From assembly GCA_021372725.1 (NCBI GenBank), contig JAJFTV010000119.1, positions 119 to 64,118 on the forward strand: DNA of 64,000 bases. The letters run 5' to 3'. A program made the translations under genes and the position numbers. The notes under the pieces were generated by a model. The model saw nothing but the letters and a program-made list of their open reading frames with translations. It did no database searches and was not told the origin of the DNA. Source of the stretch: Chloroflexota bacterium (GTDB lineage: Bacteria; Chloroflexota; Anaerolineae; Anaerolineales; Anaerolineaceae). Shown here in pieces: positions 1 through 64,000 of this stretch; position 1 is the stretch's first letter; each line of letters begins with the position of its first letter.

Positions 1-360
1 AAACATAATGCACTGATCGCCAGAACGGATGCAGGCCAGAGAATAGTTGAGAAAGCTTCTGAAGCACAAGAATTGTTCCTGGAGGAAAAGCCGATCGAGG
101 AAATCTGTGAAGGGCAATCGCGGTCTTTGAAAATTCACTACAATATCTCTGCGCGTTCCAGGGTCGGGAGAATCTTCAAGGAAAATATCAAGGATTCTGT
201 TGGCGAAAAGGTGCACTGGTATGATTCTGCAATTGCATTCTTGATCCTTTTCAACCATAAATTCTCGCAAACAAAAAATGGCCGTAAAATCATTTCTCAT
301 ACACCTCGCCCGATTATCAAATTCTATTTGTATCTATTAAAGGGACTGGAGATCCTATAA
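1..360 (+). CDS. 3' end of a CDS entering from upstream (hypothetical protein)
   Basis: Frame 1 is open from nt 1 (KHNALIARTDAGQRIVEKASEAQELFLEEK...) to TAA at 358-360. Track ORF 73..360 is only its internal-Met part. No recognisable motif. Confidence 0.4.
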   Translation, partial: KHNALIARTDAGQRIVEKASEAQELFLEEKPIEEICEGQSRSLKIHYNISARSRVGRIFKENIKDSVGEKVHWYDSAIAFLILFNHKFSQTKNGRKIISHTPRPIIKFYLYLLKGLEIL

Positions 361-361
361 A

Positions 362-1627
362 ATGAAATCGACCATCCAGATTTCAATAACAGGTGGGTCT
401 GTGTGGGGGAATCGCGGTGCTGAAGCAATGCTAATGACCACCATCGGAGAAATTCGAAAAAGGAACCCGGCAGCAGAATTCAATATCTTTACCATATACC
501 CGGATCGGGACAGGCAATTACTGAACGATGAAAAAATCCATTTTCTAAGCGGGAAACCGTTGAATTTGGCGCTAATCCAATTCCCTTTAGCGCTCTTATC
601 AAGGATCTTCAGCCTGATAAGAGTAAATATTCCTCTCCCCCGCACAGTGCGGGCTTTGAAAGGTTCGGATATGCTCCTGGATATTGGAGGGATCACCTTC
701 GCGGACGGGAGAGCTTTATTCCTGCTTTACAATGTGTTTTCGATCTGGCCGGCAATGATTTTAGGCGTACCGGTCATAAAACTGTCTCAGGCAATGGGTC
801 CCTTTAACTCTGGGATCAATAAAGTCTCAGCGAAAGTATTCCTGAATAAGTGCCAATATATTTTTTCAAGAGGGATGTTTACTTCTGAACACCTGGAGAA
901 ATTACCGCTTCGATCAGAAAAGTGGCAGCAGGCAGCCGATGTTGCATTTTTATACCAGCCTGAGTACAGCTTATCCATGGAAAATGAAGAAAAAGTTAAT
1001 GAGCTGCAGGTGAAATTATCTGATTTGAGAAAAAACGGAACAAGAATTATTGCCATATCGCCCAGCTCCCTGGTGCTGAATAAATCCAAAAAGAAAAATG
1101 TGGATTACATAGGTAAAATATTCGATCTGATCAGGAACTATGGCTCGAAAAACACCCTTTTTGTATTTTTCCCCAATGGAACCCGGGCAGATTCGGATAG
1201 CACAAAAAATAACGACATCATCGCAATCCGTGAATTTCGTCAGAGAGCAATGGCTGATTTGCCCGAAGATGTTCAAAATTTGATCGATTGGGTTGATTAT
1301 GACATCAATACTCGCTCTGTCAGAAAGATTATCGCTGCATGTGATGTATTGGTTACTTCGAGGTTCCATGCAATGGTTGCCGGTTTATCATTATGCACTC
1401 CAACCATGGTTGTCGGATGGTCTCACAAATATCTGGAGACTTTATCCGATTTCGGAATGGGACGTTTTGCGGTGGACTTCGAGGATGAGAGCGCTGACCT
1501 CTCCAGGTATCTGGGCGAACTCCTTGAGCATAATATGGATGTCAGAGAAGAATTGAAGCTCTCTTTAGAAAAAGTCAAATCGGCTTCACAAAGACAATTT
1601 GACTACCTGGAAAGCAAATTCGCTTGA
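362..1627 (+). CDS. polysaccharide pyruvyl transferase family protein
   Basis: 421 aa. N-terminal GGSVWGNRGAEAM and C-terminal SRFHAMVAGLSLCTP resemble CsaB/WcaK-type pyruvyl transferases. The start lies 1 nt after the upstream stop. Confidence 0.65.
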   Translation: MKSTIQISITGGSVWGNRGAEAMLMTTIGEIRKRNPAAEFNIFTIYPDRDRQLLNDEKIHFLSGKPLNLALIQFPLALLSRIFSLIRVNIPLPRTVRALKGSDMLLDIGGITFADGRALFLLYNVFSIWPAMILGVPVIKLSQAMGPFNSGINKVSAKVFLNKCQYIFSRGMFTSEHLEKLPLRSEKWQQAADVAFLYQPEYSLSMENEEKVNELQVKLSDLRKNGTRIIAISPSSLVLNKSKKKNVDYIGKIFDLIRNYGSKNTLFVFFPNGTRADSDSTKNNDIIAIREFRQRAMADLPEDVQNLIDWVDYDINTRSVRKIIAACDVLVTSRFHAMVAGLSLCTPTMVVGWSHKYLETLSDFGMGRFAVDFEDESADLSRYLGELLEHNMDVREELKLSLEKVKSASQRQFDYLESKFA

Positions 1628-2604
1628 AAAAAAACAAGATCCTGAATATTGCCAAATGGCTTTGGCTGCTGATTGTCCTTTTGGGGGCCGGTTATTATTT
1701 CGTGAAACATCGCGAAATGGTTGCCGCTTTGATCAACAATATAACCATCTCGCAATTCTTGCTTTCAATATTTTTTCTCCTTATTGCAAAAATGCTCATC
1801 GGTGAGATCACCCGGCTTTCGGTGGAGACTGAAGGATGGCGGCCTCCATATCTGAAAATGTTGGGGATTTATTCCATTACATCCCTTGCAAAATACCTGC
1901 CGGGTGGAATATGGCATTTTGTTGGAAGATTCAGTACATATCGGCTGAACAACCTGACCAATAAACAATCTACAAAAGCCATGATTGTCGAGAATGTGTG
2001 GTTGATCTCGTCAGCAGTTGCAGTTGGCAGTGCGTTTTATTGTCTTTTTCAATTCGAATCGGTCAGTAAATTGTTGAATCTCCCTTATCGCGAATATTCT
2101 TCTTATCTGTCGGCAGCGCTTATCGCAGCCGTTTGGATATTAGGCCTGACGCTGTTTAATCGTTTCTTCTGCACACAAAATCTGAATTATGGATTGCTGA
2201 CAGGTAAATTAATCCTGATCTGTGTGCTGGCGTGGATATTGATCGGTTTAAGCTTCATTATGCTTTTTAATGATCTCTCTTTCAATTTGATTGGAACATC
2301 TGTGGGCGGCTATGCGTTGAGCTGGGCGGTTGGTTACGTTGCTGTTTTTGCACCGGGTGGAATTGGGGTTCGGGAAACAGTATTGGCAGCAATTTTCTCG
2401 GTTGTTGCACCGCCCGAACAAATTGCGGTCTACGCGGCCATGAATCGCATTGTCTGGGTTGTTGCCGAAGTGTTGCTGGGGTTGGTATTTTCCTTTCAGG
2501 ACAAAGGTCTCCTGAAGAAGGGAAATATTCAAGCAGCAAGCGCGGATCCTCTCGATGCGGATGGGGATACGATATCGTCGACAAAAGATGGTGGTATTGT
2601 ATAA
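1624..2604 (+). CDS. polytopic membrane protein, UPF0104/flippase-like (LPG-synthase TM-region type)
   Basis: TTG start overlaps the upstream TGA by 4 nt. Multiple TM helices. YLPGGIWHFVGR and FAPGGIGVRE motifs. The last 5 codons and the stop lie inside repeat element A. Confidence 0.5.
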   Translation: MKKNKILNIAKWLWLLIVLLGAGYYFVKHREMVAALINNITISQFLLSIFFLLIAKMLIGEITRLSVETEGWRPPYLKMLGIYSITSLAKYLPGGIWHFVGRFSTYRLNNLTNKQSTKAMIVENVWLISSAVAVGSAFYCLFQFESVSKLLNLPYREYSSYLSAALIAAVWILGLTLFNRFFCTQNLNYGLLTGKLILICVLAWILIGLSFIMLFNDLSFNLIGTSVGGYALSWAVGYVAVFAPGGIGVRETVLAAIFSVVAPPEQIAVYAAMNRIVWVVAEVLLGLVFSFQDKGLLKKGNIQAASADPLDADGDTISSTKDGGIV

Positions 2605-2816
2605 CTTGCACAAAACGAGGTCGTTGCCAATTTCACCGCCGTCACCTAACCCCCCATGGAGCTGTCTCAAAAGTGCAGACAGCCACTCCAGGTATGCTCT
2701 TTCCCCAGCTTCTGCACCCAACCCCCCGGCCCCCTTCCCGATGGAAGGGGGAGAAAACTACTTTTTGGGGCTTTTTGAGCCGCAAAACGGCTCAAAAAGC
2801 CCCAAAAAGTAGTTTC
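2586..2816 (+). repeat. modular intergenic repeat element, copy A (61-nt 5' module + GC hairpin + long hairpin)
   Basis: 2586-2646 is identical to 34068-34128. Hairpin 1 is CCCCCTTCC/GGAAGGGGG (2730-2751). Hairpin 2 has a perfect 28-bp stem (2755-2782 / 2788-2815) with loop CAAAA. The same two-hairpin layout occurs at 17415-17492. Confidence 0.8.
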
Positions 2817-2830
2817 AACATTATTGCGTT

Positions 2831-2842
2831 GAACGTATGTTC
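2831..2842. promoter_or_regulatory. LexA (SOS) box GAAC-N4-GTTC overlapping the lexA promoter
   Basis: GAACGTATGTTC matches the Gram-positive-type Cheo box core. It lies immediately 5' of an extended -10 element, TGTTACAAT (2844-2852), upstream of lexA. Confidence 0.7.
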
Positions 2843-2897
2843 ATGTTACAATAAATAGGACAAATGGTCGATGAATGGTTATGAAAGGAGTTGGACG

Positions 2898-3623
2898 ATG
2901 CCTAGAAAGAGCGCAGGGCTGGGGGAACGTCACCAGAAAATCATGGAGTTTTTATCCAGTTTTCAGGATGACAATGGCTATTCGCCTTCCATCCGGGAAA
3001 TTGGTGAGAACATTGGTGTGAATTCCACATCGCTGGTCGATTATTATCTGCGGCAACTGGTTGATAAAGGATACATCGAACGGAATGACCACATCTCACG
3101 CAGCATCCGCATCCTTCAACCGCTGGATCAACTGGGTATCAAAGCAAAGGATACTCTGCGCCAGATAAGTGAAGCGATTGATTTCTTTTCCATCCCCGTA
3201 TTGGGGCGCATTGTTGCCAGCGAGCCAATTCCCGTACCCAATTCGGACCCTTCTTTACCCTATTTTGACCCGGAAAGTACGGTGGAAATTGCCCGCAGCA
3301 TGCTTCCAAAAAATGAACGGCTGGAAGACCTGTTCGCGCTGGAAGTACAGGGGGATTCGATGATCGATGCCATGGTCAATGATGGTGACATCGTCATCAT
3401 GAAAACCGTCCAGGGCAAGGAAACCCGTAACGGTGAAATGGTTGCCGTCTGGCTGGACAACAACGATGAAACCACCCTCAAGTACTTTTACCAGGAAAAA
3501 AACCGCATCCGCTTGCAGCCGGCCAATCCCGCCATGTCACCCATCTATATAGAAGATCCTCGTCAGGTGCGCGTGCTGGGCAAGGTGATCATGGTCATCC
3601 GGCAGGTCAAGGCCACCGTCTAA
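2898..3623 (+). CDS. lexA: LexA repressor (S24 peptidase)
   Basis: N-terminal winged helix (SIREIGENIGVNSTSLVDYYLRQL). S24 motif GDSMIDAMVNDGDIVIM. AGGAG (2886-2890) lies 7 nt before ATG 2898, whereas the track start 2871 has no RBS. Confidence 0.9.
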   Translation: MPRKSAGLGERHQKIMEFLSSFQDDNGYSPSIREIGENIGVNSTSLVDYYLRQLVDKGYIERNDHISRSIRILQPLDQLGIKAKDTLRQISEAIDFFSIPVLGRIVASEPIPVPNSDPSLPYFDPESTVEIARSMLPKNERLEDLFALEVQGDSMIDAMVNDGDIVIMKTVQGKETRNGEMVAVWLDNNDETTLKYFYQEKNRIRLQPANPAMSPIYIEDPRQVRVLGKVIMVIRQVKATV

Positions 3624-3856
3624 CGTCGTTTTAGCTTGCATAAAGAAGCCATCTCAAAAGTAAATATTTTTGAAGAAATTCCGAAAAAGAATTTCCAGAA
3701 TCAGATCAACACCCCACCCCTCAAGGTTGCGGGTAAATATTTTTAATACGGGCAATGGAATTTTTTAACTTCCTCTCTCACCAATACTTTTTTTCATTTC
3801 GTGTACAATTAATAAGCACCTAAAACATTTGACACACTTTATAAGGAGTCATCTAC

Positions 3857-4273
3857 ATGTACCACACGATTATCATAGTAGGAAACTTGGGGAAGGACCC
3901 CGAAATGCGTTACACACCCAACGGCGCTCCAGTCACTTCTTTCAACGTGGCTTCCAGCCGGCAATACACCAATTCAAAAGGCGAGCGGGTAAAAGAAACC
4001 ATTTGGTTCCGTGTATCAGCCTGGAACAAACTGGCCGAAACCTGTAACAACTTCCTTCACAAGGGCAGCAAAGTATTAGTAGAAGGTCGATTGGTTCCTG
4101 ATGCAGCAAGTGGCGGGCCGCGTGTATTCACCAGGCAGGATGGCACCTCTGGTGCATCCTTTGAAGTCAATGCGGCAACGGTACGATTTCTTGAAAGCAA
4201 AGCGGAAGCCAGTGGTACGCCCGGTGAAGATTTCGCGGAACCGATCGCTGATGATGATGAAATTCCGTTCTAG
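3857..4273 (+). CDS. ssb: single-stranded DNA-binding protein
   Basis: OB-fold N-terminus (IIIVGNLGKDPEMRYTPNGAPV...WFRVSAW). Acidic tail DDDEIPF. AAGGAG 8 nt upstream. Confidence 0.92.
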   Translation: MYHTIIIVGNLGKDPEMRYTPNGAPVTSFNVASSRQYTNSKGERVKETIWFRVSAWNKLAETCNNFLHKGSKVLVEGRLVPDAASGGPRVFTRQDGTSGASFEVNAATVRFLESKAEASGTPGEDFAEPIADDDEIPF

Positions 4274-4279
4274 ATTATC

Positions 4280-4606
4280 ATGACCAACATCCCTCCGCAT
4301 TCACAACGTCAGTTGAAGATCGAAGTGCCGCCCGATCTGGAACCAACTTATGTGAATATGGCTCGCATCAGTCATTCGCCGGCTGAGATTATCATGGATT
4401 TTGCCTGCATTCTGCCGGGAGATGATAAAACAACAATCACCTCACGAATGCTCATGTCACCACTGGGCGCCAAACTGTTTTTACGCGCCCTCGGTGAAAA
4501 TCTTACACGTTACGAAACAATTTTCGGAGAGATCAAATTACCCGGAGATTCTTCGCTGGCCAACAATCTCTTTCGCAATATTATCCCCCCTGACAAAGAA
4601 GAATAA
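4280..4606 (+). CDS. DUF3467-like small protein
   Basis: 108 aa. VNMARISHSPAEIIMDF...SRMLMSPLGAKLFLRALGENLTRYE matches my recollection of the DUF3467 pattern. Confidence 0.55.
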   Translation: MTNIPPHSQRQLKIEVPPDLEPTYVNMARISHSPAEIIMDFACILPGDDKTTITSRMLMSPLGAKLFLRALGENLTRYETIFGEIKLPGDSSLANNLFRNIIPPDKEE

Positions 4607-5271
4607 TGGAACAACTCCCCCAAATCGCTGAAACGATCAGGCTTGGTTTCGAGACTCGTACCCAGAGGCGGGACCAGGCCTTGCTGCTCTCCCGTCAGAT
4701 TACCCGCCTGTCAGCCCAATCCATCCGCGCAACCCATCGAAGAGAACACGACCAGGCCAAGGATTTTCTTTGTCAGGCCGGCAATCTGGTAAGCCAGGTC
4801 AAAGAATCACTGGCCAATTTTCCCGATCTGTATCATACCGGGTATACCCAGGATGGAATCAAGGAATACGTTGAAGCAACCATTACTTCGGCGCTCATTC
4901 GGAATGAGGCCCTGCCCGGGCCGGAAGACCTGGAAGTGGAGTACGCCACCTATCTGAACGGCCTGGCAGAGGTGCCCGGTGAACTTCGCCGCTGCTGCCT
5001 GGATATACTTCGCCAGGGGTATTCAGCCGAAGCCGAACGATTGCTGTCCTGCATGGATGAAATCTATACCGTGCTGGTCACCATGGATTTTCCGGATGCC
5101 ATCACACAGGGGCTGCGCCGTCAAACCGACCTTGTTCGAGGTATTCTCGAGCGTACGCGTGCCGATCTTACATTAAGCCTGCGGGAAGAACAGGTCAAAT
5201 CAGCCATGCAAAAACTGATCAACCGGCTCGAGCAAACAAACGTGGATTATCTGCCACCCCCGGATCGGTAA
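4606..5271 (+). CDS. translin-family-like helical protein
   Basis: 221 aa, all-helical. EYVEATITSAL...YLNGLAEVPGELRR resembles bacterial/archaeal translin-like proteins. The TAATG overlaps the upstream gene. Confidence 0.4.
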   Translation: MEQLPQIAETIRLGFETRTQRRDQALLLSRQITRLSAQSIRATHRREHDQAKDFLCQAGNLVSQVKESLANFPDLYHTGYTQDGIKEYVEATITSALIRNEALPGPEDLEVEYATYLNGLAEVPGELRRCCLDILRQGYSAEAERLLSCMDEIYTVLVTMDFPDAITQGLRRQTDLVRGILERTRADLTLSLREEQVKSAMQKLINRLEQTNVDYLPPPDR

Positions 5272-5390
5272 GCCATTGGGGGCTGACCGTAAAGCTGCAA
5301 GCTGTCAAATTCCATCAGAGTATTCTTGTTCCATGATGGTACGTCTGAAATACGACAAAATAGCGCGGTAATAACGAATATAATAGGTCC

Positions 5391-6281
5391 ATGCAAAAAA
5401 TAATGGAAAGATTCGCTGTTCCCACCCGTTTTGCATTTTGCTATCACCCGGATGCACAGCAGACGACCAAAGACCTGGTCGATGAGATTATCCAATTCCT
5501 GTATCATGCCGGCGTGAAGAATATTTTTAACGCCCCGCTGTATGATGCCGAACTCATTCGCAAGGTCGAAGAGGGAGATTTCGATGTACTGGTGGCAGTG
5601 GGTGGTGACGGCACCATGTTGCGGGCAGGTCATTTGAGTGCGCCGGTCGGTCTGCCCATCCTGGGCATCAACACCGGCGGATTTGGGTTTCTCACCGAGG
5701 TGAAGGACGGAGAATGGCACGAGGCCTTTGAGAATCTGTTTGCAGGTGCTTACAGGATAGAAAAGCGCATGATGCTGCAAGTGGAACACTGGCGTAATGA
5801 TCAATTGCTCGGCAGTTGGTCTGCGCTCAACGAAGTGGTTGTGACACGCGGTTGGGATGTGCGCCCGATCCAACTGGAAGCCACGGTCGATGGTTTCATT
5901 GTAGGCAATTTCATCGCTGACGGGCTCATCGTATCCACCGCAACCGGTTCAACGGCTTATGCCCTGGCTGCCGGCGGGCCCATCATGCCGCCCGATCTGC
6001 CACACATCCTTATCATTCCGGTGGCACCGCATCTTTCCGTTGATAGAGCCATTATTCTCTCCCAAGGAGCCAGTGTAAAGGTAACGGCCTCAACCCGCCA
6101 GCAGGCTGTTTTCAGCGTCGACGGACAACATCCCATTGAAATTGCTCCTCAAGACCATATACAGGCTTACCCGGGGAAAAATATGGTATCCTTCATCCGT
6201 TTTAAGGACCCGGGATATTTCTATCACAATTTGATGATCTATATGGAACGAAACCCTTCAATAGGAAAAGCACTCTCATGA
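5391..6281 (+). CDS. nadK: NAD+ kinase
   Basis: GGDGTMLRA, NEVVV and TGSTAYALAAGGPIM motifs. Conserved nadK-recN neighbourhood. Confidence 0.9.
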   Translation: MQKIMERFAVPTRFAFCYHPDAQQTTKDLVDEIIQFLYHAGVKNIFNAPLYDAELIRKVEEGDFDVLVAVGGDGTMLRAGHLSAPVGLPILGINTGGFGFLTEVKDGEWHEAFENLFAGAYRIEKRMMLQVEHWRNDQLLGSWSALNEVVVTRGWDVRPIQLEATVDGFIVGNFIADGLIVSTATGSTAYALAAGGPIMPPDLPHILIIPVAPHLSVDRAIILSQGASVKVTASTRQQAVFSVDGQHPIEIAPQDHIQAYPGKNMVSFIRFKDPGYFYHNLMIYMERNPSIGKALS

Positions 6282-6787
6282 ACCAGGACAATCCACCAGA
6301 GATGTTCTGTTTCTATCACCCTGATCGACCCACCTTGCTGCGCTGCAACCGCTGCAACAAGCCTATCTGCACATCCTGTGCCATCAAAACCCCCACCGGT
6401 TATCGCTGCAAGGATTGTGTTCGTTCACACCAGAAGGTGTATGACACCGCCGTATGGTCTGATTATCTGGTTGGGATTATCATCGCCGGCGTTCTGGCAG
6501 CAATCGGCAGCTATATTGTCACCCGCATTGGCTTCTTTACGCTGCTCCTGGCACCTGCATTCGGCACATTGATCGCCGAGGCAGTACGCCGGGCTGTTCA
6601 CCGCCGCCGTTCCAAACAGTTGTTCATTTGGATAACCGTCGCTGCTGTGGTGGGCAGTTTACCCATGCTGCTTGTGATGATCTTCAATCTTTCATTGTTT
6701 TCGATCATCTGGCAGGGAGCGTATACCTTCCTGATGGCCAGTACCTTGTATTACCGTCTGAGCGGTATCCAGATCAAACGCCCTTGA
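6278..6787 (+). CDS. zinc-ribbon (B-box-like) membrane protein
   Basis: ATGA overlap with nadK. N-terminal Cys pairs (CFYH..CNRCNKPIC..C..CKDC) followed by about 4 TM helices. Confidence 0.5.
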   Translation: MNQDNPPEMFCFYHPDRPTLLRCNRCNKPICTSCAIKTPTGYRCKDCVRSHQKVYDTAVWSDYLVGIIIAGVLAAIGSYIVTRIGFFTLLLAPAFGTLIAEAVRRAVHRRRSKQLFIWITVAAVVGSLPMLLVMIFNLSLFSIIWQGAYTFLMASTLYYRLSGIQIKRP

Positions 6788-6797
6788 TTTTCGAACT

Positions 6798-8543
6798 ATG
6801 CTAAAAGAACTGCGTATCGAAGATTTTGCAATCATTGACCAACTGGAGATCACGCTGGAAAAGGGTCTTACCACTTTTACCGGCGAGACCGGAGCCGGCA
6901 AGTCGATCATCCTGGATGCCATCGTCACCCTTCTGGGAGGGCGGGCAGACAATGAATTCATTCGTGCAGAAACTGACCGGGCTGTTCTGGAAGCTGTCTT
7001 TCAAATCCCACCCCAAAACCGGCTTGAAATACAACAGGTACTTTCACGTGAAGAAATCCTGGAATCCGAACTGCCGGATGAAATCACACTCGGGCGGGAA
7101 CTTCGCCAGGGAGGACGCAGCATTGCCCGCATCAATGGGCACAGCGTTAACGTGCGGCTGCTGCAGGAAATCGGCAGTTTTTTGGTCGATATCCATGGCC
7201 AGTCGGAACATCTTTCCCTGCTCAATGAACGCAGTCATCTCGCCCTTCTGGATCGATACGCCGGCGTCCAATCGCTGGTCGATGAATACCAGATTATTTA
7301 CCACCGCCTGACCGGCATCCGGCATGAGCTGAACGATTTGCGTAAAAATGAACAGGAAGCTGCCCGCCAGAAAGATTTTCTGACCTACCAGATTGGCGAG
7401 ATCACCAACGCCCGACTCATTCCCGGTGAAGACGAAACACTGCGACATGAACGTGACCGCCTGGCGAACGCCGAAAACCTGGCCTCGCTGACCCAACAAA
7501 TTGCGGTCATCCTGGAGGGCGGCGGGCCCGATGCGCCTGCTGTTCTGGACATGCTGGGTGATGTCGTCCGGCTGGTCACACAGCTCACCCGCCTTGACCC
7601 CAGTCAAAATGAGCTTCAGGAGCAGATTTCGTCTTCGCTGGAAAATCTCAATGACGCTGCCGTCCAACTGCAGGACTATCTGGAAAAAGTGGAATACAAC
7701 CCGCGCCGCCTGGCTCAGGTGGAAGAACGCCTTAGTGTGCTGAACAACCTTAAACGTAAATATGGCGTAAGCATTGAAGACATCTCGTCCTTTTCAAAAA
7801 ACGCACAGGAGAGATTGGAGCGGCTTAATCACGCTGACGAACGGATTGCTGAAATCGAAAAGGAAGAAACTGTTTTACTGGATGATCTGACCGCCAAAGC
7901 CCTGGCGCTCTCAAAAAGACGCCGCAAAGCCGCCAGGATGATGGCAGAGGCGGTGGAAAAAGAATTGAAAGACCTCAACCTGGTGGATGCCCGTTTCACC
8001 GTAAACATGCAATTTGTTCCGGATGAAACTGGTTTGACGCTGGACGGCAAAAAAGTTCGTTTTGATCAAACAGGTGCCGACCGGGTTGCCTTTCTGATCG
8101 CTCCCAATCCCGGCGAAGGATACAAGCCGTTGGTAAAAATAGCCTCGGGCGGTGAAACCTCACGTATCATGCTGGCTTTAAAAAATGTTCTGGCGCAGGC
8201 AGATTTCATTCCAACCCTGATTTTCGATGAGATCGACCAGGGGATTGGAGGCCGGGTGGGCTCTGTGGTGGGTGAAAAATTATGGATGCTTTCTCAGCAG
8301 CATCAGGTATTATGTGTGACACATCTGCCCCAATTGGCCGCGTTTGGTGCACAACATTTCTGTGTTTATAAAGAGTACGATGAGGGACGCACGTACACCC
8401 GCACAAACCGGCTGGATTCGGATGCCAGAATTGAGGAAATGACCAAGATGTTTGGGCAGGTAAGCCCTGCCAACCGCCAGGCTGCCAGTGAAACCTTGAA
8501 ATATGCGCATCAACGAATTGCCGAGTTAACCAAATCGGAATAA
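6798..8543 (+). CDS. recN: DNA repair protein RecN
   Basis: Walker A GETGAGKSIILDAI, long coiled coil, SGGETSRIMLALK signature and LIFDEID Walker B. Confidence 0.92.
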   Translation: MLKELRIEDFAIIDQLEITLEKGLTTFTGETGAGKSIILDAIVTLLGGRADNEFIRAETDRAVLEAVFQIPPQNRLEIQQVLSREEILESELPDEITLGRELRQGGRSIARINGHSVNVRLLQEIGSFLVDIHGQSEHLSLLNERSHLALLDRYAGVQSLVDEYQIIYHRLTGIRHELNDLRKNEQEAARQKDFLTYQIGEITNARLIPGEDETLRHERDRLANAENLASLTQQIAVILEGGGPDAPAVLDMLGDVVRLVTQLTRLDPSQNELQEQISSSLENLNDAAVQLQDYLEKVEYNPRRLAQVEERLSVLNNLKRKYGVSIEDISSFSKNAQERLERLNHADERIAEIEKEETVLLDDLTAKALALSKRRRKAARMMAEAVEKELKDLNLVDARFTVNMQFVPDETGLTLDGKKVRFDQTGADRVAFLIAPNPGEGYKPLVKIASGGETSRIMLALKNVLAQADFIPTLIFDEIDQGIGGRVGSVVGEKLWMLSQQHQVLCVTHLPQLAAFGAQHFCVYKEYDEGRTYTRTNRLDSDARIEEMTKMFGQVSPANRQAASETLKYAHQRIAELTKSE

Positions 8544-8635
8544 GCTTGGGCTTTTGCTCCAAATCCCACTACTCATCCCCCTTTGTAGGTGCAACAGGTT
8601 GTGTGGTATGTTCATGTTATAATCTCAAAAATCGT

Positions 8636-9451
8636 ATGTCGAAAAAACGTTTGCTTTTCCCTGTGATCTTTGTGCTTTCCATTGCTCTGTTTGGACTGGC
8701 TGCGCCAGCCTTGGCAGCACCCCTTTCGCAGCAGATTTCCTCGCCCACACCGGACGCTGACGGGCGGATCACTTACCTTGTTCAGAAAGGTGATACCTGT
8801 CTGAGCATCGCCTTGCGTTACCTGAATGGGGATATCAATCAGATTATCGAACTCAACGGTCTCACAGCGGATTGCGTCATCACTGAAGGCCAGAATATTC
8901 TGTTGGGCATTCAGGAAATCCCCACCTCCACCCGGGGACCCTCACCCACCGCCACCTCCTTCATTCCTTCCGCCACACCCACCCCTGGAACCGGAGCCAT
9001 CTGTGTGATGCTCTTCAACGACATTAATGGAAACGGTCTCAAAGACAGCGAGGAATTCCCCATGCCGGGTGGCGCGATCAGCATTACCGATCGTGAAGGG
9101 ATCATCTCCCTGACCGGTGTATCGGTAATCGACGCCGACCCCGGAACCTCTGATGAGTATGAACCGTTATGCTTCGAGGATTTGCCGGAAGGCGAATACA
9201 ACATCAGCATGGGGCCTCCCGAAGGATACAACGCGACCACCATTATGAATTTCCCCCTTGAACTCACTGCCGGTGACCAGAGCATCCTGGACTTTGGCGC
9301 CCAGACCAGCTCTGCCGGAGCGCTGATTGCCGAACAAACATCCCCCACCGATTTGAGCACCCGCCGTTCACCTTTGCTGGCTATCCTGGGTGGCATCATG
9401 CTGCTGATCGGGGTGGGGATTGCGGTCTATTTGTGGATTCAACGCCGCTGA
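8636..9451 (+). CDS. LysM domain membrane-anchored protein
   Basis: Signal peptide MSKKRLLFPVIFVLSIALFGLAAPALA. LysM motif YLVQKGDTCLSIALRY..LNGL. Pro/Thr linker and C-terminal TM. TGTTATAAT (8615-8623) sits 12 nt before ATG 8636, so the track start 8546 is unlikely. Confidence 0.75.
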   Translation: MSKKRLLFPVIFVLSIALFGLAAPALAAPLSQQISSPTPDADGRITYLVQKGDTCLSIALRYLNGDINQIIELNGLTADCVITEGQNILLGIQEIPTSTRGPSPTATSFIPSATPTPGTGAICVMLFNDINGNGLKDSEEFPMPGGAISITDREGIISLTGVSVIDADPGTSDEYEPLCFEDLPEGEYNISMGPPEGYNATTIMNFPLELTAGDQSILDFGAQTSSAGALIAEQTSPTDLSTRRSPLLAILGGIMLLIGVGIAVYLWIQRR

Positions 9452-9503
9452 AATTTGCGTCATCCCATCCCCTGTGAAACATCAACAGGTTATCCACAAC
9501 AAT

Positions 9504-9872
9504 ATGAAGCTCTTTCTCCTGGGGTTTATCCTGATCTTCTTTTGCGGTTGTTCACCCACCCAAAGCAAACTCCAAACGCCAACTCCCCCAGTTATCTCCA
9601 CCCCGCCTGTGTCTTCTTCCAATGCCAGGCCGACGACCAATACAGCCGCCAGCACGGCGTCCCCTTCGCCTGTTCCAGTTGTGCAAATCTGCTCTCCTCA
9701 CATCCATGCGGTTGCAGTAGGTGATGCCGAGCTCTCCTATGCGGCTTATCTGCAGATCCATGGCAGTTATGGGTATCTGGCCGGAATGGACGGACTTCCT
9801 CTGGAAGAAGGTTCAGACCCCGCGATCGACCCGCATGGCGGTCCTGTGATCTGCAACTGGATGGAGGAGTGA
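9504..9872 (+). CDS. putative lipoprotein (hypothetical)
   Basis: The internal Met gives MKLFLLGFILIFFCGCS (lipobox-like), followed by a Pro/Ser/Thr-rich linker. Confidence 0.45.
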   Translation: MKLFLLGFILIFFCGCSPTQSKLQTPTPPVISTPPVSSSNARPTTNTAASTASPSPVPVVQICSPHIHAVAVGDAELSYAAYLQIHGSYGYLAGMDGLPLEEGSDPAIDPHGGPVICNWMEE

Positions 9873-9914
9873 GAACACTTTAAACCCATCACCCTCCGCC
9901 TGATATTATCAAAA

Positions 9915-9973
9915 CTCTCACAATTCACGTGACTTCAGAGAATTAACTCTCCGTATTTGCGTGAATTTGGAGA
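9915..9973 (+). repeat. hairpin repeat, copy 1 (degenerate left arm)
   Basis: 9937-9973 (AGAGAATTAACTCTCCGTATTTGCGTGAATTTGGAGA) matches 11327-11363 with 2 mismatches in 37 nt. The left arm 9915-9936 is a decayed complement. Confidence 0.75.
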
Positions 9974-10006
9974 ACGTTTTTCGCAAGATTATGCTATACT
10001 CAATGT

Positions 10007-11143
10007 ATGTATACAATCCCACGTTTGATCAGGCCGCAAATTATTCACCGATTACAAACAACTTCAAAAGCCGTTATCATCTATGGCCCACGACAGGTGG
10101 GCAAAACCACCCTGGTCATGAATCTTCTGAAAGAAATATCAAATAATCCTTTGATCGTTACGGCTGATGAAAAAAAATATATCGACGTTTTTTCCAGTAA
10201 AGACCTAAGTATCATTAAATCCTTGGTATCAGGATATGATACGATTTTTCTTGATGAAGCTCAGCGTATTCCTGATATCGACATTGCGATAAAGTTGATA
10301 ATTGATCAAATGCCAGGTTTAAAGGTTATCGTTACAGGTTCATCCTCGTTAGATTTAGCCAATCAGGTTTCTGAACCGCTTACGGGACGTGCCTGGTTTT
10401 ATAATCTATATCCGATATCCATCTCCGAGCTGAGACAAATAAAAAATGATTTTGAGATAAACGACCAATTGGAAGACAGATTAATTTATGGTTCGTATCC
10501 AGAGTTATGGGCTTACGAATCTAACCGTGATAAACAGAAATACCTGCAAACAATTCGGTCAGCATATTTATATAAAGATATCTTAAACCTGGCTGATATT
10601 AAGCATACGGCCAAACTCGAAGACTTGTTGAAATTATTGGCTTTTCAAATTGGTAGCGAAGTTTCGTTGAATGAATTGGCAACTTCACTTCAGATTAGTA
10701 AGGAAACCGTTGATCGTTATATTAACTTGCTTGAAAAATCATTTATTGTTTTCCGCCGAAAAGGTTTTAGTCGAAACTTGCGAAAAGAAGTAACAAAAAT
10801 GGACAAAATTTATTTTTATGATTTAGGAATTCGCAATGTGCTGATAGACAATTTGAAATCAATTCAAAATCGTGATGATTTAGGAAAATTATGGGAAAAT
10901 TTCCTGATGGTTGAGCGAAAAAAACACATGGATTACACCGACAAACTTTATAGCGCCTACTTTTGGAGGACCTATACAGGAGCAGAAATTGATTACGTGG
11001 AAGAACAGGATGGGATATTGTCGGGATTTGAATTTAAGTATCAAAGCAAGGGGAAAAAAGCGCCTGCCACCTTTTTAACAACCTATGCCAACAGCCAATT
11101 TTTTGAAATTTCCAAAGATAATTACTTGCAATTTATTGCATGA
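10007..11143 (+). CDS. AAA-family ATPase with DUF4143-type C-terminal domain (COG1373-like)
   Basis: Walker A GPRQVGKTT, Walker B IFLDEAQ, length and C-terminal pattern. The coding region is markedly A+T-rich: hand counts of two 60-nt lines give 30-33% GC. Confidence 0.75.
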   Translation: MYTIPRLIRPQIIHRLQTTSKAVIIYGPRQVGKTTLVMNLLKEISNNPLIVTADEKKYIDVFSSKDLSIIKSLVSGYDTIFLDEAQRIPDIDIAIKLIIDQMPGLKVIVTGSSSLDLANQVSEPLTGRAWFYNLYPISISELRQIKNDFEINDQLEDRLIYGSYPELWAYESNRDKQKYLQTIRSAYLYKDILNLADIKHTAKLEDLLKLLAFQIGSEVSLNELATSLQISKETVDRYINLLEKSFIVFRRKGFSRNLRKEVTKMDKIYFYDLGIRNVLIDNLKSIQNRDDLGKLWENFLMVERKKHMDYTDKLYSAYFWRTYTGAEIDYVEEQDGILSGFEFKYQSKGKKAPATFLTTYANSQFFEISKDNYLQFIA

Positions 11144-11305
11144 ATCGAAATGTTGTATCGGTTCATTTAGATGATGAAGGCCCGTTCATTAAAAACTGAT
11201 CGTTGAAACTTATTCCTCGATTGGCAAATTTTTCCCATTCAATTCCCCGCAGGCCAAGGTAACGAGGAGAAGTAGCGCCAATCTTGAAGCCTGCCATTAA
11301 TTCAC

Positions 11306-11363
11306 TCTCCAAATTCACGCAAATATAGAGATTTAACTCTCCATATTTGCGTGAATTTGGAGA
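11306..11363 (+). repeat. hairpin repeat, copy 2 (perfect 21-bp stem, 16-nt loop)
   Basis: TCTCCAAATTCACGCAAATAT (11306-11326) is the exact reverse complement of ATATTTGCGTGAATTTGGAGA (11343-11363). Confidence 0.8.
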
Positions 11364-11514
11364 GACAATTTATGAATGGGTTGAACAGGAAAAAATGTTG
11401 CCTTCCAAAATACATGGCTCAGCCGACACCCTCTGTACCAGGCGATGGATACCAGAAGGAGGATGAATCAGGATTGACCCGCTCATTTTTTTGAGTATAA
11501 TAAGAGTCCGGAAC

Positions 11515-11587
11515 GGCTCACTAGCTCAACTGGCAGAGCAATTGACTCTTAATCAATCGGTTCAGGGTTCGAGTCCCTGGTGAGTCA
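11515..11587 (+). tRNA. tRNA-Lys (anticodon CTT)
   Basis: Manual cloverleaf: acceptor GGCTCAC/GTGAGTC, D arm GCTC-AACTGGCA-GAGC, anticodon arm ATTGA-CTCTTAA-TCAAT, T arm CAGGG-TTCGAGT-CCCTG, discriminator A. No encoded CCA. TATAAT about 15 nt upstream. Confidence 0.9.
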
Positions 11588-11635
11588 CAGTACAAACGGT
11601 GTGTGGCGGGAACGCCGCCCCCATGCGCAATTATA

Positions 11636-11675
11636 GAGAAGAGCCCACCGAATGGCAGGCTCTTCTCCTGTTTAT
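11636..11675 (+). terminator. stem-loop downstream of tRNA-Lys (possible terminator)
   Basis: 10-bp perfect stem GAGAAGAGCC/GGCTCTTCTC (11636-11645 / 11658-11667) followed by CTGTTTATT. Confidence 0.45.
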
Positions 11676-11826
11676 TCCCCCTGAAAATTTGCCAGGGGTA
11701 TTTCATAAACCTGTTCCCGGCTGGATGAGCCAGTAATTCATCATGAATTAAGAATCACCATCCTTTTTCCCCGCCTTAAAGGATGGGAAAACAGGCACAA
11801 ACCCTGACATCCCCTTTCTCAGTCTG

Positions 11827-12540
11827 TTATTTCGCCCCCAGATACACCTTCTGCATCATCTCGTTTTGCAGCAGGTTCTGCGAGGTATCCTGCAAGACGA
11901 TTTCACCGCTCTGGATCACATACCCGCGGCTGGCCACCGAGAGCGCCTTGAGAGCGTTTTGTTCAACCAGCAGGATGGTCATGTTTTCCTTGTTGATGGT
12001 CAGGATGAGTTCAAAAACTTCATCCACCAAAATCGGCGCCAGCCCCATCGATGGTTCATCCATCAGCAGCAGCCTGGGGCGCGCCATCAATGCCCTGGCC
12101 ATGGCCAGCATTTGCTGCTCACCACCGGATAATGTTCCGGCCAGTTGCCTCCGGCGGTCCTTCAGGCGTGGAAACAACACAAATTGTTGCTCCATGTCTG
12201 CCAGGATTTCTGCTTTTCCGTGCCGGGTATAGGCGCCCATTTCCAGGTTTTCCTGTACTGTCAGGCGGGCGAATACCCCCCGTCCTTCCGGCACCATGGT
12301 GACGCCCAATTGGGTCACCTTATGGGGTGGTATGTTCTGAATATCTTTGCCGTTGAAACTCACCCGCCCCTTTTGGATTTTGTTCAAACCGCAGATGCTG
12401 CGTAATGCAGTTGTCTTGCCGGCACCGTTTGACCCGATCAACGAAACGATCTCGCCCTGTTCCACGTTCAGCGAAATGCCCTTCAGCGCATGAATATTTC
12501 CATAATAAGTATGCAGATTCTCCACTTCAAGAAGCGGCAT
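11827..12540 (-). CDS. livF: branched-chain amino acid ABC transporter ATP-binding protein LivF-type
   Basis: Walker A GSNGAGKTT, LSGGEQQ signature, LLMDEPS. The likely start is MPLLEVENL (12540), overlapping the livG stop. Confidence 0.85.
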   Translation of the reverse strand: MPLLEVENLHTYYGNIHALKGISLNVEQGEIVSLIGSNGAGKTTALRSICGLNKIQKGRVSFNGKDIQNIPPHKVTQLGVTMVPEGRGVFARLTVQENLEMGAYTRHGKAEILADMEQQFVLFPRLKDRRRQLAGTLSGGEQQMLAMARALMARPRLLLMDEPSMGLAPILVDEVFELILTINKENMTILLVEQNALKALSVASRGYVIQSGEIVLQDTSQNLLQNEMMQKVYLGAK

Positions 12541-13327
12541 AAGTTTGCTCCTTTTGTTCTCCCGCAGCTCCACGACCCAGATAAGCTTCGATGACCCTGC
12601 GATTTTTCTGAATTTCCTGGGATTTGCCTTCGGCTATTTTCTCGCCATAATCCAGCACGGTGATCCACTCACTGATTTCCATCACCAGGCGCATATCATG
12701 CTCGATTAATAAAATCGTAATACCCAGGTCGTCCCGCAGTTGGCGGATGAAACAAGTCATCTCCATTGTTTCCTGAGGGTTCATCCCGGCAGTCGGTTCG
12801 TCCAGCATCAACAGCCGTGGCTTGCTGGCCAATGCGCGGGCAATCTCCAGCCGGCGCTGTGCACCGTAAGGCAGGTTGTGAGCCGGTAAATCGCCGGCGT
12901 CTTTGAGACCCACAAAGTACAGCAGTCTGCGTGCCTCCTGCACGGCCGCTTTTTCCTCCTGCCAGAAACGAGGCGTCCGTAAGGCGGCATCAAAAACATT
13001 GGCCCGTAAATGTTGATGTTCACCGACCAAAATATTCTCCAGGGCCGTCATGCTGGCAAATAATCGTATATTCTGATAGGTTCTGGATATACCCTGCCGC
13101 GCGATCTTGTCAGGGGAAAGCCCCTTGATCGAGAGGCCGGCCAGTTGGATGTCACCTTCTTCAAAGGGATAGTAGCCTGTAATACAGTTGAAAAAGGTGG
13201 TTTTCCCTGCCCCATTGGGGCCGATAATGCTGGAAATTGTCTGTGACCTGACATCAATATCCAGGTTCTTTACCGCCACCAACCCGCCAAATCTTTTGGT
13301 AACCTTTGTGGATTTGAGAATGTCCAT
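12527..13327 (-). CDS. livG: branched-chain amino acid ABC transporter ATP-binding protein LivG-type
   Basis: GPNGAGKTTFFN Walker A, LPYGAQRRLEIARAL and LMLDEPTAG motifs. Confidence 0.85.
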   Translation of the reverse strand: MDILKSTKVTKRFGGLVAVKNLDIDVRSQTISSIIGPNGAGKTTFFNCITGYYPFEEGDIQLAGLSIKGLSPDKIARQGISRTYQNIRLFASMTALENILVGEHQHLRANVFDAALRTPRFWQEEKAAVQEARRLLYFVGLKDAGDLPAHNLPYGAQRRLEIARALASKPRLLMLDEPTAGMNPQETMEMTCFIRQLRDDLGITILLIEHDMRLVMEISEWITVLDYGEKIAEGKSQEIQKNRRVIEAYLGRGAAGEQKEQTYAAS

Positions 13328-13333
13328 TTTTTA

Positions 13334-14374
13334 TCACTCCTTACCCAGCGGGCTGCCGGCATTGTGATGATCGATCCCATCCGCTCCTTCAAGGTTCGGT
13401 CGACGTGCCGGAATGAAACCATTTGGGCGGGCGATCATCATCACAATCAGGAGAAAACCAAACAACAACATCCGGTAGTCGGAGAACTGCCGCAGGACGT
13501 CTGGCAAGGTAATCAAGGCGATGGAACCCAAAATAACCCCCGGCACACTGCCGATCCCGCCGATAATCACCAGGCAGAGTACATTAATGGAAACCATCAG
13601 ATTGAAATTATCCGGAAAGATGGAGCTTTGCCATGATGCAAAAATCGCTCCCCCCAGGCCGGCGATCATCGCCCCCAAACCAAAAGACAAAAGCTTTGAC
13701 GATGTAGTGTTGATCCCCATCATCTGGGCCACATCTTCGTCCTCCCGCAATGCGGTCCATGCCCGCCCTGTCCGGGAGTTGTTGAGCCTGCTGACCAAAA
13801 TAATGATCCCTGTCAGAATAATGAGGATCAGATAATAAAAATGAACGCCGGTTTTCAGTTCAAGACCGAAGAGCACCGGCGGATCAATGTTGATGAGACC
13901 CTGTGAGCCGTTGGTGATGCCTTTAAGGTTTGTGGCCAGAATACGAACAATCTCACCAAAGCCAAGCGTAACAATCGCCAGGTAATCACCGCGCATCCTC
14001 AGCACAGGGATACATAAGAGCACCCCGGCAATGCCTGCCACCAGCGCAGCTATCGGAAGCATGACCCAGAAGGAGAGATGGATGCCAAACTGGTTCGAGG
14101 CCAGCAGACCATAGGTATAGGCACCGATTGCGTAAAAAGCAACATAACCCAAATCCAGTTGGCCGGCAAAACCAACCTGTACATTAAGTCCCAGACCCAG
14201 GATGATATACAGGCCTGTATAAGCGGCAACCCGCACCCAAAATGCACTCTGTGGAAATTTCAAGAGCGGGAAACCGATCACCAACACTCCCGCCAGGATA
14301 TAGATAACCCAGCGAACCGGAGAATGGAGGATTTTTGTCCATAACAAACGTGTCTTTTCCGATATCCGCCGCAT
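13334..14374 (-). CDS. livM: branched-chain amino acid ABC transporter permease LivM-type
   Basis: Polytopic. GQLDLGYVAFYAIGAY motif typical of LivM. Operon context. Confidence 0.8.
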   Translation of the reverse strand: MRRISEKTRLLWTKILHSPVRWVIYILAGVLVIGFPLLKFPQSAFWVRVAAYTGLYIILGLGLNVQVGFAGQLDLGYVAFYAIGAYTYGLLASNQFGIHLSFWVMLPIAALVAGIAGVLLCIPVLRMRGDYLAIVTLGFGEIVRILATNLKGITNGSQGLINIDPPVLFGLELKTGVHFYYLILIILTGIIILVSRLNNSRTGRAWTALREDEDVAQMMGINTTSSKLLSFGLGAMIAGLGGAIFASWQSSIFPDNFNLMVSINVLCLVIIGGIGSVPGVILGSIALITLPDVLRQFSDYRMLLFGFLLIVMMIARPNGFIPARRPNLEGADGIDHHNAGSPLGKE

Positions 14375-14377
14375 CGC

Positions 14378-15394
14378 TTACATCCTTTCTTCTGAAACAG
14401 CCCGGCCGAAGATGCCCGTGGGTTTGAAGATTAAAGTCAAAATCAGCAAACTGAAGGCAACAACATCTTTATAAACCGTCGGCAGGATTTGCATTCCCAA
14501 CGCCTCGGCGAGCCCCAAAACATATCCACCCAGCATGGCCCCGGGCACATTTCCAATACCGCCCATCACCGCTGCCGTAAATGCTTTAATACCGGGTGTA
14601 AAACCCATGGTAGGTTTGATCTGCAAATAGAACAAACCCATCATGACACCTGCAATTCCTGCCAGTGCTGACCCGATCAAAAACGTACGTGAAATCACCT
14701 GATTTACATCAATCCCCATCAGGGCAGCCGTGTCCTTATTTTCCGATACTGCACGCATGGCTTTTCCAAGTCGAGTGCGTTGCACCAAAAGATACAACAC
14801 TAACATGCTCACCAGGGAGACTGCCATTACAATCAGCCGGCTATGAGAAATGGAAATATCTCCCAATTGAAGGCTCGCAGTCCCCAACACATTGGGGTAG
14901 GCTTTTACCTTTGCTCCTCCCAACTGGTCAAAAATGCCTGCAAGATTTGCCTGCACCTCCAACGGAATGATCGCTTTCCCATTGATCGCAATACCGGCGA
15001 TCCCTTTTGCAATATTCGGCAGCAACCTGACAAACTCCTGCAAAAAAATGGAAGCTCCGATTGCACTGATGAGTGGAGCCAGACGTCCCGCACGGCGCAA
15101 CGGCCGATAAGCGAAGCGTTCCACCGTAATACCGGTGATTGCGGACCCCGCCATACCGGCCAGCACCGTCAGAATAACCGCTATCAGTGGGGATTTTGCA
15201 TATAACCCGGCATCCGTCAGACGGTTGAGGGTGAAAAGACCGGAATACGCTCCCATCATCAAGATCTCTCCATGGGCAAAGTTGATCATTTTCAGCACGC
15301 CATACACCATCGTATAACCGAGTGCGATCAGGGCATAGAAGCTGCCCACCGTTAACCCATTTATTAATTGTTCAAATAAATTATTCCAATCCAT
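14378..15394 (-). CDS. livH: branched-chain amino acid ABC transporter permease LivH-type
   Basis: MDWNNLFEQLINGLTVGSFYALIALGYTMVYG is a typical LivH N-terminus. The internal Met start at 15394 is preferred over 15439. Confidence 0.8.
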   Translation of the reverse strand: MDWNNLFEQLINGLTVGSFYALIALGYTMVYGVLKMINFAHGEILMMGAYSGLFTLNRLTDAGLYAKSPLIAVILTVLAGMAGSAITGITVERFAYRPLRRAGRLAPLISAIGASIFLQEFVRLLPNIAKGIAGIAINGKAIIPLEVQANLAGIFDQLGGAKVKAYPNVLGTASLQLGDISISHSRLIVMAVSLVSMLVLYLLVQRTRLGKAMRAVSENKDTAALMGIDVNQVISRTFLIGSALAGIAGVMMGLFYLQIKPTMGFTPGIKAFTAAVMGGIGNVPGAMLGGYVLGLAEALGMQILPTVYKDVVAFSLLILTLIFKPTGIFGRAVSEERM

Positions 15395-15550
15395 ATCCAC
15401 TCTCACTAAATCCAGTTTTCCACACCCTTCATTACCCATGCGTACGACAGGCCTGTTTTCTTCCAGTCATATACTGACCTGGAAAGAACAGAAAAAAACG
15501 GCCCGATGTTATCAACCACGTTGTTTTTCATGCCAGGTGTTGGCGGTAAG

Positions 15551-15579
15551 GGCTGTCTGGAAAGAACAACCAGACAGCC
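15551..15579 (-). other. intercistronic stem-loop between the SBP gene and the permease genes
   Basis: Perfect 10-bp stem GGCTGTCTGG/CCAGACAGCC with a 9-nt loop, 48 nt downstream of the livK-like stop. No U-tract follows. Confidence 0.4.
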
Positions 15580-15626
15580 CTCAAGGCCTTGAAAAAATCA
15601 ATCTTTGTCAGGAACCTTATACGGCA

Positions 15627-16952
15627 TTATTGACCAAAATCGACCGTCTTGACGGGTACGAAATCACCACTTTGTGCCTGGAAAACAGTGATGGATACTG
15701 CACCCAGATCCCCGGTCTCTGTGAACTCGAGATGTCCGGTGACCCCTTCAAATGGCGTCTCGCGGATTTTATCAGCAAGCGCCTTGCGGCCGATGACAAG
15801 GTTGCCATCTGCATCCACGTACCCAACCGCCGCAGCGGCCTGGAGCAGGATACGGGCCGAATCAAATGAACCCGGGCCATACGCAACCGGGGCGCCATAC
15901 TTTTCGGTGAACGCTGCCTCAAATTCTTCATACCCCGTGGAACCACCCACGGCGCCAAAGGTGGCATAACTGCCCTCGGCTGCTCCGCCAGAGGCTTCAA
16001 TATATGAGGGAACTGATTTGATACCATCAGGGCCCATGAACACCCCTTCATATTGTGCTGAACGAAGCTGGGTAATCAACAACGCGCCTTCTGCATCCAT
16101 ACCGCCGAAGTAGATCGCCTGGGGATTACCCGCAGTCACCACACCAATGACCCCGCTAAAGTCCACGTCGCCGCGGGTCAGCCCTTCAAATGCTGTGACC
16201 GTACCGCCAGATGCCTCAAATTTATCCTTGACGGCCTGGGCAATCCCTTCGCCGTAGACACTCTGGTCATGGACGATTGCCAGTGTGGTGAGGCCCAGAT
16301 CCTGGGTGAGAAAATCCACCGTCACCTTGGCCTGCAAGTCATCATTGGCCACAGTACGGAATACAGAATCAAAACCCATGTCAGTCACAAGTACCGCAGT
16401 GGATGAAGGTGTGATCATGATGATGTGGTTTTCGCCGTAAACTTTTTCTGCTGCCACCACAGTACCCGAACACATCGGGCCAATGACCCCCAGCAGGGTG
16501 GTATCTGTGGCAAACTTTTCAGCCACCGTTACCCCCGGTGCGCCTTCGCAGCCGTCATCCCCGCCTTCCACAACCACCTTCCAGCCCTGCAAATCACCGA
16601 ATTGTTCCACGGCAAGCTCAACTGCATTGAGCATATCCTGACCATAGGCGGCATACCCGGCCGTCAATGCTGAAGACACACCAATTTTAACCTCGGCTCC
16701 CGGTGCAAAAACAAGTTCCCCCCACTCATCAGCAGGGTGTTCTTCGGTTGGTACAGCTTCGGTTGATGAAGCAGCAGCGGGTACGGCAGTATCCGCTGCG
16801 GGTACAGCGGTATCTGCTGCCACTTCCTCGGTGGCAGTTGCTTCTGTGACGTTTTCCGTTGCCGGTGTTTCCGTTGCCGCAGGCGAACAGGCCGCAAACA
16901 GAAAACTTGTGATAACCAGCATGGATAGAAATACAAAAAATCTTTTTGACAT
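15627..16952 (-). CDS. amino-acid ABC transporter substrate-binding lipoprotein (LivK/Peripla_BP_6 type)
   Basis: Lipobox LFAACS, Ala/Thr/Glu-rich linker with ADTAVPA duplicated, then a type-I periplasmic binding fold pattern. GGAGGAG RBS. Confidence 0.8.
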   Translation of the reverse strand: MSKRFFVFLSMLVITSFLFAACSPAATETPATENVTEATATEEVAADTAVPAADTAVPAAASSTEAVPTEEHPADEWGELVFAPGAEVKIGVSSALTAGYAAYGQDMLNAVELAVEQFGDLQGWKVVVEGGDDGCEGAPGVTVAEKFATDTTLLGVIGPMCSGTVVAAEKVYGENHIIMITPSSTAVLVTDMGFDSVFRTVANDDLQAKVTVDFLTQDLGLTTLAIVHDQSVYGEGIAQAVKDKFEASGGTVTAFEGLTRGDVDFSGVIGVVTAGNPQAIYFGGMDAEGALLITQLRSAQYEGVFMGPDGIKSVPSYIEASGGAAEGSYATFGAVGGSTGYEEFEAAFTEKYGAPVAYGPGSFDSARILLQAAAAVGYVDADGNLVIGRKALADKIRETPFEGVTGHLEFTETGDLGAVSITVFQAQSGDFVPVKTVDFGQ

Positions 16953-17113
16953 TGAACTCCTCCAGAATATTGATGATAGATACGAACCGGGTGATTAGTT
17001 CTTCAGAACCCGGGGCTCATTCCGGCAAAACCCCTTATTATTCAATAAGACCACCTCCCTCTTGTGATATTTTTAGGCGCCTTTTTCAGATTTTTCATCC
17101 GGCTATTTTTTCG

Positions 17114-17155
17114 AAAAAAAACCCGCTCTTTCTTTCGATTGAGCGGGTTTTTTTT
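17114..17155 (-). terminator. bidirectional intrinsic terminator
   Basis: A8-ACCCGCTC-loop-GAGCGGGT-T8 (stem 17121-17128 / 17141-17148), with U-tracts on both strands. Confidence 0.8.
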
Positions 17156-17181
17156 GATTCTCTGTGATTACTTGTCTGCTT

Positions 17182-17286
17182 CTACTTCCTCGTGTACCTT
17201 AAACCAGCCCAATCCGGTGATTTTCTCCAGATAAGAATCATATAAAAGCTGACAATAAGGACGGAAAGAGAAATTGTAGTTATCAT
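17182..17286 (-). CDS. candidate 34-aa hydrophobic small protein (MITTISLSVLIVSFYMILIWRKSPDWAGLRYTRK)
   Basis: Below the track's size cut-off. The ATG lies about 15 nt downstream of a consensus promoter. One TM segment plus a basic tail. The terminator is 27 nt after the stop. No SD, so it would be a short-leader mRNA. Confidence 0.35.
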   Translation of the reverse strand: MITTISLSVLIVSFYMILIWRKSPDWAGLRYTRK

Positions 17287-17301
17287 TTTGAAATTCCAGC
17301 C

Positions 17302-17355
17302 ATTATACACGAATAAGTAATCCTGTCAATAGGCAAATATTTGCCTGTTGACAGG
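17302..17355 (-). promoter_or_regulatory. consensus sigma-70-type promoter (TTGACA-16-TATAAT) with the -35 inside a 34-bp palindrome
   Basis: Minus strand: -35 TTGACA (17324-17329) and -10 TATAAT (17302-17307). The palindrome CCTGTCAATAGGCAAAT/ATTTGCCTGTTGACAGG (17322-17355) has 1 mismatch. Confidence 0.6.
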
Positions 17356-17398
17356 ATACGAGTGTGTTGAAAAAGTGCCCAAAGTTTGGGATCTGCTA

Positions 17399-17492
17399 AA
17401 CCCCACCCCTTTATCCCCGCCACTGTTGGGCGGGGAAACTACTTTCTGGGTTTTTTTGAGCCGAAAAACGGCTCAAAAAAACCCAGAGAAAG
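17399..17492 (+). repeat. modular repeat element, copy B (hairpin modules only)
   Basis: Hairpin 1 is CCCCGCC/GGCGGGG (17415-17435). Hairpin 2 is 17442-17463 / 17469-17492 with loop AAAAA. It shares GAAACTACTTT..TTTTTGAGCCG..CGGCTCAAAAA with copy A. Confidence 0.7.
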
Positions 17493-17530
17493 GGATTTTC
17501 ATACTCATTTTTTACATCACCATTAATAAT

Positions 17531-19000
17531 TTAATCCAGCAAACCGGCATAACGGGAGACAATCTCGATCATTTTGAACAATCCACGCAAGGCCAGGCGG
17601 GTGGGAACTTCCAGCAAGCGGCCGTCTTCATCCACATTGCCCAAACCGTTGGAGACCCAGATATTCCCGTCAAATGTGATGGTCGGCATCAACCCCATTT
17701 GAGATAATCCAAACTGGATTAAATTGGTACCTGCGTACATGTCTTCCACTGTGAAGATCGGGATTCCAAAACGCCCATCCTGCCACGTATCGTTATAGGT
17801 CATCTCCACCGCCAGTGAATTGGGGGATTTACAGAAAGTCCAACCCTCGCGCAGCGCTTCGGGTAGCTGTGCAAACTCATCCAAAACCAATTCATATAAT
17901 TGATTGCAGGATTCCTGTGCAATCACCGGGCGGTCTTTCAAAATGCGCAATGCCGTCAGTGCGCCGATCAAGGCTTCTTTACCCGGATCCATTCCTACAT
18001 AAGCAGCCTTGCCATGCGAGGAAAGTGACCCGTAGCGTGCGCCATGGATGCCCACTGCACGCCGGATCTGCACCATGGCTTCTTCCTTACCGATCATCAG
18101 CCCACAGGTGGGAGAACCGGTCACTTTGTCCATACTGTAAATCATCACATCAGCCCCCAGCTTGCGGATGTCTGCCCCGATAAACGGCGCACCCCAGGCA
18201 TTGTCGACAATATAGGGGATGTCATACTTTTCTGCCAAGTGTGCCAACCCGTGCTGAATCACCGGCGTACCATCGGACATTTTATCGCCATAGCCGTAAC
18301 CGGGGGTATCGTAAGCCAACGAGGTAAGGCCGACCAGCGAATCGGAATGCAGGGCGGCGGTTTCTGCCACCCGCTGTACGGTTGCCTTGCCGTCTACATG
18401 CAGCAGGTTGGGGGCCGGGTGATATTTGATGCCGTGGGCGGTATAATCGGCGCCTGCCATGCGCACAACCAGCGTATCCAGGTTGGCAGCACGTTTGCCC
18501 TGGATGCCGTATTCACCCGATGTCTCGCCTTGCTCTGCCAGGTACTCCTTGTATTTGGGTGGGAAAGGACGTCCATAAGCTCCCGGATGGTGCATAAACC
18601 TTTCATAAAATGCGATGTATCGCCCGCGGTATGGATCGCCGCGTCCCATCTGGGGAGGCATGCACAACACATCAAAGCTGATCATCAGGCCGGCTTCACA
18701 AGTACTGACCAGAGCGGCATCGTACCCGTCGCCGTAGACTTCCTTTACAACCTCGCGGATACCCTCATCGAGGGTCGCACTGGAAACGGGTGTGAAGGCA
18801 GCCTCGTCCATTGCCTGCGCCACCTCCCGCCGTAATGAGCCATGGCAAGCCGAGATCGCCCCTGTCAAACCCAGTTTTCCATGCATTTCCGGCGTGATGC
18901 CAATCTCCTCACCGCGCTGACGTGCTTCAGCAAAGATCGACTGCATGTTGACTTGCAGGTGTTTGTACATCTGATAGCGAAACTTCCATTTTTGGGCCAT
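17531..19000 (-). CDS. PLP-dependent enzyme, SelA/DgaE-like fold-type I (function unknown)
   Basis: SMDKVTGSPTCGLMIGK resembles the PLP-lysine region of SelA-like proteins. AAAGGA lies 7 nt before ATG 19000, whereas the track start 19075 lacks an RBS. Confidence 0.5.
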   Translation of the reverse strand: MAQKWKFRYQMYKHLQVNMQSIFAEARQRGEEIGITPEMHGKLGLTGAISACHGSLRREVAQAMDEAAFTPVSSATLDEGIREVVKEVYGDGYDAALVSTCEAGLMISFDVLCMPPQMGRGDPYRGRYIAFYERFMHHPGAYGRPFPPKYKEYLAEQGETSGEYGIQGKRAANLDTLVVRMAGADYTAHGIKYHPAPNLLHVDGKATVQRVAETAALHSDSLVGLTSLAYDTPGYGYGDKMSDGTPVIQHGLAHLAEKYDIPYIVDNAWGAPFIGADIRKLGADVMIYSMDKVTGSPTCGLMIGKEEAMVQIRRAVGIHGARYGSLSSHGKAAYVGMDPGKEALIGALTALRILKDRPVIAQESCNQLYELVLDEFAQLPEALREGWTFCKSPNSLAVEMTYNDTWQDGRFGIPIFTVEDMYAGTNLIQFGLSQMGLMPTITFDGNIWVSNGLGNVDEDGRLLEVPTRLALRGLFKMIEIVSRYAGLLD

Positions 19001-19445
19001 AACTGATCCTTTCAGGTAGTGAAAATGACAAAGGAGTGGAGAGTAGTCCTCCAGGGAACGGTTCTCTGGCAGCAATTATACTGTCACGCAAGACCTTCCA
19101 TCGAACCGTCCTGATTTCCCTGGCTGAATGTCATGATGCCATAATATGCTGCTATAAATCTATTGTCAGGCTTTGGAAATAGTTTTATACTTTATTACGC
19201 ATTTGCTCATATGGTGAAAAATGCTTTTTTGTTGGATTTTACCGGTTTTTTATTACACCACTTATCTGTTTTGATTCTATAACTTGCTTCTTAATAAATA
19301 ATTTCATAGCTGATTTTTGGTAATAGCGAATTTTCATTGTCATCGCATACCAAAGCTGATCCATGAAAGGAGGTGCTTATAAAGAAAAGGAGCTTCGAAA
19401 GCTTTTTCTCATCTGTTTTTAAACCCATTCCCCAAGGAGAAAATA

Positions 19446-21197
19446 GTGAAAGCCTTAAAGTTATTGCTTTGCATGATATTGACCTTTACCCTCATCGTTT
19501 CCTGTTCACCGGCTGCCGAAACGCCGGTCACGGAAGCCCCTGCAGAAGAAACGGCACCCACTGAAGCTGCCTCTGCAGAAGAAGTCGCACCCACTGAAGC
19601 TGCCCCTGCTGAAGCAGCCGAAGTTGCTGAAGCGGACAAATTCGGCGGAACGCTAACATTCGGTATTGAAACCGAACCCCCTGGATTTAATCCCATCCAG
19701 CACGACAACTGGTACGAAATCTGGATCTATGCCACCTCCAACCAACCCCTGACCCACGGCGGCGAGAACTTTGGTACCGAGTGGCGTCCCATCCTGGCTG
19801 AATCATGGGAAACCAGCGAAGACGGCCTGGTGTGGACGATCCATCTTCGGGAGGGCGTAACCTGGCAGGACGGCACCCCGTTCACCGCGGATGACGTACT
19901 CTACTGGGCGGAAGCTATTGAAAGCCCCGATACTGTCGATGTCGACTGGGTTCAAAACCGCTTCATGGTTAATGATGTTCCCCACAAATTTGAAAAGGTG
20001 GATGACTATACCGTCACCGTTACCACTGCAGCGCCCGTTCCGAACCTGATGGCCGATATCTGCGTGCCGGTGATCCCAAAACATTATTTTGTGGATAATG
20101 ACGTTGCCTTTGCCGATATGGACAAATCCAAATTCAACACGGATAACGAACTGCTCGGCACCGGCCCATTCCGCATCACCGAATACCGCCGCGGCGAAGC
20201 CGTCATCATGGACAAATATGCGGACTACTGGGGCGGCGAACCCTACCTGGATCAGATCATCTACCGCATCATCCCGGATCGTGCTGCCTTGCTGACTGCA
20301 ATGAAGACAGGTGAAGTGGATTACGTTTCCCTCGATCCCAATGAAGTGGAACAACTGGCCGATGCCGAGAACGTAACCATCTACCGGTATCCAGGCGACA
20401 ACGCCTATCACTTCCGTTTGAACACCTTAAAACCCAACCTGGCTGACAAACGTACCCGTCAGGCCATGATGTATGCCCTCGATCGTCAGGCTTTCGTGGA
20501 CACACTACTTCTCGGTTATGGTACTGTGGCTGATTCCACATTCTCACCGTACGTGACTGCATACAAACCCCTGGATACCACATACACTTATGATCCCGAA
20601 AAAGCCAAAGCCCTGCTGGCCGAGGTGGGATGGGTACCAGGAGCCGATGGATTCCTGGTTGCCGAAAATGTGGAAGGTGTTGAAGCCGGCGCCAAATTAA
20701 CCATTCAAATTGAAGTGACATCTTCGTCCAAAATGCAGCCCTCGCTGCTTGCCCAAAGCTACTGGCAGGCAGTCGGTATCGACGCCCAGATCCGCCAGCG
20801 CGACAACAATGTATTCAAAGATCTGAACTACAACGTTCCCGCTGCCGAGCGTGATTTCGATGTATTCTGGACCAGCATCGGCTCTGCCGGCCCCAACGGT
20901 ACGGCCTATAACTGGCTGATGGCCAATACAAACGCTGATGACACAATCATGGGTTATATCAACGAGGATGTCAACGATCTGTTTGACCAGGCCAAGGTCA
21001 CGGATGATGCAGCAGAACGCGATGAATTTCTGAATGAGGCTGCCAACATGGTCTGGGATGATCTCCCCTTCCTGAACGTTTACTACCAGGAGAACTTGTA
21101 CGCAATCAACAAACGTGTTCACTTTGATGAGGACAATCTCGATCCCACCATGTGGGTTCAATTTGTCGATTTCAGCAAAGTCTGGGTTGACAAATAG
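19446..21197 (+). CDS. peptide/nickel ABC transporter substrate-binding lipoprotein (family 5, OppA/DppA-like)
   Basis: GTG start 6 nt after AAGGAG. Lipobox LIVSCS, Ala/Glu/Pro/Thr linker, 583 aa typical of SBP_bac_5. Confidence 0.8.
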   Translation: MKALKLLLCMILTFTLIVSCSPAAETPVTEAPAEETAPTEAASAEEVAPTEAAPAEAAEVAEADKFGGTLTFGIETEPPGFNPIQHDNWYEIWIYATSNQPLTHGGENFGTEWRPILAESWETSEDGLVWTIHLREGVTWQDGTPFTADDVLYWAEAIESPDTVDVDWVQNRFMVNDVPHKFEKVDDYTVTVTTAAPVPNLMADICVPVIPKHYFVDNDVAFADMDKSKFNTDNELLGTGPFRITEYRRGEAVIMDKYADYWGGEPYLDQIIYRIIPDRAALLTAMKTGEVDYVSLDPNEVEQLADAENVTIYRYPGDNAYHFRLNTLKPNLADKRTRQAMMYALDRQAFVDTLLLGYGTVADSTFSPYVTAYKPLDTTYTYDPEKAKALLAEVGWVPGADGFLVAENVEGVEAGAKLTIQIEVTSSSKMQPSLLAQSYWQAVGIDAQIRQRDNNVFKDLNYNVPAAERDFDVFWTSIGSAGPNGTAYNWLMANTNADDTIMGYINEDVNDLFDQAKVTDDAAERDEFLNEAANMVWDDLPFLNVYYQENLYAINKRVHFDEDNLDPTMWVQFVDFSKVWVDK

Positions 21198-21259
21198 ACT
21201 ACATTTTCTCAAAATCGGGGAGGGGGCCTACCCCTCTTCGATTTTTTTGAAGGAACACA

Positions 21260-22231
21260 ATGACTCGATACCTAATTCGCAGACTCATTCAGATGATTCC
21301 CTTGTTGGTATTCATCTCCCTGATTTCTTTTATGATTTCCGCCCTGGCTCCAGGCGATCCGGTCAATCAATATATCAACCCGAGCAAACGCCCACCCACT
21401 CAGGAAGAATTGGCAGTAATTCGTCATCGTTATGGACTGGATCGCCCGGTCTATATCCGCTATTTCTATTGGCTCAGGGATGTTGTAAAAGGCGACTGGG
21501 GTTATTCGATGATCTCCAAGAATGAAGTCGCCGATGAGGTTCTATCACGCCTTCCACAAACGGTCCTCTTGAGTGGGCTTTCTTTGGTGTTCGCAATTGT
21601 GGTGGCCATACCCCTTGGAGTGCTTTCCGCTGTAAAGCGGTACACCGTTCTGGATTATGTTCTCACTTTTACTGCCTTTCTTGGTATTTCCCTCCCCACC
21701 TTTTGGTTTGCATTACTGCTTGTTTATTTATTCTCCAACACCCTCGGCTGGCTCCCCAGTGTGGGCATGTCCAGTGTAAGCGGTAATTTGCAAGGAATAG
21801 AAAAAACTCTGGATGTAGCGAAGCATCTGGTACTGCCAGTACTGGCTTTATCATTCTCTGAAATTGCGAGCTGGATGCGTTATCAACGGGCTGCACTGCT
21901 GGAAAACCTTCAACAGGATTTTGTACGCACCGCCCGCTCTAAAGGGCTAAAAGAAAGCACCGTCATCTGGCGGCATGCATTTCGGAATTCACTGGTGACT
22001 GTGGTCACCTTGATTGGTCTTTCACTACCCTGGCTGGTGAACGGATCTTACATCACTGAAAGCATATTTGGCTGGCCTGGCATGGGTCGCCTGGGTATTA
22101 CGTCCATCATGGGGCGTGATTATCCGGTTGTGATGATGGTGACCATGTTGTCTGCCTTGATGGTCATTTGCGGAAATCTGCTTTCCGACATCATGTATGC
22201 CTTAGTAGATCCCAGAACAAGGTTCGATTAG
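21260..22231 (+). CDS. peptide ABC transporter permease (OppB/DppB-like)
   Basis: MTRYLIRRLIQMIPLLVFISLISF is a typical N-terminus. The EAA-loop region is FVRTARSKGL. Confidence 0.85.
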   Translation: MTRYLIRRLIQMIPLLVFISLISFMISALAPGDPVNQYINPSKRPPTQEELAVIRHRYGLDRPVYIRYFYWLRDVVKGDWGYSMISKNEVADEVLSRLPQTVLLSGLSLVFAIVVAIPLGVLSAVKRYTVLDYVLTFTAFLGISLPTFWFALLLVYLFSNTLGWLPSVGMSSVSGNLQGIEKTLDVAKHLVLPVLALSFSEIASWMRYQRAALLENLQQDFVRTARSKGLKESTVIWRHAFRNSLVTVVTLIGLSLPWLVNGSYITESIFGWPGMGRLGITSIMGRDYPVVMMVTMLSALMVICGNLLSDIMYALVDPRTRFD

Positions 22232-22242
22232 GCCAGGTAAAT

Positions 22243-23154
22243 ATGAGTAATACGACATTTACACTCCTTGAAAAACAAACCGGAACAAAAAAATACCCCA
22301 AATCACAATGGGGCATGACGTGGTTTATGTTCAAACGGCACAAGATGGCATTGATCAGCCTGGTAGTATTGGTTATTTTCTTCCTGATCGCCATTTTTGC
22401 CAAACAAATTATGCCTTATGATCCGGTGAAGCTGGATCCGCTCTATGCAATGGGACGTCCTCAACCGCCCTCTGCTGAACACTGGTTTGGTACCGATGAC
22501 CTGGGCCGTGATCTGCTTTCAAGAGCCATCAGCGGGTCCAGAGTTTCGCTTTCCGTTGGTTTTGTTGCGGTGGGTATTTCCACAATTATTGGGATCATCC
22601 TGGGGTCATTGGCGGGGTTCTTTGGCGGCTGGGTGGATAATCTGATTATGCGTATTGCAGATATCTTTCTCTCCCTGCCCACCTTTTACCTGATCATCGC
22701 CGTCAACTCGCTGTTGAAACCCAGCATCTTTAACGTGATGGTTGTGATCGGTGTATTCGGATGGATGGGAGTTTCACGCCTGCTACGCAGCGAGTTTTTA
22801 CGTTTGAAGTCAATGGATTTTATCACCGCCGCACGGGCGGTCGGCGTACCCGGGCTTCGTATGGTAACCAAACATTTCATCCCCAACGCAATCGCACCGG
22901 TTATTGTCAATGCCACCATGGGTATTCCCAGCGCCATTTTGCTGGAATCTTCACTCAGCTTCCTGGGATTGGGAGTCCCGCCACCCGCTGCCTCCTGGGG
23001 TTCCATGCTGCAGGATGCAAAAACCTGGCTGCACTTTGCCTGGTGGATGTGGGTCATTCCTGGCCTGTTGATCTCCATCACAGTAATTTCCTTTAACTTT
23101 GTAGGGGACGGTCTGCGCGATGCTTTGGATCCAATCGAACGCGGCCGGGGATAG
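22243..23154 (+). CDS. peptide ABC transporter permease (OppC/DppC-like)
   Basis: HWFGTDDLGRDLLSR motif. The internal Met (MSNTTF) is the preferred start. Confidence 0.85.
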   Translation: MSNTTFTLLEKQTGTKKYPKSQWGMTWFMFKRHKMALISLVVLVIFFLIAIFAKQIMPYDPVKLDPLYAMGRPQPPSAEHWFGTDDLGRDLLSRAISGSRVSLSVGFVAVGISTIIGIILGSLAGFFGGWVDNLIMRIADIFLSLPTFYLIIAVNSLLKPSIFNVMVVIGVFGWMGVSRLLRSEFLRLKSMDFITAARAVGVPGLRMVTKHFIPNAIAPVIVNATMGIPSAILLESSLSFLGLGVPPPAASWGSMLQDAKTWLHFAWWMWVIPGLLISITVISFNFVGDGLRDALDPIERGRG

Positions 23155-23181
23155 TTGGATCGAATTGCATGATTAGAAGAG

Positions 23182-23211
23182 AGACTGCCTGCTTTGAGGC
23201 AGTCTTTTTTA
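23182..23211 (+). terminator. intrinsic terminator after the permease genes
   Basis: AGACTGCCT/AGGCAGTCT 9-bp stem followed by T6. Confidence 0.8.
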
Positions 23212-23387
23212 TAATATTTCTTGCTGCCAGTCGAATTTAATCGTAAGTTGCAGTCAATTTTTCTCTTTGAAATCAGCAAGTTTCCTGTAAAAAGATCAAT
23301 CCTTAGAATTACAGTACAATTAGCTGTGAAGCCTTACTGATACAAGAACAGCCCGGGTTTCCGGGAATTTCGATTACTTCGATTGGA

Positions 23388-25259
23388 ATGATCATGCCAG
23401 CAATACTTCCCTTCCTCACCTTTATTGCCATTCTGTTTATCCTGCGGCAGAGATTCAAATCCTTTGACTTGCGATTGGTTATCCTGCTTGCGGCTGCCTG
23501 TTGGGGAGTACTGTTGGTTGCATTGACCGAGATTTTGAGCCCGTTTCACCTCTTTAACTGTCCTGCCCTGATCATTGCCTGGGGTCTGGCCACGGTTGTG
23601 ACGGGTGTTTGGGCTTTGATTAAATGGCAAAAAATCCGTTTTATTCCCATTCACCTGCAAAAACTGCAATGGTTTCAGCTTGTTTGCATTCTCGGAATCG
23701 CTGCATTGACCGGCGTCATTGCCGTCATCGCAGCACCCAATAACTGGGATTCGATGGTCTATCACTTCAGCAGGGTTGTGCATTGGATCCAAAATGGAAG
23801 CGTGAACCATTACCCTACATCTGTTCTCAGGCAGCTTTATAACCCTGTCTTTGCTGAATATGAAATAGCCCACCTGCAGATCCTCAGTGGCGGAGATTAT
23901 CTGGCTCAAATCCCGCAGTGGTTGAGCATGCTGGGCTGCGTAATCGGCATCTCGTTGATCACAAAACGGCTGGGGGGGAACACCCAGGCGCAGATTTTCT
24001 CCGCATTTTTCACCGCTACCATCCCCATGGGCATTTTGCAAGCTACGACCACCCAGAATGACTACGTGACCGCCTTCTGGCTGGTTTGCCTGGTCGCCCT
24101 GATTTTGGAAACAGATCATCATTCAGAGCGCATTTTACCCGTCGCCATGGGTGTATGCCTGGGTTTGGCCGTATTGACGAAAATGTCAGCCTATATGTAT
24201 GCTTTGCCGTTCATATTGTATTATGGTATACGCGGATTGAAGCGATACCGTCTGCGTTTCCTGCCGGTTGTACTGGTCATCGGCCTGCTGGCGCTCGCTA
24301 TCAACATGCCCCTCTTTAGCCGGAATTATGCACTTTTTCACAGCCCGTTCGGCCCGGCGGAGGAAATGTCGCGCCACCAAAACGAGGTCTACAGCCTCAA
24401 AGGAACCACTGCCAACGTCATTCGCAACGCGGGATTGTATGCCGGGTCGATTGAGCCGATTAACAACGTTCTCAACAATGCTGTGGAGAGAATCTTTGCT
24501 GGGATGAATCTGGATGTGAACGATCCCCGCTTCACCATGAGCGACCATGTTTTTAAGATCACAACCCCCCAGTTTCATGAGGATACCATGGGCAGCAGCC
24601 TGCATTTGGTTATTGCATTGGTATCATTGATCATTCTGATCATCCAGAGAAAAAAGATAGGCAGCAATACATTTATTTCCTATTCAATATTGGTGCTGCT
24701 GGGTTTTCTGATTTTCTGCGTTCTGTTGCGCTGGCAGACCTGGCATGTCAGGCTTCACCTGCCCTTGCTGGTGCTTTGCGGGGCCTGGGTGGGTTTATTA
24801 GCGCAAATTTCAAAAAAATGGGTTATATGGGCCCTCAGCCTGCTGATGGCGCTGATGGTTTTGCCTGTCTTTTATTTCAATCCCAATAAACCGCTGGTGG
24901 CAGATTACAACATCTTCAATCTTCCCCGCCGTGAAGTGATGATTATGAGGAAAAGCCTGGTGGTGCCATATATCGAAAGCGTCAATTACCTGATCGAGGA
25001 AGATTGCTACCAGACGGGTTTGTACATCCCCAACCAGGAATGGGAATACCCATTCTGGAGCCTGTATGCAGATACCGGAAAACCATTCCGGCTGGAACAC
25101 GTCAACGTTGATAACATGTCAGCAAATATCCCGCTGGAACCCTTCTCGCCCTGTGCCATCATAGCCACCCAATCCACGGGCGAGCAGTTCCAATTGGAAA
25201 ATGGTGCCGTTTACAATTTATCCTGGAGCATGGACCCGGTGTATGTCTACACAAAATAA
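23388..25259 (+). CDS. large polytopic membrane protein, probable GT-C fold glycosyltransferase
   Basis: 623 aa, more than 10 TM helices plus a soluble C-terminal domain. Paired with a GT39-like gene. No strong motif recognised. Confidence 0.4.
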   Translation: MIMPAILPFLTFIAILFILRQRFKSFDLRLVILLAAACWGVLLVALTEILSPFHLFNCPALIIAWGLATVVTGVWALIKWQKIRFIPIHLQKLQWFQLVCILGIAALTGVIAVIAAPNNWDSMVYHFSRVVHWIQNGSVNHYPTSVLRQLYNPVFAEYEIAHLQILSGGDYLAQIPQWLSMLGCVIGISLITKRLGGNTQAQIFSAFFTATIPMGILQATTTQNDYVTAFWLVCLVALILETDHHSERILPVAMGVCLGLAVLTKMSAYMYALPFILYYGIRGLKRYRLRFLPVVLVIGLLALAINMPLFSRNYALFHSPFGPAEEMSRHQNEVYSLKGTTANVIRNAGLYAGSIEPINNVLNNAVERIFAGMNLDVNDPRFTMSDHVFKITTPQFHEDTMGSSLHLVIALVSLIILIIQRKKIGSNTFISYSILVLLGFLIFCVLLRWQTWHVRLHLPLLVLCGAWVGLLAQISKKWVIWALSLLMALMVLPVFYFNPNKPLVADYNIFNLPRREVMIMRKSLVVPYIESVNYLIEEDCYQTGLYIPNQEWEYPFWSLYADTGKPFRLEHVNVDNMSANIPLEPFSPCAIIATQSTGEQFQLENGAVYNLSWSMDPVYVYTK

Positions 25260-26826
25260 TGAAGTTTATGCCATTCCGAAACCCCAACCAGGTGTGAATG
25301 TGCAAGCGGTGAAAACCCGCTATTCATTCCTCGCTCCCAATCGATGCGTTTTCACGATACTGATCGTCCTCATATTCTGTTTGGGGCTTGGCATCCGCCT
25401 GTATGACCTTTTCGATGCGCCGCTGGATTTCCATCCCACACGCCAGATGCATTCTGCGATCATTGCACGCGGAATCTACTATCAATATCGTACAGACGTA
25501 CCGGAATGGCAGCGGGAGTTTGCGATAAGCCAATGGAAAAGTGAGCCACACCCCGAACCCCAATTTCTGGAGACACTGACTGCATTCACCTACCGGTTGA
25601 TGGGCGGTGAACGGCTGTGGATACCGCGCCTGTACTCAATTCTGTTCTGGATGGCTGGCGGTGCAGCATTATTTATGATCGTCAAAGAGCTAGCCGGAAG
25701 AGACGGAGCGCTGGTTTCACTGGTGTTCTACCTTTTCCTGCCATATTCTGCCATCGCAAGCCGTTCCTTCCAGCCGGATCCGCTGATGGTCAGCTTGCTG
25801 CTGTTTACGATATGGGCTGTGCTGCGCTGGCAAAAGAATCCAACCTGGCGGAATACCCTGCTGGCAGGTTTGTTGGGCGGCATGGCGATTTATATCAAGG
25901 CTGTGGCTGCCTTTTGGGTAGCCGGCGCATGGATTGGCGTACTGATTGCGGGTTACCCTTGGGCCTCCATCCTGAAAAACCGCAAGGTATGGGTTGCTGC
26001 AATCCTCAGCCTGCTCCCGTTTACTCTCTACTTTATCAAAGGAATGTATATCGAAGGCTTTTTGCAAAGCGAAATGGGTCTGCGCTTTTTCCCGCAATTG
26101 TGGAAAGACCCGGTGTTTTATCTGCAATGGATCAGCGAGTTGAGCAGCGTGGTCAGCCTGGAATGGTTCCTGGTGGCTCTGGTCTGCGTTCTGCTGATCC
26201 AGAACAAACATCACCGCGGTTTGATGATGGGTCTCTGGGCGGGCTATTTTCTTTACGGAATGATCTTTGCCTATCATATATCCACCCACGATTATTACCA
26301 ACTGCCACTGGTTCCCATTGTAGCGATCGGGTTGGGTATTGGTGCACAGCATTTGTTTAATCACCTCGATGGACGGCGTTTTCTGCAGGTGGCCCTGGTT
26401 GGGGCGGTTATTCTATCATTCACAGTGCTCAAAGCCTGGGACGTCAGGGTGGCGTTGAAGCGCAAGGATTACAGCAATGAAATCGCTTTCTGGCAAACGT
26501 TGGGGGAACGCCTTGGCCAGGATGTATCGGTGGTGGGTCTGCTGCAGGATTCCGGGGCACGTCTGTCTTATTGGGGTTGGGTGGATGCCGCCGATTGGAT
26601 GACGAGCGGGGATTTCAGCCTGCGTGAACTGGGCGGTCAAAGTGTGGATATGCAAAAGTATTTCGATAAGATTACCGAAGGCAGGGATTATTTTGTGGTC
26701 ACCTATCTTTCTGAACTTGAATCGCAGCCAAAATTGGCCGAGATGCTCTCCAGGTATACGCTGTTGGAACAAACGGATGACTATCTGATCTATGATCTGA
26801 GAAACCCGCTGCCAGGTTCTGAATAA
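25243..26826 (+). CDS. glycosyltransferase family 39 (ArnT/PMT-like) membrane protein
   Basis: The N-terminal TM is followed by RLYDLFDAPLDFHPTRQ. The multi-TM layout is typical of ArnT-like GT-C enzymes. The start MSTQNN overlaps the upstream stop by 17 nt. Confidence 0.55.
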   Translation: MSTQNNEVYAIPKPQPGVNVQAVKTRYSFLAPNRCVFTILIVLIFCLGLGIRLYDLFDAPLDFHPTRQMHSAIIARGIYYQYRTDVPEWQREFAISQWKSEPHPEPQFLETLTAFTYRLMGGERLWIPRLYSILFWMAGGAALFMIVKELAGRDGALVSLVFYLFLPYSAIASRSFQPDPLMVSLLLFTIWAVLRWQKNPTWRNTLLAGLLGGMAIYIKAVAAFWVAGAWIGVLIAGYPWASILKNRKVWVAAILSLLPFTLYFIKGMYIEGFLQSEMGLRFFPQLWKDPVFYLQWISELSSVVSLEWFLVALVCVLLIQNKHHRGLMMGLWAGYFLYGMIFAYHISTHDYYQLPLVPIVAIGLGIGAQHLFNHLDGRRFLQVALVGAVILSFTVLKAWDVRVALKRKDYSNEIAFWQTLGERLGQDVSVVGLLQDSGARLSYWGWVDAADWMTSGDFSLRELGGQSVDMQKYFDKITEGRDYFVVTYLSELESQPKLAEMLSRYTLLEQTDDYLIYDLRNPLPGSE

Positions 26827-26869
26827 TGATCATTCCTTATATTTTCCTTCGTTCAAATCCGTTTTATTA

Positions 26870-26967
26870 AAATCCACAGCATTTTGCGAAGTTATCCACA
26901 GTTTTGCACATATATCAACCTGTTTTCCACAAGTTTTTCCAAAATTTGTGGATTCTTTTGTGGATTC
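26870..26967. promoter_or_regulatory. DnaA-box cluster 1
   Basis: Perfect TTATCCACA at 26892-26900. TTTTCCACA at 26923-26931. AAATCCACA at 26870-26878. TGTGGATTC at 26947-26955 and 26959-26967. Confidence 0.65.
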
Positions 26968-27249
26968 CATAACGTTTCACCCTGTCTTACCAACCAGAAT
27001 TCTGTCATGTTGTTGACCTCGGTGGATTTTCGATGATTGTACACTTACAGGTATCCTGGACACCACAGGTTTTCCAAATCAATGCCACCCACACGGCCGA
27101 TTCTCAAATGTGACATTCAGAGATGAAATAAGTGACATTTTATAATTCTGTAAAGTTGACAAGGTTACTCTGATTGTGTTATTCTTTTGCTGATATGGAG
27201 TGCAAATCTGTTTACCCTCCAGGATCAATTTTCATAAGGAGAACTTATA

Positions 27250-27426
27250 ATGACATATAAAGTCAACCGCGACGAATGCATCTTATGCGGAGCTTGTGAA
27301 CCCGAATGCCCTGAGCAAGCTATTTCCGAAGTAGATGGTGCGATGTGGATTAATCCCGAACTTTGCAAAGACCACGCTCTTTGCGTTGAAGTTTGCCCGG
27401 TCGAAGCAATTTCCAAGGCTGAGTAA
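27250..27426 (+). CDS. 4Fe-4S ferredoxin (58 aa)
   Basis: Not in the track because it is under 60 aa. MTYKVNRDECILCGACEPECP...CKDHALCVEVCP. AAGGAG 9 nt upstream. Confidence 0.85.
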   Translation: MTYKVNRDECILCGACEPECPEQAISEVDGAMWINPELCKDHALCVEVCPVEAISKAE

Positions 27427-27450
27427 GACAATTCATTTCCAGTCCAGATT

Positions 27451-27489
27451 CCCCTTCAAATGTTACAATTTGAAGGGGTTTTGTGGTTT
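27451..27489 (+). terminator. intrinsic terminator after the ferredoxin gene
   Basis: CCCCTTCAAAT/ATTTGAAGGGG 11-bp stem followed by TTTTGTGGTTT. Confidence 0.8.
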
Positions 27490-27506
27490 AAGAACAGGAG
27501 CCATTT

Positions 27507-28163
27507 ATGAAAAAATTCATCACGGTGGCAGGAAATATTGGCGTTGGCAAATCAACCCTGGTTGAACTGCTGAGCGAGGCATTGGATTGGGTACCTTTTT
27601 ACGAACCGGTAGCCGAAAATCCTTATCTGGTCGATTTTTATGAGAATATGAATGACTGGAGCTTTCACTCACAGATATTCTTCCTCATCCACCGTCTACG
27701 CATTCATCACGAGTTAGCAATGTGCCCAAATTCGGCCATTCAAGATCGCAGTATTTACGAGGATGCCGAAGTCTTTGCCAAGAATTTATACCTTCAGGGA
27801 TATTTTCAGGAACGGGATTACGCCACTTATACCTCCCTGTATCAGACCTTGTGCAAATCCTTAATTGCACCTGACCTGGTTGTGTATTTGCGTGCAACCA
27901 CGCCAACACTGATTACGCGAATAACCAAACGCAGCCGTGATTATGAAAAATCGATCAGCCCTGATTACCTGGATCAAATCAACCATCTCTATGATGAATG
28001 GATCGACGGGTTCACGCTCTGCCCAAAGCTCACCATTCCGGCCGATAATCTTGATTATGTTTCCCAGCCCAGCCACCTAAATCTCATTCTGCGCAAGATA
28101 CAGGAAAGATTATCCGGCAAGGAAGAAGTCGTTTTCGAGCCAGGTGAAATCGAAGCCCTTTAG
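27507..28163 (+). CDS. deoxynucleoside kinase
   Basis: P-loop GNIGVGKST, DRSIYED motif, length and pattern of the dAK/dGK family. Confidence 0.85.
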   Translation: MKKFITVAGNIGVGKSTLVELLSEALDWVPFYEPVAENPYLVDFYENMNDWSFHSQIFFLIHRLRIHHELAMCPNSAIQDRSIYEDAEVFAKNLYLQGYFQERDYATYTSLYQTLCKSLIAPDLVVYLRATTPTLITRITKRSRDYEKSISPDYLDQINHLYDEWIDGFTLCPKLTIPADNLDYVSQPSHLNLILRKIQERLSGKEEVVFEPGEIEAL

Positions 28164-28222
28164 AAAAAGTGACTGATCCCAAAGAAACACATTAAGAATT
28201 TTTTGAGAAAGCCAATATTATG

Positions 28223-28256
28223 AAAATAGGCCAACCCCTTTGGGCCAGCCTATTTT
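28223..28256. terminator. bidirectional terminator between the convergent dNK and spoVS genes
   Basis: AAAATAGGC....GCCTATTTT arms with a CCC/GGG inner stem. A/T runs on both sides. Confidence 0.6.
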
Positions 28257-28278
28257 TAATCCACTGGTGAAATGTTTG

Positions 28279-28569
28279 TTATTTCGGATCAATCACCAGT
28301 TTGATTGCCGTACGAACTTTCCCATCGATCTCTACATCGACAAATTCTGGTACTGCTACAATATATACCCCTTCCTCCTTTAAGTATCCTGTAGCGAGAA
28401 CCATTGCCTTTACAGCTTGATTGACGGCTCCAGCCCCGATAGCCTGAACTTCAGCATGTTTATGTTCACGAATGACCCCAGCAATCGCCCCCGCTACGGC
28501 TGCAGTGCGGGAGTTTGCTTTCACTTTTATGATGTCCACCTTTGCCTCCCTCGACATAAATTCTGACAT
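28279..28569 (-). CDS. spoVS: SpoVS-family protein
   Basis: KVKANSRTAAVAGAIAGVIRE..EVQAIGAGAVNQAVKA...TAIKLVI is near-canonical SpoVS. The start could be Met5 at 28557. Confidence 0.9.
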   Translation of the reverse strand: MSEFMSREAKVDIIKVKANSRTAAVAGAIAGVIREHKHAEVQAIGAGAVNQAVKAMVLATGYLKEEGVYIVAVPEFVDVEIDGKVRTAIKLVIDPK

Positions 28570-28628
28570 TTTGGGGTTGTTTACAATGTGTTTATCATTT
28601 TAATGGATTTGAAAGTCAATTGCAATAC

Positions 28629-28993
28629 CTTTCCACATTATAAATCCAATAATGATTATAGTAACAGTAGTAGAGACTGTGGATATGTGGATAAAAGCAG
28701 TTTGTGGCGATGAATCCGGTATATATAACTGTTTAACTCAATTATCCCCCATATCTAGCGATTTTATCCTTCCAGGTTTTCCAGATGAAATAGGGGGATT
28801 CTTGTGGAAAAAAATCGGTAAAAAACAGCCTTTTAATTACTTTGTGAGAGAATCTTCTATGTGTCCACACTCATAATTCACCCCCTATATAGAGGAGGTG
28901 AAATTACCGTAATTTCAGGTGAATCACACTCAATTTATACCATTTCTCCACAGTTCGATGGGGTTTTCCACAAATATAAGCGGTTTATCCACA
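28629..28993. promoter_or_regulatory. DnaA-box cluster 2 with tandem boxes, TAG-trios and an AT-rich stretch (candidate oriC unwinding module)
   Basis: TGTGGATAT at 28678-28686 and TGTGGATAA at 28686-28694. TGTGGAAAA at 28803-28811. TTCTCCACA at 28944-28952. TTTTCCACA at 28964-28972. Perfect TTATCCACA at 28985-28993. TAG TAA CAG TAG TAG at 28659-28673. Confidence 0.65.
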
Positions 28994-29006
28994 GATTTAA
29001 GCCCAT

Positions 29007-30020
29007 CTACTCCTGGACAATGCCCATATCTTTTGACCAGGCATCAAGCGTTTCATCGATACTATCAAGATATTCATCCAGCCGCTGGATGCGGTCATCC
29101 ATCTGATCCGGGCTCATCCCCATCGTTTCGACCACCGCAGACCATTTATCCTGGATCATCAGGTTATCCGTTGAAACAGATGCTGCCAGGGTCCAGGTTT
29201 TGATGACCGGCCATAATGCAGCGAAGGGATGTTCTTCATTTAGAGCCAGGGTGGCATTTTTATAATAGGACAGGCGATTGATGTCCAATTTGATGGGAGC
29301 TTTTTCAGATTTTGAGGCAGCGATGAATGCTTCCTCCCAGTTTTCCAGCCAGGCAGCGGGTACCCCGGAGAAACCATCCGGGGGCATCAGCAGGTCAATG
29401 AATGCATCGGCCAGCCCAGGATTGCCAATCGCTTCGGCCCTGCCGGGGTACTGCAGCAGGAACCGGCGTTCGGTCATAGGCCTGTTGGTTAATGATGCGA
29501 CGGCATTGGCAGCTTTTTCCATAGCCTTCAGGAATTGATATACTTTTTCAGTGTGGTGTTGGGCAGTACGGTTTTTCAGATCAAACCATAACTGGCGGGA
29601 TGAGGTATAAAAATTACGTGCCCTGTACAGTGTATATTCCGGCCGGCCGTATTGGGCGCAGATACTGGACTGGGTGAATTCGAACCAGTGCTGGGTATCG
29701 TGCAAAATAATGGGATTATTACAGATAAATGGGGACAGCCATGGATCAGAACGCTGTTCCCGCGGCTGGCGAAAATCACTTTGCGCAAAATGGGCAATAT
29801 CCAGGTGAATTTCATCCGAGAGCCTGATAATTTCTCGCGGATGTTCCGGTGTGTTGTCATGGATGAAAAAAAGATCGATATCTGTGGTATGTCCAAGCAA
29901 GGGTTCATCGGTCAGCAGTGACCCGGTCAAGTAAATGCATACCATGCGCCGGTTTTGTCTCAGTTGTTGATCAGCAGCCGTTCGAGCTGCTTGCAGCAAT
30001 GAATCACGAGTTATGCGCAT
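29007..30020 (-). CDS. nucleotidyltransferase-fold (pol-beta superfamily) protein, function unknown
   Basis: GSLLTDEPLLGHTTDIDLFFIHD fits the hG[GS]-x(9-13)-DhD NTase motif. The C-terminal domain is helical. Confidence 0.45.
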   Translation of the reverse strand: MRITRDSLLQAARTAADQQLRQNRRMVCIYLTGSLLTDEPLLGHTTDIDLFFIHDNTPEHPREIIRLSDEIHLDIAHFAQSDFRQPREQRSDPWLSPFICNNPIILHDTQHWFEFTQSSICAQYGRPEYTLYRARNFYTSSRQLWFDLKNRTAQHHTEKVYQFLKAMEKAANAVASLTNRPMTERRFLLQYPGRAEAIGNPGLADAFIDLLMPPDGFSGVPAAWLENWEEAFIAASKSEKAPIKLDINRLSYYKNATLALNEEHPFAALWPVIKTWTLAASVSTDNLMIQDKWSAVVETMGMSPDQMDDRIQRLDEYLDSIDETLDAWSKDMGIVQE

Positions 30021-30080
30021 TTCTCCCCTTCCAAAGAAAAAATGTGGACAAACTGAACATCTAAATACCTGACCATTTTA

Positions 30081-30728
30081 CTACGAAGGTTCATTTGTAT
30101 TGGGTAGTTCCGGCTGAAAAGGTGCCAACTGCAATGCCTGGCGGATACGTGTCTCAATCCAGATCAGGTCTTCTTCATGGCGGACAAAATCCCGCGTGTT
30201 GGTGTCAATCACCAATGTGGGGGAGGGATGTTTTTCATGCAGAAAGTAAGTGTCATACGCTTCGTTGAGCGATTGGATATAATCCCGTTCCATGCTGCGT
30301 TCATAAGAGCGATCGCGCTGTGCAATGCGCTGCATGAGAACATCGGTATCAGCTCGCAGATATACGATGAGGGTGGGGAGAATCGTTTTCTCGGCCAGCG
30401 CTTCCTGCACACGATAGTACATCTCCAGTTCATCACCTTTCAGGTTGATTCTGGCAAACAGGGCGTCTTTTTCAAACGTATAATCGCTGATCAGGGTTTT
30501 ATTTTCTTGCAGCAGTCTTGAGACGCCATGCCGCTGTTGCTGATATCGACTGAGAAGGAAGAAGATTTGTGTTTGAAATGCATATCGTGCACGGTCGGAG
30601 TAAAAATCACCCAGAAAAGGATTTTCCTCAAATACCTCCAACAGTAAACTGGCCTGAAAGGATGGCTGAAGCATCCGTGCCAGGGTGGTCTTGCCGACGC
30701 CAATCACACCTTCGACCGCAAAATACAT
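30081..30728 (-). CDS. deoxynucleoside kinase (second paralog)
   Basis: P-loop GVIGVGKTT. ISDYTFEKD occupies the ERS-motif position. Arg-rich lid QRDRSYE. Confidence 0.8.
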   Translation of the reverse strand: MYFAVEGVIGVGKTTLARMLQPSFQASLLLEVFEENPFLGDFYSDRARYAFQTQIFFLLSRYQQQRHGVSRLLQENKTLISDYTFEKDALFARINLKGDELEMYYRVQEALAEKTILPTLIVYLRADTDVLMQRIAQRDRSYERSMERDYIQSLNEAYDTYFLHEKHPSPTLVIDTNTRDFVRHEEDLIWIETRIRQALQLAPFQPELPNTNEPS

Positions 30729-31006
30729 GAAACCTCCAAAAAAGGGAATTCACATTGCAGCCGTTATTTGGAAAAGCGGAGCCATCCATGGCTGCCCGGT
30801 TTCCGGTAAATATACCATATTTGCATTGTTCTCGAAGATTACGGTTATTTTGTACATGCCTGGCGGGGTATAGCTTGCTTATGATTTTGCCTTCCATCTC
30901 GTGTTGGAAAACCGGTAAACTGACAGGAGTAAAGATCAATAACTTATAATTATGACGATTTGAGAAGAATTCATTTTTTATTGTTCAGGAATCGTACAGG
31001 AGTGAA

Positions 31007-31777
31007 ATGTTCACAAGAGCCATTGTAAAAACACCGGCAGAAAATTTTTCTTCGGGATTGACAACAGCCAATCTTGGACAACCTGATTTTTCGACGGCAC
31101 TGCTCCAGCATGAAGCATACTGCCAGGCGCTCAGGAAATGCGGACTGGATTTGACGGAGCTTCCCCCGGATCCCAATTATCCGGATTCCACTTTTGTGGA
31201 AGATACCGCCATTCTTACCGAACGATGTGCCATTTTGACACATCCAGGCGCTCCCAGCCGGCAAGGTGAAGTCAGCGAAATCCGCCCCACTATCGGACAG
31301 TTTTACAACCGCATCCATACCCTCACTGCGCCGGGTACCCTGGACGGGGGTGACATCTGTGACGCGGATGGACATTTCTTTATCGGCATTTCCGAGCGAA
31401 CGAACGAAGAGGGTGCCCGCCAACTGGCTGATTTATTGCTCCAGGAGGGGTATACGGCCAGCTTTGTGGATGTCAGGCCGGTACCCGGCATCCTGCATCT
31501 GAAAAGCGGGATGGCCAGTCTGGGAGACGGCACTCTGCTGCTGATCAAAGAATTGGCGGATCATCCTGCGTTTGAGAATTATCAGCGGGTGATTGTTCCT
31601 GCCGGCGAAACTTATGCAGCGAACTGCGTCCGGGTGAATGATACGGTATTGATGGCCAGTGGATTTCCACAGGTGGGAAACCTGGTGGAAAGGCTGGGTA
31701 TCCCCAGGCTGGTTCTGGACATGTCAGAATTTGAGAAGATGGATGGGGGGTTGAGCTGTCTTTCGCTGCGCTTCTGA
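31007..31777 (+). CDS. dimethylarginine dimethylaminohydrolase / amidinotransferase-family protein
   Basis: N-terminus AIVKTPAENFSSGLT and C-terminal GGLSCLSLRF (catalytic Cys context), typical of the DDAH family. Confidence 0.7.
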   Translation: MFTRAIVKTPAENFSSGLTTANLGQPDFSTALLQHEAYCQALRKCGLDLTELPPDPNYPDSTFVEDTAILTERCAILTHPGAPSRQGEVSEIRPTIGQFYNRIHTLTAPGTLDGGDICDADGHFFIGISERTNEEGARQLADLLLQEGYTASFVDVRPVPGILHLKSGMASLGDGTLLLIKELADHPAFENYQRVIVPAGETYAANCVRVNDTVLMASGFPQVGNLVERLGIPRLVLDMSEFEKMDGGLSCLSLRF

Positions 31778-31819
31778 TGAATTGACATGCCCACCTCCGG
31801 ACGGTACAATCAAGGCCGT

Positions 31820-34024
31820 ATGGACCCTTTAAAAGAGCTCAACCCACAGCAGCAACGCGCCGTGGCTGCCGGGCCGGGACAGGTGCTGGTTTTAGCCGGC
31901 CCGGGCTCAGGCAAGACACGCGTGCTTACCTTCCGGATTGCCTATTTGATCTACAACATGGGCGTACCTCCTTATCGCATCAATGCACTCACCTTTACCA
32001 ACAAGGCTGCCCGTGAAATGGCCAAGCGGGTGGAAGGGCTGCTCGGGTCAAACGCCGAGGGTCTTTGGGTGGGCACTTTCCACTCCACCTGTGCGCGTAT
32101 TCTACGCCGCGAGGCCGATCACCTGCCGTTTAGCTCCAGTTTTGTCATCTATGACGCCGATGATCAGATTTCACTGGTCAAGAACATACTGCGGGAACTC
32201 AACATCGATGATAAACAAAACCCGCCCCAACGAATCCACGCCGCCATCTCCCATGCTAAAAACCACCTGATCCTGCCGGGTGATCTGGTCCAGCAAACCT
32301 ATCGCGATATGATTGTCCAGCGGGTTTATGAGAGTTATCAGAAGGCTCTCACGGCCAATAATGCCGTCGATTTTGATGACCTGCTGTTATGGACCGAGCG
32401 GTTGTTTGCTGAAAACCCGGGTGTTCAGCAACAGTACGCCCGCCGTTTTGAACACATCCTGGTGGACGAATTCCAGGATACCAACCTGGCCCAGTATGAA
32501 ATTCTCAAGCACATGAGCTCCTTCCATCACAATCTGTTTGTGGTGGGTGATGAAGACCAGTCCATTTATCGCTGGCGCGGCGCCGATTACCGGAATGTGC
32601 AGCGTTTTGAACAGGAGTATCCCGATTGCGTGAAAATCCTGCTCGAACAGAACTATCGCTCCCGCCAGTTGGTGCTGGATGCAGCCCGGGCGGTGATCGA
32701 CCGCAACACCAACCGTACACCGAAAAACCTGTTTACCGAGCGCGGTAAAGGCGATACCATTATCCTGCATGAAGCCCCCGATGATTACAGCGAGGCTGCT
32801 TATGTGGTGGATACCATTCAAAAGCAGATGCAACACGGCAAGAAAGGCGGCGATTTTGCGATTATGTATCGCACCAACGCCCAGTCACGCCTGTTGGAAG
32901 ATGCTTTTGCACGCTCCGGCATGCCCTACCGTCTGGTGGGCGCGCAGCGCTTTTATGGCCGGCGCGAGATCAAGGATCTGATTGCTTACCTGCGGCTGCT
33001 GCAAAACCCGTCTGATGAGATCAGCCTGGAACGGGTGATCAACGTTCCGCCGCGCAAGATTGGCGACAAAACCCGCCTGCACCTGTTACAGATTGCCTCC
33101 CAACTGCAAATAAGCCCCGGCGCTTTGCTGGTGAACCTGGGCACAGAGTTGGAGAAGTCAACATTCTGGCAGGAGTTCAGCGGGCGCGAAATTGCTCCCC
33201 TGGCGGGGTTTGCGCAGTTGTACTGTACCTGGCGGGGCAGTCACCTTTCCCTCCCGCTGCATGAGATAGTGGAACGCATCATCCTGGATATCGGCTATCG
33301 TGATTATCTGGAGGACGGACGAGAAGAAGGATTGGATCGCTGGGCAAACGTGGAAGAGTTCCTCCGGCTGGCCTACGAATTTGAAGAGCGTGATTTGGGA
33401 TTACCGGAATTCCTGGAGAACCTGGCGCTGGTGTCGGATCAGGATACAATGCCTGAAAAACAGGATTCCCCAACCCTGCTTACCTTGCATGCCGCCAAGG
33501 GGCTGGAGTTCGACCAGGTTTTCATCATCGGGCTGGATGACGGCATTCTGCCGCACAGCCGGTCGATTAACTCAGACGACCCCGAGGAGATGGCCGAAGA
33601 ACGCCGGCTCTTTTATGTTGGCATTACCCGTACAAAGAACCAGCTTTACCTGGTGAGATCCACATATCGCACATCGTATGGGGCTTCAAGCATCACCATC
33701 CCTTCCCGTTTTCTGGACGACATCCCGGATGACCTCATTCGCGAACAAAGTGTGAAATCGGCGCCCGCTACCCGTGAGCACTGGCGCAGAGATACTTATG
33801 AACAGCAGACCCGCTGGAACCCGCAGTCTGGGCGCCGCCCGGCGGCAGCCATTCTGACGCCCAAATATCGCGCCGGCGTGCATGTCAAACACCCTGATTG
33901 GGGGCCTGGGCTGGTGTTGGAAAGCCGTATGGACGGGGACGAAGAAGTATTGGATGTCCACTTTGAAAGTGTCGGCTTCAAACGATTGCTGGCTGAATTG
34001 GCCAAACTTGAAATCGTTGAATAA
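31820..34024 (+). CDS. pcrA: ATP-dependent DNA helicase PcrA/UvrD family
   Basis: AGPGSGKT Walker A, VDEFQDTN, YRS..., GLEFD and VGITRTK motifs. The start MDPLKELNPQQ is preferred over the track start. Confidence 0.9.
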   Translation: MDPLKELNPQQQRAVAAGPGQVLVLAGPGSGKTRVLTFRIAYLIYNMGVPPYRINALTFTNKAAREMAKRVEGLLGSNAEGLWVGTFHSTCARILRREADHLPFSSSFVIYDADDQISLVKNILRELNIDDKQNPPQRIHAAISHAKNHLILPGDLVQQTYRDMIVQRVYESYQKALTANNAVDFDDLLLWTERLFAENPGVQQQYARRFEHILVDEFQDTNLAQYEILKHMSSFHHNLFVVGDEDQSIYRWRGADYRNVQRFEQEYPDCVKILLEQNYRSRQLVLDAARAVIDRNTNRTPKNLFTERGKGDTIILHEAPDDYSEAAYVVDTIQKQMQHGKKGGDFAIMYRTNAQSRLLEDAFARSGMPYRLVGAQRFYGRREIKDLIAYLRLLQNPSDEISLERVINVPPRKIGDKTRLHLLQIASQLQISPGALLVNLGTELEKSTFWQEFSGREIAPLAGFAQLYCTWRGSHLSLPLHEIVERIILDIGYRDYLEDGREEGLDRWANVEEFLRLAYEFEERDLGLPEFLENLALVSDQDTMPEKQDSPTLLTLHAAKGLEFDQVFIIGLDDGILPHSRSINSDDPEEMAEERRLFYVGITRTKNQLYLVRSTYRTSYGASSITIPSRFLDDIPDDLIREQSVKSAPATREHWRRDTYEQQTRWNPQSGRRPAAAILTPKYRAGVHVKHPDWGPGLVLESRMDGDEEVLDVHFESVGFKRLLAELAKLEIVE

Positions 34025-34067
34025 CCTGAATGTCCCATCTTTTCCAAATCGTTTCTGCCGCTTATTT

Positions 34068-34189
34068 AGATGGTGGTATTGTATAACTTGCACAAAACGA
34101 GGTCGTTGCCAATTTCACCGCCGTCACCCAACCTCCCGTCCCCCTTCCGCAGGGGGTGAAAATCCCTTTCTCCGGGGCTTTTTGAGCCG
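34068..34189 (+). repeat. modular repeat element, copy C (truncated in hairpin 2)
   Basis: 34068-34128 is identical to 2586-2646. Hairpin 1 is CCCCCT/AGGGGG (about 34141-34157). The left arm GGGGCTTTTTGAGCCG (34174-34189) is present but its right arm is missing. Confidence 0.8.
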
Positions 34190-34257
34190 TATAAAGGGGT
34201 GGGGTGTAGTGGATCCAAAACTTTGGAAACTTTTTCAACACCCTCTCCGCATCTTAT

Positions 34258-34286
34258 TTGACAAGACTTCTTCCATCGGTTATCCT
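34258..34286 (+). promoter_or_regulatory. promoter of the SRP RNA gene (TTGACA-17-TATCCT)
   Basis: -35 at 34258-34263 and -10 at 34281-34286. This places the TSS about 34292, at the base of the SRP helix. Confidence 0.55.
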
Positions 34287-34290
34287 TAGC

Positions 34291-34403
34291 CCTGCGTCCG
34301 GGTGGGACCGGCGCGGCGGAACCCTGCGAACCCCGTCAGATCCGAGAGGAAGCAGCGGTAAGAAGGTATTTCCGGGCGCCGCCGGCAAACCTACCCGGCG
34401 CAT
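34291..34403 (+). ncRNA. ffs: signal recognition particle RNA, short (4.5S-type) form
   Basis: GUCAGAUCC-GAGA-GGAAGCAGC matches conserved SRP domain IV (E. coli GUCAGGUCC-GGAA-GGAAGCAGC) with a GNRA tetraloop. The long closing helix is TGCG.CCGGGTGGG...CCTACCCGG.CGCA, followed by TTTGT. Confidence 0.8.
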
Positions 34404-34407
34404 TTGT

Positions 34408-35316
34408 ATGAAGATGACTACTCCACCTATTTGCAATTACGAAGACTCCGATTACCAGGATACTTTCTGGGAAGCCGGCGGTCGTGACTATGAAGATGCT
34501 GTGGAAGCGGTTGCCATAAACCGGCTGATGCCTCGATCCGGCAGCCGCCTGCTCGAACTGGGCGCAGGCGCCGGACGCAATTCTTCCCGTTATCGCGGTT
34601 TTCAACAGGTGACATTGCTCGATTACTCACATAGCCAGTTGGAACGCGCTCGTGACCGCCTGCGCTGCACCCAGGACCCCGGGAATGAATACCGTTTTGT
34701 GGCTGCCGACATCTACCGACTGCCGTTTGCTCCAGGTGTATTTGATGCCGCGACCATGATCCGTACACTGCATCACCTCAGCGAACCGGTCAGCGCCCTT
34801 CTGCAGGTTCGGCGTGTACTTCAACCGGAAGCTGTTTTCATCCTCGAATATGCCAACAAGCACAATCTGAAATCGATTTTGCGCTATCTGTTCCGCCTCC
34901 AGAAATGGAGCCCCTTCACCCGCGAACCGGTTGAGTTTGTGAAATTGAATTACGATTTTCATCCGGCGGCAGTTCGGTCGTGGCTGGATGAAGCGGGCTT
35001 TGTACTGGAGCGACAGCTTACGGTTTCTCATTTCCGAATTGGATTGTTCAAAAAAGTGCTGCCCCTTAAATTGCTGGTTTGGATGGATTCAACTGCCCAG
35101 CTAACCGGTGATTGGTGGCAGATGTCACCCAGCGTATTTACCCGCAGCCATACCACACAAGACGGTGCCCCTGCTGCGAAAGTTGCCTTTTTTGCCTGCC
35201 CGGCTTGTGGTGAACCGCTGGCGGATACCCCGCCCCTGATTATATGTCCGGCTTGCGGGAAGCAGTACCCGGTGGAAGACTGTATTTATGATTTCCGATT
35301 GACGCAGAATTCTTGA
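34408..35316 (+). CDS. class I SAM-dependent methyltransferase with C-terminal zinc ribbon
   Basis: LLELGAGAGRN motif I. C-terminal CPACGEPL...CPACGKQYPVEDCIYDF (Trm112-like). The first 50 codons of the track ORF overlap the ffs promoter and RNA. Confidence 0.75.
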   Translation: MKMTTPPICNYEDSDYQDTFWEAGGRDYEDAVEAVAINRLMPRSGSRLLELGAGAGRNSSRYRGFQQVTLLDYSHSQLERARDRLRCTQDPGNEYRFVAADIYRLPFAPGVFDAATMIRTLHHLSEPVSALLQVRRVLQPEAVFILEYANKHNLKSILRYLFRLQKWSPFTREPVEFVKLNYDFHPAAVRSWLDEAGFVLERQLTVSHFRIGLFKKVLPLKLLVWMDSTAQLTGDWWQMSPSVFTRSHTTQDGAPAAKVAFFACPACGEPLADTPPLIICPACGKQYPVEDCIYDFRLTQNS

Positions 35317-35393
35317 TAAATTTTGCTTGTTGAAAATCAAAGAAAGTAATCCATTAACCTATTGGGTATTTGGCTGGTTGAGGAGATACGCCC

Positions 35394-35424
35394 TTGGGCG
35401 GATGGTTCGCTGCGCTCACCATGA
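35394..35424 (+). repeat. 31-nt dispersed repeat, copy 1
   Basis: TTGGGCGGATGGTTCGCTGCGCTCACCATGA matches 55901-55931 with 2 mismatches. Confidence 0.7.
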
Positions 35425-35496
35425 TAAAAAGTAAGTCGTTTCCATAATCGGTCAATTTATTGACCTGTCAATTCAATTTTCGTCTACAATTAAGCC

Positions 35497-36663
35497 ATGT
35501 CAGCACCTCCTCCCTTCATCAAGGGCCTTGAGTTGAGCAGCCTGTATTTCAAAGAGGCAGTCCAACCGATACTGGATTCGTATTTCCCGCATCTTGACTA
35601 TTCGGCCGGACGGCTGGATTTTGGATCGGATGTGCTGGGGTTCGATACCCCCATGTCACGCGATCACGATTGGGGACCCCGGCTGATGCTTTTTCTCGTT
35701 GAAGAAGAGCTGGAATCGAAACGCGTTTCGATTTTGCGCTGCCTGTCTCATCACTTGCCGGTTGAAATACATGGGTACCCCACTCATTTCATAAACCTGC
35801 ATTCAGACGGCGGGATCATGAAAGCGGTTCAGCATGGCCCTGTAACGCCCTATATCTCCATTACCAGCCCGGAGCGATTTTTCCTCGGTTATGCAGGCGT
35901 GGATATCACTCGTCCCCTGACCGCTGCGAACTGGTTGTCGATTCCCTGGCAACGCCTGGCGACCATCCATTCCGGTCGTGTATTCTATGACGGCCTGGGA
36001 CGCCTGTTGGATTTGCAGGAAAGTTTGAATTGGTATTCGCATGATTTGTGGTTGTACACGCTGGCTGCCCAATGGCGCCAAATTGATCAGGAAGAACCAT
36101 TTATGGGGCGCTGCGGGGATGCCGGCGATGAGCTGGGTTCACGGGATGTGTCTGCCCGCCTGGTTCACCGGTTGATGGAGCTTTGCTTTCTGATGGAAAA
36201 ACACTGGCCGCCGTATTCCAAGTGGTTTGGTACTGCATTTTCCAGCTTGAAATGTGCTGCGGATCTCCAACCGTTGTTGATGCAGTTGACCGCTGCACTG
36301 GATTGGAAAACCCGCCAGGCCTTGCTTTCGGAGGTGTATCTGCGGGTGGGTGAAATGCATAACCGGCTGGAGATCACCCGATTTATCCAACCCGAGATTT
36401 CCTTCTTTTACTCCCGTCCTTACAGAGTCCCGCATGCCGGCAGGTTTGTCGATGCATTGCGGGCTGCCATCCAGTCTGACGAAGTACTGGCATTACCCAG
36501 GTATGCCGGCAGCATCGATCAGTTTGTCGATAATACGGATATCCTTGAATCGATTGCTCTTTGTCAACAGTTGAAAACACTCTATCTGGCACCCATAATG
36601 GATGATTTTCCGGATCCCGGCCCACTGATCGATCCGCTCACATTACCGGAGGATTCATCATGA
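35497..36663 (+). CDS. nucleotidyltransferase-fold / DUF4037-like protein
   Basis: FGSDVLGFDTPMSRDHDWGP resembles the NTase G[S]-x-D..D motif seen in DUF4037-containing proteins. TACAAT lies 10 nt before the ATG. Confidence 0.35.
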   Translation: MSAPPPFIKGLELSSLYFKEAVQPILDSYFPHLDYSAGRLDFGSDVLGFDTPMSRDHDWGPRLMLFLVEEELESKRVSILRCLSHHLPVEIHGYPTHFINLHSDGGIMKAVQHGPVTPYISITSPERFFLGYAGVDITRPLTAANWLSIPWQRLATIHSGRVFYDGLGRLLDLQESLNWYSHDLWLYTLAAQWRQIDQEEPFMGRCGDAGDELGSRDVSARLVHRLMELCFLMEKHWPPYSKWFGTAFSSLKCAADLQPLLMQLTAALDWKTRQALLSEVYLRVGEMHNRLEITRFIQPEISFFYSRPYRVPHAGRFVDALRAAIQSDEVLALPRYAGSIDQFVDNTDILESIALCQQLKTLYLAPIMDDFPDPGPLIDPLTLPEDSS

Positions 36664-37448
36664 AAGTCGTTGTCATTACGGGAAGCACGCGCGGGCTTGG
36701 ACTGGGATTGGCACAGGCTTTTTTACAGATGGGTTGTGCGGTGTCGATCAGTGGGCGGACAGCCGAGTATGTGAGGTCATCCACTGAATCATTGGCCCGA
36801 CAGTTTGGCCGCGACCGCGTTCTGGGTTGTGTATGTGATGTTCGCGATGACAGGCAGGTGCAGAATCTTTGGGATACCAGCCGCCAGGTGTTCAGCAAAG
36901 TGGACATCTGGATCAATAATGCCGGTATATCCAATCCGCTGGGCAAATTTTGGGATCAATCTGAAGGCACGATGAGCGATCTTGTCGATACCAATATTTT
37001 GGGGAGCATGTATGGCTCCAAAACAGCCTTGCGTGGCATGCTCACCCAGGGATATGGTGCAGTGTATATCATGTTGGGACTGGGCAGCAACGGGAGAATG
37101 CAGGATGGTTTGATGCTGTACGGTACCAGCAAATCGGCACTGCGTTATTTTACAAGGGCACTGGCAGAGGAAACCAAAGGGACATCCATTGTTGTGGGTG
37201 CTCTCTCACCTGGCATGGTGTTAACAGAAATGCTGGCCAGTCACCGCAGAACATCCCCCCAGACCTGGGAAAATGTCAAACGGGTGCTCAATCTGTTTGG
37301 TGAGCGCGTCGAAACGGTGGCTCCCTGGATGGCGAAACGTATTCTTGAAAATAAAAAGAACGGTGTGGAGATCCGCTGGTTGACCTTCCCGCGATTAATA
37401 GGCCGGTTGGCCACTTACCCGTTTAACCGCTCGCGTGTGGTCAAGTAA
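36660..37448 (+). CDS. SDR-family oxidoreductase
   Basis: TGSTRGLGLG cofactor motif, NNAG, YGTSK catalytic motif. ATGA overlap with the upstream gene. Confidence 0.85.
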   Translation: MKVVVITGSTRGLGLGLAQAFLQMGCAVSISGRTAEYVRSSTESLARQFGRDRVLGCVCDVRDDRQVQNLWDTSRQVFSKVDIWINNAGISNPLGKFWDQSEGTMSDLVDTNILGSMYGSKTALRGMLTQGYGAVYIMLGLGSNGRMQDGLMLYGTSKSALRYFTRALAEETKGTSIVVGALSPGMVLTEMLASHRRTSPQTWENVKRVLNLFGERVETVAPWMAKRILENKKNGVEIRWLTFPRLIGRLATYPFNRSRVVK

Positions 37449-37497
37449 ATTGTTGCCGCGAGATGATCCCATGTGTGGCAGCCGCCAAAAAACAACC

Positions 37498-38247
37498 TTA
37501 TTGGGTAAGTTTTTCCACAATCCAGAAGTGAGATAACCCGAGAACTTGCAGGGGGGTCTTTTCCAGCGCCTGCAGGGCCGCCCTGAGATATTTTCCAAAA
37601 TGGGGCAGCCTGGCAATAATGTTGTCGTATGCGCCAAAGATAGTTTTGCGCTCCACAACCTGCACCGGCAGTCCGGCAAACAGCTTTTTCAGATCCCGGC
37701 GGGTATACACGTTTACATGCGGAGCCAGTTTATCGCGCAGGCTGCGCGGCAGATAGTTGATCAGCGGTTTATTGCCAAAATAATACTTGTTGCGCCAATA
37801 AATGCCATGGGTTTCAAAAGGGTAGCCGCGGTTGGGGCAGAATAAGACCAGCCTTCCGCCCGGTTTTAGCGTACGGATGATTTCGGTAATATATTTTTGA
37901 TCGTCCTGAACGTGTTCCAGTACTTCATGGCTCAGGATCAAGTCAAAAGCATCTGAACGAAATGGCAGACCCTCCCCGGTTCCGCAGACCATCTGATCGA
38001 TCAATTTGTGTGAATCGTGCGCACGGGCAAACTCCACTTCCAGTCCAACTGCCTGTTTGGCCGTAACAGCCATCCGCTGCAAATAAACACCGACGCCGGA
38101 ACCATCTTCGAATACACTGCCATTCAATCTTTCGCCGGCAGCCTTTTCGATCATCCGCCAGCGTCTTTCCTGCCCGGCCCGCCATACCAGAGAGGGTACG
38201 CCAAGCTCGGCAGCTTTTTCAGGTGTATCATGTGAAAAGGCTGGCAT
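37498..38247 (-). CDS. class I SAM-dependent methyltransferase
   Basis: FDLILSHEVLEHVQDD and LKPGGRLVL motifs (Methyltransf_11-like). Confidence 0.75.
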   Translation of the reverse strand: MPAFSHDTPEKAAELGVPSLVWRAGQERRWRMIEKAAGERLNGSVFEDGSGVGVYLQRMAVTAKQAVGLEVEFARAHDSHKLIDQMVCGTGEGLPFRSDAFDLILSHEVLEHVQDDQKYITEIIRTLKPGGRLVLFCPNRGYPFETHGIYWRNKYYFGNKPLINYLPRSLRDKLAPHVNVYTRRDLKKLFAGLPVQVVERKTIFGAYDNIIARLPHFGKYLRAALQALEKTPLQVLGLSHFWIVEKLTQ

Positions 38248-38257
38248 GGGTTAATTG

Positions 38258-40012
38258 TTATTCCTGTTGAGCGGATTGTTCCATCCGGGCTTCAGCGGCC
38301 GGTTTTTCCGTTGGTTCTGGTTCCGGTTTAATGAAAGGCACCCACGCCAGTATGGTCGAGCCGCCATTCGGTTCGGATGTGATTTCAACATCACCGCCCG
38401 CGTTGCCGGCACGCATCTGCATGTTTGAAAGGCCATGTCCCAGCGAAAGGCGGGTTTCATTGACATCAAAACCACGCCCGTCATCATGTACTTCCAGCAA
38501 GGCGCGGCCGGCTGCCGTCCACAGGTTCACGCTTACGCTGGTTGCCCGGGCATGTTTGGCAATATTGGCCAATGCTTCCTGACAGATGTGGAAAAGGGCC
38601 ATGGCCTGGGTTTCAGGCAATCCGGTGAATTCATCGATCGAGGCATTCAAACTGGCTTCAACCAGTGTATTCACTTGAAACTCATTTACCAGGCGCTGTA
38701 TGCCCTGGATCAAGTTTTCATCAAGCAAATAACGGGGCCGAAGGTCGAGAATATAGGATCGAAGATCCCGTATGGTGCTGTTAAGTCCTTCAATAGCCTG
38801 TTCAATTCGCTCTTCCGCTTTATCCTGATCTTCATTCATTAGGAGACGGGCATGCTCAAGGATCAGACCGACGGCATAGATGGATTGGATGATACCGTCA
38901 TGCAAATCCATGCCGATGCGTTTTCGTTCTTCCAATACTACCATACGGCGCTGGTGCAGGTTCAGGCGGGCATTTTCGATGACAGTGCCGACCCAGGAAC
39001 TGATGATGGTGAGAAACTGTACTGCCAGGTCATCCAGCGGCTGAGGCTGACAGGTGGCAACACACAGCACGCCCAGTGAACCGCTGCGGCTGATCAGCGG
39101 GAAACACGCCAACTGCTGGATGTGGTTATTGAAAAGATTTGTATTCAGATCATCAATCTCGTCTTCATACAGATCCAGTATGGCGGACTGGCTTTTTTCG
39201 GCAACTCTTCCAACAACTCCCTGGCCTGTTTTGTATTCGATTTGTTTCCAAAAACGATCGACGTTATCTCCGTAATGAAGCTGGAGGGTATGCAGGTTGC
39301 TATCTTCCTGGGCAAGATACACTTCACCGGCTGCCAGATGCAAAGTATTGATCACCTGGTCAAGTGTATCCTGAAGCATCTGGCTGATTTCTGAATCAGA
39401 GGAGAGTGTGGCGGCCAGTGTATTGAGCATGGCCAGGTTTTCATTACGGCGGGTCAGGGAATTGTCGCGCTGGGTCAGGTTCGCTCGCAGCAAGGTGTTG
39501 GTAATGCCGATCCCTGCATAAGATGCCAGAGTCTCCAATATAATCTGGTCATCAGCAGAGAAGGATCGTTCATTTAGTTTATTGACTGCCAGAATCTGGC
39601 CCACCATGGTGACGCCCTGCATGATGGGCACATAGAGGAAGGAGATCACATCGGGATGCTGACTGGCCAATCCGACCAGTTTAGCCCGGTATTCGGGTGG
39701 AAAGCGGGCGGAAATACCTCCGGGAGCCATATTCTGGAAGATGCTCTGTGCATAGACCGGATTTTCCACGATCTCATATTCGAATGCCTGAGCTTCCGGG
39801 TTTTGCATTCGGACGGTTATGTCATTTCCAGGTTTTGTCGGATCGAGTACCAGATTAACGCTACAGGCACTGGCTCCGGTATGACAGCAGGCTAGGGAGG
39901 CGATCTTCTCCAAAAGGTGTTCCTGTGAACTGTATTGGATGATTTTTATAGCGGATGAATGAAGCTGCGCCAACCGTTTGGTAATATTGTTTCTGGCCAA
40001 TGTGCTTTCCAT
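38258..40012 (-). CDS. GAF-domain sensor histidine kinase (HisKA_3 / NarX-LiaS type)
   Basis: Two GAF-like regions, then the ERKRIGMDLHDGIIQ H-box and HATPase_c motifs (HDDGRGF, GLSNM). No response regulator gene nearby. Confidence 0.85.
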   Translation of the reverse strand: MESTLARNNITKRLAQLHSSAIKIIQYSSQEHLLEKIASLACCHTGASACSVNLVLDPTKPGNDITVRMQNPEAQAFEYEIVENPVYAQSIFQNMAPGGISARFPPEYRAKLVGLASQHPDVISFLYVPIMQGVTMVGQILAVNKLNERSFSADDQIILETLASYAGIGITNTLLRANLTQRDNSLTRRNENLAMLNTLAATLSSDSEISQMLQDTLDQVINTLHLAAGEVYLAQEDSNLHTLQLHYGDNVDRFWKQIEYKTGQGVVGRVAEKSQSAILDLYEDEIDDLNTNLFNNHIQQLACFPLISRSGSLGVLCVATCQPQPLDDLAVQFLTIISSWVGTVIENARLNLHQRRMVVLEERKRIGMDLHDGIIQSIYAVGLILEHARLLMNEDQDKAEERIEQAIEGLNSTIRDLRSYILDLRPRYLLDENLIQGIQRLVNEFQVNTLVEASLNASIDEFTGLPETQAMALFHICQEALANIAKHARATSVSVNLWTAAGRALLEVHDDGRGFDVNETRLSLGHGLSNMQMRAGNAGGDVEITSEPNGGSTILAWVPFIKPEPEPTEKPAAEARMEQSAQQE

Positions 40013-40183
40013 AACTTTGACTATTTTACTCTACTTTACCTGATCGGATCGTTTTCTGTCAATTTTCCCAGTGACGGTATGGTTCTGCGGGCTGAATGCA
40101 CCAGCCGTAATTACCAGAGCGATGCTGTTATTGGTGATTTTGAATGGGACCCTGGCCGGGTTGTAAATCCAGTGTTCAGGCGT

Positions 40184-40300
40184 CCAGTATTCCGTCAAAC
40201 ATGATTCAATGATTTCATTTTTAAGTAACGGAATACTTTAAGCTCTGTCAAAGTAAAAAAGTATTAGTGGTAAATGTTAGCTTGAACTTTGACAGAGCAC
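40184..40300 (+). repeat. 117-nt two-hairpin repeat, copy X
   Basis: The reverse complement of 45365-45482 aligns over the full length with about 10 substitutions and 1 indel. Internal stems are AGTATTCC/GGAATACT (40186-40193 / 40230-40237) and GCTCTGTCAAAGT/ACTTTGACAGAGC (40242-40254 / 40286-40298). Confidence 0.85.
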
Positions 40301-40384
40301 CAGGTTGTTGTTAGGCCCAAAATAAAAGTTCACCCATTCAACAGGATATTATGGTACAATGATACTATCATACAATGATACAAT

Positions 40385-40810
40385 ATGAATAATCAAGAAA
40401 TTCTATCTTTGATCCAAATTGATTTATGCACAGGTACACCGGCCTACATGCAGATCGTCCAGCAGGTACAGGGTTTGATCCTGCGCCAGAAACTGTGCCC
40501 CGGAGATCAATTACCCACTGTCCGGCAGTTGGCTGCGCAACTTTCGATCAACTTTAATACTGTCGCCCGGGCATATCGTTTATTGGACAGGGCCGGTTTT
40601 ATCACCACCCAACGAGGAAGGGGAACCTATGTTCTGGATAGTGTCGGTTCGCAAAACAAGCTGCGGGCTGAAATGTTGTCTGAACTGGCTGCCAGTTTTG
40701 TATCCGAAACCTGCCGGCTTGGATACCCGGTTCACGAGGTTCTCCAGGCGGTTCGGCAGCAAATCCGTGAGCAGGGGACAAATCATCCACACAACAAAAT
40801 GGATGGGTAA
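40385..40810 (+). CDS. GntR-family (YtrA-like) transcriptional regulator
   Basis: The wHTH LPTVRQLAAQLSINFNTVARAYRLL is followed by a short C-terminal domain. ABC ATPase and ABC-2 permease genes follow, as in ytrA-type operons. Confidence 0.85.
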   Translation: MNNQEILSLIQIDLCTGTPAYMQIVQQVQGLILRQKLCPGDQLPTVRQLAAQLSINFNTVARAYRLLDRAGFITTQRGRGTYVLDSVGSQNKLRAEMLSELAASFVSETCRLGYPVHEVLQAVRQQIREQGTNHPHNKMDG

Positions 40811-40885
40811 ATGTTTCATGTGAAACATTTATACTCAAGGATCGTAAAGTAGTTCCCCTGCCGGGGGCGGGGATAAAGGAGAGAT

Positions 40886-41857
40886 ATGACGCCTGTTATC
40901 GAAGTAAATCATCTCGTTCATAATTTTGGAGACACCCCTGCTCTGCGGGGAATCGATTTTTCCGTCCAAAAGGGCGAGATTTTTGCGCTGCTTGGACCCA
41001 ACGGAGCAGGAAAAACGACCACAATCCGTCTGTTGAATGGGCTCTTTACACCCACCGGAGGGCAAATTCGTCTCCTGGGGTTGGATCCCACCACTCAGGG
41101 AGACCAGGTACGGCAGCAGACCGGTGTGCTCACCGAGACTCCTGCCCTGTATGAACGTCTGACGGCCTGGCAGAATATTGAATTCTTTGGAACACTGGCC
41201 GGTATGCCGACTCCGGCCTGGCGAAAGCGGGGACAGGAATTGCTGGTGTTTTTTGAGTTGGAAAAACGAGCCAACGAGCGTGTGGCTGCTTACAGCAAGG
41301 GAATGAAGCAGCGGCTGGCATTGGCACGCGCCCTGCTGCATGATCCGCCGGTCTTGTTTCTGGATGAACCCACTTCAGGTCTCGACCCGGAGGCAGCCGG
41401 CCAGGTGCATGACCTGATCGAATCCATCCGTACCGAACAAGGCCGTACAGTGGTGCTTTGCACGCACAATCTGGTGGAAGCCCAACGTTTGTGTGACCGC
41501 GTGGCGATACTACAGCGCGGCCTGGTTCTGGCTTCCGGGAGCATCGGGGATTTGCGGAAAGGCTTTGACAGCGGTCAATGGGTGATGGTGAAGCTGCTGG
41601 GAACGTCTTCTGCCGGTCTACGGGATCAAATAATGGCACTTCCCGGCGTAAAGCAGGCAAAAGTCGAAACCCGGCCGGAGGGGGTGATCTCCTGCAAGAT
41701 ACAGGTTCAATCCAATGAAGACACTGCCGATCTGGCGGATTATCTGGTCAGGAATGGATACCGGCTGGTGGCACTCCAACCTCAGGATATTTCGCTTGAG
41801 GATATCTATTTCAAACTGCAAGACCAGGCCAAAGGAGAGCAAAATGAGGTGGCGTAA
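40886..41857 (+). CDS. ABC transporter ATP-binding protein (ABC-2 type exporter)
   Basis: GPNGAGKTT, YSKGMKQRL, LFLDEPTSGLD. AAAGGAGAG RBS. Confidence 0.88.
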   Translation: MTPVIEVNHLVHNFGDTPALRGIDFSVQKGEIFALLGPNGAGKTTTIRLLNGLFTPTGGQIRLLGLDPTTQGDQVRQQTGVLTETPALYERLTAWQNIEFFGTLAGMPTPAWRKRGQELLVFFELEKRANERVAAYSKGMKQRLALARALLHDPPVLFLDEPTSGLDPEAAGQVHDLIESIRTEQGRTVVLCTHNLVEAQRLCDRVAILQRGLVLASGSIGDLRKGFDSGQWVMVKLLGTSSAGLRDQIMALPGVKQAKVETRPEGVISCKIQVQSNEDTADLADYLVRNGYRLVALQPQDISLEDIYFKLQDQAKGEQNEVA

Positions 41858-42680
41858 TATTTTTGCAATTGTGAAAAAGGATCTTCTGGAGGTACGCCAG
41901 AATAAGGCTGCCTGGCTGCCTATGATCATTGCTCCGGCAATTATTATCGTTGTGCTCCCGCTGGTACTGCTGGTGCTTCCACAATTCATTCCGGCCATGG
42001 AAAATGAATTTGTCAATGATCCGGATCTGGTCTCCATGTATGCTGCACTGCCTCCGGCTATGATGGAGGCAATAGAAGGAATGACCCCCATGCAATCGGT
42101 CGTCATCATGATGCTCGGTTACATGTTCGCACCCATGTTTCTGATCTTCCCGTTGGCCTTCTCCACCGTGGTGGCAGCCGAGTCATTTGCCGGAGAGCGG
42201 GAAAGAAAAACCCTCGAAGCATTACTTTATACACCCGCGACAGAAAAGGAATTGTTTTGGGGCAAGGTGATTACCGGAGTGATCCCATCACTGGCCATAT
42301 CCTGGGGCAGTTTTGTGTTATATACGATTGTTCTGAATACGGCCGGCTATCCTGTTTTTCACCGCCTGTGGTTTCCGCTGCCGTCGTGGTACCCGCTGAT
42401 TTTCTGGATCACGCCGGCGCTGTCGCTGCTCGGTGTGGCCGTTACTGTATTAATCTCGTCACGGGTGCAGACCTTTATGGGGGCTTACCAGACGAGTGCT
42501 TCGCTGGTGGTAATAGTGCTGGCTTTGCTGGTGGGACAGATCAGTGGGGTGGTCTATTTGACGGTAGGAACAGGTTTATTGGTCGGCCTTGTGTTTTGGA
42601 TTGTTTCTGCAGCTCTTATTATGCTGGCGATGCGCGGTTTTAAACGCCCCACTCTTCTACTGGGAATGAAAGGATCGTAA
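41844..42680 (+). CDS. ABC-2 type transporter permease
   Basis: The start MRWRNIFAIVKKDLLEV overlaps the ATPase stop by 14 nt. Six TM segments. Confidence 0.7.
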   Translation: MRWRNIFAIVKKDLLEVRQNKAAWLPMIIAPAIIIVVLPLVLLVLPQFIPAMENEFVNDPDLVSMYAALPPAMMEAIEGMTPMQSVVIMMLGYMFAPMFLIFPLAFSTVVAAESFAGERERKTLEALLYTPATEKELFWGKVITGVIPSLAISWGSFVLYTIVLNTAGYPVFHRLWFPLPSWYPLIFWITPALSLLGVAVTVLISSRVQTFMGAYQTSASLVVIVLALLVGQISGVVYLTVGTGLLVGLVFWIVSAALIMLAMRGFKRPTLLLGMKGS

Positions 42681-42698
42681 ACCTTCAATAACATGAAA

Positions 42699-42714
42699 TA
42701 GAACTATTGTTCTA
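42699..42714. promoter_or_regulatory. perfect 16-bp palindrome containing GAAC-N4-GTTC (second LexA-box-like site)
   Basis: TAGAACTATTGTTCTA, with the core GAACTATTGTTC at 42701-42712. It lies in the 219-nt gap before the Lgt-like gene. Confidence 0.4.
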
Positions 42715-42784
42715 TTGATAATTTATAACAGTATGGTATTATTAAATAGTCAAACGTCAGGGTGCCCCCCTCACCCCGGCGTTT

Positions 42785-42829
42785 GATGTTTTAACATCAA
42801 AGATGTTTTAACATTTTTGATGTTTTACA
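42785..42829 (+). repeat. three direct GATGTTTTA(A)CA repeats at a 17-nt period
   Basis: Copies at 42785-42796, 42802-42813 and 42819-42829. The first is embedded in the palindrome TGATGTTTTAACATCA. Confidence 0.7.
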
Positions 42830-42899
42830 GTTCCTCTTTTGTGATGGGGTATTTTTACCCTCCTGTGGTATCATACACAACAAGGATTGGCAGTGACCC

Positions 42900-43622
42900 G
42901 TGGCCACATATTCATTCATGATCGGTTTGGGAGCCTCATTAGCCGTTTTACGGGTTGTTCAACATGTACCCCGCTGGCAGTCTCCGCGCTGGTCGGATGC
43001 CGCCTTGCTCTGCCTTCTGGCAAGCCTGATCGGGGCGCGTCTGTTTTATGTTTTCTTCCAGTGGCCTTTTTATAGATTACATATTTTGGAGTCCTTCGCA
43101 TTGTGGAAGGGCGGCCTTTCATGGGCGGGAGCCATTCCGGGGGCATATTTTGGATGCTGGTTCATGGCAAAACGTTGGAAGACAGACTTTCTGAAAATTG
43201 CAGACGCTCTTTCACCCATGATCCCGCCGCTGGTTATTTTCATCTGGTTGGGCTGCTGGCTGGGTGGTTTCGCGTACGGTTGGGCAGCTCCACAAGGTGC
43301 ATTTTGGGGAGTGCCGGCCCGCGATGAAGCCGGTGTATTGCTGGAACGGTTTCCATTGCAACTGATCGCAGCCGTCAGCCTGCTGGCCTTTGCATTCTGG
43401 CTGGAAACACGAAAGGCTCCATTCCCAAAAGCGGGACAAAAAGCGGCCGTGATGCAGCTTGGATTGGCGGTTAATCTGTTGATTTTCATACCGATGCAGG
43501 CAGATCCGGCCCCCGTACTGTTCGACATCCGGCTGGATGTTTGGGCGGCGCTGGCATTTTTTCTCTTCAGCGCTGCCATTTTCTACCGGCTGTTTTCCCG
43601 CTCTGAACCATCACGGACTTAA
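42900..43622 (+). CDS. divergent prolipoprotein diacylglyceryl transferase (Lgt)-family membrane protein
   Basis: GARLFYV, LWKGGLSWAGAIPG and IADALSPMIPPLV..LGCWLGGF align by eye with the Lgt blocks GGRIGYV, VWDGGMSFHGGLIG and ..GRLGNF. GTG start. Confidence 0.55.
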   Translation: MATYSFMIGLGASLAVLRVVQHVPRWQSPRWSDAALLCLLASLIGARLFYVFFQWPFYRLHILESFALWKGGLSWAGAIPGAYFGCWFMAKRWKTDFLKIADALSPMIPPLVIFIWLGCWLGGFAYGWAAPQGAFWGVPARDEAGVLLERFPLQLIAAVSLLAFAFWLETRKAPFPKAGQKAAVMQLGLAVNLLIFIPMQADPAPVLFDIRLDVWAALAFFLFSAAIFYRLFSRSEPSRT

Positions 43623-43645
43623 TTCTTTCTTAAAGAGAAACTCGT

Positions 43646-44506
43646 ATGGAAATTCGGGTAGCACTGGCACAAATGAATACAATCCTCGGTGACGTCCCCG
43701 CCAACCTGGACAAACATTTCCAAATGGTCGATTCGGCAAAAGCTGAGGGGGCTGATCTGATCATCTTTCCGGAATTGTCACTAACCGGATATGTCTTGCA
43801 GGATCTGGTTTTGACCGTTGCCATGGATCCCAATCACCACCCGGCTTTTGATCGTCTCAAACAGGCTAGCCGGGAAATTGATCTGATGGCCGGTTTCGTG
43901 GAGGTGGACGCTCGCAGCCGGTTTTACATTTCGACCGCCTACCTGTCTCAAGGTGAAATCCTGCATATTCACCGCAAAATCTATTTGCCAACCTATACCA
44001 TCTTTGATGAAAAACGATTTTTTACCCCTGGCCGCACGGTCAAGGCTTTTGATACCCGCTTCGGACGGGCCGGCATGTTGATTTGTGAGGATTTTTGGCA
44101 TATTTCCACTCCCTATTTGCTGTGGGTGGATGGTGCCGATCTATTTTTTTGCCATGCAGCCTCACCGGGGCATGGTTTAAGCGCGTCCCCGCATCTTGCC
44201 TCCGAAAACCAGGTGCAAACAATCCTCAGCGCATACGCCGGCCTGTTTACTTCCTGCTTTGTGTATACCAATCGTACCGGTTATGAAGATGGGCTTCATT
44301 TTCCAGGCGGTTCAATGGTTGTGGACTCAGGTGGCAATGTCATTGCGAAAGCCCATGATGAAGAAGGGTTAACCTGCACCAATTTGGATACCTCTGAATT
44401 GAGACGAAGGCGTTTCCGGCTGCCGTTGCTGCGCGACGAACGACCTGATCTGGTACTCAACGAGCTTCAACGCATCCTGCATCAACAGGATATAACCAAT
44501 CTGTAA
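43646..44506 (+). CDS. carbon-nitrogen hydrolase (nitrilase superfamily), probable glutaminase partner of NadE
   Basis: Contexts for the E-K-C triad are FPELSLTGY, HRKIYLP and LICEDFWH. It sits directly upstream of nadE. Confidence 0.75.
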   Translation: MEIRVALAQMNTILGDVPANLDKHFQMVDSAKAEGADLIIFPELSLTGYVLQDLVLTVAMDPNHHPAFDRLKQASREIDLMAGFVEVDARSRFYISTAYLSQGEILHIHRKIYLPTYTIFDEKRFFTPGRTVKAFDTRFGRAGMLICEDFWHISTPYLLWVDGADLFFCHAASPGHGLSASPHLASENQVQTILSAYAGLFTSCFVYTNRTGYEDGLHFPGGSMVVDSGGNVIAKAHDEEGLTCTNLDTSELRRRRFRLPLLRDERPDLVLNELQRILHQQDITNL

Positions 44507-44534
44507 AAGCGCAAAAGCACAGGTGTATTGATAT

Positions 44535-45365
44535 ATGACAGAAAAAATTGATCTCACAATTAACCCCGATCTGACGCGCAAGATCATTACCGGTTTCATC
44601 CGCAGCGAAATTCAACGCGCCGGTCTGCAGCGTGCTGTGATGGGATTATCCGGCGGTCTTGACTCGGCCCTGACATGTTTTCTGGCTGCTGAAGCTTTGG
44701 GCCCGCAGAATGTTCTGGCGATCCGGCTGCCGTACAAATCATCTTCACAAGATTCAATGGATGATGCACAGGCAGTCATCGACAAGACTGGCGTGCAATC
44801 CACTACCATTCCCATCAGCCCCATGGTCGATCCGCTGATCGGGCAGTTCCCTGATATGGATTCGATCCGCAAGGGGAATATCATGGCCCGTATGCGCATG
44901 ATAGTCTGGTATGACCAGTCTGCCGCTTTCGAGGGGTTGGTCATTGGCACCGGCAACAAAACTGAAATTTTATTGGGATACACAACCCTGTACGGCGATT
45001 CAGGTGTGGCGTTGGTACCACTGGGTGATTTGTATAAAACGCAGGTGCGCCAGTTGGCCGCAGCAGTTGGGGTGCCGCAGCAGATCCTCCAAAAACCGCC
45101 TTCAGCCGATTTATGGATAGGCCAGACGGATGAGGGGGAACTGGGATTTACTTATGCAGAGGTGGACAGACTGCTGTATCTGCTGGTGGATGAGCGCTGC
45201 TCCATGGATGAGTGTATCCAGGCGGGGTTTGACGAAAAATTTATTAAAATTGTCGTCGAACGTATCCGGCGCAACCATTTCAAACGGGTCATGCCGCCTG
45301 TCGCCAAGCTGAGCAACCGTACAACCGGTTACGATTTTCTATATCTGCGCGATTGGGGTACCTAG
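44535..45365 (+). CDS. nadE: NAD+ synthetase (single-domain NadE)
   Basis: SGGLDSAL PP-loop, GTGNKTE, and PSADLW...TDE motifs. Confidence 0.9.
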   Translation: MTEKIDLTINPDLTRKIITGFIRSEIQRAGLQRAVMGLSGGLDSALTCFLAAEALGPQNVLAIRLPYKSSSQDSMDDAQAVIDKTGVQSTTIPISPMVDPLIGQFPDMDSIRKGNIMARMRMIVWYDQSAAFEGLVIGTGNKTEILLGYTTLYGDSGVALVPLGDLYKTQVRQLAAAVGVPQQILQKPPSADLWIGQTDEGELGFTYAEVDRLLYLLVDERCSMDECIQAGFDEKFIKIVVERIRRNHFKRVMPPVAKLSNRTTGYDFLYLRDWGT

Positions 45366-45482
45366 TGCTCTGTCAAAATTCAATCTGACATTTGCAACCA
45401 GTACTTTTTTTACTTTGACAGAGCTTAAAGTATTCCGTTCCTTAAAAATGAAATCATCGAATCATGTTTGATGGAATACTGG
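45365..45482 (-). repeat. 118-nt two-hairpin repeat, copy Y (inverted relative to X)
   Basis: See copy X. The inner end abuts the nadE stop codon. The outer end lies 10 nt before the ATG of the MFS gene. Confidence 0.85.
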
Positions 45483-45491
45483 TACTTCACA

Positions 45492-46793
45492 ATGAAAATA
45501 GATCTTAAAACTCCACCGGCGCTTCAAAGCCGTAAATTTGTGCTGTATTGGAGCGGATTGTTTGTGTCGGTCATGGGTTCCGCCATGTCGATGACGGCCA
45601 TGCTGTGGCATTTACGCCTCCTGACGGATCAGCCGATTGTGGTCAGTGGAATTGGTTTGGCCCGTTTTCTGCCCATCCTGATCTTTGCACCCTTTGGGGG
45701 TGTGGTAGCCGATACTTTCAGCCGACGCAAGATTATGTTTATCACCCAAACGACCATGGCAGTCACGGCGGCCGTATTGGGTCTGTTGACAGCCCTGGGG
45801 ATTACGCAAATATGGCATATCTATGCCTTAAGTGTCGTCCAGGCGATTGCGATTTCCTTTGATCTGCCGGCGCGCCAGTCGATGGTGCCCAACCTGGTGA
45901 CAAGACCTCTCTATCCATCCGCTTTCAGCTTGCAGTCGATTGCCTCCAACACCGGCAACATTTTGGGTCCGGCAATTGGCGGGTTGGTGATTGCTTATCT
46001 TGGCATCCATTATGCATATTTCTTCAATGCTGTTTCATACTGTGCTGTCATTCTGGCCTTGATCCTGATCGGCACCATACCGCAGGAGGTGAGAACACAG
46101 AACCAGCGCGGTTTACAATACAGCCTTGCTTCCATCAAGGAAGGCATCCGGTTTATCGTCAATCAGCCCATTATTCTCTCCAGCATGCTGCTGGATTTCA
46201 TTGCCACCTTTTTCTCATCCGCCCTTACTTTGCTGCCTTTTTTGGCACAGGATATTCTGCATGTGAATGAAATAGGCTATGGGTGGCTGGCTGCCGGGCA
46301 GTCGATCGGCGCCATGCTGATGGGACTGGTACTGTCACAGCGCAGCAACATCCGGAAACAGGGCAAGCTGCTTCTGGCGGCCGTAATGGTGTACGGATTT
46401 GCAACGATGATGTTGGGGTTCACCCGTACCTTCCCCTTCGCCATGCTGGCCCTGGTGTTCATCGGAGCAGGCGATGCCATGAGCACGATCATCCGCAACA
46501 CAGTGCGCCAGATGCAAACCCCCGATTATTTACGCGGGCGTATGGTGAGCATCAACCAGATTTTCTTCCAGGGCGGTCCCCAGCTTGGGGAAATCGAAGC
46601 CGGCGTGGTGGCACAGGCCTTTGGCACACCAATCGCCATTATTTCAGGCGGGATAGCCTGTATGATCGGGGTGGTTGTCATTGCGCTTCGCTGGCCTCAT
46701 CTGCGGCAGTACGACGGGATTGAGGATCAGAATCCTGCTTCTGTACCGGCTGCTTCAGCATCTTCCATGCAATTGCCAGGGGGATCAAAGTAA
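45492..46793 (+). CDS. MFS transporter (EntS/MFS_3-like)
   Basis: 12 TM pattern. GGVVADTFSRRKIM loop motif. The start MKIDLK is preferred because the track start lies inside repeat Y. Confidence 0.8.
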   Translation: MKIDLKTPPALQSRKFVLYWSGLFVSVMGSAMSMTAMLWHLRLLTDQPIVVSGIGLARFLPILIFAPFGGVVADTFSRRKIMFITQTTMAVTAAVLGLLTALGITQIWHIYALSVVQAIAISFDLPARQSMVPNLVTRPLYPSAFSLQSIASNTGNILGPAIGGLVIAYLGIHYAYFFNAVSYCAVILALILIGTIPQEVRTQNQRGLQYSLASIKEGIRFIVNQPIILSSMLLDFIATFFSSALTLLPFLAQDILHVNEIGYGWLAAGQSIGAMLMGLVLSQRSNIRKQGKLLLAAVMVYGFATMMLGFTRTFPFAMLALVFIGAGDAMSTIIRNTVRQMQTPDYLRGRMVSINQIFFQGGPQLGEIEAGVVAQAFGTPIAIISGGIACMIGVVVIALRWPHLRQYDGIEDQNPASVPAASASSMQLPGGSK

Positions 46794-46842
46794 ATACAAA
46801 CCAGGCTTTGTCTTCCTGATAGGCAAAAAGCAAAGCAGTATA

Positions 46843-48486
46843 TTAACCTGACACTTCTGCGATATTCCATCCAAATTGAAAACGATAAAATTCAACAATA
46901 GGTTGGCTGCTGGTCGAAAAAATGTTGATGATTCTTCCTAAATCAATATTTACAGCATTACACTCGCTCTTTGATTCCCAGACGGTTTTATTTCCGAAGG
47001 ATTTAGAAAGAGTGATCTTTTCAAGTAACCTGGTCGATTCGTTTTCATAAATGCCCAAACGAACTGATATGGGTGGAGGGTTTGATACGATATTTGAAAC
47101 GATCCAGGGTTCATCGGTGATAGTTGTTGTTCCAAGATCTTCTTTACTTGTAAATGGTTCTATTTCCAGATCTTGCCTTCCCCAAAATAAATCCAGGTGT
47201 TGTTCGATCTCCCCTATATATTCATGATTAGCAGGATAATTAATCAATATCCTCTGGTTTCTATCGGCGTTTGTGGCAATAAATGCCACCATATTTGCAT
47301 TTTCCTTATCAACTATGAGCTGGGTTTTTGCATTTGCCAGAGCATGTAATGGTGAAATGATCCAGATCAACACAAATAATATTAATAACCAACGATAATA
47401 TGATAAGTTTTGCAATAACCAGCCGATCATTATTCCTGAGAAAAACGCCGCTCCAAGGGAGAAAGGAAGCAAGTAATACACAGAGGTATACATCCACGGA
47501 AGATAGATCACAAGCCATAGCCCCATCCAGAGAAGGGCACAAGTTAGTGGAAATTGAAATGGCGTCTGTTTACCAACCTTTGTCAGAATAATCCATACAA
47601 TTACAATAAAAAGAAGAAAAAAATAATCATGCAGAAGAAAGGTGGACCAACGCATTGTTGTAGATATTATTGTGGGTAGATTAATGGCATAGCTTTGAAC
47701 ATAACTTCCTGAGCCGATCCCTGTTGTGACAAGGATGGATCTTAATAAGAAAAAAGAGAAACCTCCAAAAAGGATTAATCCAAGGGTTTTTAGATAAAAT
47801 TCGGGTTTTTTAATGAGATATATCAAAATGGCAAATGGCAGAAGTGCCAAACCTGTTTCTTTTGTTGCACAAATGGAAAAGGTAAGAAAAACTACACAAA
47901 AATCTGTAATGATTGTTTTGCAGCGTTTTTCCTTCGCATCAGGTAGCGAAAGAAGTTTCTTATATTGAAACAGTACCAGGTATACCAGGGTGATAAGGAA
48001 AAATGTTTGCAGTAATTCCGGCTTTGAGAGGGTATAAGCATTTTCCACCAAAATTGTTGAACCGAGAAAGAAGATACCACTTAATCCGGCCTGAATTTTG
48101 CTGCCCCCGACCAATCGGACTGTCAGGATTAATCCAAGCACAATAAGGATCAATAGAATCAGATTTCCCAGGAAGAACCAAAATGGTTGAGAGCCAGCAA
48201 CCAGAAATATTAGAAAATGATATAGCCAATAAATGGGACGAAACCGTCCAACAGAGTTTTCCAAAAGAAGCGACCAGTTACCTGAATAGATGCCCTTTAT
48301 CGTGGAAATCGTAACTCCATCATCCAGCAATCCAAATTGAGGGGAGGCCAGGCGTGGAAGCATGATCAAAATACACAATAATACGGGGATTACAAAATGC
48401 AAGTTGCCAGAAATTATCGTCAATATTGTCTCAAATTTCTTATTGGGTATCGATGCTCTTCTGGTTGCCAACTGCTTCATGCGCAT
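46843..48486 (-). CDS. GT-C fold glycosyltransferase (ArnT/PMT-like), low-GC gene
   Basis: GLLDDGV in the first loop, GRFRPIYW, and more than 10 TM helices. Sampled 60-nt lines give 23-37% GC, against about 55-60% in the neighbours. Confidence 0.55.
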   Translation of the reverse strand: MRMKQLATRRASIPNKKFETILTIISGNLHFVIPVLLCILIMLPRLASPQFGLLDDGVTISTIKGIYSGNWSLLLENSVGRFRPIYWLYHFLIFLVAGSQPFWFFLGNLILLILIVLGLILTVRLVGGSKIQAGLSGIFFLGSTILVENAYTLSKPELLQTFFLITLVYLVLFQYKKLLSLPDAKEKRCKTIITDFCVVFLTFSICATKETGLALLPFAILIYLIKKPEFYLKTLGLILFGGFSFFLLRSILVTTGIGSGSYVQSYAINLPTIISTTMRWSTFLLHDYFFLLFIVIVWIILTKVGKQTPFQFPLTCALLWMGLWLVIYLPWMYTSVYYLLPFSLGAAFFSGIMIGWLLQNLSYYRWLLILFVLIWIISPLHALANAKTQLIVDKENANMVAFIATNADRNQRILINYPANHEYIGEIEQHLDLFWGRQDLEIEPFTSKEDLGTTTITDEPWIVSNIVSNPPPISVRLGIYENESTRLLEKITLSKSFGNKTVWESKSECNAVNIDLGRIINIFSTSSQPIVEFYRFQFGWNIAEVSG

Positions 48487-48518
48487 CTTTCCTTGCCAAA
48501 GATTAGGAAATTTTAAGA

Positions 48519-49871
48519 TTAATGATTTTGAGAATTTCGCTGTTCTTCGTATGCCCTTACTGCCAGCCCGGCAGTGACACTGCTGAATGTATTGGTGTTG
48601 ATCACCCGTTCTTTGCCGAATATACGCTCGAGCATCTGTGAGAAATAAGGGATGTTCGATGAACCGCCGGTCTTGATGGCCGCATCGATATCAACTGCAT
48701 CCAGGCCGGATCGTTCGATGGTTTGCATCAGACAGTCATGGATTTTGTCGGCCGGTTCCTCGATATCCTGGTCAAATCGCCAGCGGGTCAGCAGTTCCCA
48801 AATGTGGATATCGTTCTCTTCCATTCGAAACAGGCTTGCGCTTTCACTGGAAAGCCGGATTTTGGCTGCCTCCACCTTATTATAGAATGAAAACGCCAGG
48901 TCATTATAGATGATGGATTCCAGGGCCTTCAATCTGGCAGGCACATCGCAGGTTTTCATCGTGCGCTGCAGCATGGTACGTACCGGGGGGGTACTTAACT
49001 CTGGCAGGACTTCCCACTCTGAAAGAGCGTCGATCAAACTTTCAATGCGCGGGTCGTCCGGAAAATGACCTTTACCGAAGTGTTCCAGCATTTGCTTCTG
49101 GATGATAATGTGATCGAAGTCGCTGCCCGCAATGCCAATACCGCCGGTGGCGTATACCAGGCGGTTGCCGGGATCGCCCAGGCGCATAATGGTAATATCC
49201 AGCGTTCCGCCGCCAAAATCAAAGATCAACACATTTTGGGGTTTCTCGATGGTGGTCTCATAATACAGGGCGGCTGCGATTGGCTCATATTCAAAGGATA
49301 CCTCCTCAAAACCGGCTTGAAGGGCAGCCCGTTTGAGGGTTTCCTGTGATTGCTGATCCAAAATCGGGTCATCGAAGAAGTGAACCGGCCTGCCCAACGT
49401 GACACCGGTTATTTTCTCTCCCAGGATCGCCTCCGATCGGGCTTTCAGTTCTACCAGATAGATGCCGATGATCTGTTCCAGGCTGTAAAACCGGTCAAAA
49501 ACACGGGTTCCCTTGTATCCTTTTGAACGCAAACCGGTCTTGATGTATTGCAGCAAACGACCCGGGGTTAATTCGTCCACTTCCATGTAGAGGTCGCGGA
49601 CATAAAACAATTCGCCGCCCACAAAGTCGGATTCCCCGATCCATTTTTTGACAAACCGGCGCGGCCGGTCGATGTTGTCGCGGTAATAGATGTTGATGGC
49701 TTCCTGGCCGATATAATGCTTGTATTCTCTGGTGATGTACAAGACTGTTTTGATCACACCGGGAGCCGGGCTGTCCTTATCGAGCGGCAAAATATTCAAC
49801 TGCCTGCCATCAAATACCGCTACACCTGAATTCGATGTACCGAAATCAAGCCCTACATGAAGCCCTTTCAT
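48519..49871 (-). CDS. Hsp70-family ATPase without a substrate-binding domain (YegD-like)
   Basis: Actin-fold phosphate and adenosine motifs GLDFGTSNSGVAV, IFDFGGGTLDITI and TGGSSNIPYF. 450 aa, so only the NBD plus a short tail. Confidence 0.8.
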   Translation of the reverse strand: MKGLHVGLDFGTSNSGVAVFDGRQLNILPLDKDSPAPGVIKTVLYITREYKHYIGQEAINIYYRDNIDRPRRFVKKWIGESDFVGGELFYVRDLYMEVDELTPGRLLQYIKTGLRSKGYKGTRVFDRFYSLEQIIGIYLVELKARSEAILGEKITGVTLGRPVHFFDDPILDQQSQETLKRAALQAGFEEVSFEYEPIAAALYYETTIEKPQNVLIFDFGGGTLDITIMRLGDPGNRLVYATGGIGIAGSDFDHIIIQKQMLEHFGKGHFPDDPRIESLIDALSEWEVLPELSTPPVRTMLQRTMKTCDVPARLKALESIIYNDLAFSFYNKVEAAKIRLSSESASLFRMEENDIHIWELLTRWRFDQDIEEPADKIHDCLMQTIERSGLDAVDIDAAIKTGGSSNIPYFSQMLERIFGKERVINTNTFSSVTAGLAVRAYEEQRNSQNH

Positions 49872-51058
49872 TCAATATTTCCGTTATCTGCCTGTTTCTC
49901 CGGCTGCCAGATGGTGAAGGCCAGAATATTCAATGCTTCAGTTTTCGATGAGGAAGCCTTGCCTTTTCTGTTTTCGCTGGTATCTTCGACCCGGCCGATC
50001 AGAATTTTTCCGGTCGTGGTCAGGCGGAAATGCCAGCTCCCTGGGTCAGCCGCCGCAGCACCGAGGACATCCACTCCGCCCGCTTTGGCGCCGGCCAGCA
50101 ACAGCCGGCGCTTGCTCCCGTCTGCTCCGGCGGGATCCATCCACGGGTTCTTTTGAACGTACACCCCGCCGGTCTGGTCTGCGATGACCAGTTGCTGGTG
50201 GGGTTGAATGGTGAATGCTCCGACCAGGTAATCCTGCATGTCGAGTTTCTGGATCTCATACAGCGTGATCGCAAGTTTGCCGGCCAGCCTGGCACTGACA
50301 AACCCGCGGCGGGTGACCAGCACATACACATCGTTCTGGTTGCAGGGCGTCAGCGTAAATAAACTGTCGGCGGCGGTGCGAATGCCCTTGCCGATATTTC
50401 GTTCGCTCAAGAATGATTGAAAATAATCCTGAGAGATGTAGCGCGCATACCCCTTTCGACTGATCTGAAGGCAGCCGTCCATCATGGGAATTTCAGTGAT
50501 CGGAATGACGGCAATCAGCCGTTCTCCGCTGCGCAGATCGATTTGAAGTGCCCCGCTCCATTCCAGTTGATCCATAGGGGTATGGGTGAGATCACCGGCC
50601 TTTTGGGTTTGAATACGTCCGGAATCGAACAAAAACAGCAGTTCATCTGAAGCGTTTGCCGTCAGGAGGTGAATATCATCCAGGCGGGGGGCTTCAAACC
50701 CGGCGATCGTGCCCAGGGTATGCCCGGAAACCAGAGCGGGAGGGGTAAACTCTGCAACCAGCATCTTTCCGAATGCGTCATAAATCAGCAGGCTGGGTTG
50801 TTCCATGGGAACCGGCGACGTCCCTCCCGCCACCTGCCGTTTCAGCAGCTCGATCTGATACTCCAGCTCTGCAATTTTACGCTCATACTCCTGAATCTTC
50901 TTGCCGGATTGCAGATTCAGATTTTCGACTCTCAATTCCTCGTTGACTTTGTCCAGTTCGATCACCCGCGCGGAGAGGGTCCGCACAATAAAAGGTGCAG
51001 CCAGGGGTCGCTGCTCAATTTCTTCAATCCACTCCTGGATTTTGCCTGGTTTGATCAT
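49868..51058 (-). CDS. coiled-coil protein with about 6 repeated beta-rich segments (possible GyrA-CTD-like beta-pinwheel)
   Basis: The N-terminal heptad region is KIQEYERKIAELEYQIELLKRQ. Recurring motifs include LLFLFDSGRIQTQ, CLQISRKGYARYIS, VYVLVTRRGFVSARL and FRLTTTGKILIGRV. 4-nt overlap with the Hsp70-like gene. Confidence 0.4.
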   Translation of the reverse strand: MIKPGKIQEWIEEIEQRPLAAPFIVRTLSARVIELDKVNEELRVENLNLQSGKKIQEYERKIAELEYQIELLKRQVAGGTSPVPMEQPSLLIYDAFGKMLVAEFTPPALVSGHTLGTIAGFEAPRLDDIHLLTANASDELLFLFDSGRIQTQKAGDLTHTPMDQLEWSGALQIDLRSGERLIAVIPITEIPMMDGCLQISRKGYARYISQDYFQSFLSERNIGKGIRTAADSLFTLTPCNQNDVYVLVTRRGFVSARLAGKLAITLYEIQKLDMQDYLVGAFTIQPHQQLVIADQTGGVYVQKNPWMDPAGADGSKRRLLLAGAKAGGVDVLGAAAADPGSWHFRLTTTGKILIGRVEDTSENRKGKASSSKTEALNILAFTIWQPEKQADNGNIE

Positions 51059-51392
51059 CGCAGACTCCTTTTGTTTGAAAAACGGAGCGAAATGATCATT
51101 TTACCATAATCACGCATACGGGTACGCGACAACAGGTGTTGATGTGCATCTCGAAATGAGCATTACAGGATGATAACCTCATCCGAAACACATCCTCCGT
51201 TCTTGTATTTACAAATCCAATTTCATGTTTCCTGGGAGCGCAGCGAAACATCTGCCCGAGAACCGGTGAATAATTGACCATTGGTGGAAATGCGTCCTTA
51301 GGTGGTTCCCTCGTTTATATTAGGGTGACAGAAAAGCAGTTGTTGAAACAGGCTCTTGGGTGGATTTCTCACTTTATTGGAGAACCATCAAC

Positions 51393-51452
51393 CACGAAAA
51401 TCACGAATCACACGAAAAAACCAATATTTTCGTGTTTTTCGAATGTTTCGTG
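51393..51452. promoter_or_regulatory. array of six CACGAA half-sites at a 9-bp period, arranged 3 + 3 inverted
   Basis: CACGAA at 51393, 51402 and 51411. The complement TTCGTG/TTCGAA is at 51429, 51438 and 51447. The dyad centre is about 51422. Confidence 0.6.
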
Positions 51453-51651
51453 GTCAAATTCCTTTTATGACGAGATCCTTGTCCAACTGGTCGATGGGTG
51501 AAGAGGTAACAGATATCCAGACAAGAAATAAAACTGGTTGCCCCAGAACCCACCATTTTATTAAAAAATTTTATTCAGACCCGTTGTTTTACAGCGTGAT
51601 TGCTGATGGGTTTCGGGATGGAGAACGAAGGACGCTATTACCGTAACCAGG

Positions 51652-52635
51652 TTATTGTAGGTCACTCTCTGAAAGTGCGCAGCGGAAGCCTACATATCCA
51701 TAGGCATAAAGCGGCCCCAGATAGCTGCGGGTGGTCGTACGGATGGCCCAATTCCCGTTGTTGTAACTGCCGCCGCGCAATACCTTCAAGGTTCCAGTCT
51801 CGGGTCCGTTGGGATTTTCAGAGGGCGACGCGCTGTAATATGTGCGGCCATACCAATCCGAAACCCATTCCCAGACATTGCCGGCCATGTCATAAGCGCC
51901 GTAAGGGCTGGCCCCTTCCGGATAGCTTCCGGCCGGTGAGGTGTCGTTATAGCCGTCTTCCACCAGGTTGTAACTGTATGCATGCCCTGTACCACGGTCT
52001 GCCAGATTTACCAGGCTGCCGCGTACATTCTTGTTTCCCCATGGATACCAGCGCTGGTCTGTACCGCGGGCTGCCTTTTCCCATTCCGCTTCTGTCGGCA
52101 GTCGTCGCCCTGCCCATTCGCAATAATTTTCTGCTGCCTCCCAGTCCACATACACGACTGGAAAATGATCATATTCAGGATTTCCATAATACCAACTGTA
52201 TGTATTTGAATTTTTCTTTTCCACGCCAAATGCGGTCGGCGGTTTACACTCACCTGATGATACACACAGTGCATATTGAGCGTTGGTCACCTCGCTGCGG
52301 TCGATCCAGAAGGCATCCAAATAAACCTCATGGGCTGGTTTCTCACTGGCGTAGGCTTCATCATCGTCAGGTTGGGAACCCATCATAAATTTACCTGCCG
52401 GAACAAAAACCATTTCCATTTGATCCTGTGCGGAAACCTGAGTTTGGATGGTTACCGCCTGCATGGGTTTGTAGTCCGGATCAGGAAGTTTTAGATAATT
52501 AAAATGGAAGTATGTGTTAAGCGGTATGAAGATAGCCAGGAAGATTAAAACAAACAACATGATGGGAGTCAGTCTCCCGATCAGCGTCTTTTTTCCCATG
52601 TCAGGATTGGGTGTGTCTGTTGGAGAGGTTTTCAT
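51652..52635 (-). CDS. formylglycine-generating enzyme (SUMF1/FGE-sulfatase domain) family protein, membrane-anchored
   Basis: N-terminal TM. RSEVTNAQYALCV, HFPVVYVDWEAAENYCEWAG, RVLRGGSY and GFRCA motifs. Confidence 0.85.
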   Translation of the reverse strand: MKTSPTDTPNPDMGKKTLIGRLTPIMLFVLIFLAIFIPLNTYFHFNYLKLPDPDYKPMQAVTIQTQVSAQDQMEMVFVPAGKFMMGSQPDDDEAYASEKPAHEVYLDAFWIDRSEVTNAQYALCVSSGECKPPTAFGVEKKNSNTYSWYYGNPEYDHFPVVYVDWEAAENYCEWAGRRLPTEAEWEKAARGTDQRWYPWGNKNVRGSLVNLADRGTGHAYSYNLVEDGYNDTSPAGSYPEGASPYGAYDMAGNVWEWVSDWYGRTYYSASPSENPNGPETGTLKVLRGGSYNNGNWAIRTTTRSYLGPLYAYGYVGFRCALSESDLQ

Positions 52636-52964
52636 ACGAATGGCTAAAGAGCTATTCTATCACCAATGAATAAGGTTTCTTGCTGATCATCCGGAAAGGA
52701 ATGCTAAATATCCCCCCAGGCGAAGGATTTGCCTTTACAATAAAGCCCGGATTTGTTGCTGGCTGAAATGGTTGGGTACCTTGCATGAAAATCACTAATC
52801 TTCAAAGGTGATCAGCAAGGTTGTGATAATGAGTAAAGCTTAAATCCGGACGACATCCATACTGCCAGGTACAAATATTGCGGAGCCATTGACAAATCAT
52901 GGGGTTATATCATCCGGTTGAAGACCCCATAAATCTATTTTGAGATGAATTTGAAAGGATATCC

Positions 52965-53897
52965 ATGCCTCGTTTTTGTATCATATACAACCCCACCTCG
53001 AACAAAGGGAATGCCGGAAAGATACTGCCATTGGTCAGGCAGGAACTGGATCGTTACGGAATGGATTATGAACTGATCACAACCCAATATATTGGACATG
53101 CCCTTGAACTGGCCAAGCAGGCCGCAGTGGATGGTTTTGATGCAGTGGTCGCTGCCGGTGGAGATGGTACAGCGAATGAGGTGATCAACGGCCTTATGTT
53201 CGACCGAAAGGCAGGTTCCCATACCCCGGCTCTGGGTGTCCTGCCGATTGGGCGCGGGAATGATTTCAATTATAGCGTGGGAGGGCCGAAAAATTGGCAG
53301 GAGAGCTGCCGAATTTTAAGCCGTGCAGCCACCCGTTGGATTGATATTGGCTGCATAAAAGGGGGCTTGTATCCTGAAGGACGATATTTTGGAAACGGGA
53401 TTGGCATCGGTTTTGATGCCGTGGTTAGTTTTATTGCCGCCCGCCAGCGCATCACAGGATTTGCCGGCTATCTGGTCGCGGCGCTTAAAACCATGTACGT
53501 TTATTCACCAGCTCCTGTGGTATCGGTGGAGATCGAAAATGAAACCATCACTCAGCCATCATTGATGATAAATGTTATGAACGGTCGGAGACTGGGCGGT
53601 GGTTTTATGATTGCCCCCAACGGAGACGCTCACGACGGGGTTATGGATATCTGTCTTACCAAAGGCGTCGGGAAGTTCAAAACCTTGTGTCTGATCACCA
53701 AATTCTTACAGGGAACACAGTATACCCAGCCTGAAATCATCGGGCGGCGCGTATCAAAAGTCACTGTACGCGCCGTGAAAGGAACTTTACCGATCCATGC
53801 GGACGGCGAAACGATCGCGATCGAATGTGATCAAGTCGAAATCGAGCTGCTTCCTGCCCAGCTTAAGATGTACCTTTCGAAAGCCGGGGCGGAATGA
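52965..53897 (+). CDS. diacylglycerol/lipid kinase family protein (YegS/DagK-like)
   Basis: NPTSNKG and AAGGDGTANEVINGL motifs. Confidence 0.85.
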   Translation: MPRFCIIYNPTSNKGNAGKILPLVRQELDRYGMDYELITTQYIGHALELAKQAAVDGFDAVVAAGGDGTANEVINGLMFDRKAGSHTPALGVLPIGRGNDFNYSVGGPKNWQESCRILSRAATRWIDIGCIKGGLYPEGRYFGNGIGIGFDAVVSFIAARQRITGFAGYLVAALKTMYVYSPAPVVSVEIENETITQPSLMINVMNGRRLGGGFMIAPNGDAHDGVMDICLTKGVGKFKTLCLITKFLQGTQYTQPEIIGRRVSKVTVRAVKGTLPIHADGETIAIECDQVEIELLPAQLKMYLSKAGAE

Positions 53898-53958
53898 CAA
53901 TCATCCGCCAGTAAATACCTGCACTTTGAACAGGGAGCGCAAAACAACCTGGAAAAGA

Positions 53959-55587
53959 TCAAATACGGTGAATATTCACGTCGATCAATGGCCGGCGTAG
54001 CGTTTCCTCGTACACTTGTGCCCTGATCGCTTTTAACAGCGCTTCCTTCAGGTTGCCATTGGCGCGCGGGATGGCATCTCTGATGGTTTGTTTGAGTAAT
54101 GTTTCCGGGCTCAGATAAAAACCATAGCTGTGTATCTCGGGTTCATCCCGCAGTGCACCGGTCAGGGTATCCAATATTACGTTGACGATCAGAATACCTG
54201 ATTGGGAGAGTTTTTCCCTTTCCTGCATGGTATCCGGTCCCAGGCCGCCCACCACGCTGCCTTCCATAAATACATAGGACCCGGGTACGCGCTCTGCTTT
54301 TCGCATATATCCGTTTTGGAACTCGATCACCTGGCCATTTTCAACTACGCAGATATTCTCAGGGTCGATGCCAACCTGCACACCCAGCCGGGCATTTTGG
54401 GTTAGATGTCGCAGCTCTCCATGGATGGGGACAAAGAACTGTGGCCGAACCAGGTTTAGCATCAGTTTTAATTCTTCCGAGCTGGCATGCCCCGACACGT
54501 GCACCGGGGCAATGGATTCGTACAAAACATTGGCTCCCCGCCGTATCAGGCGGTTGATCGTTCTATACACTACTTCTTCATTGCCAGGGATGGGGTGGGA
54601 TGAGAGGATTACTGTATCGCCCATTTGTATATCGATTTGCGAGTGTCTTCCATCAGCCAGCCTGCCCAGAATGGATGACGGTTCACCTTGCGATCCGGTG
54701 CACATCAATACAATCTGGCTGGGGGGCATTTTCAAGGCCTGTTCAAGGCTGACAAACTGGGAATCGGGGATTTTCAGGTATCCCAATTTACGGGAGATTT
54801 TTGCATTGTCCACCATGCTTGTGCCGACAAATGCGATTTTCCGGTTGTGGGCTTCGGCGGTGTTTGCCACCTGCTGCATGCGCGAAATCAGCGATGCAAA
54901 GCTTGCCACGATAATCCGGCCTGATGCTTCCCGAAAGATATTATCCAATGCCTGGTCAATGACCTTCTCTGAGGGAGTCCAACCGGCACGCTCGGAATTG
55001 GTTGAATCGGCCATCAGAGCCAGCACTCCCTGTTGAGAGAGTTCGGCCAATCGGGCGAAATCCGTTGGCCAGTTATCCACCGGTGTCTGGTCGAATTTGA
55101 AATCGCCGGTGTGCACCAACAGCCCTTGCGGTGTATGAATTCCCAGCCCGATACCGTCTGGAACAGAATGGCAGACGTGGAAAAAATCAATCATAAACGG
55201 CCCCAGGGCAACCTGATCGCCGGCCTTTATGGTATTGATGTCAGCGCGCTGCCCATTTCCGTTGCGGGCCAGCTTTGCCTCGATCAAGCCGCGGGTGAGC
55301 TGGGTTGTATAAATGGGAGCCTGTACAATATCCAGCACATGTTTTACTGCACCGATATGGTCTTCATGCCCGTGGGTGTAAATGATACCCAATACTGTTT
55401 TTTTCTTGTCTTTCAGATACTGCATATCCGGGATGATGTAATCCACCCCCAGCATGTCATTTTCGGGAAACATGATACCGCTGTCAACAATGATCGATTC
55501 ATCGTTGTACTCGTAGATAATCATGTTCTTTCCAACTTCCCCAAGCCCCCCGAGCGGAATGATTCTTAATGGATGTTTTTGTTTCAT
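53959..55587 (-). CDS. rnj: ribonuclease J
   Basis: IIPLGGLGEVGKNM, HGHEDHIGA metallo-beta-lactamase motif, beta-CASP region, 542 aa. Confidence 0.9.
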   Translation of the reverse strand: MKQKHPLRIIPLGGLGEVGKNMIIYEYNDESIIVDSGIMFPENDMLGVDYIIPDMQYLKDKKKTVLGIIYTHGHEDHIGAVKHVLDIVQAPIYTTQLTRGLIEAKLARNGNGQRADINTIKAGDQVALGPFMIDFFHVCHSVPDGIGLGIHTPQGLLVHTGDFKFDQTPVDNWPTDFARLAELSQQGVLALMADSTNSERAGWTPSEKVIDQALDNIFREASGRIIVASFASLISRMQQVANTAEAHNRKIAFVGTSMVDNAKISRKLGYLKIPDSQFVSLEQALKMPPSQIVLMCTGSQGEPSSILGRLADGRHSQIDIQMGDTVILSSHPIPGNEEVVYRTINRLIRRGANVLYESIAPVHVSGHASSEELKLMLNLVRPQFFVPIHGELRHLTQNARLGVQVGIDPENICVVENGQVIEFQNGYMRKAERVPGSYVFMEGSVVGGLGPDTMQEREKLSQSGILIVNVILDTLTGALRDEPEIHSYGFYLSPETLLKQTIRDAIPRANGNLKEALLKAIRAQVYEETLRRPLIDVNIHRI

Positions 55588-55900
55588 TAAACTTATTGTT
55601 CCTTATTTCAATATATTGGACAGTCCTTATATGAATGGAAATTAAAAAAATACCCCGGTGGACATACCTGGCCGGAGTTTAAGTTCGTTATTGAACCGTT
55701 GTAATTCCCGAACACAACACTTGTCCTGACAAAACCGGTAAAAACCGGCACTATTTTCACTGGCTGAATTTTAGCATAGCTTACCCATTTTGTCAAAACA
55801 GGGCTAAACAGAGCTAAACACTTTACCTGATTGTCATCCCGATGTAAGAGGGATCCGCCCATGAGCCGGTGATTAAATGGCTTCTTATGAAAATTGGCTC

Positions 55901-55931
55901 TTGGACGGATGGTTCGCTTCGCTCACCATGA
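55901..55931 (+). repeat. 31-nt dispersed repeat, copy 2
   Basis: TTGGACGGATGGTTCGCTTCGCTCACCATGA. See 35394-35424. Confidence 0.7.
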
Positions 55932-56222
55932 CACAAGGAGAGATCTGCTCATCTTGTTACCCCGAATAATGTAGATTTATTCAGCTCTTGTGTGGGTGCT
56001 TCGCTGTCGCAAGACAAAGTGGGTTGAGTGATCTTAGTGTGATCATCTTTTGTCTGTGTAATGCTGATTAGGATTTATAATACATCCCGAATAGTTTCCC
56101 GTGAAGTATGTTTCATCAGGGCGATTTCCTGTTCATGCTTTCTGTTTTAGGTTTGATAAAGTACGAGTTGCAGTACTTAATCAATAACCGATGCATAATC
56201 AATCTTTCGAGGAGGCTTTTCG

Positions 56223-57584
56223 ATGGCAGTACAGTTTGAAGGGCAGCGTGCTTACAAACATATTGAAGCACTTTCGGTAGATATTGGCCCGCGAGTAAGC
56301 GGGACTGAGGCAGAAAAGCGGGCGGCAGAGTACGTCAGCCGGCAGCTTGGGGAGATGGGTCTCAAGCCGCAAACCCTGGCTTTTGATTTGCCCAATGAAC
56401 AGGCCAGTTTCTTCAAGTTGGAGGTTCTGGAACCCGAGCAGGGGGAGATCCCTGCACTTCCGCTTGTGGGTACTCCGGATACGCCCCCTGAGGGGATTAA
56501 CGGCGAGGTAGTTTTTGCAGAATTTCCCCAGGAACCCTATGTGGGTCCGCACATCGAAGGAAAGATTGTCTTCCTTGCCAACGGCGGTATCCTGGGTGGT
56601 AATTTGACACAACTGCTGAAGTACAAACCACTCGGGTTGGTTCTGATCGGCCGCACGATGAGCAAGGAACCCAACACCTTCCATGTGATCCGCAAAGAAA
56701 CCAATAAGCCGTTTGAATTGGTCCCCACCCTGCATATTTCGTATGAAAACGGGGTTAAGCTGTGGAACAAACATATCCAGCGTGCCCGTATTACCCTGAA
56801 AACCGAACGAAAACCAGGCCAGTCCTATGCTGTTTTTGCCGAAGTACCGGGTCGCGGGAACCCGGACGAAATCGTGGTCATCGCCGGGCACATGGACAGC
56901 GTCCCGTGCGACCCGGGAGCCACCGACAATGCGGCTGGTGTAGCCACCGTGCTTGAACTGGCGCGAATTTTTGCCCAACGCGGTTCACGCCGCACCTTGC
57001 GTTTCGCCGCCTGGGGCAGCGAAGAAGGAGCCGGCGGTGGTTCGCTCAAATATGTGCTCGAGTTGAAAAAGTTGCATAAAATTCAAAAGCAGGCCCCGGA
57101 TTACATCGAAGGGTACAGTAAAACAGACCTTGAGAAACACATTTTGAACATCAACCTCGACGTACTTGGGATGAGCCTGGGCAGTAATGAGTGCTATATC
57201 CAGGCTTCACCTGCGCTTGAGCAGTATCTCAAGGCTTTGACCTCCGAAATGGGCATCCATCACGTTTTCAAAAAAGAAATATACGGTTCGGATAATATTA
57301 CGTTTGGCTGGGTCGGGGTTCCAGCGGTCTCTTTTGCCCGTGCCGGGGTGGGTACACACTATATGCATACCCCAAAGGATGACATCGAGTTAATCGATCC
57401 CGGCCAGCTTGAGATCATTGGCAAGATGCTGGATGTTTTCATCACCCGCACGGCTGCAGAAGGGATTATCTGGCCGTTTGACCGCAATACGGGTGAAATA
57501 TTCGCTGAACGCGAAGCCGGGATGAAAAAATCAATGAACAGCATCATCAAATTGATTGGCGAAGATACTTCATTGATCGATTAG
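56223..57584 (+). CDS. M28-family metallopeptidase with PA domain (paralog 1)
   Basis: HMDSV..DPGATDNAAG and AAWGSEE metal-ligand motifs. No signal peptide. Confidence 0.85.
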   Translation: MAVQFEGQRAYKHIEALSVDIGPRVSGTEAEKRAAEYVSRQLGEMGLKPQTLAFDLPNEQASFFKLEVLEPEQGEIPALPLVGTPDTPPEGINGEVVFAEFPQEPYVGPHIEGKIVFLANGGILGGNLTQLLKYKPLGLVLIGRTMSKEPNTFHVIRKETNKPFELVPTLHISYENGVKLWNKHIQRARITLKTERKPGQSYAVFAEVPGRGNPDEIVVIAGHMDSVPCDPGATDNAAGVATVLELARIFAQRGSRRTLRFAAWGSEEGAGGGSLKYVLELKKLHKIQKQAPDYIEGYSKTDLEKHILNINLDVLGMSLGSNECYIQASPALEQYLKALTSEMGIHHVFKKEIYGSDNITFGWVGVPAVSFARAGVGTHYMHTPKDDIELIDPGQLEIIGKMLDVFITRTAAEGIIWPFDRNTGEIFAEREAGMKKSMNSIIKLIGEDTSLID

Positions 57585-57615
57585 TTTTTCATAGATCGAT
57601 ATACCAGGAGATACC

Positions 57616-58989
57616 ATGAATCAAGAATTTGATGGTCAGCGTGCATTTCGACATATTGAATACCTGTCCAAAACCATTGGCGCACGTGTGAGCGGGACGC
57701 CGCAGGAAAAACAGGCCGCCGATTATGTCCAGAATGAATTTAAATCGTATGGATTAAAACCGGTTGAACTGGATTTTGACGTGGATAATGATGTCACCAC
57801 GGCATATCAGTTTGAGATTCTTGAACCAGCTTTGGGTGAAATTCCGGCCCTGCCGCTGGCAGGCTCTCCGGATACACCGCCTGAAGGCCTTACCGGTGAG
57901 GTGGTCTTTGTGGAAGCGCTTCAACCCCCTTATGTTGGGCCCCATATCGAAGGCAAGATCGTGATACTGGCCAATGATGGGCTGCTGGGGCGCGAGCTCC
58001 AACCGCTGCTGAAATTCAAACCACTTGCCCTGGTGCACGTGGGGCACACCATGGGGCTGGATCCCAACACCTTCCATGTCATCATGAAAGAAACCAACCA
58101 TCCTTATCAATTGGTGCCCACCTTCCATATCACTTATGACAGTGCGGTGAAGCTGTGGAACGCCGGGGTAAAAAGGGCCCGCTTGACCCTGCAAACCGCT
58201 CGCGGGCGCGGCCAATCGTATGCAGTCTATGCCGATGTGAAAGGCAGCCTTTTCCCCGACGAGATCGTCGTTATTGCCGGGCACATGGACAGTGTGCCCC
58301 GTGATCCCGGCGCCACCGATAATGCTGCCGGTACCGCCACCATGTTGGAGCTGGCCCGTATCTTTTCGCAACGCGGTTCTTTCCGCACGCTGCGTTTTGC
58401 GGCCTGGGGCAGTGAGGAAGGCGGCTTGGTGGGCAGTTTCAAATACGTTCTGGAATTAAAGAAAAGACACCTGCAGGAAAAATCATCCCCCGATTATATA
58501 GAGGGATACAGCAAAACAGAACTCGAACAGCATCTGCTAAACATCAACCTGGATGTGCTGGGGATGAGCATCGGGCATAACGCGTATAACGTAGTCGGCC
58601 CACAGGCCGTCAAGGATTACATCCATGCCCTCACCTGTGAGATGGGCGTACGCCATATTTGTGCTGATGGGCTGTATGGCTCTGACCATCTCAGCTTTGC
58701 CAATGTGGGTGTGCCGGGTGTCTCATTCCAACGGGAAGGTGTCGGAACGCATTACATGCACACTGCCGGCGATACGATCGATTTGATCGACCCGCGGCAA
58801 CTGAAGGTCATCGGTGATTTACAGGACGTGTTGATTAGCCGCACTGCCGCGCAGGGATACGTCTGGCCCTTTGAGCGGAGTGTCCCGACTTTCAGCCCGG
58901 CTCTGCAGGAGCAGCTTGTCAGGCGCATCCGCTATGCAGTCAAATACCTTGGTATGGACCCGGAACTGGCCAAACAGCCTGGGTCGTGA
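57616..58989 (+). CDS. M28-family metallopeptidase with PA domain (paralog 2)
   Basis: Same motifs, collinear with paralog 1 and well over half identical by eye. Confidence 0.85.
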   Translation: MNQEFDGQRAFRHIEYLSKTIGARVSGTPQEKQAADYVQNEFKSYGLKPVELDFDVDNDVTTAYQFEILEPALGEIPALPLAGSPDTPPEGLTGEVVFVEALQPPYVGPHIEGKIVILANDGLLGRELQPLLKFKPLALVHVGHTMGLDPNTFHVIMKETNHPYQLVPTFHITYDSAVKLWNAGVKRARLTLQTARGRGQSYAVYADVKGSLFPDEIVVIAGHMDSVPRDPGATDNAAGTATMLELARIFSQRGSFRTLRFAAWGSEEGGLVGSFKYVLELKKRHLQEKSSPDYIEGYSKTELEQHLLNINLDVLGMSIGHNAYNVVGPQAVKDYIHALTCEMGVRHICADGLYGSDHLSFANVGVPGVSFQREGVGTHYMHTAGDTIDLIDPRQLKVIGDLQDVLISRTAAQGYVWPFERSVPTFSPALQEQLVRRIRYAVKYLGMDPELAKQPGS

Positions 58990-59001
58990 AAATTTATCCG
59001 G

Positions 59002-59877
59002 TTAAGCCTGTGGCAGATCTGCAAATATGGAAAGCGGAGCAAACGCCACGCCGACCATGCTTGGGCCGGTATGTGCGCCCAGAACCAATGACAACTGCCC
59101 CACCGGCAGCCAGGAGCATTTGAAGACCTTTTCAATCTGCTCTCGCAGCATTTCAGCCCCGCTCGGGTTCTGTGCGTGCACTACCTGCACACGTAGCTCA
59201 CTGCCGGGTTCATACTGCCGGCTGATTAAACTGACAATTCCTTTAACCGCATTTTCAAATGAGCGGGCTTGACCCATCTGTACGTATTTACCGGTTTCTT
59301 TATCCACGCCAATCATGGGTCTGATATGCAGCAGGGATGCGATTAACCCTTTCATGTGGCTGATCCGGCCGCCGTGGATGAGATATTTTAAATCGTTGAG
59401 GGTGTAAATACTGTAACTGGCGGCTTTGATCTGTTCAATCAGATCCAGTACCTTTTCTTTTGACCAGCCTGCATTGATTGCCCTGGAGGCTGATTCAACC
59501 ATCCAGCCTGCTGCCGCCGAGAGTGTCTTGGCATCCACCACGGTCACATTGGCTTCAGGGACCATTTTAGTAGCAGCCTGCGCAGCATTCACTGTGCCGC
59601 TTAAGCCGCTGGAAAGATGGATGGAGAGAATGTCTGGGTCAGTTTTAGCCAGTTGATGATAAATTTCAGCAAAATCTCCTGCCGATGGCTGTGAAGTAAC
59701 CGGCATATTTTCGCTTGCGATCAACAAGCTGTAAAATTCGTCTTTTTGGATATCTATATTTTCGCGATATGATTTCCTGTCCAGTGTGACAACCAAAGGA
59801 ACAACATGATAGTTTAGCCCTGCTTTATCTTGCTCTGGCAGAATCACATCAACGCCGCTGTCAGTGACAATTTGCAA
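59002..59877 (-). CDS. DegV-family fatty-acid-binding protein
   Basis: MQIVTDSGVD N-terminus, TSQPS motif, about 290 aa. Confidence 0.85.
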   Translation of the reverse strand: MQIVTDSGVDVILPEQDKAGLNYHVVPLVVTLDRKSYRENIDIQKDEFYSLLIASENMPVTSQPSAGDFAEIYHQLAKTDPDILSIHLSSGLSGTVNAAQAATKMVPEANVTVVDAKTLSAAAGWMVESASRAINAGWSKEKVLDLIEQIKAASYSIYTLNDLKYLIHGGRISHMKGLIASLLHIRPMIGVDKETGKYVQMGQARSFENAVKGIVSLISRQYEPGSELRVQVVHAQNPSGAEMLREQIEKVFKCSWLPVGQLSLVLGAHTGPSMVGVAFAPLSIFADLPQA

Positions 59878-60189
59878 CTTTCACACTCCTTACTTTATTA
59901 ATCAAGGAAACAACCTGGCCTGGATAATCATGAAGAGGGGATTTTTGCATGATGTGGGAAAAATTGCGGCAGAAAACCTTCCGGTGAGACCGAAGCTATC
60001 TCTGATTTGATTTCAATTGGATCGATACAAAATTTTTACGATATGCTTCTGATTATACTTCTACATGAGGGTTTTTTGCCATTTCTACTACGATCTTAAT
60101 AACCTGCGTCATCATACGTTCCGATCACCCAAACGGGTGCCGGCATCGGCATGGGCTTGGGCCGATTTTTCATCATGGATGATCCTTTT

Positions 60190-61845
60190 CTATACGATTT
60201 TGTCGTTGGTGTGGTATTGTGGAACATCGCTGGCGGTAATTTCCATACTGGCAACCCTGTTCCGTCCCGCGTTTTTTGCGAGATACAGGCCTTTGTCGGC
60301 AATCTTGATCAAACCATCAATGGTGATGGCATGAAATGGATATGTGGCTACTCCTGCAGAAAATGTGCTGTTCAAAGTTTCACCCTCATAAATGATGGGG
60401 TTACCTTCAAACTCCTGCCGCCATTCTTCTGCCCGCTTCAAACCTGCTGATAATGTTGCTCCGGGCATCACAACCAGGAACTCCTCCCCGCCAAACCGGC
60501 AAGCGAAATCGCCATGGCGGGTTTTTGTTTTCAGGATTTCAGCCAGATTTTTTAAAATTGCGTCACCTGCCGAATGCCCGTAAGTGTCGTTAAAAATCTT
60601 AAAATTATCCAGATCCAACATAACCAGGCTGATGGATGTATTATCCCTTTGTGCCTGTCCGATCTGCAGGGTAAGTATGTCATCCAGGAATCTTCGATTA
60701 TACAATCCTGTCAGCGGATCACGAATTGCCTGTTCACGAAGTGTTTCCTGGAGTTTATTGATTTTGTCCAGTTGCTGCTGCAGGGTTGTGTTGGCTTGCT
60801 GCAATTGGCTTTCAATGAATTGCTGTTTCGTGATATCCTTGGCTACCAGAACGCGCCCGGTTATTACGTTGTCTTTATCCATTATTGGGATTAATGTAAC
60901 ATCCAGGATCTTATCCTGGCTCTCACCCCAGCTAATTTCTGTCTGGGATGTGGTTAAGAGCTCAGGTTCCAGTAATTGAGCAAATTGGGTGTTCAACAGA
61001 TCGGCGGCAGACATACCGATACATTTCTGGTAAGTGGTATCCACCAGTTGTAAAGCTGATGGGTTGATATCGATGACTCGGTTATTTGGATCCAGTACGA
61101 TCAGATTATCCACCATTTTTTCGAACAAAATATCCCGCGCAATCGGTGCGATATCCAAAAAGCGAAATCGTAAAATGGAAATGGCAATAATGACTCCTGC
61201 CAGACTAAAAGCGATGGGGCTGACATCAATACCGGGGAATGGATTAATTTTTGTGATATACATGAGATTGCCTAACCAGGGTAAAATGGTTGCTGTCAGC
61301 ATGGAAATGGCTTGCCAACGGTAGGTACTTTTTCTTCTCATGATGGTTTGTGCGATCACTAAAGCCCCGATGGCCAAACATAAATACGAATACCCAATGA
61401 CGCCAATCCAAAAAACCGGCCCGTGGCCATACTGGATGATTCTTTCATTTCCGGGATAGGGTGTAAAACTGGTCCATATCAACCCATGATACTGATTGGT
61501 AAATGCAAAAATGAGTGTGATAAAGGGGACGATAAATAATAATGGAATATGGCGGCGGCGCAACCGCTCGATTTCACCGGTATAGGCTAATGCCAATAAC
61601 AGGAAAAGTACCGGACAGGACTGAGAGCCAATATAAGCAAATTGTGAACATAAGATTTTTGAGGGTAAGGTATCCGCATACAATTCAAGTATCACAAACA
61701 AAGACCATTCAGACGCTGCCAGCATAAGGAAGAACAGTGCGAGCCCACCGGGAAACCGCCTTTTGCGCCAAGCAATCAGGGCGATAAACAAGTCAACAAT
61801 CAGTGCAATTTCGAGTAACGCGATGGGAAGTTTAAGATTTTCCAT
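60190..61845 (-). CDS. diguanylate cyclase with N-terminal 7TM sensor module and PAS domain
   Basis: About 7 TM helices (HisKA_7TM-like), a PAS-like segment, a coiled linker, and a GGDEF domain with RFGGEEF and an upstream RxxD-like context. Confidence 0.85.
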   Translation of the reverse strand: MENLKLPIALLEIALIVDLFIALIAWRKRRFPGGLALFFLMLAASEWSLFVILELYADTLPSKILCSQFAYIGSQSCPVLFLLLALAYTGEIERLRRRHIPLLFIVPFITLIFAFTNQYHGLIWTSFTPYPGNERIIQYGHGPVFWIGVIGYSYLCLAIGALVIAQTIMRRKSTYRWQAISMLTATILPWLGNLMYITKINPFPGIDVSPIAFSLAGVIIAISILRFRFLDIAPIARDILFEKMVDNLIVLDPNNRVIDINPSALQLVDTTYQKCIGMSAADLLNTQFAQLLEPELLTTSQTEISWGESQDKILDVTLIPIMDKDNVITGRVLVAKDITKQQFIESQLQQANTTLQQQLDKINKLQETLREQAIRDPLTGLYNRRFLDDILTLQIGQAQRDNTSISLVMLDLDNFKIFNDTYGHSAGDAILKNLAEILKTKTRHGDFACRFGGEEFLVVMPGATLSAGLKRAEEWRQEFEGNPIIYEGETLNSTFSAGVATYPFHAITIDGLIKIADKGLYLAKNAGRNRVASMEITASDVPQYHTNDKIV

Positions 61846-62206
61846 ATTTTTAATCCGTGCTTATCAAATTCCCCCTGTAATAATGAAGAACCGGTGTTTA
61901 TCAAATTTACCGCTTATTATAATGAAGATTCGATAATTTGTGGCCTTCATCGCCTGGATTTAGGCAGGTATTTTTCTTCCGCAGGAAAGATTTGGCAACC
62001 AGGTTTCGGAAGTCATGGAATACCGGGATCGGTTTTTCTGTTTGCAAACGGAACGATCTATCCTCCACGAAAAAAATCCCCCAAAAGACAAATTTCCAGT
62101 ACAATGGTAAAGAAATAAAATGAATCTCAAAAAGGCAATACGATAATATTATCGCCTCGTGATATGCTCGCGATTTTCGAGCAGGAAGCGTAAGGAGAAT
62201 CTTGAT

Positions 62207-62656
62207 ATGGAATTCGAGACCCAGGCGCAGCATGATGTTTACCAGAAAATCGAACCGTGGCTGAAGGAGATGTTTGGGATCTTTTTTCAGAAACGGGAAG
62301 ATGCCCCTTATTTTGGCGTGAATATTGGATCTGCATTCGTGCACGTCGGTGTTCAGCCATGGGGCGCCGATAACGTCACCATAACCTCCCGTGCTTATGT
62401 CGCACTGAATGTGGAGATTCATCCTGATATGCTACTGTTCCTGTTACGCGAAAATGATAAAACGCGTTTCGGGGCATTTGGCCTGGATGAGGATAACGAC
62501 ATCTTCTTCGAACATACCCTGTCCGGTCTGACCTGCGATGTGGATGAGCTGAAGAGTTCCGTGCTGGCTGTTGGACAGGCGGTTGATCAGTATGATGATC
62601 AGATCATATCCCGCTGGGGAGGCGTACCTGCCGTGGAGATGCAGACTGAAGAATAA
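62207..62656 (+). CDS. YbjN-like (T3SS-chaperone-fold) small cytoplasmic protein
   Basis: AAGGAG lies 8 nt before the internal ATG 62207. FGAFGLDEDNDIFFEHTL resembles the YbjN family. Confidence 0.4.
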   Translation: MEFETQAQHDVYQKIEPWLKEMFGIFFQKREDAPYFGVNIGSAFVHVGVQPWGADNVTITSRAYVALNVEIHPDMLLFLLRENDKTRFGAFGLDEDNDIFFEHTLSGLTCDVDELKSSVLAVGQAVDQYDDQIISRWGGVPAVEMQTEE

Positions 62657-62896
62657 TTCGGAGGTTTTTCGCTGATCCCGGATGAATAATATGCCCGGCA
62701 TTAGCGAAACGCTTATCAATTTCCTGCCGCTGTTTCTTTCAATGCCCTGGGAATTCAAACCACTATTAGCGGCTTAATCGAAGGATTGCTGAAGCGACGG
62801 CCTGAAAAGGCTCAATCGATCTGTCCCATGCAGTCGCTCAAATCGGGTTGTTCATCGGGCTGGCTGTAAATTTTTTGTCAAATTTGCAAAATTGGC

Positions 62897-62924
62897 TTGA
62901 CATGATCAAAAATGTATATATACT
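62897..62924 (+). promoter_or_regulatory. candidate promoter TTGACA-16-TATACT
   Basis: -35 at 62897-62902 and -10 at 62919-62924, about 70 nt upstream of the ATG at 62994. Confidence 0.4.
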
Positions 62925-62993
62925 GACATTAATCATTTAGAATCGTGTTCCCTGAAGCACGGATTACTTCAAGGGAGGCTGGTTGGTATTCGT

Positions 62994-64000
62994 ATGAAAA
63001 TGAAAAACGCATTGTGGAATAGTCTCTCATTCCTGGCAATCGTGGGTGTGCTTGCAGTATTGGTTGTGTTTGCAATTATTTTTTTCAACCCTTACTCGCA
63101 GATTAACCCCCTTCCTCCTCCAACGATGCCGGCTGCCCTGTTTATTCCCAGCAACACCCCCACCCAGCCCAGGCTGCCAGTCACCTGGACCCCGGAAGGC
63201 GATAACCAACAGGGAGCCGGTCCCAGCTTAAAACCCAGCTCAACACCGATCGAAACCACCACTGCCCAATATATGATGCCCAGCAGGACACCTACCCCTA
63301 CCATCACCCGCACCCGGACTTCCACTGTCGTGTTGGTTAAAACCACCATATCCTCTTACCGAACTGCAACCAGAACGCCCACCCGGACCCGTACCCCGAC
63401 CCGGACCCGCACCCCTACCAAAAACCTGACTGGCACGGCTTTGGCAGAGTTTGCCACACAGGTCAAACAAACCCAAATTGCCGGAACAGCCACCGCATCC
63501 AGTGTTGCAGCCACACAGACCGTACAGGCTTTACCGCCCAATCCCTCCTCCGCAGTGGAAACAGGGGGTTCCAGTTCCAATGTATGGCAGAGTACAAACT
63601 CGGATCCAGCTTTTACCTGGACGGCGCCTTCTCCTTACGTATCCATGTATTACGTGTATTGGGGCCCAGATCCGAATGGTACCAGTAATACAACGGTTGT
63701 AAGCCCTTCCTATGATCCGCCTGCCGTAACCACGGGTATCTATTACCTGCGTTTGCGGACAGTATTTGTCTGGGCGGCCCGGCCGGATTGGACGACCGTT
63801 TTTATATTCAAGTATGACAATACGATCCCGACTGAACCGACCCATGCCGTGGAAACTCACGCTGTCGAGGATAAAACCTGGCAAAATACTGTTTCGAATC
63901 CTGCTTTCACCTGGGATGCAGCTACCGACGCACACAGCGGCATGGCGGGCTATGATGTGTATTTCGGCCCCACCCTGGAAGCAACGCCGGAAGTGACGCC
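62994..64000 (+). CDS. membrane-anchored surface protein with Thr/Pro/Arg-rich linker (5' part; runs off the window)
   Basis: The frame is open from ATG 62994 to the window end; it is absent from the track because there is no stop. Signal-anchor NALWNSLSFLAIVGVLAVLVVFAIIFF. TRTPTRTRTPTRTRTPT linker. Two W-Q-x-T-x-S-[DN]-P-A-F-T-W modules. Confidence 0.7.
   Translation, partial: MKMKNALWNSLSFLAIVGVLAVLVVFAIIFFNPYSQINPLPPPTMPAALFIPSNTPTQPRLPVTWTPEGDNQQGAGPSLKPSSTPIETTTAQYMMPSRTPTPTITRTRTSTVVLVKTTISSYRTATRTPTRTRTPTRTRTPTKNLTGTALAEFATQVKQTQIAGTATASSVAATQTVQALPPNPSSAVETGGSSSNVWQSTNSDPAFTWTAPSPYVSMYYVYWGPDPNGTSNTTVVSPSYDPPAVTTGIYYLRLRTVFVWAARPDWTTVFIFKYDNTIPTEPTHAVETHAVEDKTWQNTVSNPAFTWDAATDAHSGMAGYDVYFGPTLEATPEVT

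Follow-up and report, generated by a model that had tools for sequence, protein, structure and literature searches.

An origin of replication (oriC) is present on every bacterial chromosome; to our knowledge, no member of the class Anaerolineae has had its origin studied by experiment. In Escherichia coli, oriC lies between gidA and mioC, ~42 kb from dnaA. It is generally described as a DNA-unwinding element (DUE) joined to a DnaA-oligomerisation region with two opposed arrays of DnaA boxes (PMC10325909). The basal unwinding system (BUS) was defined in Bacillus subtilis, where it consists of DnaA-boxes #6/#7 and the DnaA-trios, and has been predicted in 85% of 2070 species (PMC8287927; PMC6669920). 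Specifically, a BUS is recognised by a DnaA box with at most two mismatches (optionally in tandem), a spacer of at most 16 bp and at least three DnaA-trios of the form 3'-NAN-5'; the modal box-to-trio spacer is 10-13, and a GC-rich gap averaging 4 bp separates boxes from trios (PMC8287927). Bipartite origins are known from B. subtilis (incA/B-dnaA-incC) and Helicobacter pylori (oriC1-dnaA-oriC2), in both of which dnaA forms the looped segment (PMC3479198).

For the Anaerolineaceae, the only published origin assignment that we found is the DoriC/Ori-Finder entry ORI94030346 of Anaerolinea thermophila UNI-1, a member of the same family as the organism studied here, with a module candidate at genome position 460-420 (PMC8287927). 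This candidate is weak: it has a single two-mismatch box, a 16-nt spacer and no run of GAT trios, and it is unlike the family consensus described below. A literature search for an Anaerolineae origin, or for a link between spoVS and oriC, returned nothing relevant.

The DNA analysed here comes from one 64.8-kb contig of a metagenome-assembled genome (MAG), of which 64 kb form the window to which all positions refer. An earlier, sequence-only reading had proposed a chromosomal origin away from dnaA and dnaN, made up of two clusters of DnaA boxes in two intergenic gaps. We find that the origin core is the right gap only. This gap, 28570-29006 (no strand), is very likely the oriC of an uncultured Anaerolineaceae (Chloroflexi) bacterium, because four independent lines point the same way: an unwinding module, family-wide conservation, a skew switch, and a dnaN gene near the same site in some relatives. 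As a type of element an oriC is ordinary, and what distinguishes it is that it is unlinked from dnaA and occupies the same location throughout the family. The elements of the gap, their order, spacing and conservation, and the skew switch are read from the sequence and from its comparison with relatives.

Both gaps are non-coding, as had been claimed: the left one lies between the end of a PMT_2 glycosyltransferase gene (26826) and the start of fdx (27250), and the right one between the start of spoVS (28569, minus strand) and the end of a 337-aa nucleotidyltransferase-like gene (29007, minus strand). Every box listed in the sequence-only reading was recovered at its position. Perfect TTATCCACA boxes are found at 26892-26900 (+), 28985-28993 (+) and 28686-28694 (-), one-mismatch boxes at 26923, 28678, 28803, 28944 and 28964, and two-mismatch boxes at 26870, 26947, 26959, 28629 and 28861. 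The window holds two further perfect boxes, both isolated, at 9490 and 20090. Altogether, it contains 33 boxes with at most one mismatch, versus 15.0 +/- 3.75 expected; in a ranking of 437-nt windows over the 64 kb, the two gaps came first. In a permutation test of box density with dinucleotide-preserving shuffles, the six boxes with at most one mismatch in the right gap (437 nt; mean 0.24) were reached in 0/5000 shuffles, and the two in the left gap (mean 0.23) in 113/5000. When two mismatches were allowed, the left gap had 8 boxes versus 2.3 expected (14/5000 shuffles). The right cluster is therefore overwhelmingly non-random and the left cluster moderately so. Known RNA families were sought in both gaps with Rfam, and none was found; the right-gap region has no Rfam family match.

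The spoVS-proximal end of the right gap carries the predicted unwinding module. Its boxes form a tandem on the minus strand (28678-28694), in which a perfect TTATCCACA (28694-28686) shares one base with ATATCCACA (28686-28678); the same pair, read over 28694-28678 of the minus strand, can also be written TTATCCACA/TATCCACA. This 9+8-nt overlapping form is identical to that of the Geobacter sulfurreducens and Deinococcus maricopensis entries (PMC8287927, supplementary table). A 4-nt spacer (28674-28677; GTCT on the minus strand, GCCC, GGCC or GACT in relatives) leads to five DnaA-trios on the plus strand, 5'-TAG TAA CAG TAG TAG-3' (28659-28673), which read 3'-GAT GAT GAC AAT GAT-5' from the boxes; three of the five are GAT, including the one nearest the box. 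These trios are the predicted single-strand binding track for a DnaA-ATP filament. Beyond them lies the AT-rich core of the predicted DUE, TTATAAATCCAATAATGATTA (28638-28658, 81% A+T; 78% A+T over 28638-28673), and then a weak DUE-distal box, CTTTCCACA (28629-28637, plus strand, two mismatches), which faces the module boxes across the AT-rich core. The remainder of the gap, 28570-28628, is the AT-rich leader of spoVS (minus strand), whose promoter-like hexamers overlap or abut the unwinding region.

The tandem of one perfect and one one-mismatch box, its spacer and the five contiguous middle-A trios together make up a full BUS as delimited in PMC8287927. As in a BUS, the better box stands upstream in the tandem and is followed by the 4-nt spacer, GAT-type trios (strand 5'-TGTGGATAA-3') and AT-rich DNA, and the spacer, which is 4 nt from the second box, is 12 nt from the perfect box, inside the modal 10-13. 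The locus differs in its setting: instead of dnaA and dnaN, its neighbours are spoVS and an operon with deoxynucleoside-kinase and nucleotidyltransferase genes. When both strands of the window were scanned for boxes with one mismatch or none that are followed, after a spacer of up to 16 nt, by five or more NAN trios, this module was the sole site in the 64 kb; by the same criteria, no second module was found beside the triplet boxes described below or in the left cluster. Among 100 random Markov-2 sequences, no site had three or more GAT trios.

At the opposite end of the gap stand three co-oriented plus-strand boxes, TTCTCCACA (28944), TTTTCCACA (28964) and TTATCCACA (28985), spanning 28944-28993 at intervals of 20 and 21 nt, just as first described. 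We infer that this triplet is one arm of a DnaA-oligomerisation region. Between the triplet and the module lie a weak plus-strand box, GTGTCCACA (28861-28869, two mismatches), and a middle box, TTTTCCACA (28803-28811, minus strand, one mismatch), oriented like the module boxes. The arrangement resembles E. coli oriC in being unlinked from dnaA, in having its predicted DUE at one end, and in its two opposed box arrays with a high-affinity box at each extreme. It differs from E. coli oriC in its box spacing of about two helical turns (20-21 nt) instead of 11-nt phasing, in that no IHF, Fis or GATC features were identified here, and in a GC-clamped palindrome at a fixed position between the arrays.

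The same layout recurs across the family. A homologous gap with at least three boxes is present in 60/72 related species, and in four more the cluster is displaced by 1.9-3.9 kb; box density in the homologous gaps is 9.3 boxes/kb versus 0.33/kb elsewhere, although these species share only 39-69% identity in the flanking protein. The shared layout comprises the 21/20-nt co-oriented triplet, the palindrome, the middle box and, ~300 nt on, the unwinding module. In most relatives, the stop codon of the 337-aa gene is immediately followed by the triplet, unchanged in spacing and orientation, a box oriented like that at 28803 follows ~140-200 nt after the triplet, and the tandem box, with family consensus TTATCCACATATCCACA, lies 289-303 nt from the first triplet box. 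The trio block is conserved as CTA CTA nnA CTA CGA and, unlike a BUS, includes non-NAN trios. Because CGA and a variable third trio intervene, the strict rule of three contiguous NAN trios is often broken, and only 26/60 relatives have at least three trios in register. In relatives, the mean A+T content from the trios to the distal box is 73%, and a box with at most two mismatches lies ~36 nt from the trio start in 26/60 of them, versus 8.5% of background windows. To place the locus in the closed UNI-1 genome, we searched with homologues of the 337-aa protein from A. thermolimosa and Thermanaerothrix; UNI-1 was absent among the matches listed.

The sequence-only reading had stated that the window contains neither dnaA nor dnaN, and this stands: no sizeable ORF has a DnaA or DnaN domain (Pfam), and tblastn found neither gene, so that adjacency to dnaA/dnaN, a frequent but not obligatory trait of oriC, is missing in the window. 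With the B. subtilis DnaA query, tblastn (E <= 0.01) found dnaA, the landmark most often seen beside an origin, in none of the 80 related loci. In 14 of the 80, a dnaN gene lies less than 10 kb from the cluster, at a distance of 2.4-8 kb, and 13 of these 14 genes are directed away from it. In the window, the flanking markers are spoVS (28279-28569, minus strand; Pfam SpoVS, 1.4e-32), which is transcribed away from the origin and lies outside it, and a minus-strand operon that ends at the origin (29007-30728) and comprises a deoxynucleoside-kinase paralogue (30081-30728) and the 337-aa nucleotidyltransferase-like gene (29007-30020). A search of PDB sequences with this 337-aa neighbour gave nothing meaningful.

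The cumulative skew further supports the origin. Over the 64 kb, cumulative G-C shows a broad plateau at ~22-36 kb with a sharp minimum at 29151, near the right cluster; skew is -0.041 in the left flank and +0.017 in the right. For relatives, outer-flank skew was computed without the shared core genes; on passing the cluster, it goes up, switching from negative to positive, in 34/41 (p = 2.5e-5). Loci where the neighbouring gene has lost the cluster serve as an internal negative control, and in 0/6 of them does skew switch from negative to positive. Gene-strand bias falls short of significance (0.53, p = 0.46), so that the switch does not arise as an artefact of the coding strand. Such an uninformative gene-strand bias is as expected, given that strand bias is weak in Chloroflexi (PMC4070872).

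Taking B. subtilis and E. coli as the paradigm, we infer DnaA binding, the unwinding site and firing at 28570-29006 to proceed as follows. DnaA would first occupy the high-affinity boxes 28985-28993 and 28686-28694. DnaA-ATP would then fill the weaker co-oriented neighbours, giving two opposed arrays, one on the triplet (28944-28993) and the other on the middle box (28803) and the tandem pair (28678-28694). The tandem pair would steer a DnaA-ATP filament over the 4-nt spacer onto the five plus-strand trios (28659-28673), and the stretching of this strand would melt the AT-rich DNA next to it (28638-28658, and further in the direction of spoVS). Finally, the replicative helicase would be loaded at the melted DNA, and bidirectional replication would follow.

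This scheme leaves aside a palindrome that lies between the two arrays. The family palindrome, ACCCCCATATATGGGGGT, is GC-clamped and sits at a fixed offset of ~+97 nt from the first tandem box; with at most two mismatches, it is present in 45/63 sequences, versus 8/3000 background windows. The window has a degenerate copy with three mismatches, CACCCCCTATATAGAGGA (28879-28896, no strand), and a second, weaker palindrome-like element at 28745-28762 (no strand; CGCTAGATATGGGGG on the minus strand), which is less conserved than the first site. As candidate roles of ACCCCCATATATGGGGGT, we consider binding of an accessory protein at the origin, or formation of a cruciform. Secondary arrays also occur: one of 16-17 boxes is present in the relatives L027, L029 and L048, and the window has its 100-nt left cluster. 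The giant arrays were considered as alternative origins and rejected, having no GAT trios. It is conceivable, and we suggest it only tentatively, that the Anaerolineaceae origin has lineage-specific control modules with no described counterpart, namely the fixed-distance palindrome and secondary arrays that evolved more than once and act with the core. The palindrome between the DnaA arrays may be the site of a new origin-binding regulator, or a cruciform, and the secondary arrays (the left cluster and that of the three relatives) may work with the core, either in a bipartite origin without dnaA or in titration. Both the palindrome, with its fixed position, and the extra arrays of particular lineages pose small questions in origin regulation.

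The left cluster (26868-26967) has plus-strand boxes AAATCCACA (26870), TTATCCACA (26892), TTTTGCACA (26902), TTTTCCACA (26923) and TTTTCCAAA (26935), and minus-strand TGTGGATTC boxes at 26947 and 26959. Its enrichment is modest (p ~0.003-0.02), and no BUS-type unwinding site was found at 26868-26967 on either strand. Among the relatives, just the two closest, L001 and L065, have a homologous cluster. In both, a histidine-phosphatase gene and a PMT_2 gene converge on this cluster with their 3' ends, and it is therefore not an operator or promoter element. By alignment, an intact ~190-aa gene (MTELWLVRHGETIWNQEGRLQG...) still separates the cluster from the promoter region of fdx in these two relatives; in the window, a remnant of the 5' end of the deleted histidine-phosphatase gene (MTEFWLVRQGETLWN..., 26960-27008, minus strand) is now fused to the box cluster.

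The earlier reading had likened the two clusters to a Bacillus-type bipartite layout. One form of this idea is that they are halves of a single origin, bridged by DnaA with fdx-dNK-spoVS looped out, which we consider unlikely. In its favour, the clusters are ~1.7 kb apart, a distance like that of known bipartite origins (PMC3479198), and, as in B. subtilis and H. pylori, genes lie between them and only one has a predicted DUE. Moreover, the left cluster was kept in the two relatives and in the window although the latter lost the gene between it and fdx, which suggests selection. It does not serve as a promoter element where it lies between convergent 3' ends, and its extra boxes might compensate for the one-mismatch boxes of the triplet (three of three in these relatives, two of three in the window). 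On the other hand, the genes in between are not dnaA, the left cluster has neither trios nor DUE, and the two subregions are not both conserved, the left one being confined, unlike the halves of the B. subtilis and H. pylori origins, to the closest relatives. A second cluster within 10 kb accompanies the main one in only 7/~62 relatives, at non-homologous places; because second clusters are so rare and non-homologous, the family origin is monopartite. The two box clusters around fdx-dNK-spoVS thus stand as described, and a bipartite origin like that of Bacillus is not established.

The left cluster is best read not as the second half of the origin but as an accessory cluster. This lineage-specific accessory DnaA-box cluster, ~1.7 kb off, would most likely titrate DnaA, or hand it over, near the origin. 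Like the oriC-proximal DnaA-box clusters (DBCs) of B. subtilis and like E. coli datA (PMC3245932), it has boxes near but outside the core and no unwinding element, and its position between convergent genes in relatives shows it not to be an operator. It differs from these in having fewer strong boxes (one perfect and one one-mismatch) and no recognised IHF-type site.

Considerably less probable is that the right cluster itself is a promoter under DnaA control (of spoVS, of the dNK-nucleotidyltransferase operon or of both), or a site that titrates or inactivates DnaA in the manner of datA, with oriC elsewhere, for example beside dnaA. Promoter-like hexamers of spoVS do overlap the boxes and trios (minus strand, 28683->28655 and 28625->28597), these being consensus matches only, and their number at the spoVS leader is not above shuffled expectation. 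DnaA is a transcription factor at B. subtilis box clusters (PMC4447404, PMC3245932), the surroundings of dnaA lie outside the DNA that was compared, and the DoriC-derived A. thermophila entry, at genome position 420-460, may be another site. However, that entry is weak, with its one two-mismatch box at the maximal 16-nt spacer, and neither a titration site nor an operator would be expected to carry a full unwinding module, GAT trios and AT-rich tract included. In addition, the skew switches at the cluster in the window and in 34/41 relatives, and no longer does so where the cluster is absent. The boxes are also not always at the 5' end of a regulated gene: spoVS adjoins the cluster in most relatives, yet the cluster persists at ~25 loci without spoVS as a neighbour, and in Bellilinea caldifistulae (L010) it sits between two convergent genes and is therefore not merely a promoter.

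As for chance resemblance of AT-rich DNA to DnaA boxes, the gaps are indeed AT-rich (35-37% GC), which raises the background of TTATCCACA-like words, and the left cluster reaches only p ~0.003-0.02, but for the right cluster this explanation, to which we assign next to no probability, is refuted by composition-matched shuffles that never reach the observed count and by boxes conserved base for base in dozens of species.

The preferred reading, an oriC at 28570-29006, gives a precise and testable model of the origin for the whole family and adds an example from the Chloroflexi in which tandem boxes and trios form the unwinding module of an origin that is not linked to dnaA. It also provides a sequence anchor for growth-rate estimates from peak-to-trough ratios (PTR) and for orienting Anaerolineaceae MAG contigs. 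The exact coordinates of boxes, trios and predicted DUE can be used for DnaA-binding and unwinding assays with cultured relatives such as B. caldifistulae, in which the equivalent predicted origin lies at NZ_LGHJ01000025.1:7614-7964. In closed genomes, the predicted sites are ~2,614,540-2,614,890 of OY969938.1, ~1,327,180-1,327,530 of OY969772.1 and ~677,400-677,720 of NZ_DF967972.1.

The right gap (28570-29006), between spoVS and the 337-aa gene, is very probably the chromosomal oriC, of the standard DnaA-dependent type with a basal unwinding system, as judged from its sequence elements. The sequence-only reading had proposed an origin here, and this proposal is supported by an unwinding module (tandem DnaA boxes, spacer, DnaA-trios, and AT-rich DNA), by family-wide conservation, and by a skew switch. 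Literature searches turned up neither an Anaerolineae origin nor one linked to spoVS, and no oriC is known to have been studied in this lineage. The only published assignment that we found for the family is a DoriC-based entry for Anaerolinea thermophila UNI-1 (NC_014960; ORI94030346). This entry is a weak candidate, located at position 420-460 of that genome and unlike the consensus derived from related loci.

All the DnaA boxes of the sequence-only reading are present in the window. Our scan places perfect TTATCCACA boxes at 26892 (+), 28686 (-), and 28985 (+), one-mismatch boxes at 26923, 28678, 28803, 28944, and 28964, and two-mismatch boxes at 26870, 26947, 26959, 28629, and 28861. Both box-bearing gaps are bordered by real genes: the left one by a PMT_2 glycosyltransferase gene (ending at 26826) and a 58-aa ferredoxin gene (fdx, 27250-27426, +), the right one by spoVS (28279-28569, -) and the 337-aa gene (29007-30020, -), with deoxynucleoside kinase genes farther out at 27507-28163 (dNK1, +) and 30081-30728 (dNK2, -). 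With at most one mismatch allowed, the right gap holds six boxes against a mean of 0.24, a count reached in 0 of 5,000 composition-matched shuffles; the left gap holds two (0.23 expected; 113 of 5,000), or eight at up to two mismatches (2.3 expected; 14 of 5,000). Therefore, of the two clusters taken to be dense, the right one lies far beyond chance and the left one is moderately enriched. Isolated perfect boxes also occur at 9490 and at 20090, the latter within an Opp binding-protein gene.

Read on the minus strand from the 337-aa gene toward spoVS, the right gap begins with three co-oriented DnaA boxes at 21- and 20-nt spacing (28993-28944), followed by a degenerate GC-clamped palindrome (28896-28879), a weak DnaA box (28869-28861), a middle box in the orientation opposite to the triplet (28811-28803), and a second palindrome-like element (28762-28745). 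Tandem boxes TTATCCACA-TATCCACA (28694-28678, -) are then separated by the 4-nt minus-strand spacer GTCT from a trio block, CTA CTA CTG TTA CTA (28673-28659, minus strand), beyond which lie a 21-nt AT-rich stretch (28658-28638, 81% A+T), a weak inverted box (28637-28629), and, at the spoVS-side end, the AT-rich spoVS leader. The trio repeat has the plus-strand sequence 5'-TAG TAA CAG TAG TAG-3', which, read from the boxes as 3'-GAT GAT GAC AAT GAT-5', is the DnaA-trio motif. Rfam gave no match to the region.

A basal unwinding system comprises one or two DnaA boxes, the better one with at most two mismatches, a spacer that does not exceed 16 bp (usually 10-13 bp when counted from the better box, with a GC-rich gap of about 4 bp as part of it), and three or more trios whose central base is A, GAT being the most frequent beside the box (Pelliciari et al., PMC8287927). 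The right gap has all three components, with a spacer of 12 nt from the perfect box; when both strands of the entire window were formally scanned, its module was the only such site. A site with three GAT trios occurred in 0 of 100 random sequences. The Geobacter and Deinococcus entries of the same study (AATAGGGGT-ATAGGTGT-CGGG-GAT...) share the layout of the right gap.

For comparison, we used 80 loci from different Anaerolineaceae species, drawn from the alignment of the 337-aa family (protein identity 39-69%), whose members carry names such as Anaerolineaceae and Bellilinea. Many of them share the gene order dNK2, 337-aa gene, gap, spoVS, dNK1, fdx. Of the 72 loci with sufficient sequence for this count, 60 have three or more boxes in the 600 nt past the 337-aa gene; the cluster is displaced by 1.9-3.9 kb in four further loci and absent in eight. 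Box density is 9.3/kb in the homologous gap versus 0.33/kb in the other 1.23 Mb of these loci. The internal arrangement is also shared: the triplet spacing is 21/20 nt as in the window, an opposite-orientation box lies 140-200 nt beyond the triplet, and the tandem pair, 289-303 nt from the first box, belongs to the consensus TTATCCACATATCCACA-gccc-CTA CTA nnA CTA CGA followed by AT-rich DNA. In the trio block, CGA or a variable third trio is frequent, and three contiguous NAN trios in register are found in only 26 of 60 relatives. A distal weak box about 36 nt from the trios is present in 26 of 60 loci, versus 8.5% of background windows. Origin sites are predicted in OY969938.1 (~2,614,540-2,614,890), OY969772.1 (~1,327,180-1,327,530), Longilinea arvoryzae NZ_DF967972.1 (~677,400-677,720), and CAWAGA010000002.1 (~1,874,400).

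With no more than two mismatches, the GC-clamped palindrome ACCCCCATATATGGGGGT occurs in 45 of 63 sequences at a fixed place inside the origin, about +97 nt counted from the first box, versus 8 of 3,000 background windows; the window's own copy is degenerate. We know of no origin-factor site resembling it. A second, weaker copy was seen about 30 nt ahead of the tandem boxes.

GC skew switches polarity at the right cluster. The cumulative G-C curve of the window drops to a plateau that spans 22-36 kb and reaches its absolute minimum at 29151; skew averages -0.041 on the left side and +0.017 on the right. Of 41 related loci, 34 show an increase in outer-flank skew, computed with shared core genes left out, from one side of the cluster to the other (binomial p = 2.5e-5; mean values -0.028 and +0.019), and none of the six loci whose 337-aa gene is not beside a cluster shows a negative-to-positive switch. 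Since gene orientation is not significantly biased, the switch is not a coding-strand effect.

As the sequence-only reading had noted, the window lacks dnaA and dnaN: neither Pfam scans of all sizeable ORFs nor tblastn with DnaA and DnaN detected them. Its chromosomal housekeeping genes include lexA, recN, pcrA, NAD kinase, NAD synthase, lgt, RNase J, and SRP RNA. No dnaA was found by tblastn in the 80 related loci. In 14 relatives (L006, L014, L016, L017, L019, L020, L026, L031, L035, L045, L049, L055, L072, and L076), dnaN lies 2.4-8 kb from the cluster on either side, oriented away from it in 13, with no dnaA adjacent; in Anaerolineaceae, the two genes thus seem not to be linked. Like E. 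coli oriC, the probable origin here is unlinked from dnaA.

Whether the left cluster (26868-26967) joins the right one in a true bipartite origin (PMC3479198 type) is doubtful. Alignment shows a homologous box group in the window's closest relatives, L001 and L065, with two or three boxes in one orientation and then three in the other, between the 3' ends of histidine-phosphatase and PMT_2 genes and beside a terminator-like hairpin. The phosphatase gene is intact in both; in the window its body is deleted, leaving only the first codons (MTEFWLVRQGETLWN, 27008-26960, -; catalytic RHG changed to RQG), and this deletion put the cluster beside the fdx upstream region. Because its homologue sits between 3' ends and the neighboring phosphatase gene is deleted here, the left cluster is maintained and is not an operator. 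No unwinding module was found at it, and most of the family lacks it, second clusters of other lineages lying elsewhere; the proposed Bacillus-type bipartite layout is thus not established. We read the left cluster as a probable accessory group in the sense of the oriC-proximal DnaA-box clusters (DBCs) of B. subtilis (PMC3245932). Three other loci (L027:16691-17212, L029:16670-17229, and L048:8803-9377) carry arrays in which 16-17 co-oriented TTATCCACA boxes, mostly perfect, follow one another at ~21-nt spacing. These arrays are ~5.7 kb away from the origin core and have an arsR/P-type ATPase pair on one side and a GT2 glycosyltransferase gene on the other. Each contains no GAT trios and looks like a large DnaA-titrating array. 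Something new might be found only in such recurrent accessory arrays and in the fixed-position palindrome.

A purely regulatory, non-origin role for the right cluster is highly improbable, as its neighbors in Bellilinea caldifistulae are two convergent genes with their 3' ends toward it, and as it is kept in ~25 loci where spoVS is not adjacent.

For the right gap as oriC, paradigms from B. subtilis and E. coli (PMC8287927, PMC6669920, PMC10325909), together with general knowledge, suggest how firing might proceed. DnaA would bind the strong boxes at both array ends, and a DnaA-ATP oligomer would then cover the weaker co-oriented boxes; the tandem pair would guide the filament to the trios of the plus strand, melting of the AT-rich DNA at 28638-28658 would follow, and helicase loading would send forks outward in both directions. 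We speculate that spoVS transcription, directed away from the origin, may help opening.

The origin is flanked by the two deoxynucleoside-kinase paralogues, and the 337-aa gene abuts it in most of the 80 loci, following the dNK2 paralogue in 79 (in the remaining locus, the upstream sequence is too short). The 337-aa family has no Pfam or PDB sequence match; its invariant G33-S34 and D47-x-D49 fit the signature of a putative Pol-beta-type nucleotidyltransferase. These flanking genes are unusual neighbors, without mechanistic implication.

Elsewhere in the window, a bacterial small SRP RNA (34300-34399, +; 55.5 bits) falls inside a mechanically called methyltransferase ORF (34258-35316), and the true start of the methyltransferase must therefore lie further downstream. 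A possible acquired island is the low-GC patch at 46843-51058 (-; GC ~0.41), whose three co-directional genes encode an HSP70/MreB-like ATPase (450 aa) and two proteins lacking Pfam matches (547 and 396 aa). Another low-GC patch (9000-12000, GC 0.41-0.45), in which an AAA_14/DUF4143 ATPase gene (10007-11143) lies beside tRNA-Lys(CTT) (11515-11588), may be an integration hotspot.

Follow-up and report, generated by a model that had tools for sequence, protein, structure and literature searches.

The block of DNA described here is, as far as computational prediction can take it, very probably the unwinding module, or basal unwinding system (BUS), within the chromosomal replication origin, oriC, of an Anaerolineaceae bacterium. 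It lies in the intergenic region between spoVS and a nucleotidyltransferase-like gene in a 64-kb stretch of DNA, referred to below as the window, and our best reading of the region is an oriC that is unlinked to dnaA and yet carries a canonical BUS. The layout is almost exactly that of Bacillus subtilis, and we therefore regard it as a new example of a known device, not as a new kind of element. What is new is modest: a strong, canonical, dnaA-unlinked origin for the Anaerolineaceae, naturally occurring 3'-GCT-5' trios, and changes in spacing that are restricted to helical turns.

Sequence anatomy of the predicted unwinding module

Read on the minus strand from 28694 to 28659, the window gives TTATCCACA / TATCCACA / GTCT / CTA CTA CTG TTA CTA, and continues beyond the trios, toward 28598, as TAATCATTATTGGATTTATAATGTGGAAAGG... 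(Table 1). An initial annotation of this DNA had described two abutting DnaA boxes, a spacer and five in-phase trinucleotides at these positions, and on re-reading the window we found the boxes, spacer, trios and coordinates to be exact to the base. The upstream member of the abutting pair is the better match to the consensus; the downstream member, when taken as a 9-mer (ATATCCACA), has one mismatch and overlaps its neighbour by 1 nt. The pair also registers as a direct repeat (D3), in which TGTGGATA occurs twice at a spacing of 8. The distance from the upstream box to the first trio is 12 nt, made up of the 8-nt box and GTCT. On the plus strand, which is predicted to be the strand bound by the DnaA filament, the trios read 3'-GAT GAT GAC AAT GAT-5', with a central A in five of five.

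The least stable 21-mer within 28540-29030 lies at 28640-28660 (nearest-neighbour dG -19.9 kcal/mol, 86% A+T) and abuts the last trio. The annotation had drawn the A+T-rich stretch more widely, over 28598-28658. That interval is indeed A+T-rich (75%, vs 51% in the window), and its core, at about 28638-28658, resembles an unwinding element; its distal half (28597-28625), however, is the spoVS promoter, with a -35 of TTGCAA (28625-28620), a 17-nt spacer and a -10 of TAAAAT (28602-28597). In relatives this promoter takes the form TTGnnn-17-TACAAT, often with an upstream TG, and its distance from the first trio ranges from +48 to +463 nt, so that it is an element separate from the BUS. The A+T core of the window is short (~21 bp) because the spoVS promoter begins 48 nt past the first trio.

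Departure from chance was gauged with 1000 dinucleotide-preserving shuffles of the window, which were searched for a BUS-like pattern consisting of a box with at most one mismatch, an abutting box with at most two, a gap of 3-5 nt and five in-phase NTN triplets. This pattern, observed once in the window, arose in 2 of the 1000 shuffles (mean 0.002), and an abutting box pair in 11. Six or more boxes within 320 bp were encountered in none of the 1000 shuffles, the maximum being 4. Across the whole window, 33 DnaA boxes with at most one mismatch were counted, as against 15 +/- 3.8 expected.

Table 1. Features of the predicted origin and its neighbourhood (positions in the window).
Feature	Position	Strand	Description
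Deoxynucleoside kinase gene	27507..28163	+	Pfam scan
spoVS	28279..28569	-	Pfam PF04232, E = 1.4e-32
Intergenic region, predicted chromosomal oriC	28570..29006	.	437 bp, 65% A+T
spoVS promoter, not part of BUS	28597..28625	-	sigma-70-type, conserved in relatives
Inverted weak DnaA-box-like site	28629..28637	+	CTTTCCACA, 2 mismatches
A+T-rich core, predicted unwinding element	28638..28658	.	low duplex stability
Five in-phase DnaA-trios	28659..28673	+	TAGTAACAGTAGTAG = 5'-TAG TAA CAG TAG TAG-3'
BUS spacer	28674..28677	-	GTCT (plus AGAC), 4 nt
Downstream co-oriented BUS DnaA box	28678..28685	-	TATCCACA, plus-strand TGTGGATA, 8-nt form
Upstream BUS DnaA box	28686..28694	-	TTATCCACA, plus-strand TGTGGATAA, 0 mismatches to consensus
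Middle DnaA box	28803..28811	-	TTTTCCACA, co-oriented with BUS boxes, 117 bp upstream of them
Three-box DnaA array	28944..28993	+	TTCTCCACA, TTTTCCACA, TTATCCACA; opposite orientation to BUS boxes
Nucleotidyltransferase-like gene, 337 aa	29007..30020	-	synteny anchor
Deoxynucleoside kinase gene	30081..30728	-	Pfam scan

Comparison with known origins

The BUS of B. subtilis oriC (incC) reportedly comprises boxes 6 and 7, a GC-rich gap, trios and an A+T-rich 27-mer. In strain 168 it reads 3'-AATAGGTGT/TTAGGTGT/CCGG/GATGATAATGAAGATGAT-5', the upstream box lying 12 nt from the first trio (Pelliciari 2021, PMC8287927, supplementary tables); the top strand is TTATCCACA AATCCACA GGCC CTA CTA TTA CTT CTA CTA, and the scaffold oligonucleotides carry ACTTATCCACAAATCCACAGGCCC and then TACTATTACTTCTACTA (PMC8287927). 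On the same footing, the window reads 3'-AATAGGTGT/ATAGGTGT/CAGA/GAT GAT GAC AAT GAT-5'. Alignment to a known unwinding region, a check that the initial annotation had itself proposed, thus sets side by side two modules with the same parts, strand relations and 12-nt spacing, in which 29 of 36 bases are identical over the boxes, gap and five trios. Common to the two are a consensus upstream box (28686-28694, the counterpart of box 6), an abutting 8-nt co-oriented second box (28678-28685, the counterpart of box 7, which is TTAGGTGT read 3'->5'), a 4-nt gap, trios on the strand complementary to TTATCCACA, two proximal trios that are 3'-GAT-5', and an A+T tract after them. They differ in the number of trios (five in the window, six or more in B. 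subtilis), in the length of the A+T tract (~21 bp as opposed to a 27-mer) and in what follows that tract, namely the spoVS promoter in the window and dnaN in B. subtilis. The gap, GC-rich in B. subtilis, is 50% GC in the window (GTCT) and GCCC in its relatives. Moreover, the origin in the window is without flanking dnaA/dnaN, unlike that of B. subtilis.

Published rules for recognizing a BUS (PMC8287927) call for a box with at most two mismatches to TTATCCACA, no more than 16 bp between the better box and the first trio, with a peak at 10-13, and at least three consecutive in-phase 3'-NAN-5' trios on the complement of TTATCCACA, 3' of the boxes, 3'-GAT-5' being preferred proximally. A second co-oriented box within 0-3 bp, the upstream of the two being the better match, is found in 57% of predicted BUS and is not obligatory, while the average gap is 4 bp (PMC8287927). 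The window presents the box, the second box, the box-trio distance, three or more trios and the distal A+T tract. The module conforms to all of the published search rules, and the orientation of trios relative to boxes, as the annotation had given it, is correct, in agreement with the published B. subtilis BUS and scaffold oligonucleotides (PMC8287927).

The second box ATAGGTGT and 3'-GAC-5' trios also occur among the listed Geobacter and Deinococcus entries (PMC8287927). The BUS entry (predicted or tested) for Geobacter sulfurreducens, read 3'->5' as AATAGGGGT/ATAGGTGT/CGGG/GATGACAAAGATGAC, has both in common with the window, and that of Deinococcus radiodurans reads ...GATGATGACGATGATGAC (PMC8287927). 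The origins of these two species adjoin dnaA/dnaN (~1.5-1.9 kb, in genomes numbered from dnaA), whereas that of the window does not. Escherichia coli oriC (R1 box, 13-mer unwinding element) resembles the window in its two opposed DnaA-box arrays and in predicted unwinding at one edge, beside a high-affinity box; it departs from it in having a single proximal box, a 10-nt spacer and weak trios, TAGGATTAT (PMC8287927), and also has 13-mer repeats, IHF and GATC sites.

The Chloroflexi entries retrieved from a DoriC-based survey (Dehalococcoides, Roseiflexus, Herpetosiphon, Chloroflexus, Thermomicrobium, Caldilinea and Anaerolinea thermophila) are weak candidates, with scores of 3-10 vs 25 for B. 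subtilis (PMC8287927). Anaerolinea thermophila, the sole Anaerolineae genome among these retrieved entries, is represented by a candidate at genome position ~420-460 with a two-mismatch box, a 16-nt spacer and a score of 7 (PMC8287927). Literature searches found no paper on an Anaerolineae oriC.

Conservation within the Anaerolineaceae

Eighty related loci of 9 kb each, all Anaerolineaceae, were gathered via an alignment of the 337-aa protein encoded next to the intergenic region. Conservation of the block among relatives, on which the initial annotation had proposed that its reading should stand or fall, was evident in this collection: the window and 55 of the 80 loci each have a single match to the strict BUS pattern. 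It is found ~280-560 nt past the stop codon of the nucleotidyltransferase-like gene, on the same strand, in 53 of these 55, the exceptions being L041, where it lies ~2.2 kb past the stop, and L046, where the match is on the opposite strand. With a looser anchor, a BUS was recovered in 45 of 46 syntenic intergenic regions; the origin architecture is conserved in the 46 syntenic loci, and within the intergenic region it is the unwinding-specific module that is conserved best. Bellilinea caldifistulae, Levilinea saccharolytica, Ornatilinea apprima and Anaerolinea thermolimosa, relatives available in culture, have the module too (L010, L025, L043 and L053), and in OY969938.1 the locus is at 2.611-2.620 Mb.

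Alignment of 56 origins, which are related by descent, gave the consensus TTaTCCACA tATCC(A/C)CA GcCC CTA CTA nkA nTA CkA, in which the anchor itself fixes the boxes (at most two mismatches each), trio 1 and the outer bases of trio 2. The spacer of the relatives is thus GcCC. Conservation follows a 3-nt period over exactly five triplets, the third base being A in 47/56, 48/56 and 46/56 at the triplets left free by the search pattern. Past the five triplets it collapses, leaving a tract that is A+T-rich (81% in relatives at +20..+30 from the first trio), poorly conserved in sequence and nearly G-free on the CTA strand. Top-strand G is present in 0-6 of the 56 origins per column at +15..+33, but in 19/56 and 30/56 at the centres of trios 3 and 5, and trios 3-5 of the relatives often break the strict 3'-NAN-5' rule, top-strand CGA corresponding to 3'-GCT-5'. 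Of 168 unconstrained cells, 142 have A or C as the central trio base when read on the DnaA-binding strand. Cryo-EM and biochemistry show that the central adenine can be exchanged for cytosine, though not for guanine or thymine, since Asn187 recognizes the exocyclic amine (PMC10721633), and the A/C preference seen in the aligned origins fits this result.

The weak inverted box CTTTCCACA borders the A+T core at its trio-distal edge and closely precedes the spoVS -35. Within +24..+80 of the 56 origins, the best inverted-box match averaged 2.71 mismatches, vs 3.40 +/- 0.09 in shuffled sequences, and a match with at most two mismatches was found there in 22 of the 56.

Other elements of the intergenic region

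Ten DnaA-box-like sites with at most two mismatches are found in the intergenic region (28570-29006); six of them have at most one, and these span 316 bp. The opposed three-box array has spacings of 20 and 21 bp (repeats D1/D2) and is present in 42 of the 45 syntenic origins examined. In relatives, the middle box lies 97, 105-108, 117-119 or 128 bp from the BUS box, while the distance from the third box of the opposed array to the BUS box clusters near 240, 249, 260 and 270 bp. These distances are quantised in steps of ~10.5 bp, so that insertions and deletions come as whole helical turns. Such phasing would be expected if the boxes must share a helix face in one nucleoprotein complex.

Two further symmetrical elements were observed in the region. 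In at least 27 of the 46 syntenic origins a palindrome, CCCCC-ATATAT-GGGGG, recurs at a constant position ~215 nt before the first trio, with the opposed box array on one side and the middle box on the other; its counterpart in the window, TTCACCCCCTATA/TAGAGGAGGTGAA at 28877-28902, is degenerate and 85% complementary. We know of no bacterial factor for such a site. Adjoining it in the window, at 28899-28917, is a perfect 9-nt inverted repeat, TGAAATTAC-G-GTAATTTCA, the core of which, AAATTAnnnTAATTT, is common only to the three closest relatives (L001, L077 and L002). A reading of the region as non-coding RNA was dropped because neither an Rfam nor a tRNA scan detected an RNA gene in 28100-29100.

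Gene neighbourhood

The spoVS and nucleotidyltransferase-like genes sit between the origin and two deoxynucleoside kinase genes, in an order that is conserved across the Anaerolineaceae loci (L001-L080): kinase, nucleotidyltransferase-like gene, intergenic region, spoVS and reversed kinase form an arrangement widespread among them. The two kinases that bracket the origin are paralogous and ~31-37% identical to each other. The 337-aa protein beside oriC has no Pfam family match and is named a nucleotidyltransferase by some sources. It has more than 1400 homologues, nearly all of them Anaerolineaceae-type metagenome sequences; 44 columns are invariant in a 27-sequence alignment, among which G33-S34 and D47-I48-D49 resemble the nucleotidyltransferase motif. 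A look-up of its exact sequence in public assemblies yielded no match; at the protein level, an exact match came from a Chloroflexi metagenome-assembled genome. A protein search seeded with the A. thermolimosa homologue returned no Anaerolinea thermophila copy among the 120 matches listed.

Among the 30 long ORFs (at least 215 aa) of the window that were scanned against Pfam, none has a DnaA or DnaN domain. The gene-neighbourhood cue that usually points to an origin is therefore missing, and a further box cluster may exist next to dnaA. The position of the predicted origin, amid nucleotide-salvage genes and away from dnaA/dnaN, is unusual. The window nevertheless contains chromosomal housekeeping genes, encoding a RecN-like SMC protein, PcrA/UvrD, RNase J, SRP RNA and tRNA-Lys.

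A second cluster of DnaA boxes was noted at 26870-26967, 1.7 kb from the origin; downstream of it come a small ORF for a 4Fe-4S ferredoxin-like protein (27250-27426) and the deoxynucleoside kinase gene at 27507-28163. The cluster comprises AAATCCACA, TTATCCACA, TTTTCCACA and TTTTCCAAA, followed by two inverted copies of TGTGGATTC. Counterparts occur at ~7634-7729 in L001 and L077 and at ~6636-6997 in L058, L068, L069 and L073; at this spot, four relatives have 6-9 boxes with at most one mismatch, nearly all in one orientation, and many other relatives lack the cluster. Its role may be to place dNTP salvage under a DnaA-regulated promoter, to titrate DnaA or to form the other half of a bipartite origin.

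Elsewhere in the window, the small SRP RNA (Rfam RF00169, 55.5 bits) lies at 34300-34399 (+), inside the 5' end of a 352-aa ORF with a TTG start (34258-35316, +) whose methyltransferase domains cover residues 87-251; the true start of the methyltransferase gene is probably downstream of the SRP RNA. Between 46843 and 51058 (-), two long ORFs of 547 aa and 396 aa without a Pfam match flank an Hsp70/actin-fold ORF (48519-49871), and G+C is lower, at about 41-44%, around them at 46-49 kb.

Strand composition

Strand composition was evaluated over the 64-kb window and the 9-kb loci. The cumulative G-C minimum of the window falls at 29151, 145 bp beyond the intergenic region, in a broad trough (~22-37 kb), and GC skew changes from -0.044 on the left to +0.016 on the right. 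When the 50 loci with full flanks were oriented alike, mean GC skew was -0.037 in the outer left flank (negative in 37) and +0.012 in the outer right flank (positive in 32). The difference, right minus left, is positive in 40 of the 50 (Wilcoxon p = 1.5e-8), a comparison confounded by common descent and by a partial overlap in flanking genes; the flank polarity in relatives is that expected of an origin, albeit in a form weakened by this confounding.

Alternative explanations

Proximity to spoVS, which starts 90 nt downstream of the trios, raises the question of whether the block is instead a DnaA operator joined to a promoter for that gene, with the boxes over a -35-like TCCACA, the trios as the 17-nt spacer and TATAAT (28660-28655) as the -10, so that DnaA would act only as a transcription factor. 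A consensus scan does give TCCACA-17-TATAAT, on the minus strand at 28683..28655, a score of 10/12, which is above that of the spoVS promoter match described earlier. However, conservation of this sigma-70-like candidate already breaks down in the closest relatives, since L001, L077 and L002 keep the boxes and trios but lack the TATAAT; we accordingly rejected it, which removes the trios as a promoter spacer. It is a different promoter, TTGnnn-17-TACAAT, that is conserved before spoVS, and its variable distance from the trios leaves no fixed operator-promoter geometry. The module is, furthermore, kept at loci where no spoVS was detected downstream (e.g. L019, L025, L028 and L035), and a promoter spacer would not give conservation with a 3-nt period. 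We consider an operator function of this kind highly improbable.

Somewhat less remote, although still unlikely, is the view that the region is a conserved DnaA-box cluster other than the active origin: it might titrate DnaA, serve regulation or be a secondary or relic origin, and replication would then start elsewhere, perhaps near dnaA. Such a view could draw on the failure to find dnaA/dnaN among the 30 scanned ORFs, on the second box cluster 1.7 kb away and on the entry retrieved from the DoriC-based survey, which puts the origin of A. thermophila at ~420-460 (PMC8287927). As retrieved, however, the last of these is a weak candidate (score 7 vs 25 for B. subtilis). Non-origin clusters, such as E. 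coli datA/DARS and the DnaA-box clusters of B. subtilis, do resemble the region in being intergenic and in containing several high-affinity boxes. They are not known to have a module of box pair, gap, phased trios and A+T tract or a skew switch, whereas here nothing in the region is better conserved than the unwinding-specific part and skew polarity switches both in the window and in 40 of 50 relatives. Finally, chance resemblance within an A+T-rich intergenic region might be suspected, given that the published search rule (a box, a spacer of at most 16 nt and three NAN triplets) is permissive and matches 85% of predicted origins (PMC8287927). The rarity of the fuller pattern and of the six-box cluster in shuffled sequence (2 and 0 of 1000, respectively), together with the recurrence of the module in 55 related genomes, as a single copy per locus at a constant position and on one strand (L041 and L046 excepted), effectively refutes this explanation.

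Proposed mechanism and significance

Taking the block as the BUS of a chromosomal oriC, DnaA binding, filament formation, opening and origin firing may be envisaged by analogy with B. subtilis. DnaA would dock on the double-stranded DNA of the two co-oriented boxes (28678-28694). From this anchor, ATP-DnaA protomers would extend along the plus strand as a continuous right-handed oligomer, one protomer per trio from 28673 to 28659, each capturing the first two bases of its trio. The adjacent tract of low stability, ~28638-28658, would then open, and helicase would load there, while the phased co-oriented box and the opposed three-box array would supply further DnaA and build the rest of the initiation complex.

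A broader reading, in which a dnaA-unlinked origin within a conserved gene order combines a textbook BUS with lineage-specific modules, is possible, although taken jointly its elements leave us more doubtful than convinced. The gene order would be deoxynucleoside kinase, nucleotidyltransferase-like gene, oriC, spoVS, ferredoxin and deoxynucleoside kinase. The CCCCC-ATATAT-GGGGG palindrome is possibly a regulator site, the inverted weak box would close the unwinding element and, in some lineages, a second large DnaA-box cluster would precede the ferredoxin/deoxynucleoside-kinase operon. If this is true, the second cluster could link initiation with dNTP salvage or give the origin two parts, and the 3'-GCT-5' trios would amount to in vivo evidence that what DnaA recognizes in the central base is the exocyclic amine and not adenine itself.

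The near-identity of the module in Firmicutes and Chloroflexota provides comparative support for an ancient BUS. The alignment of 56 origins serves as a natural mutagenesis series, in which exchange of A and C at the centre of the trio is tolerated and spacing shifts by whole helical turns only. For the Anaerolineaceae, a large and mostly uncultured family, the prediction supplies an origin and an unwinding site at base-level resolution, and the locus can anchor analyses of Anaerolineaceae MAGs, from genome rotation to estimates of growth rate from coverage.
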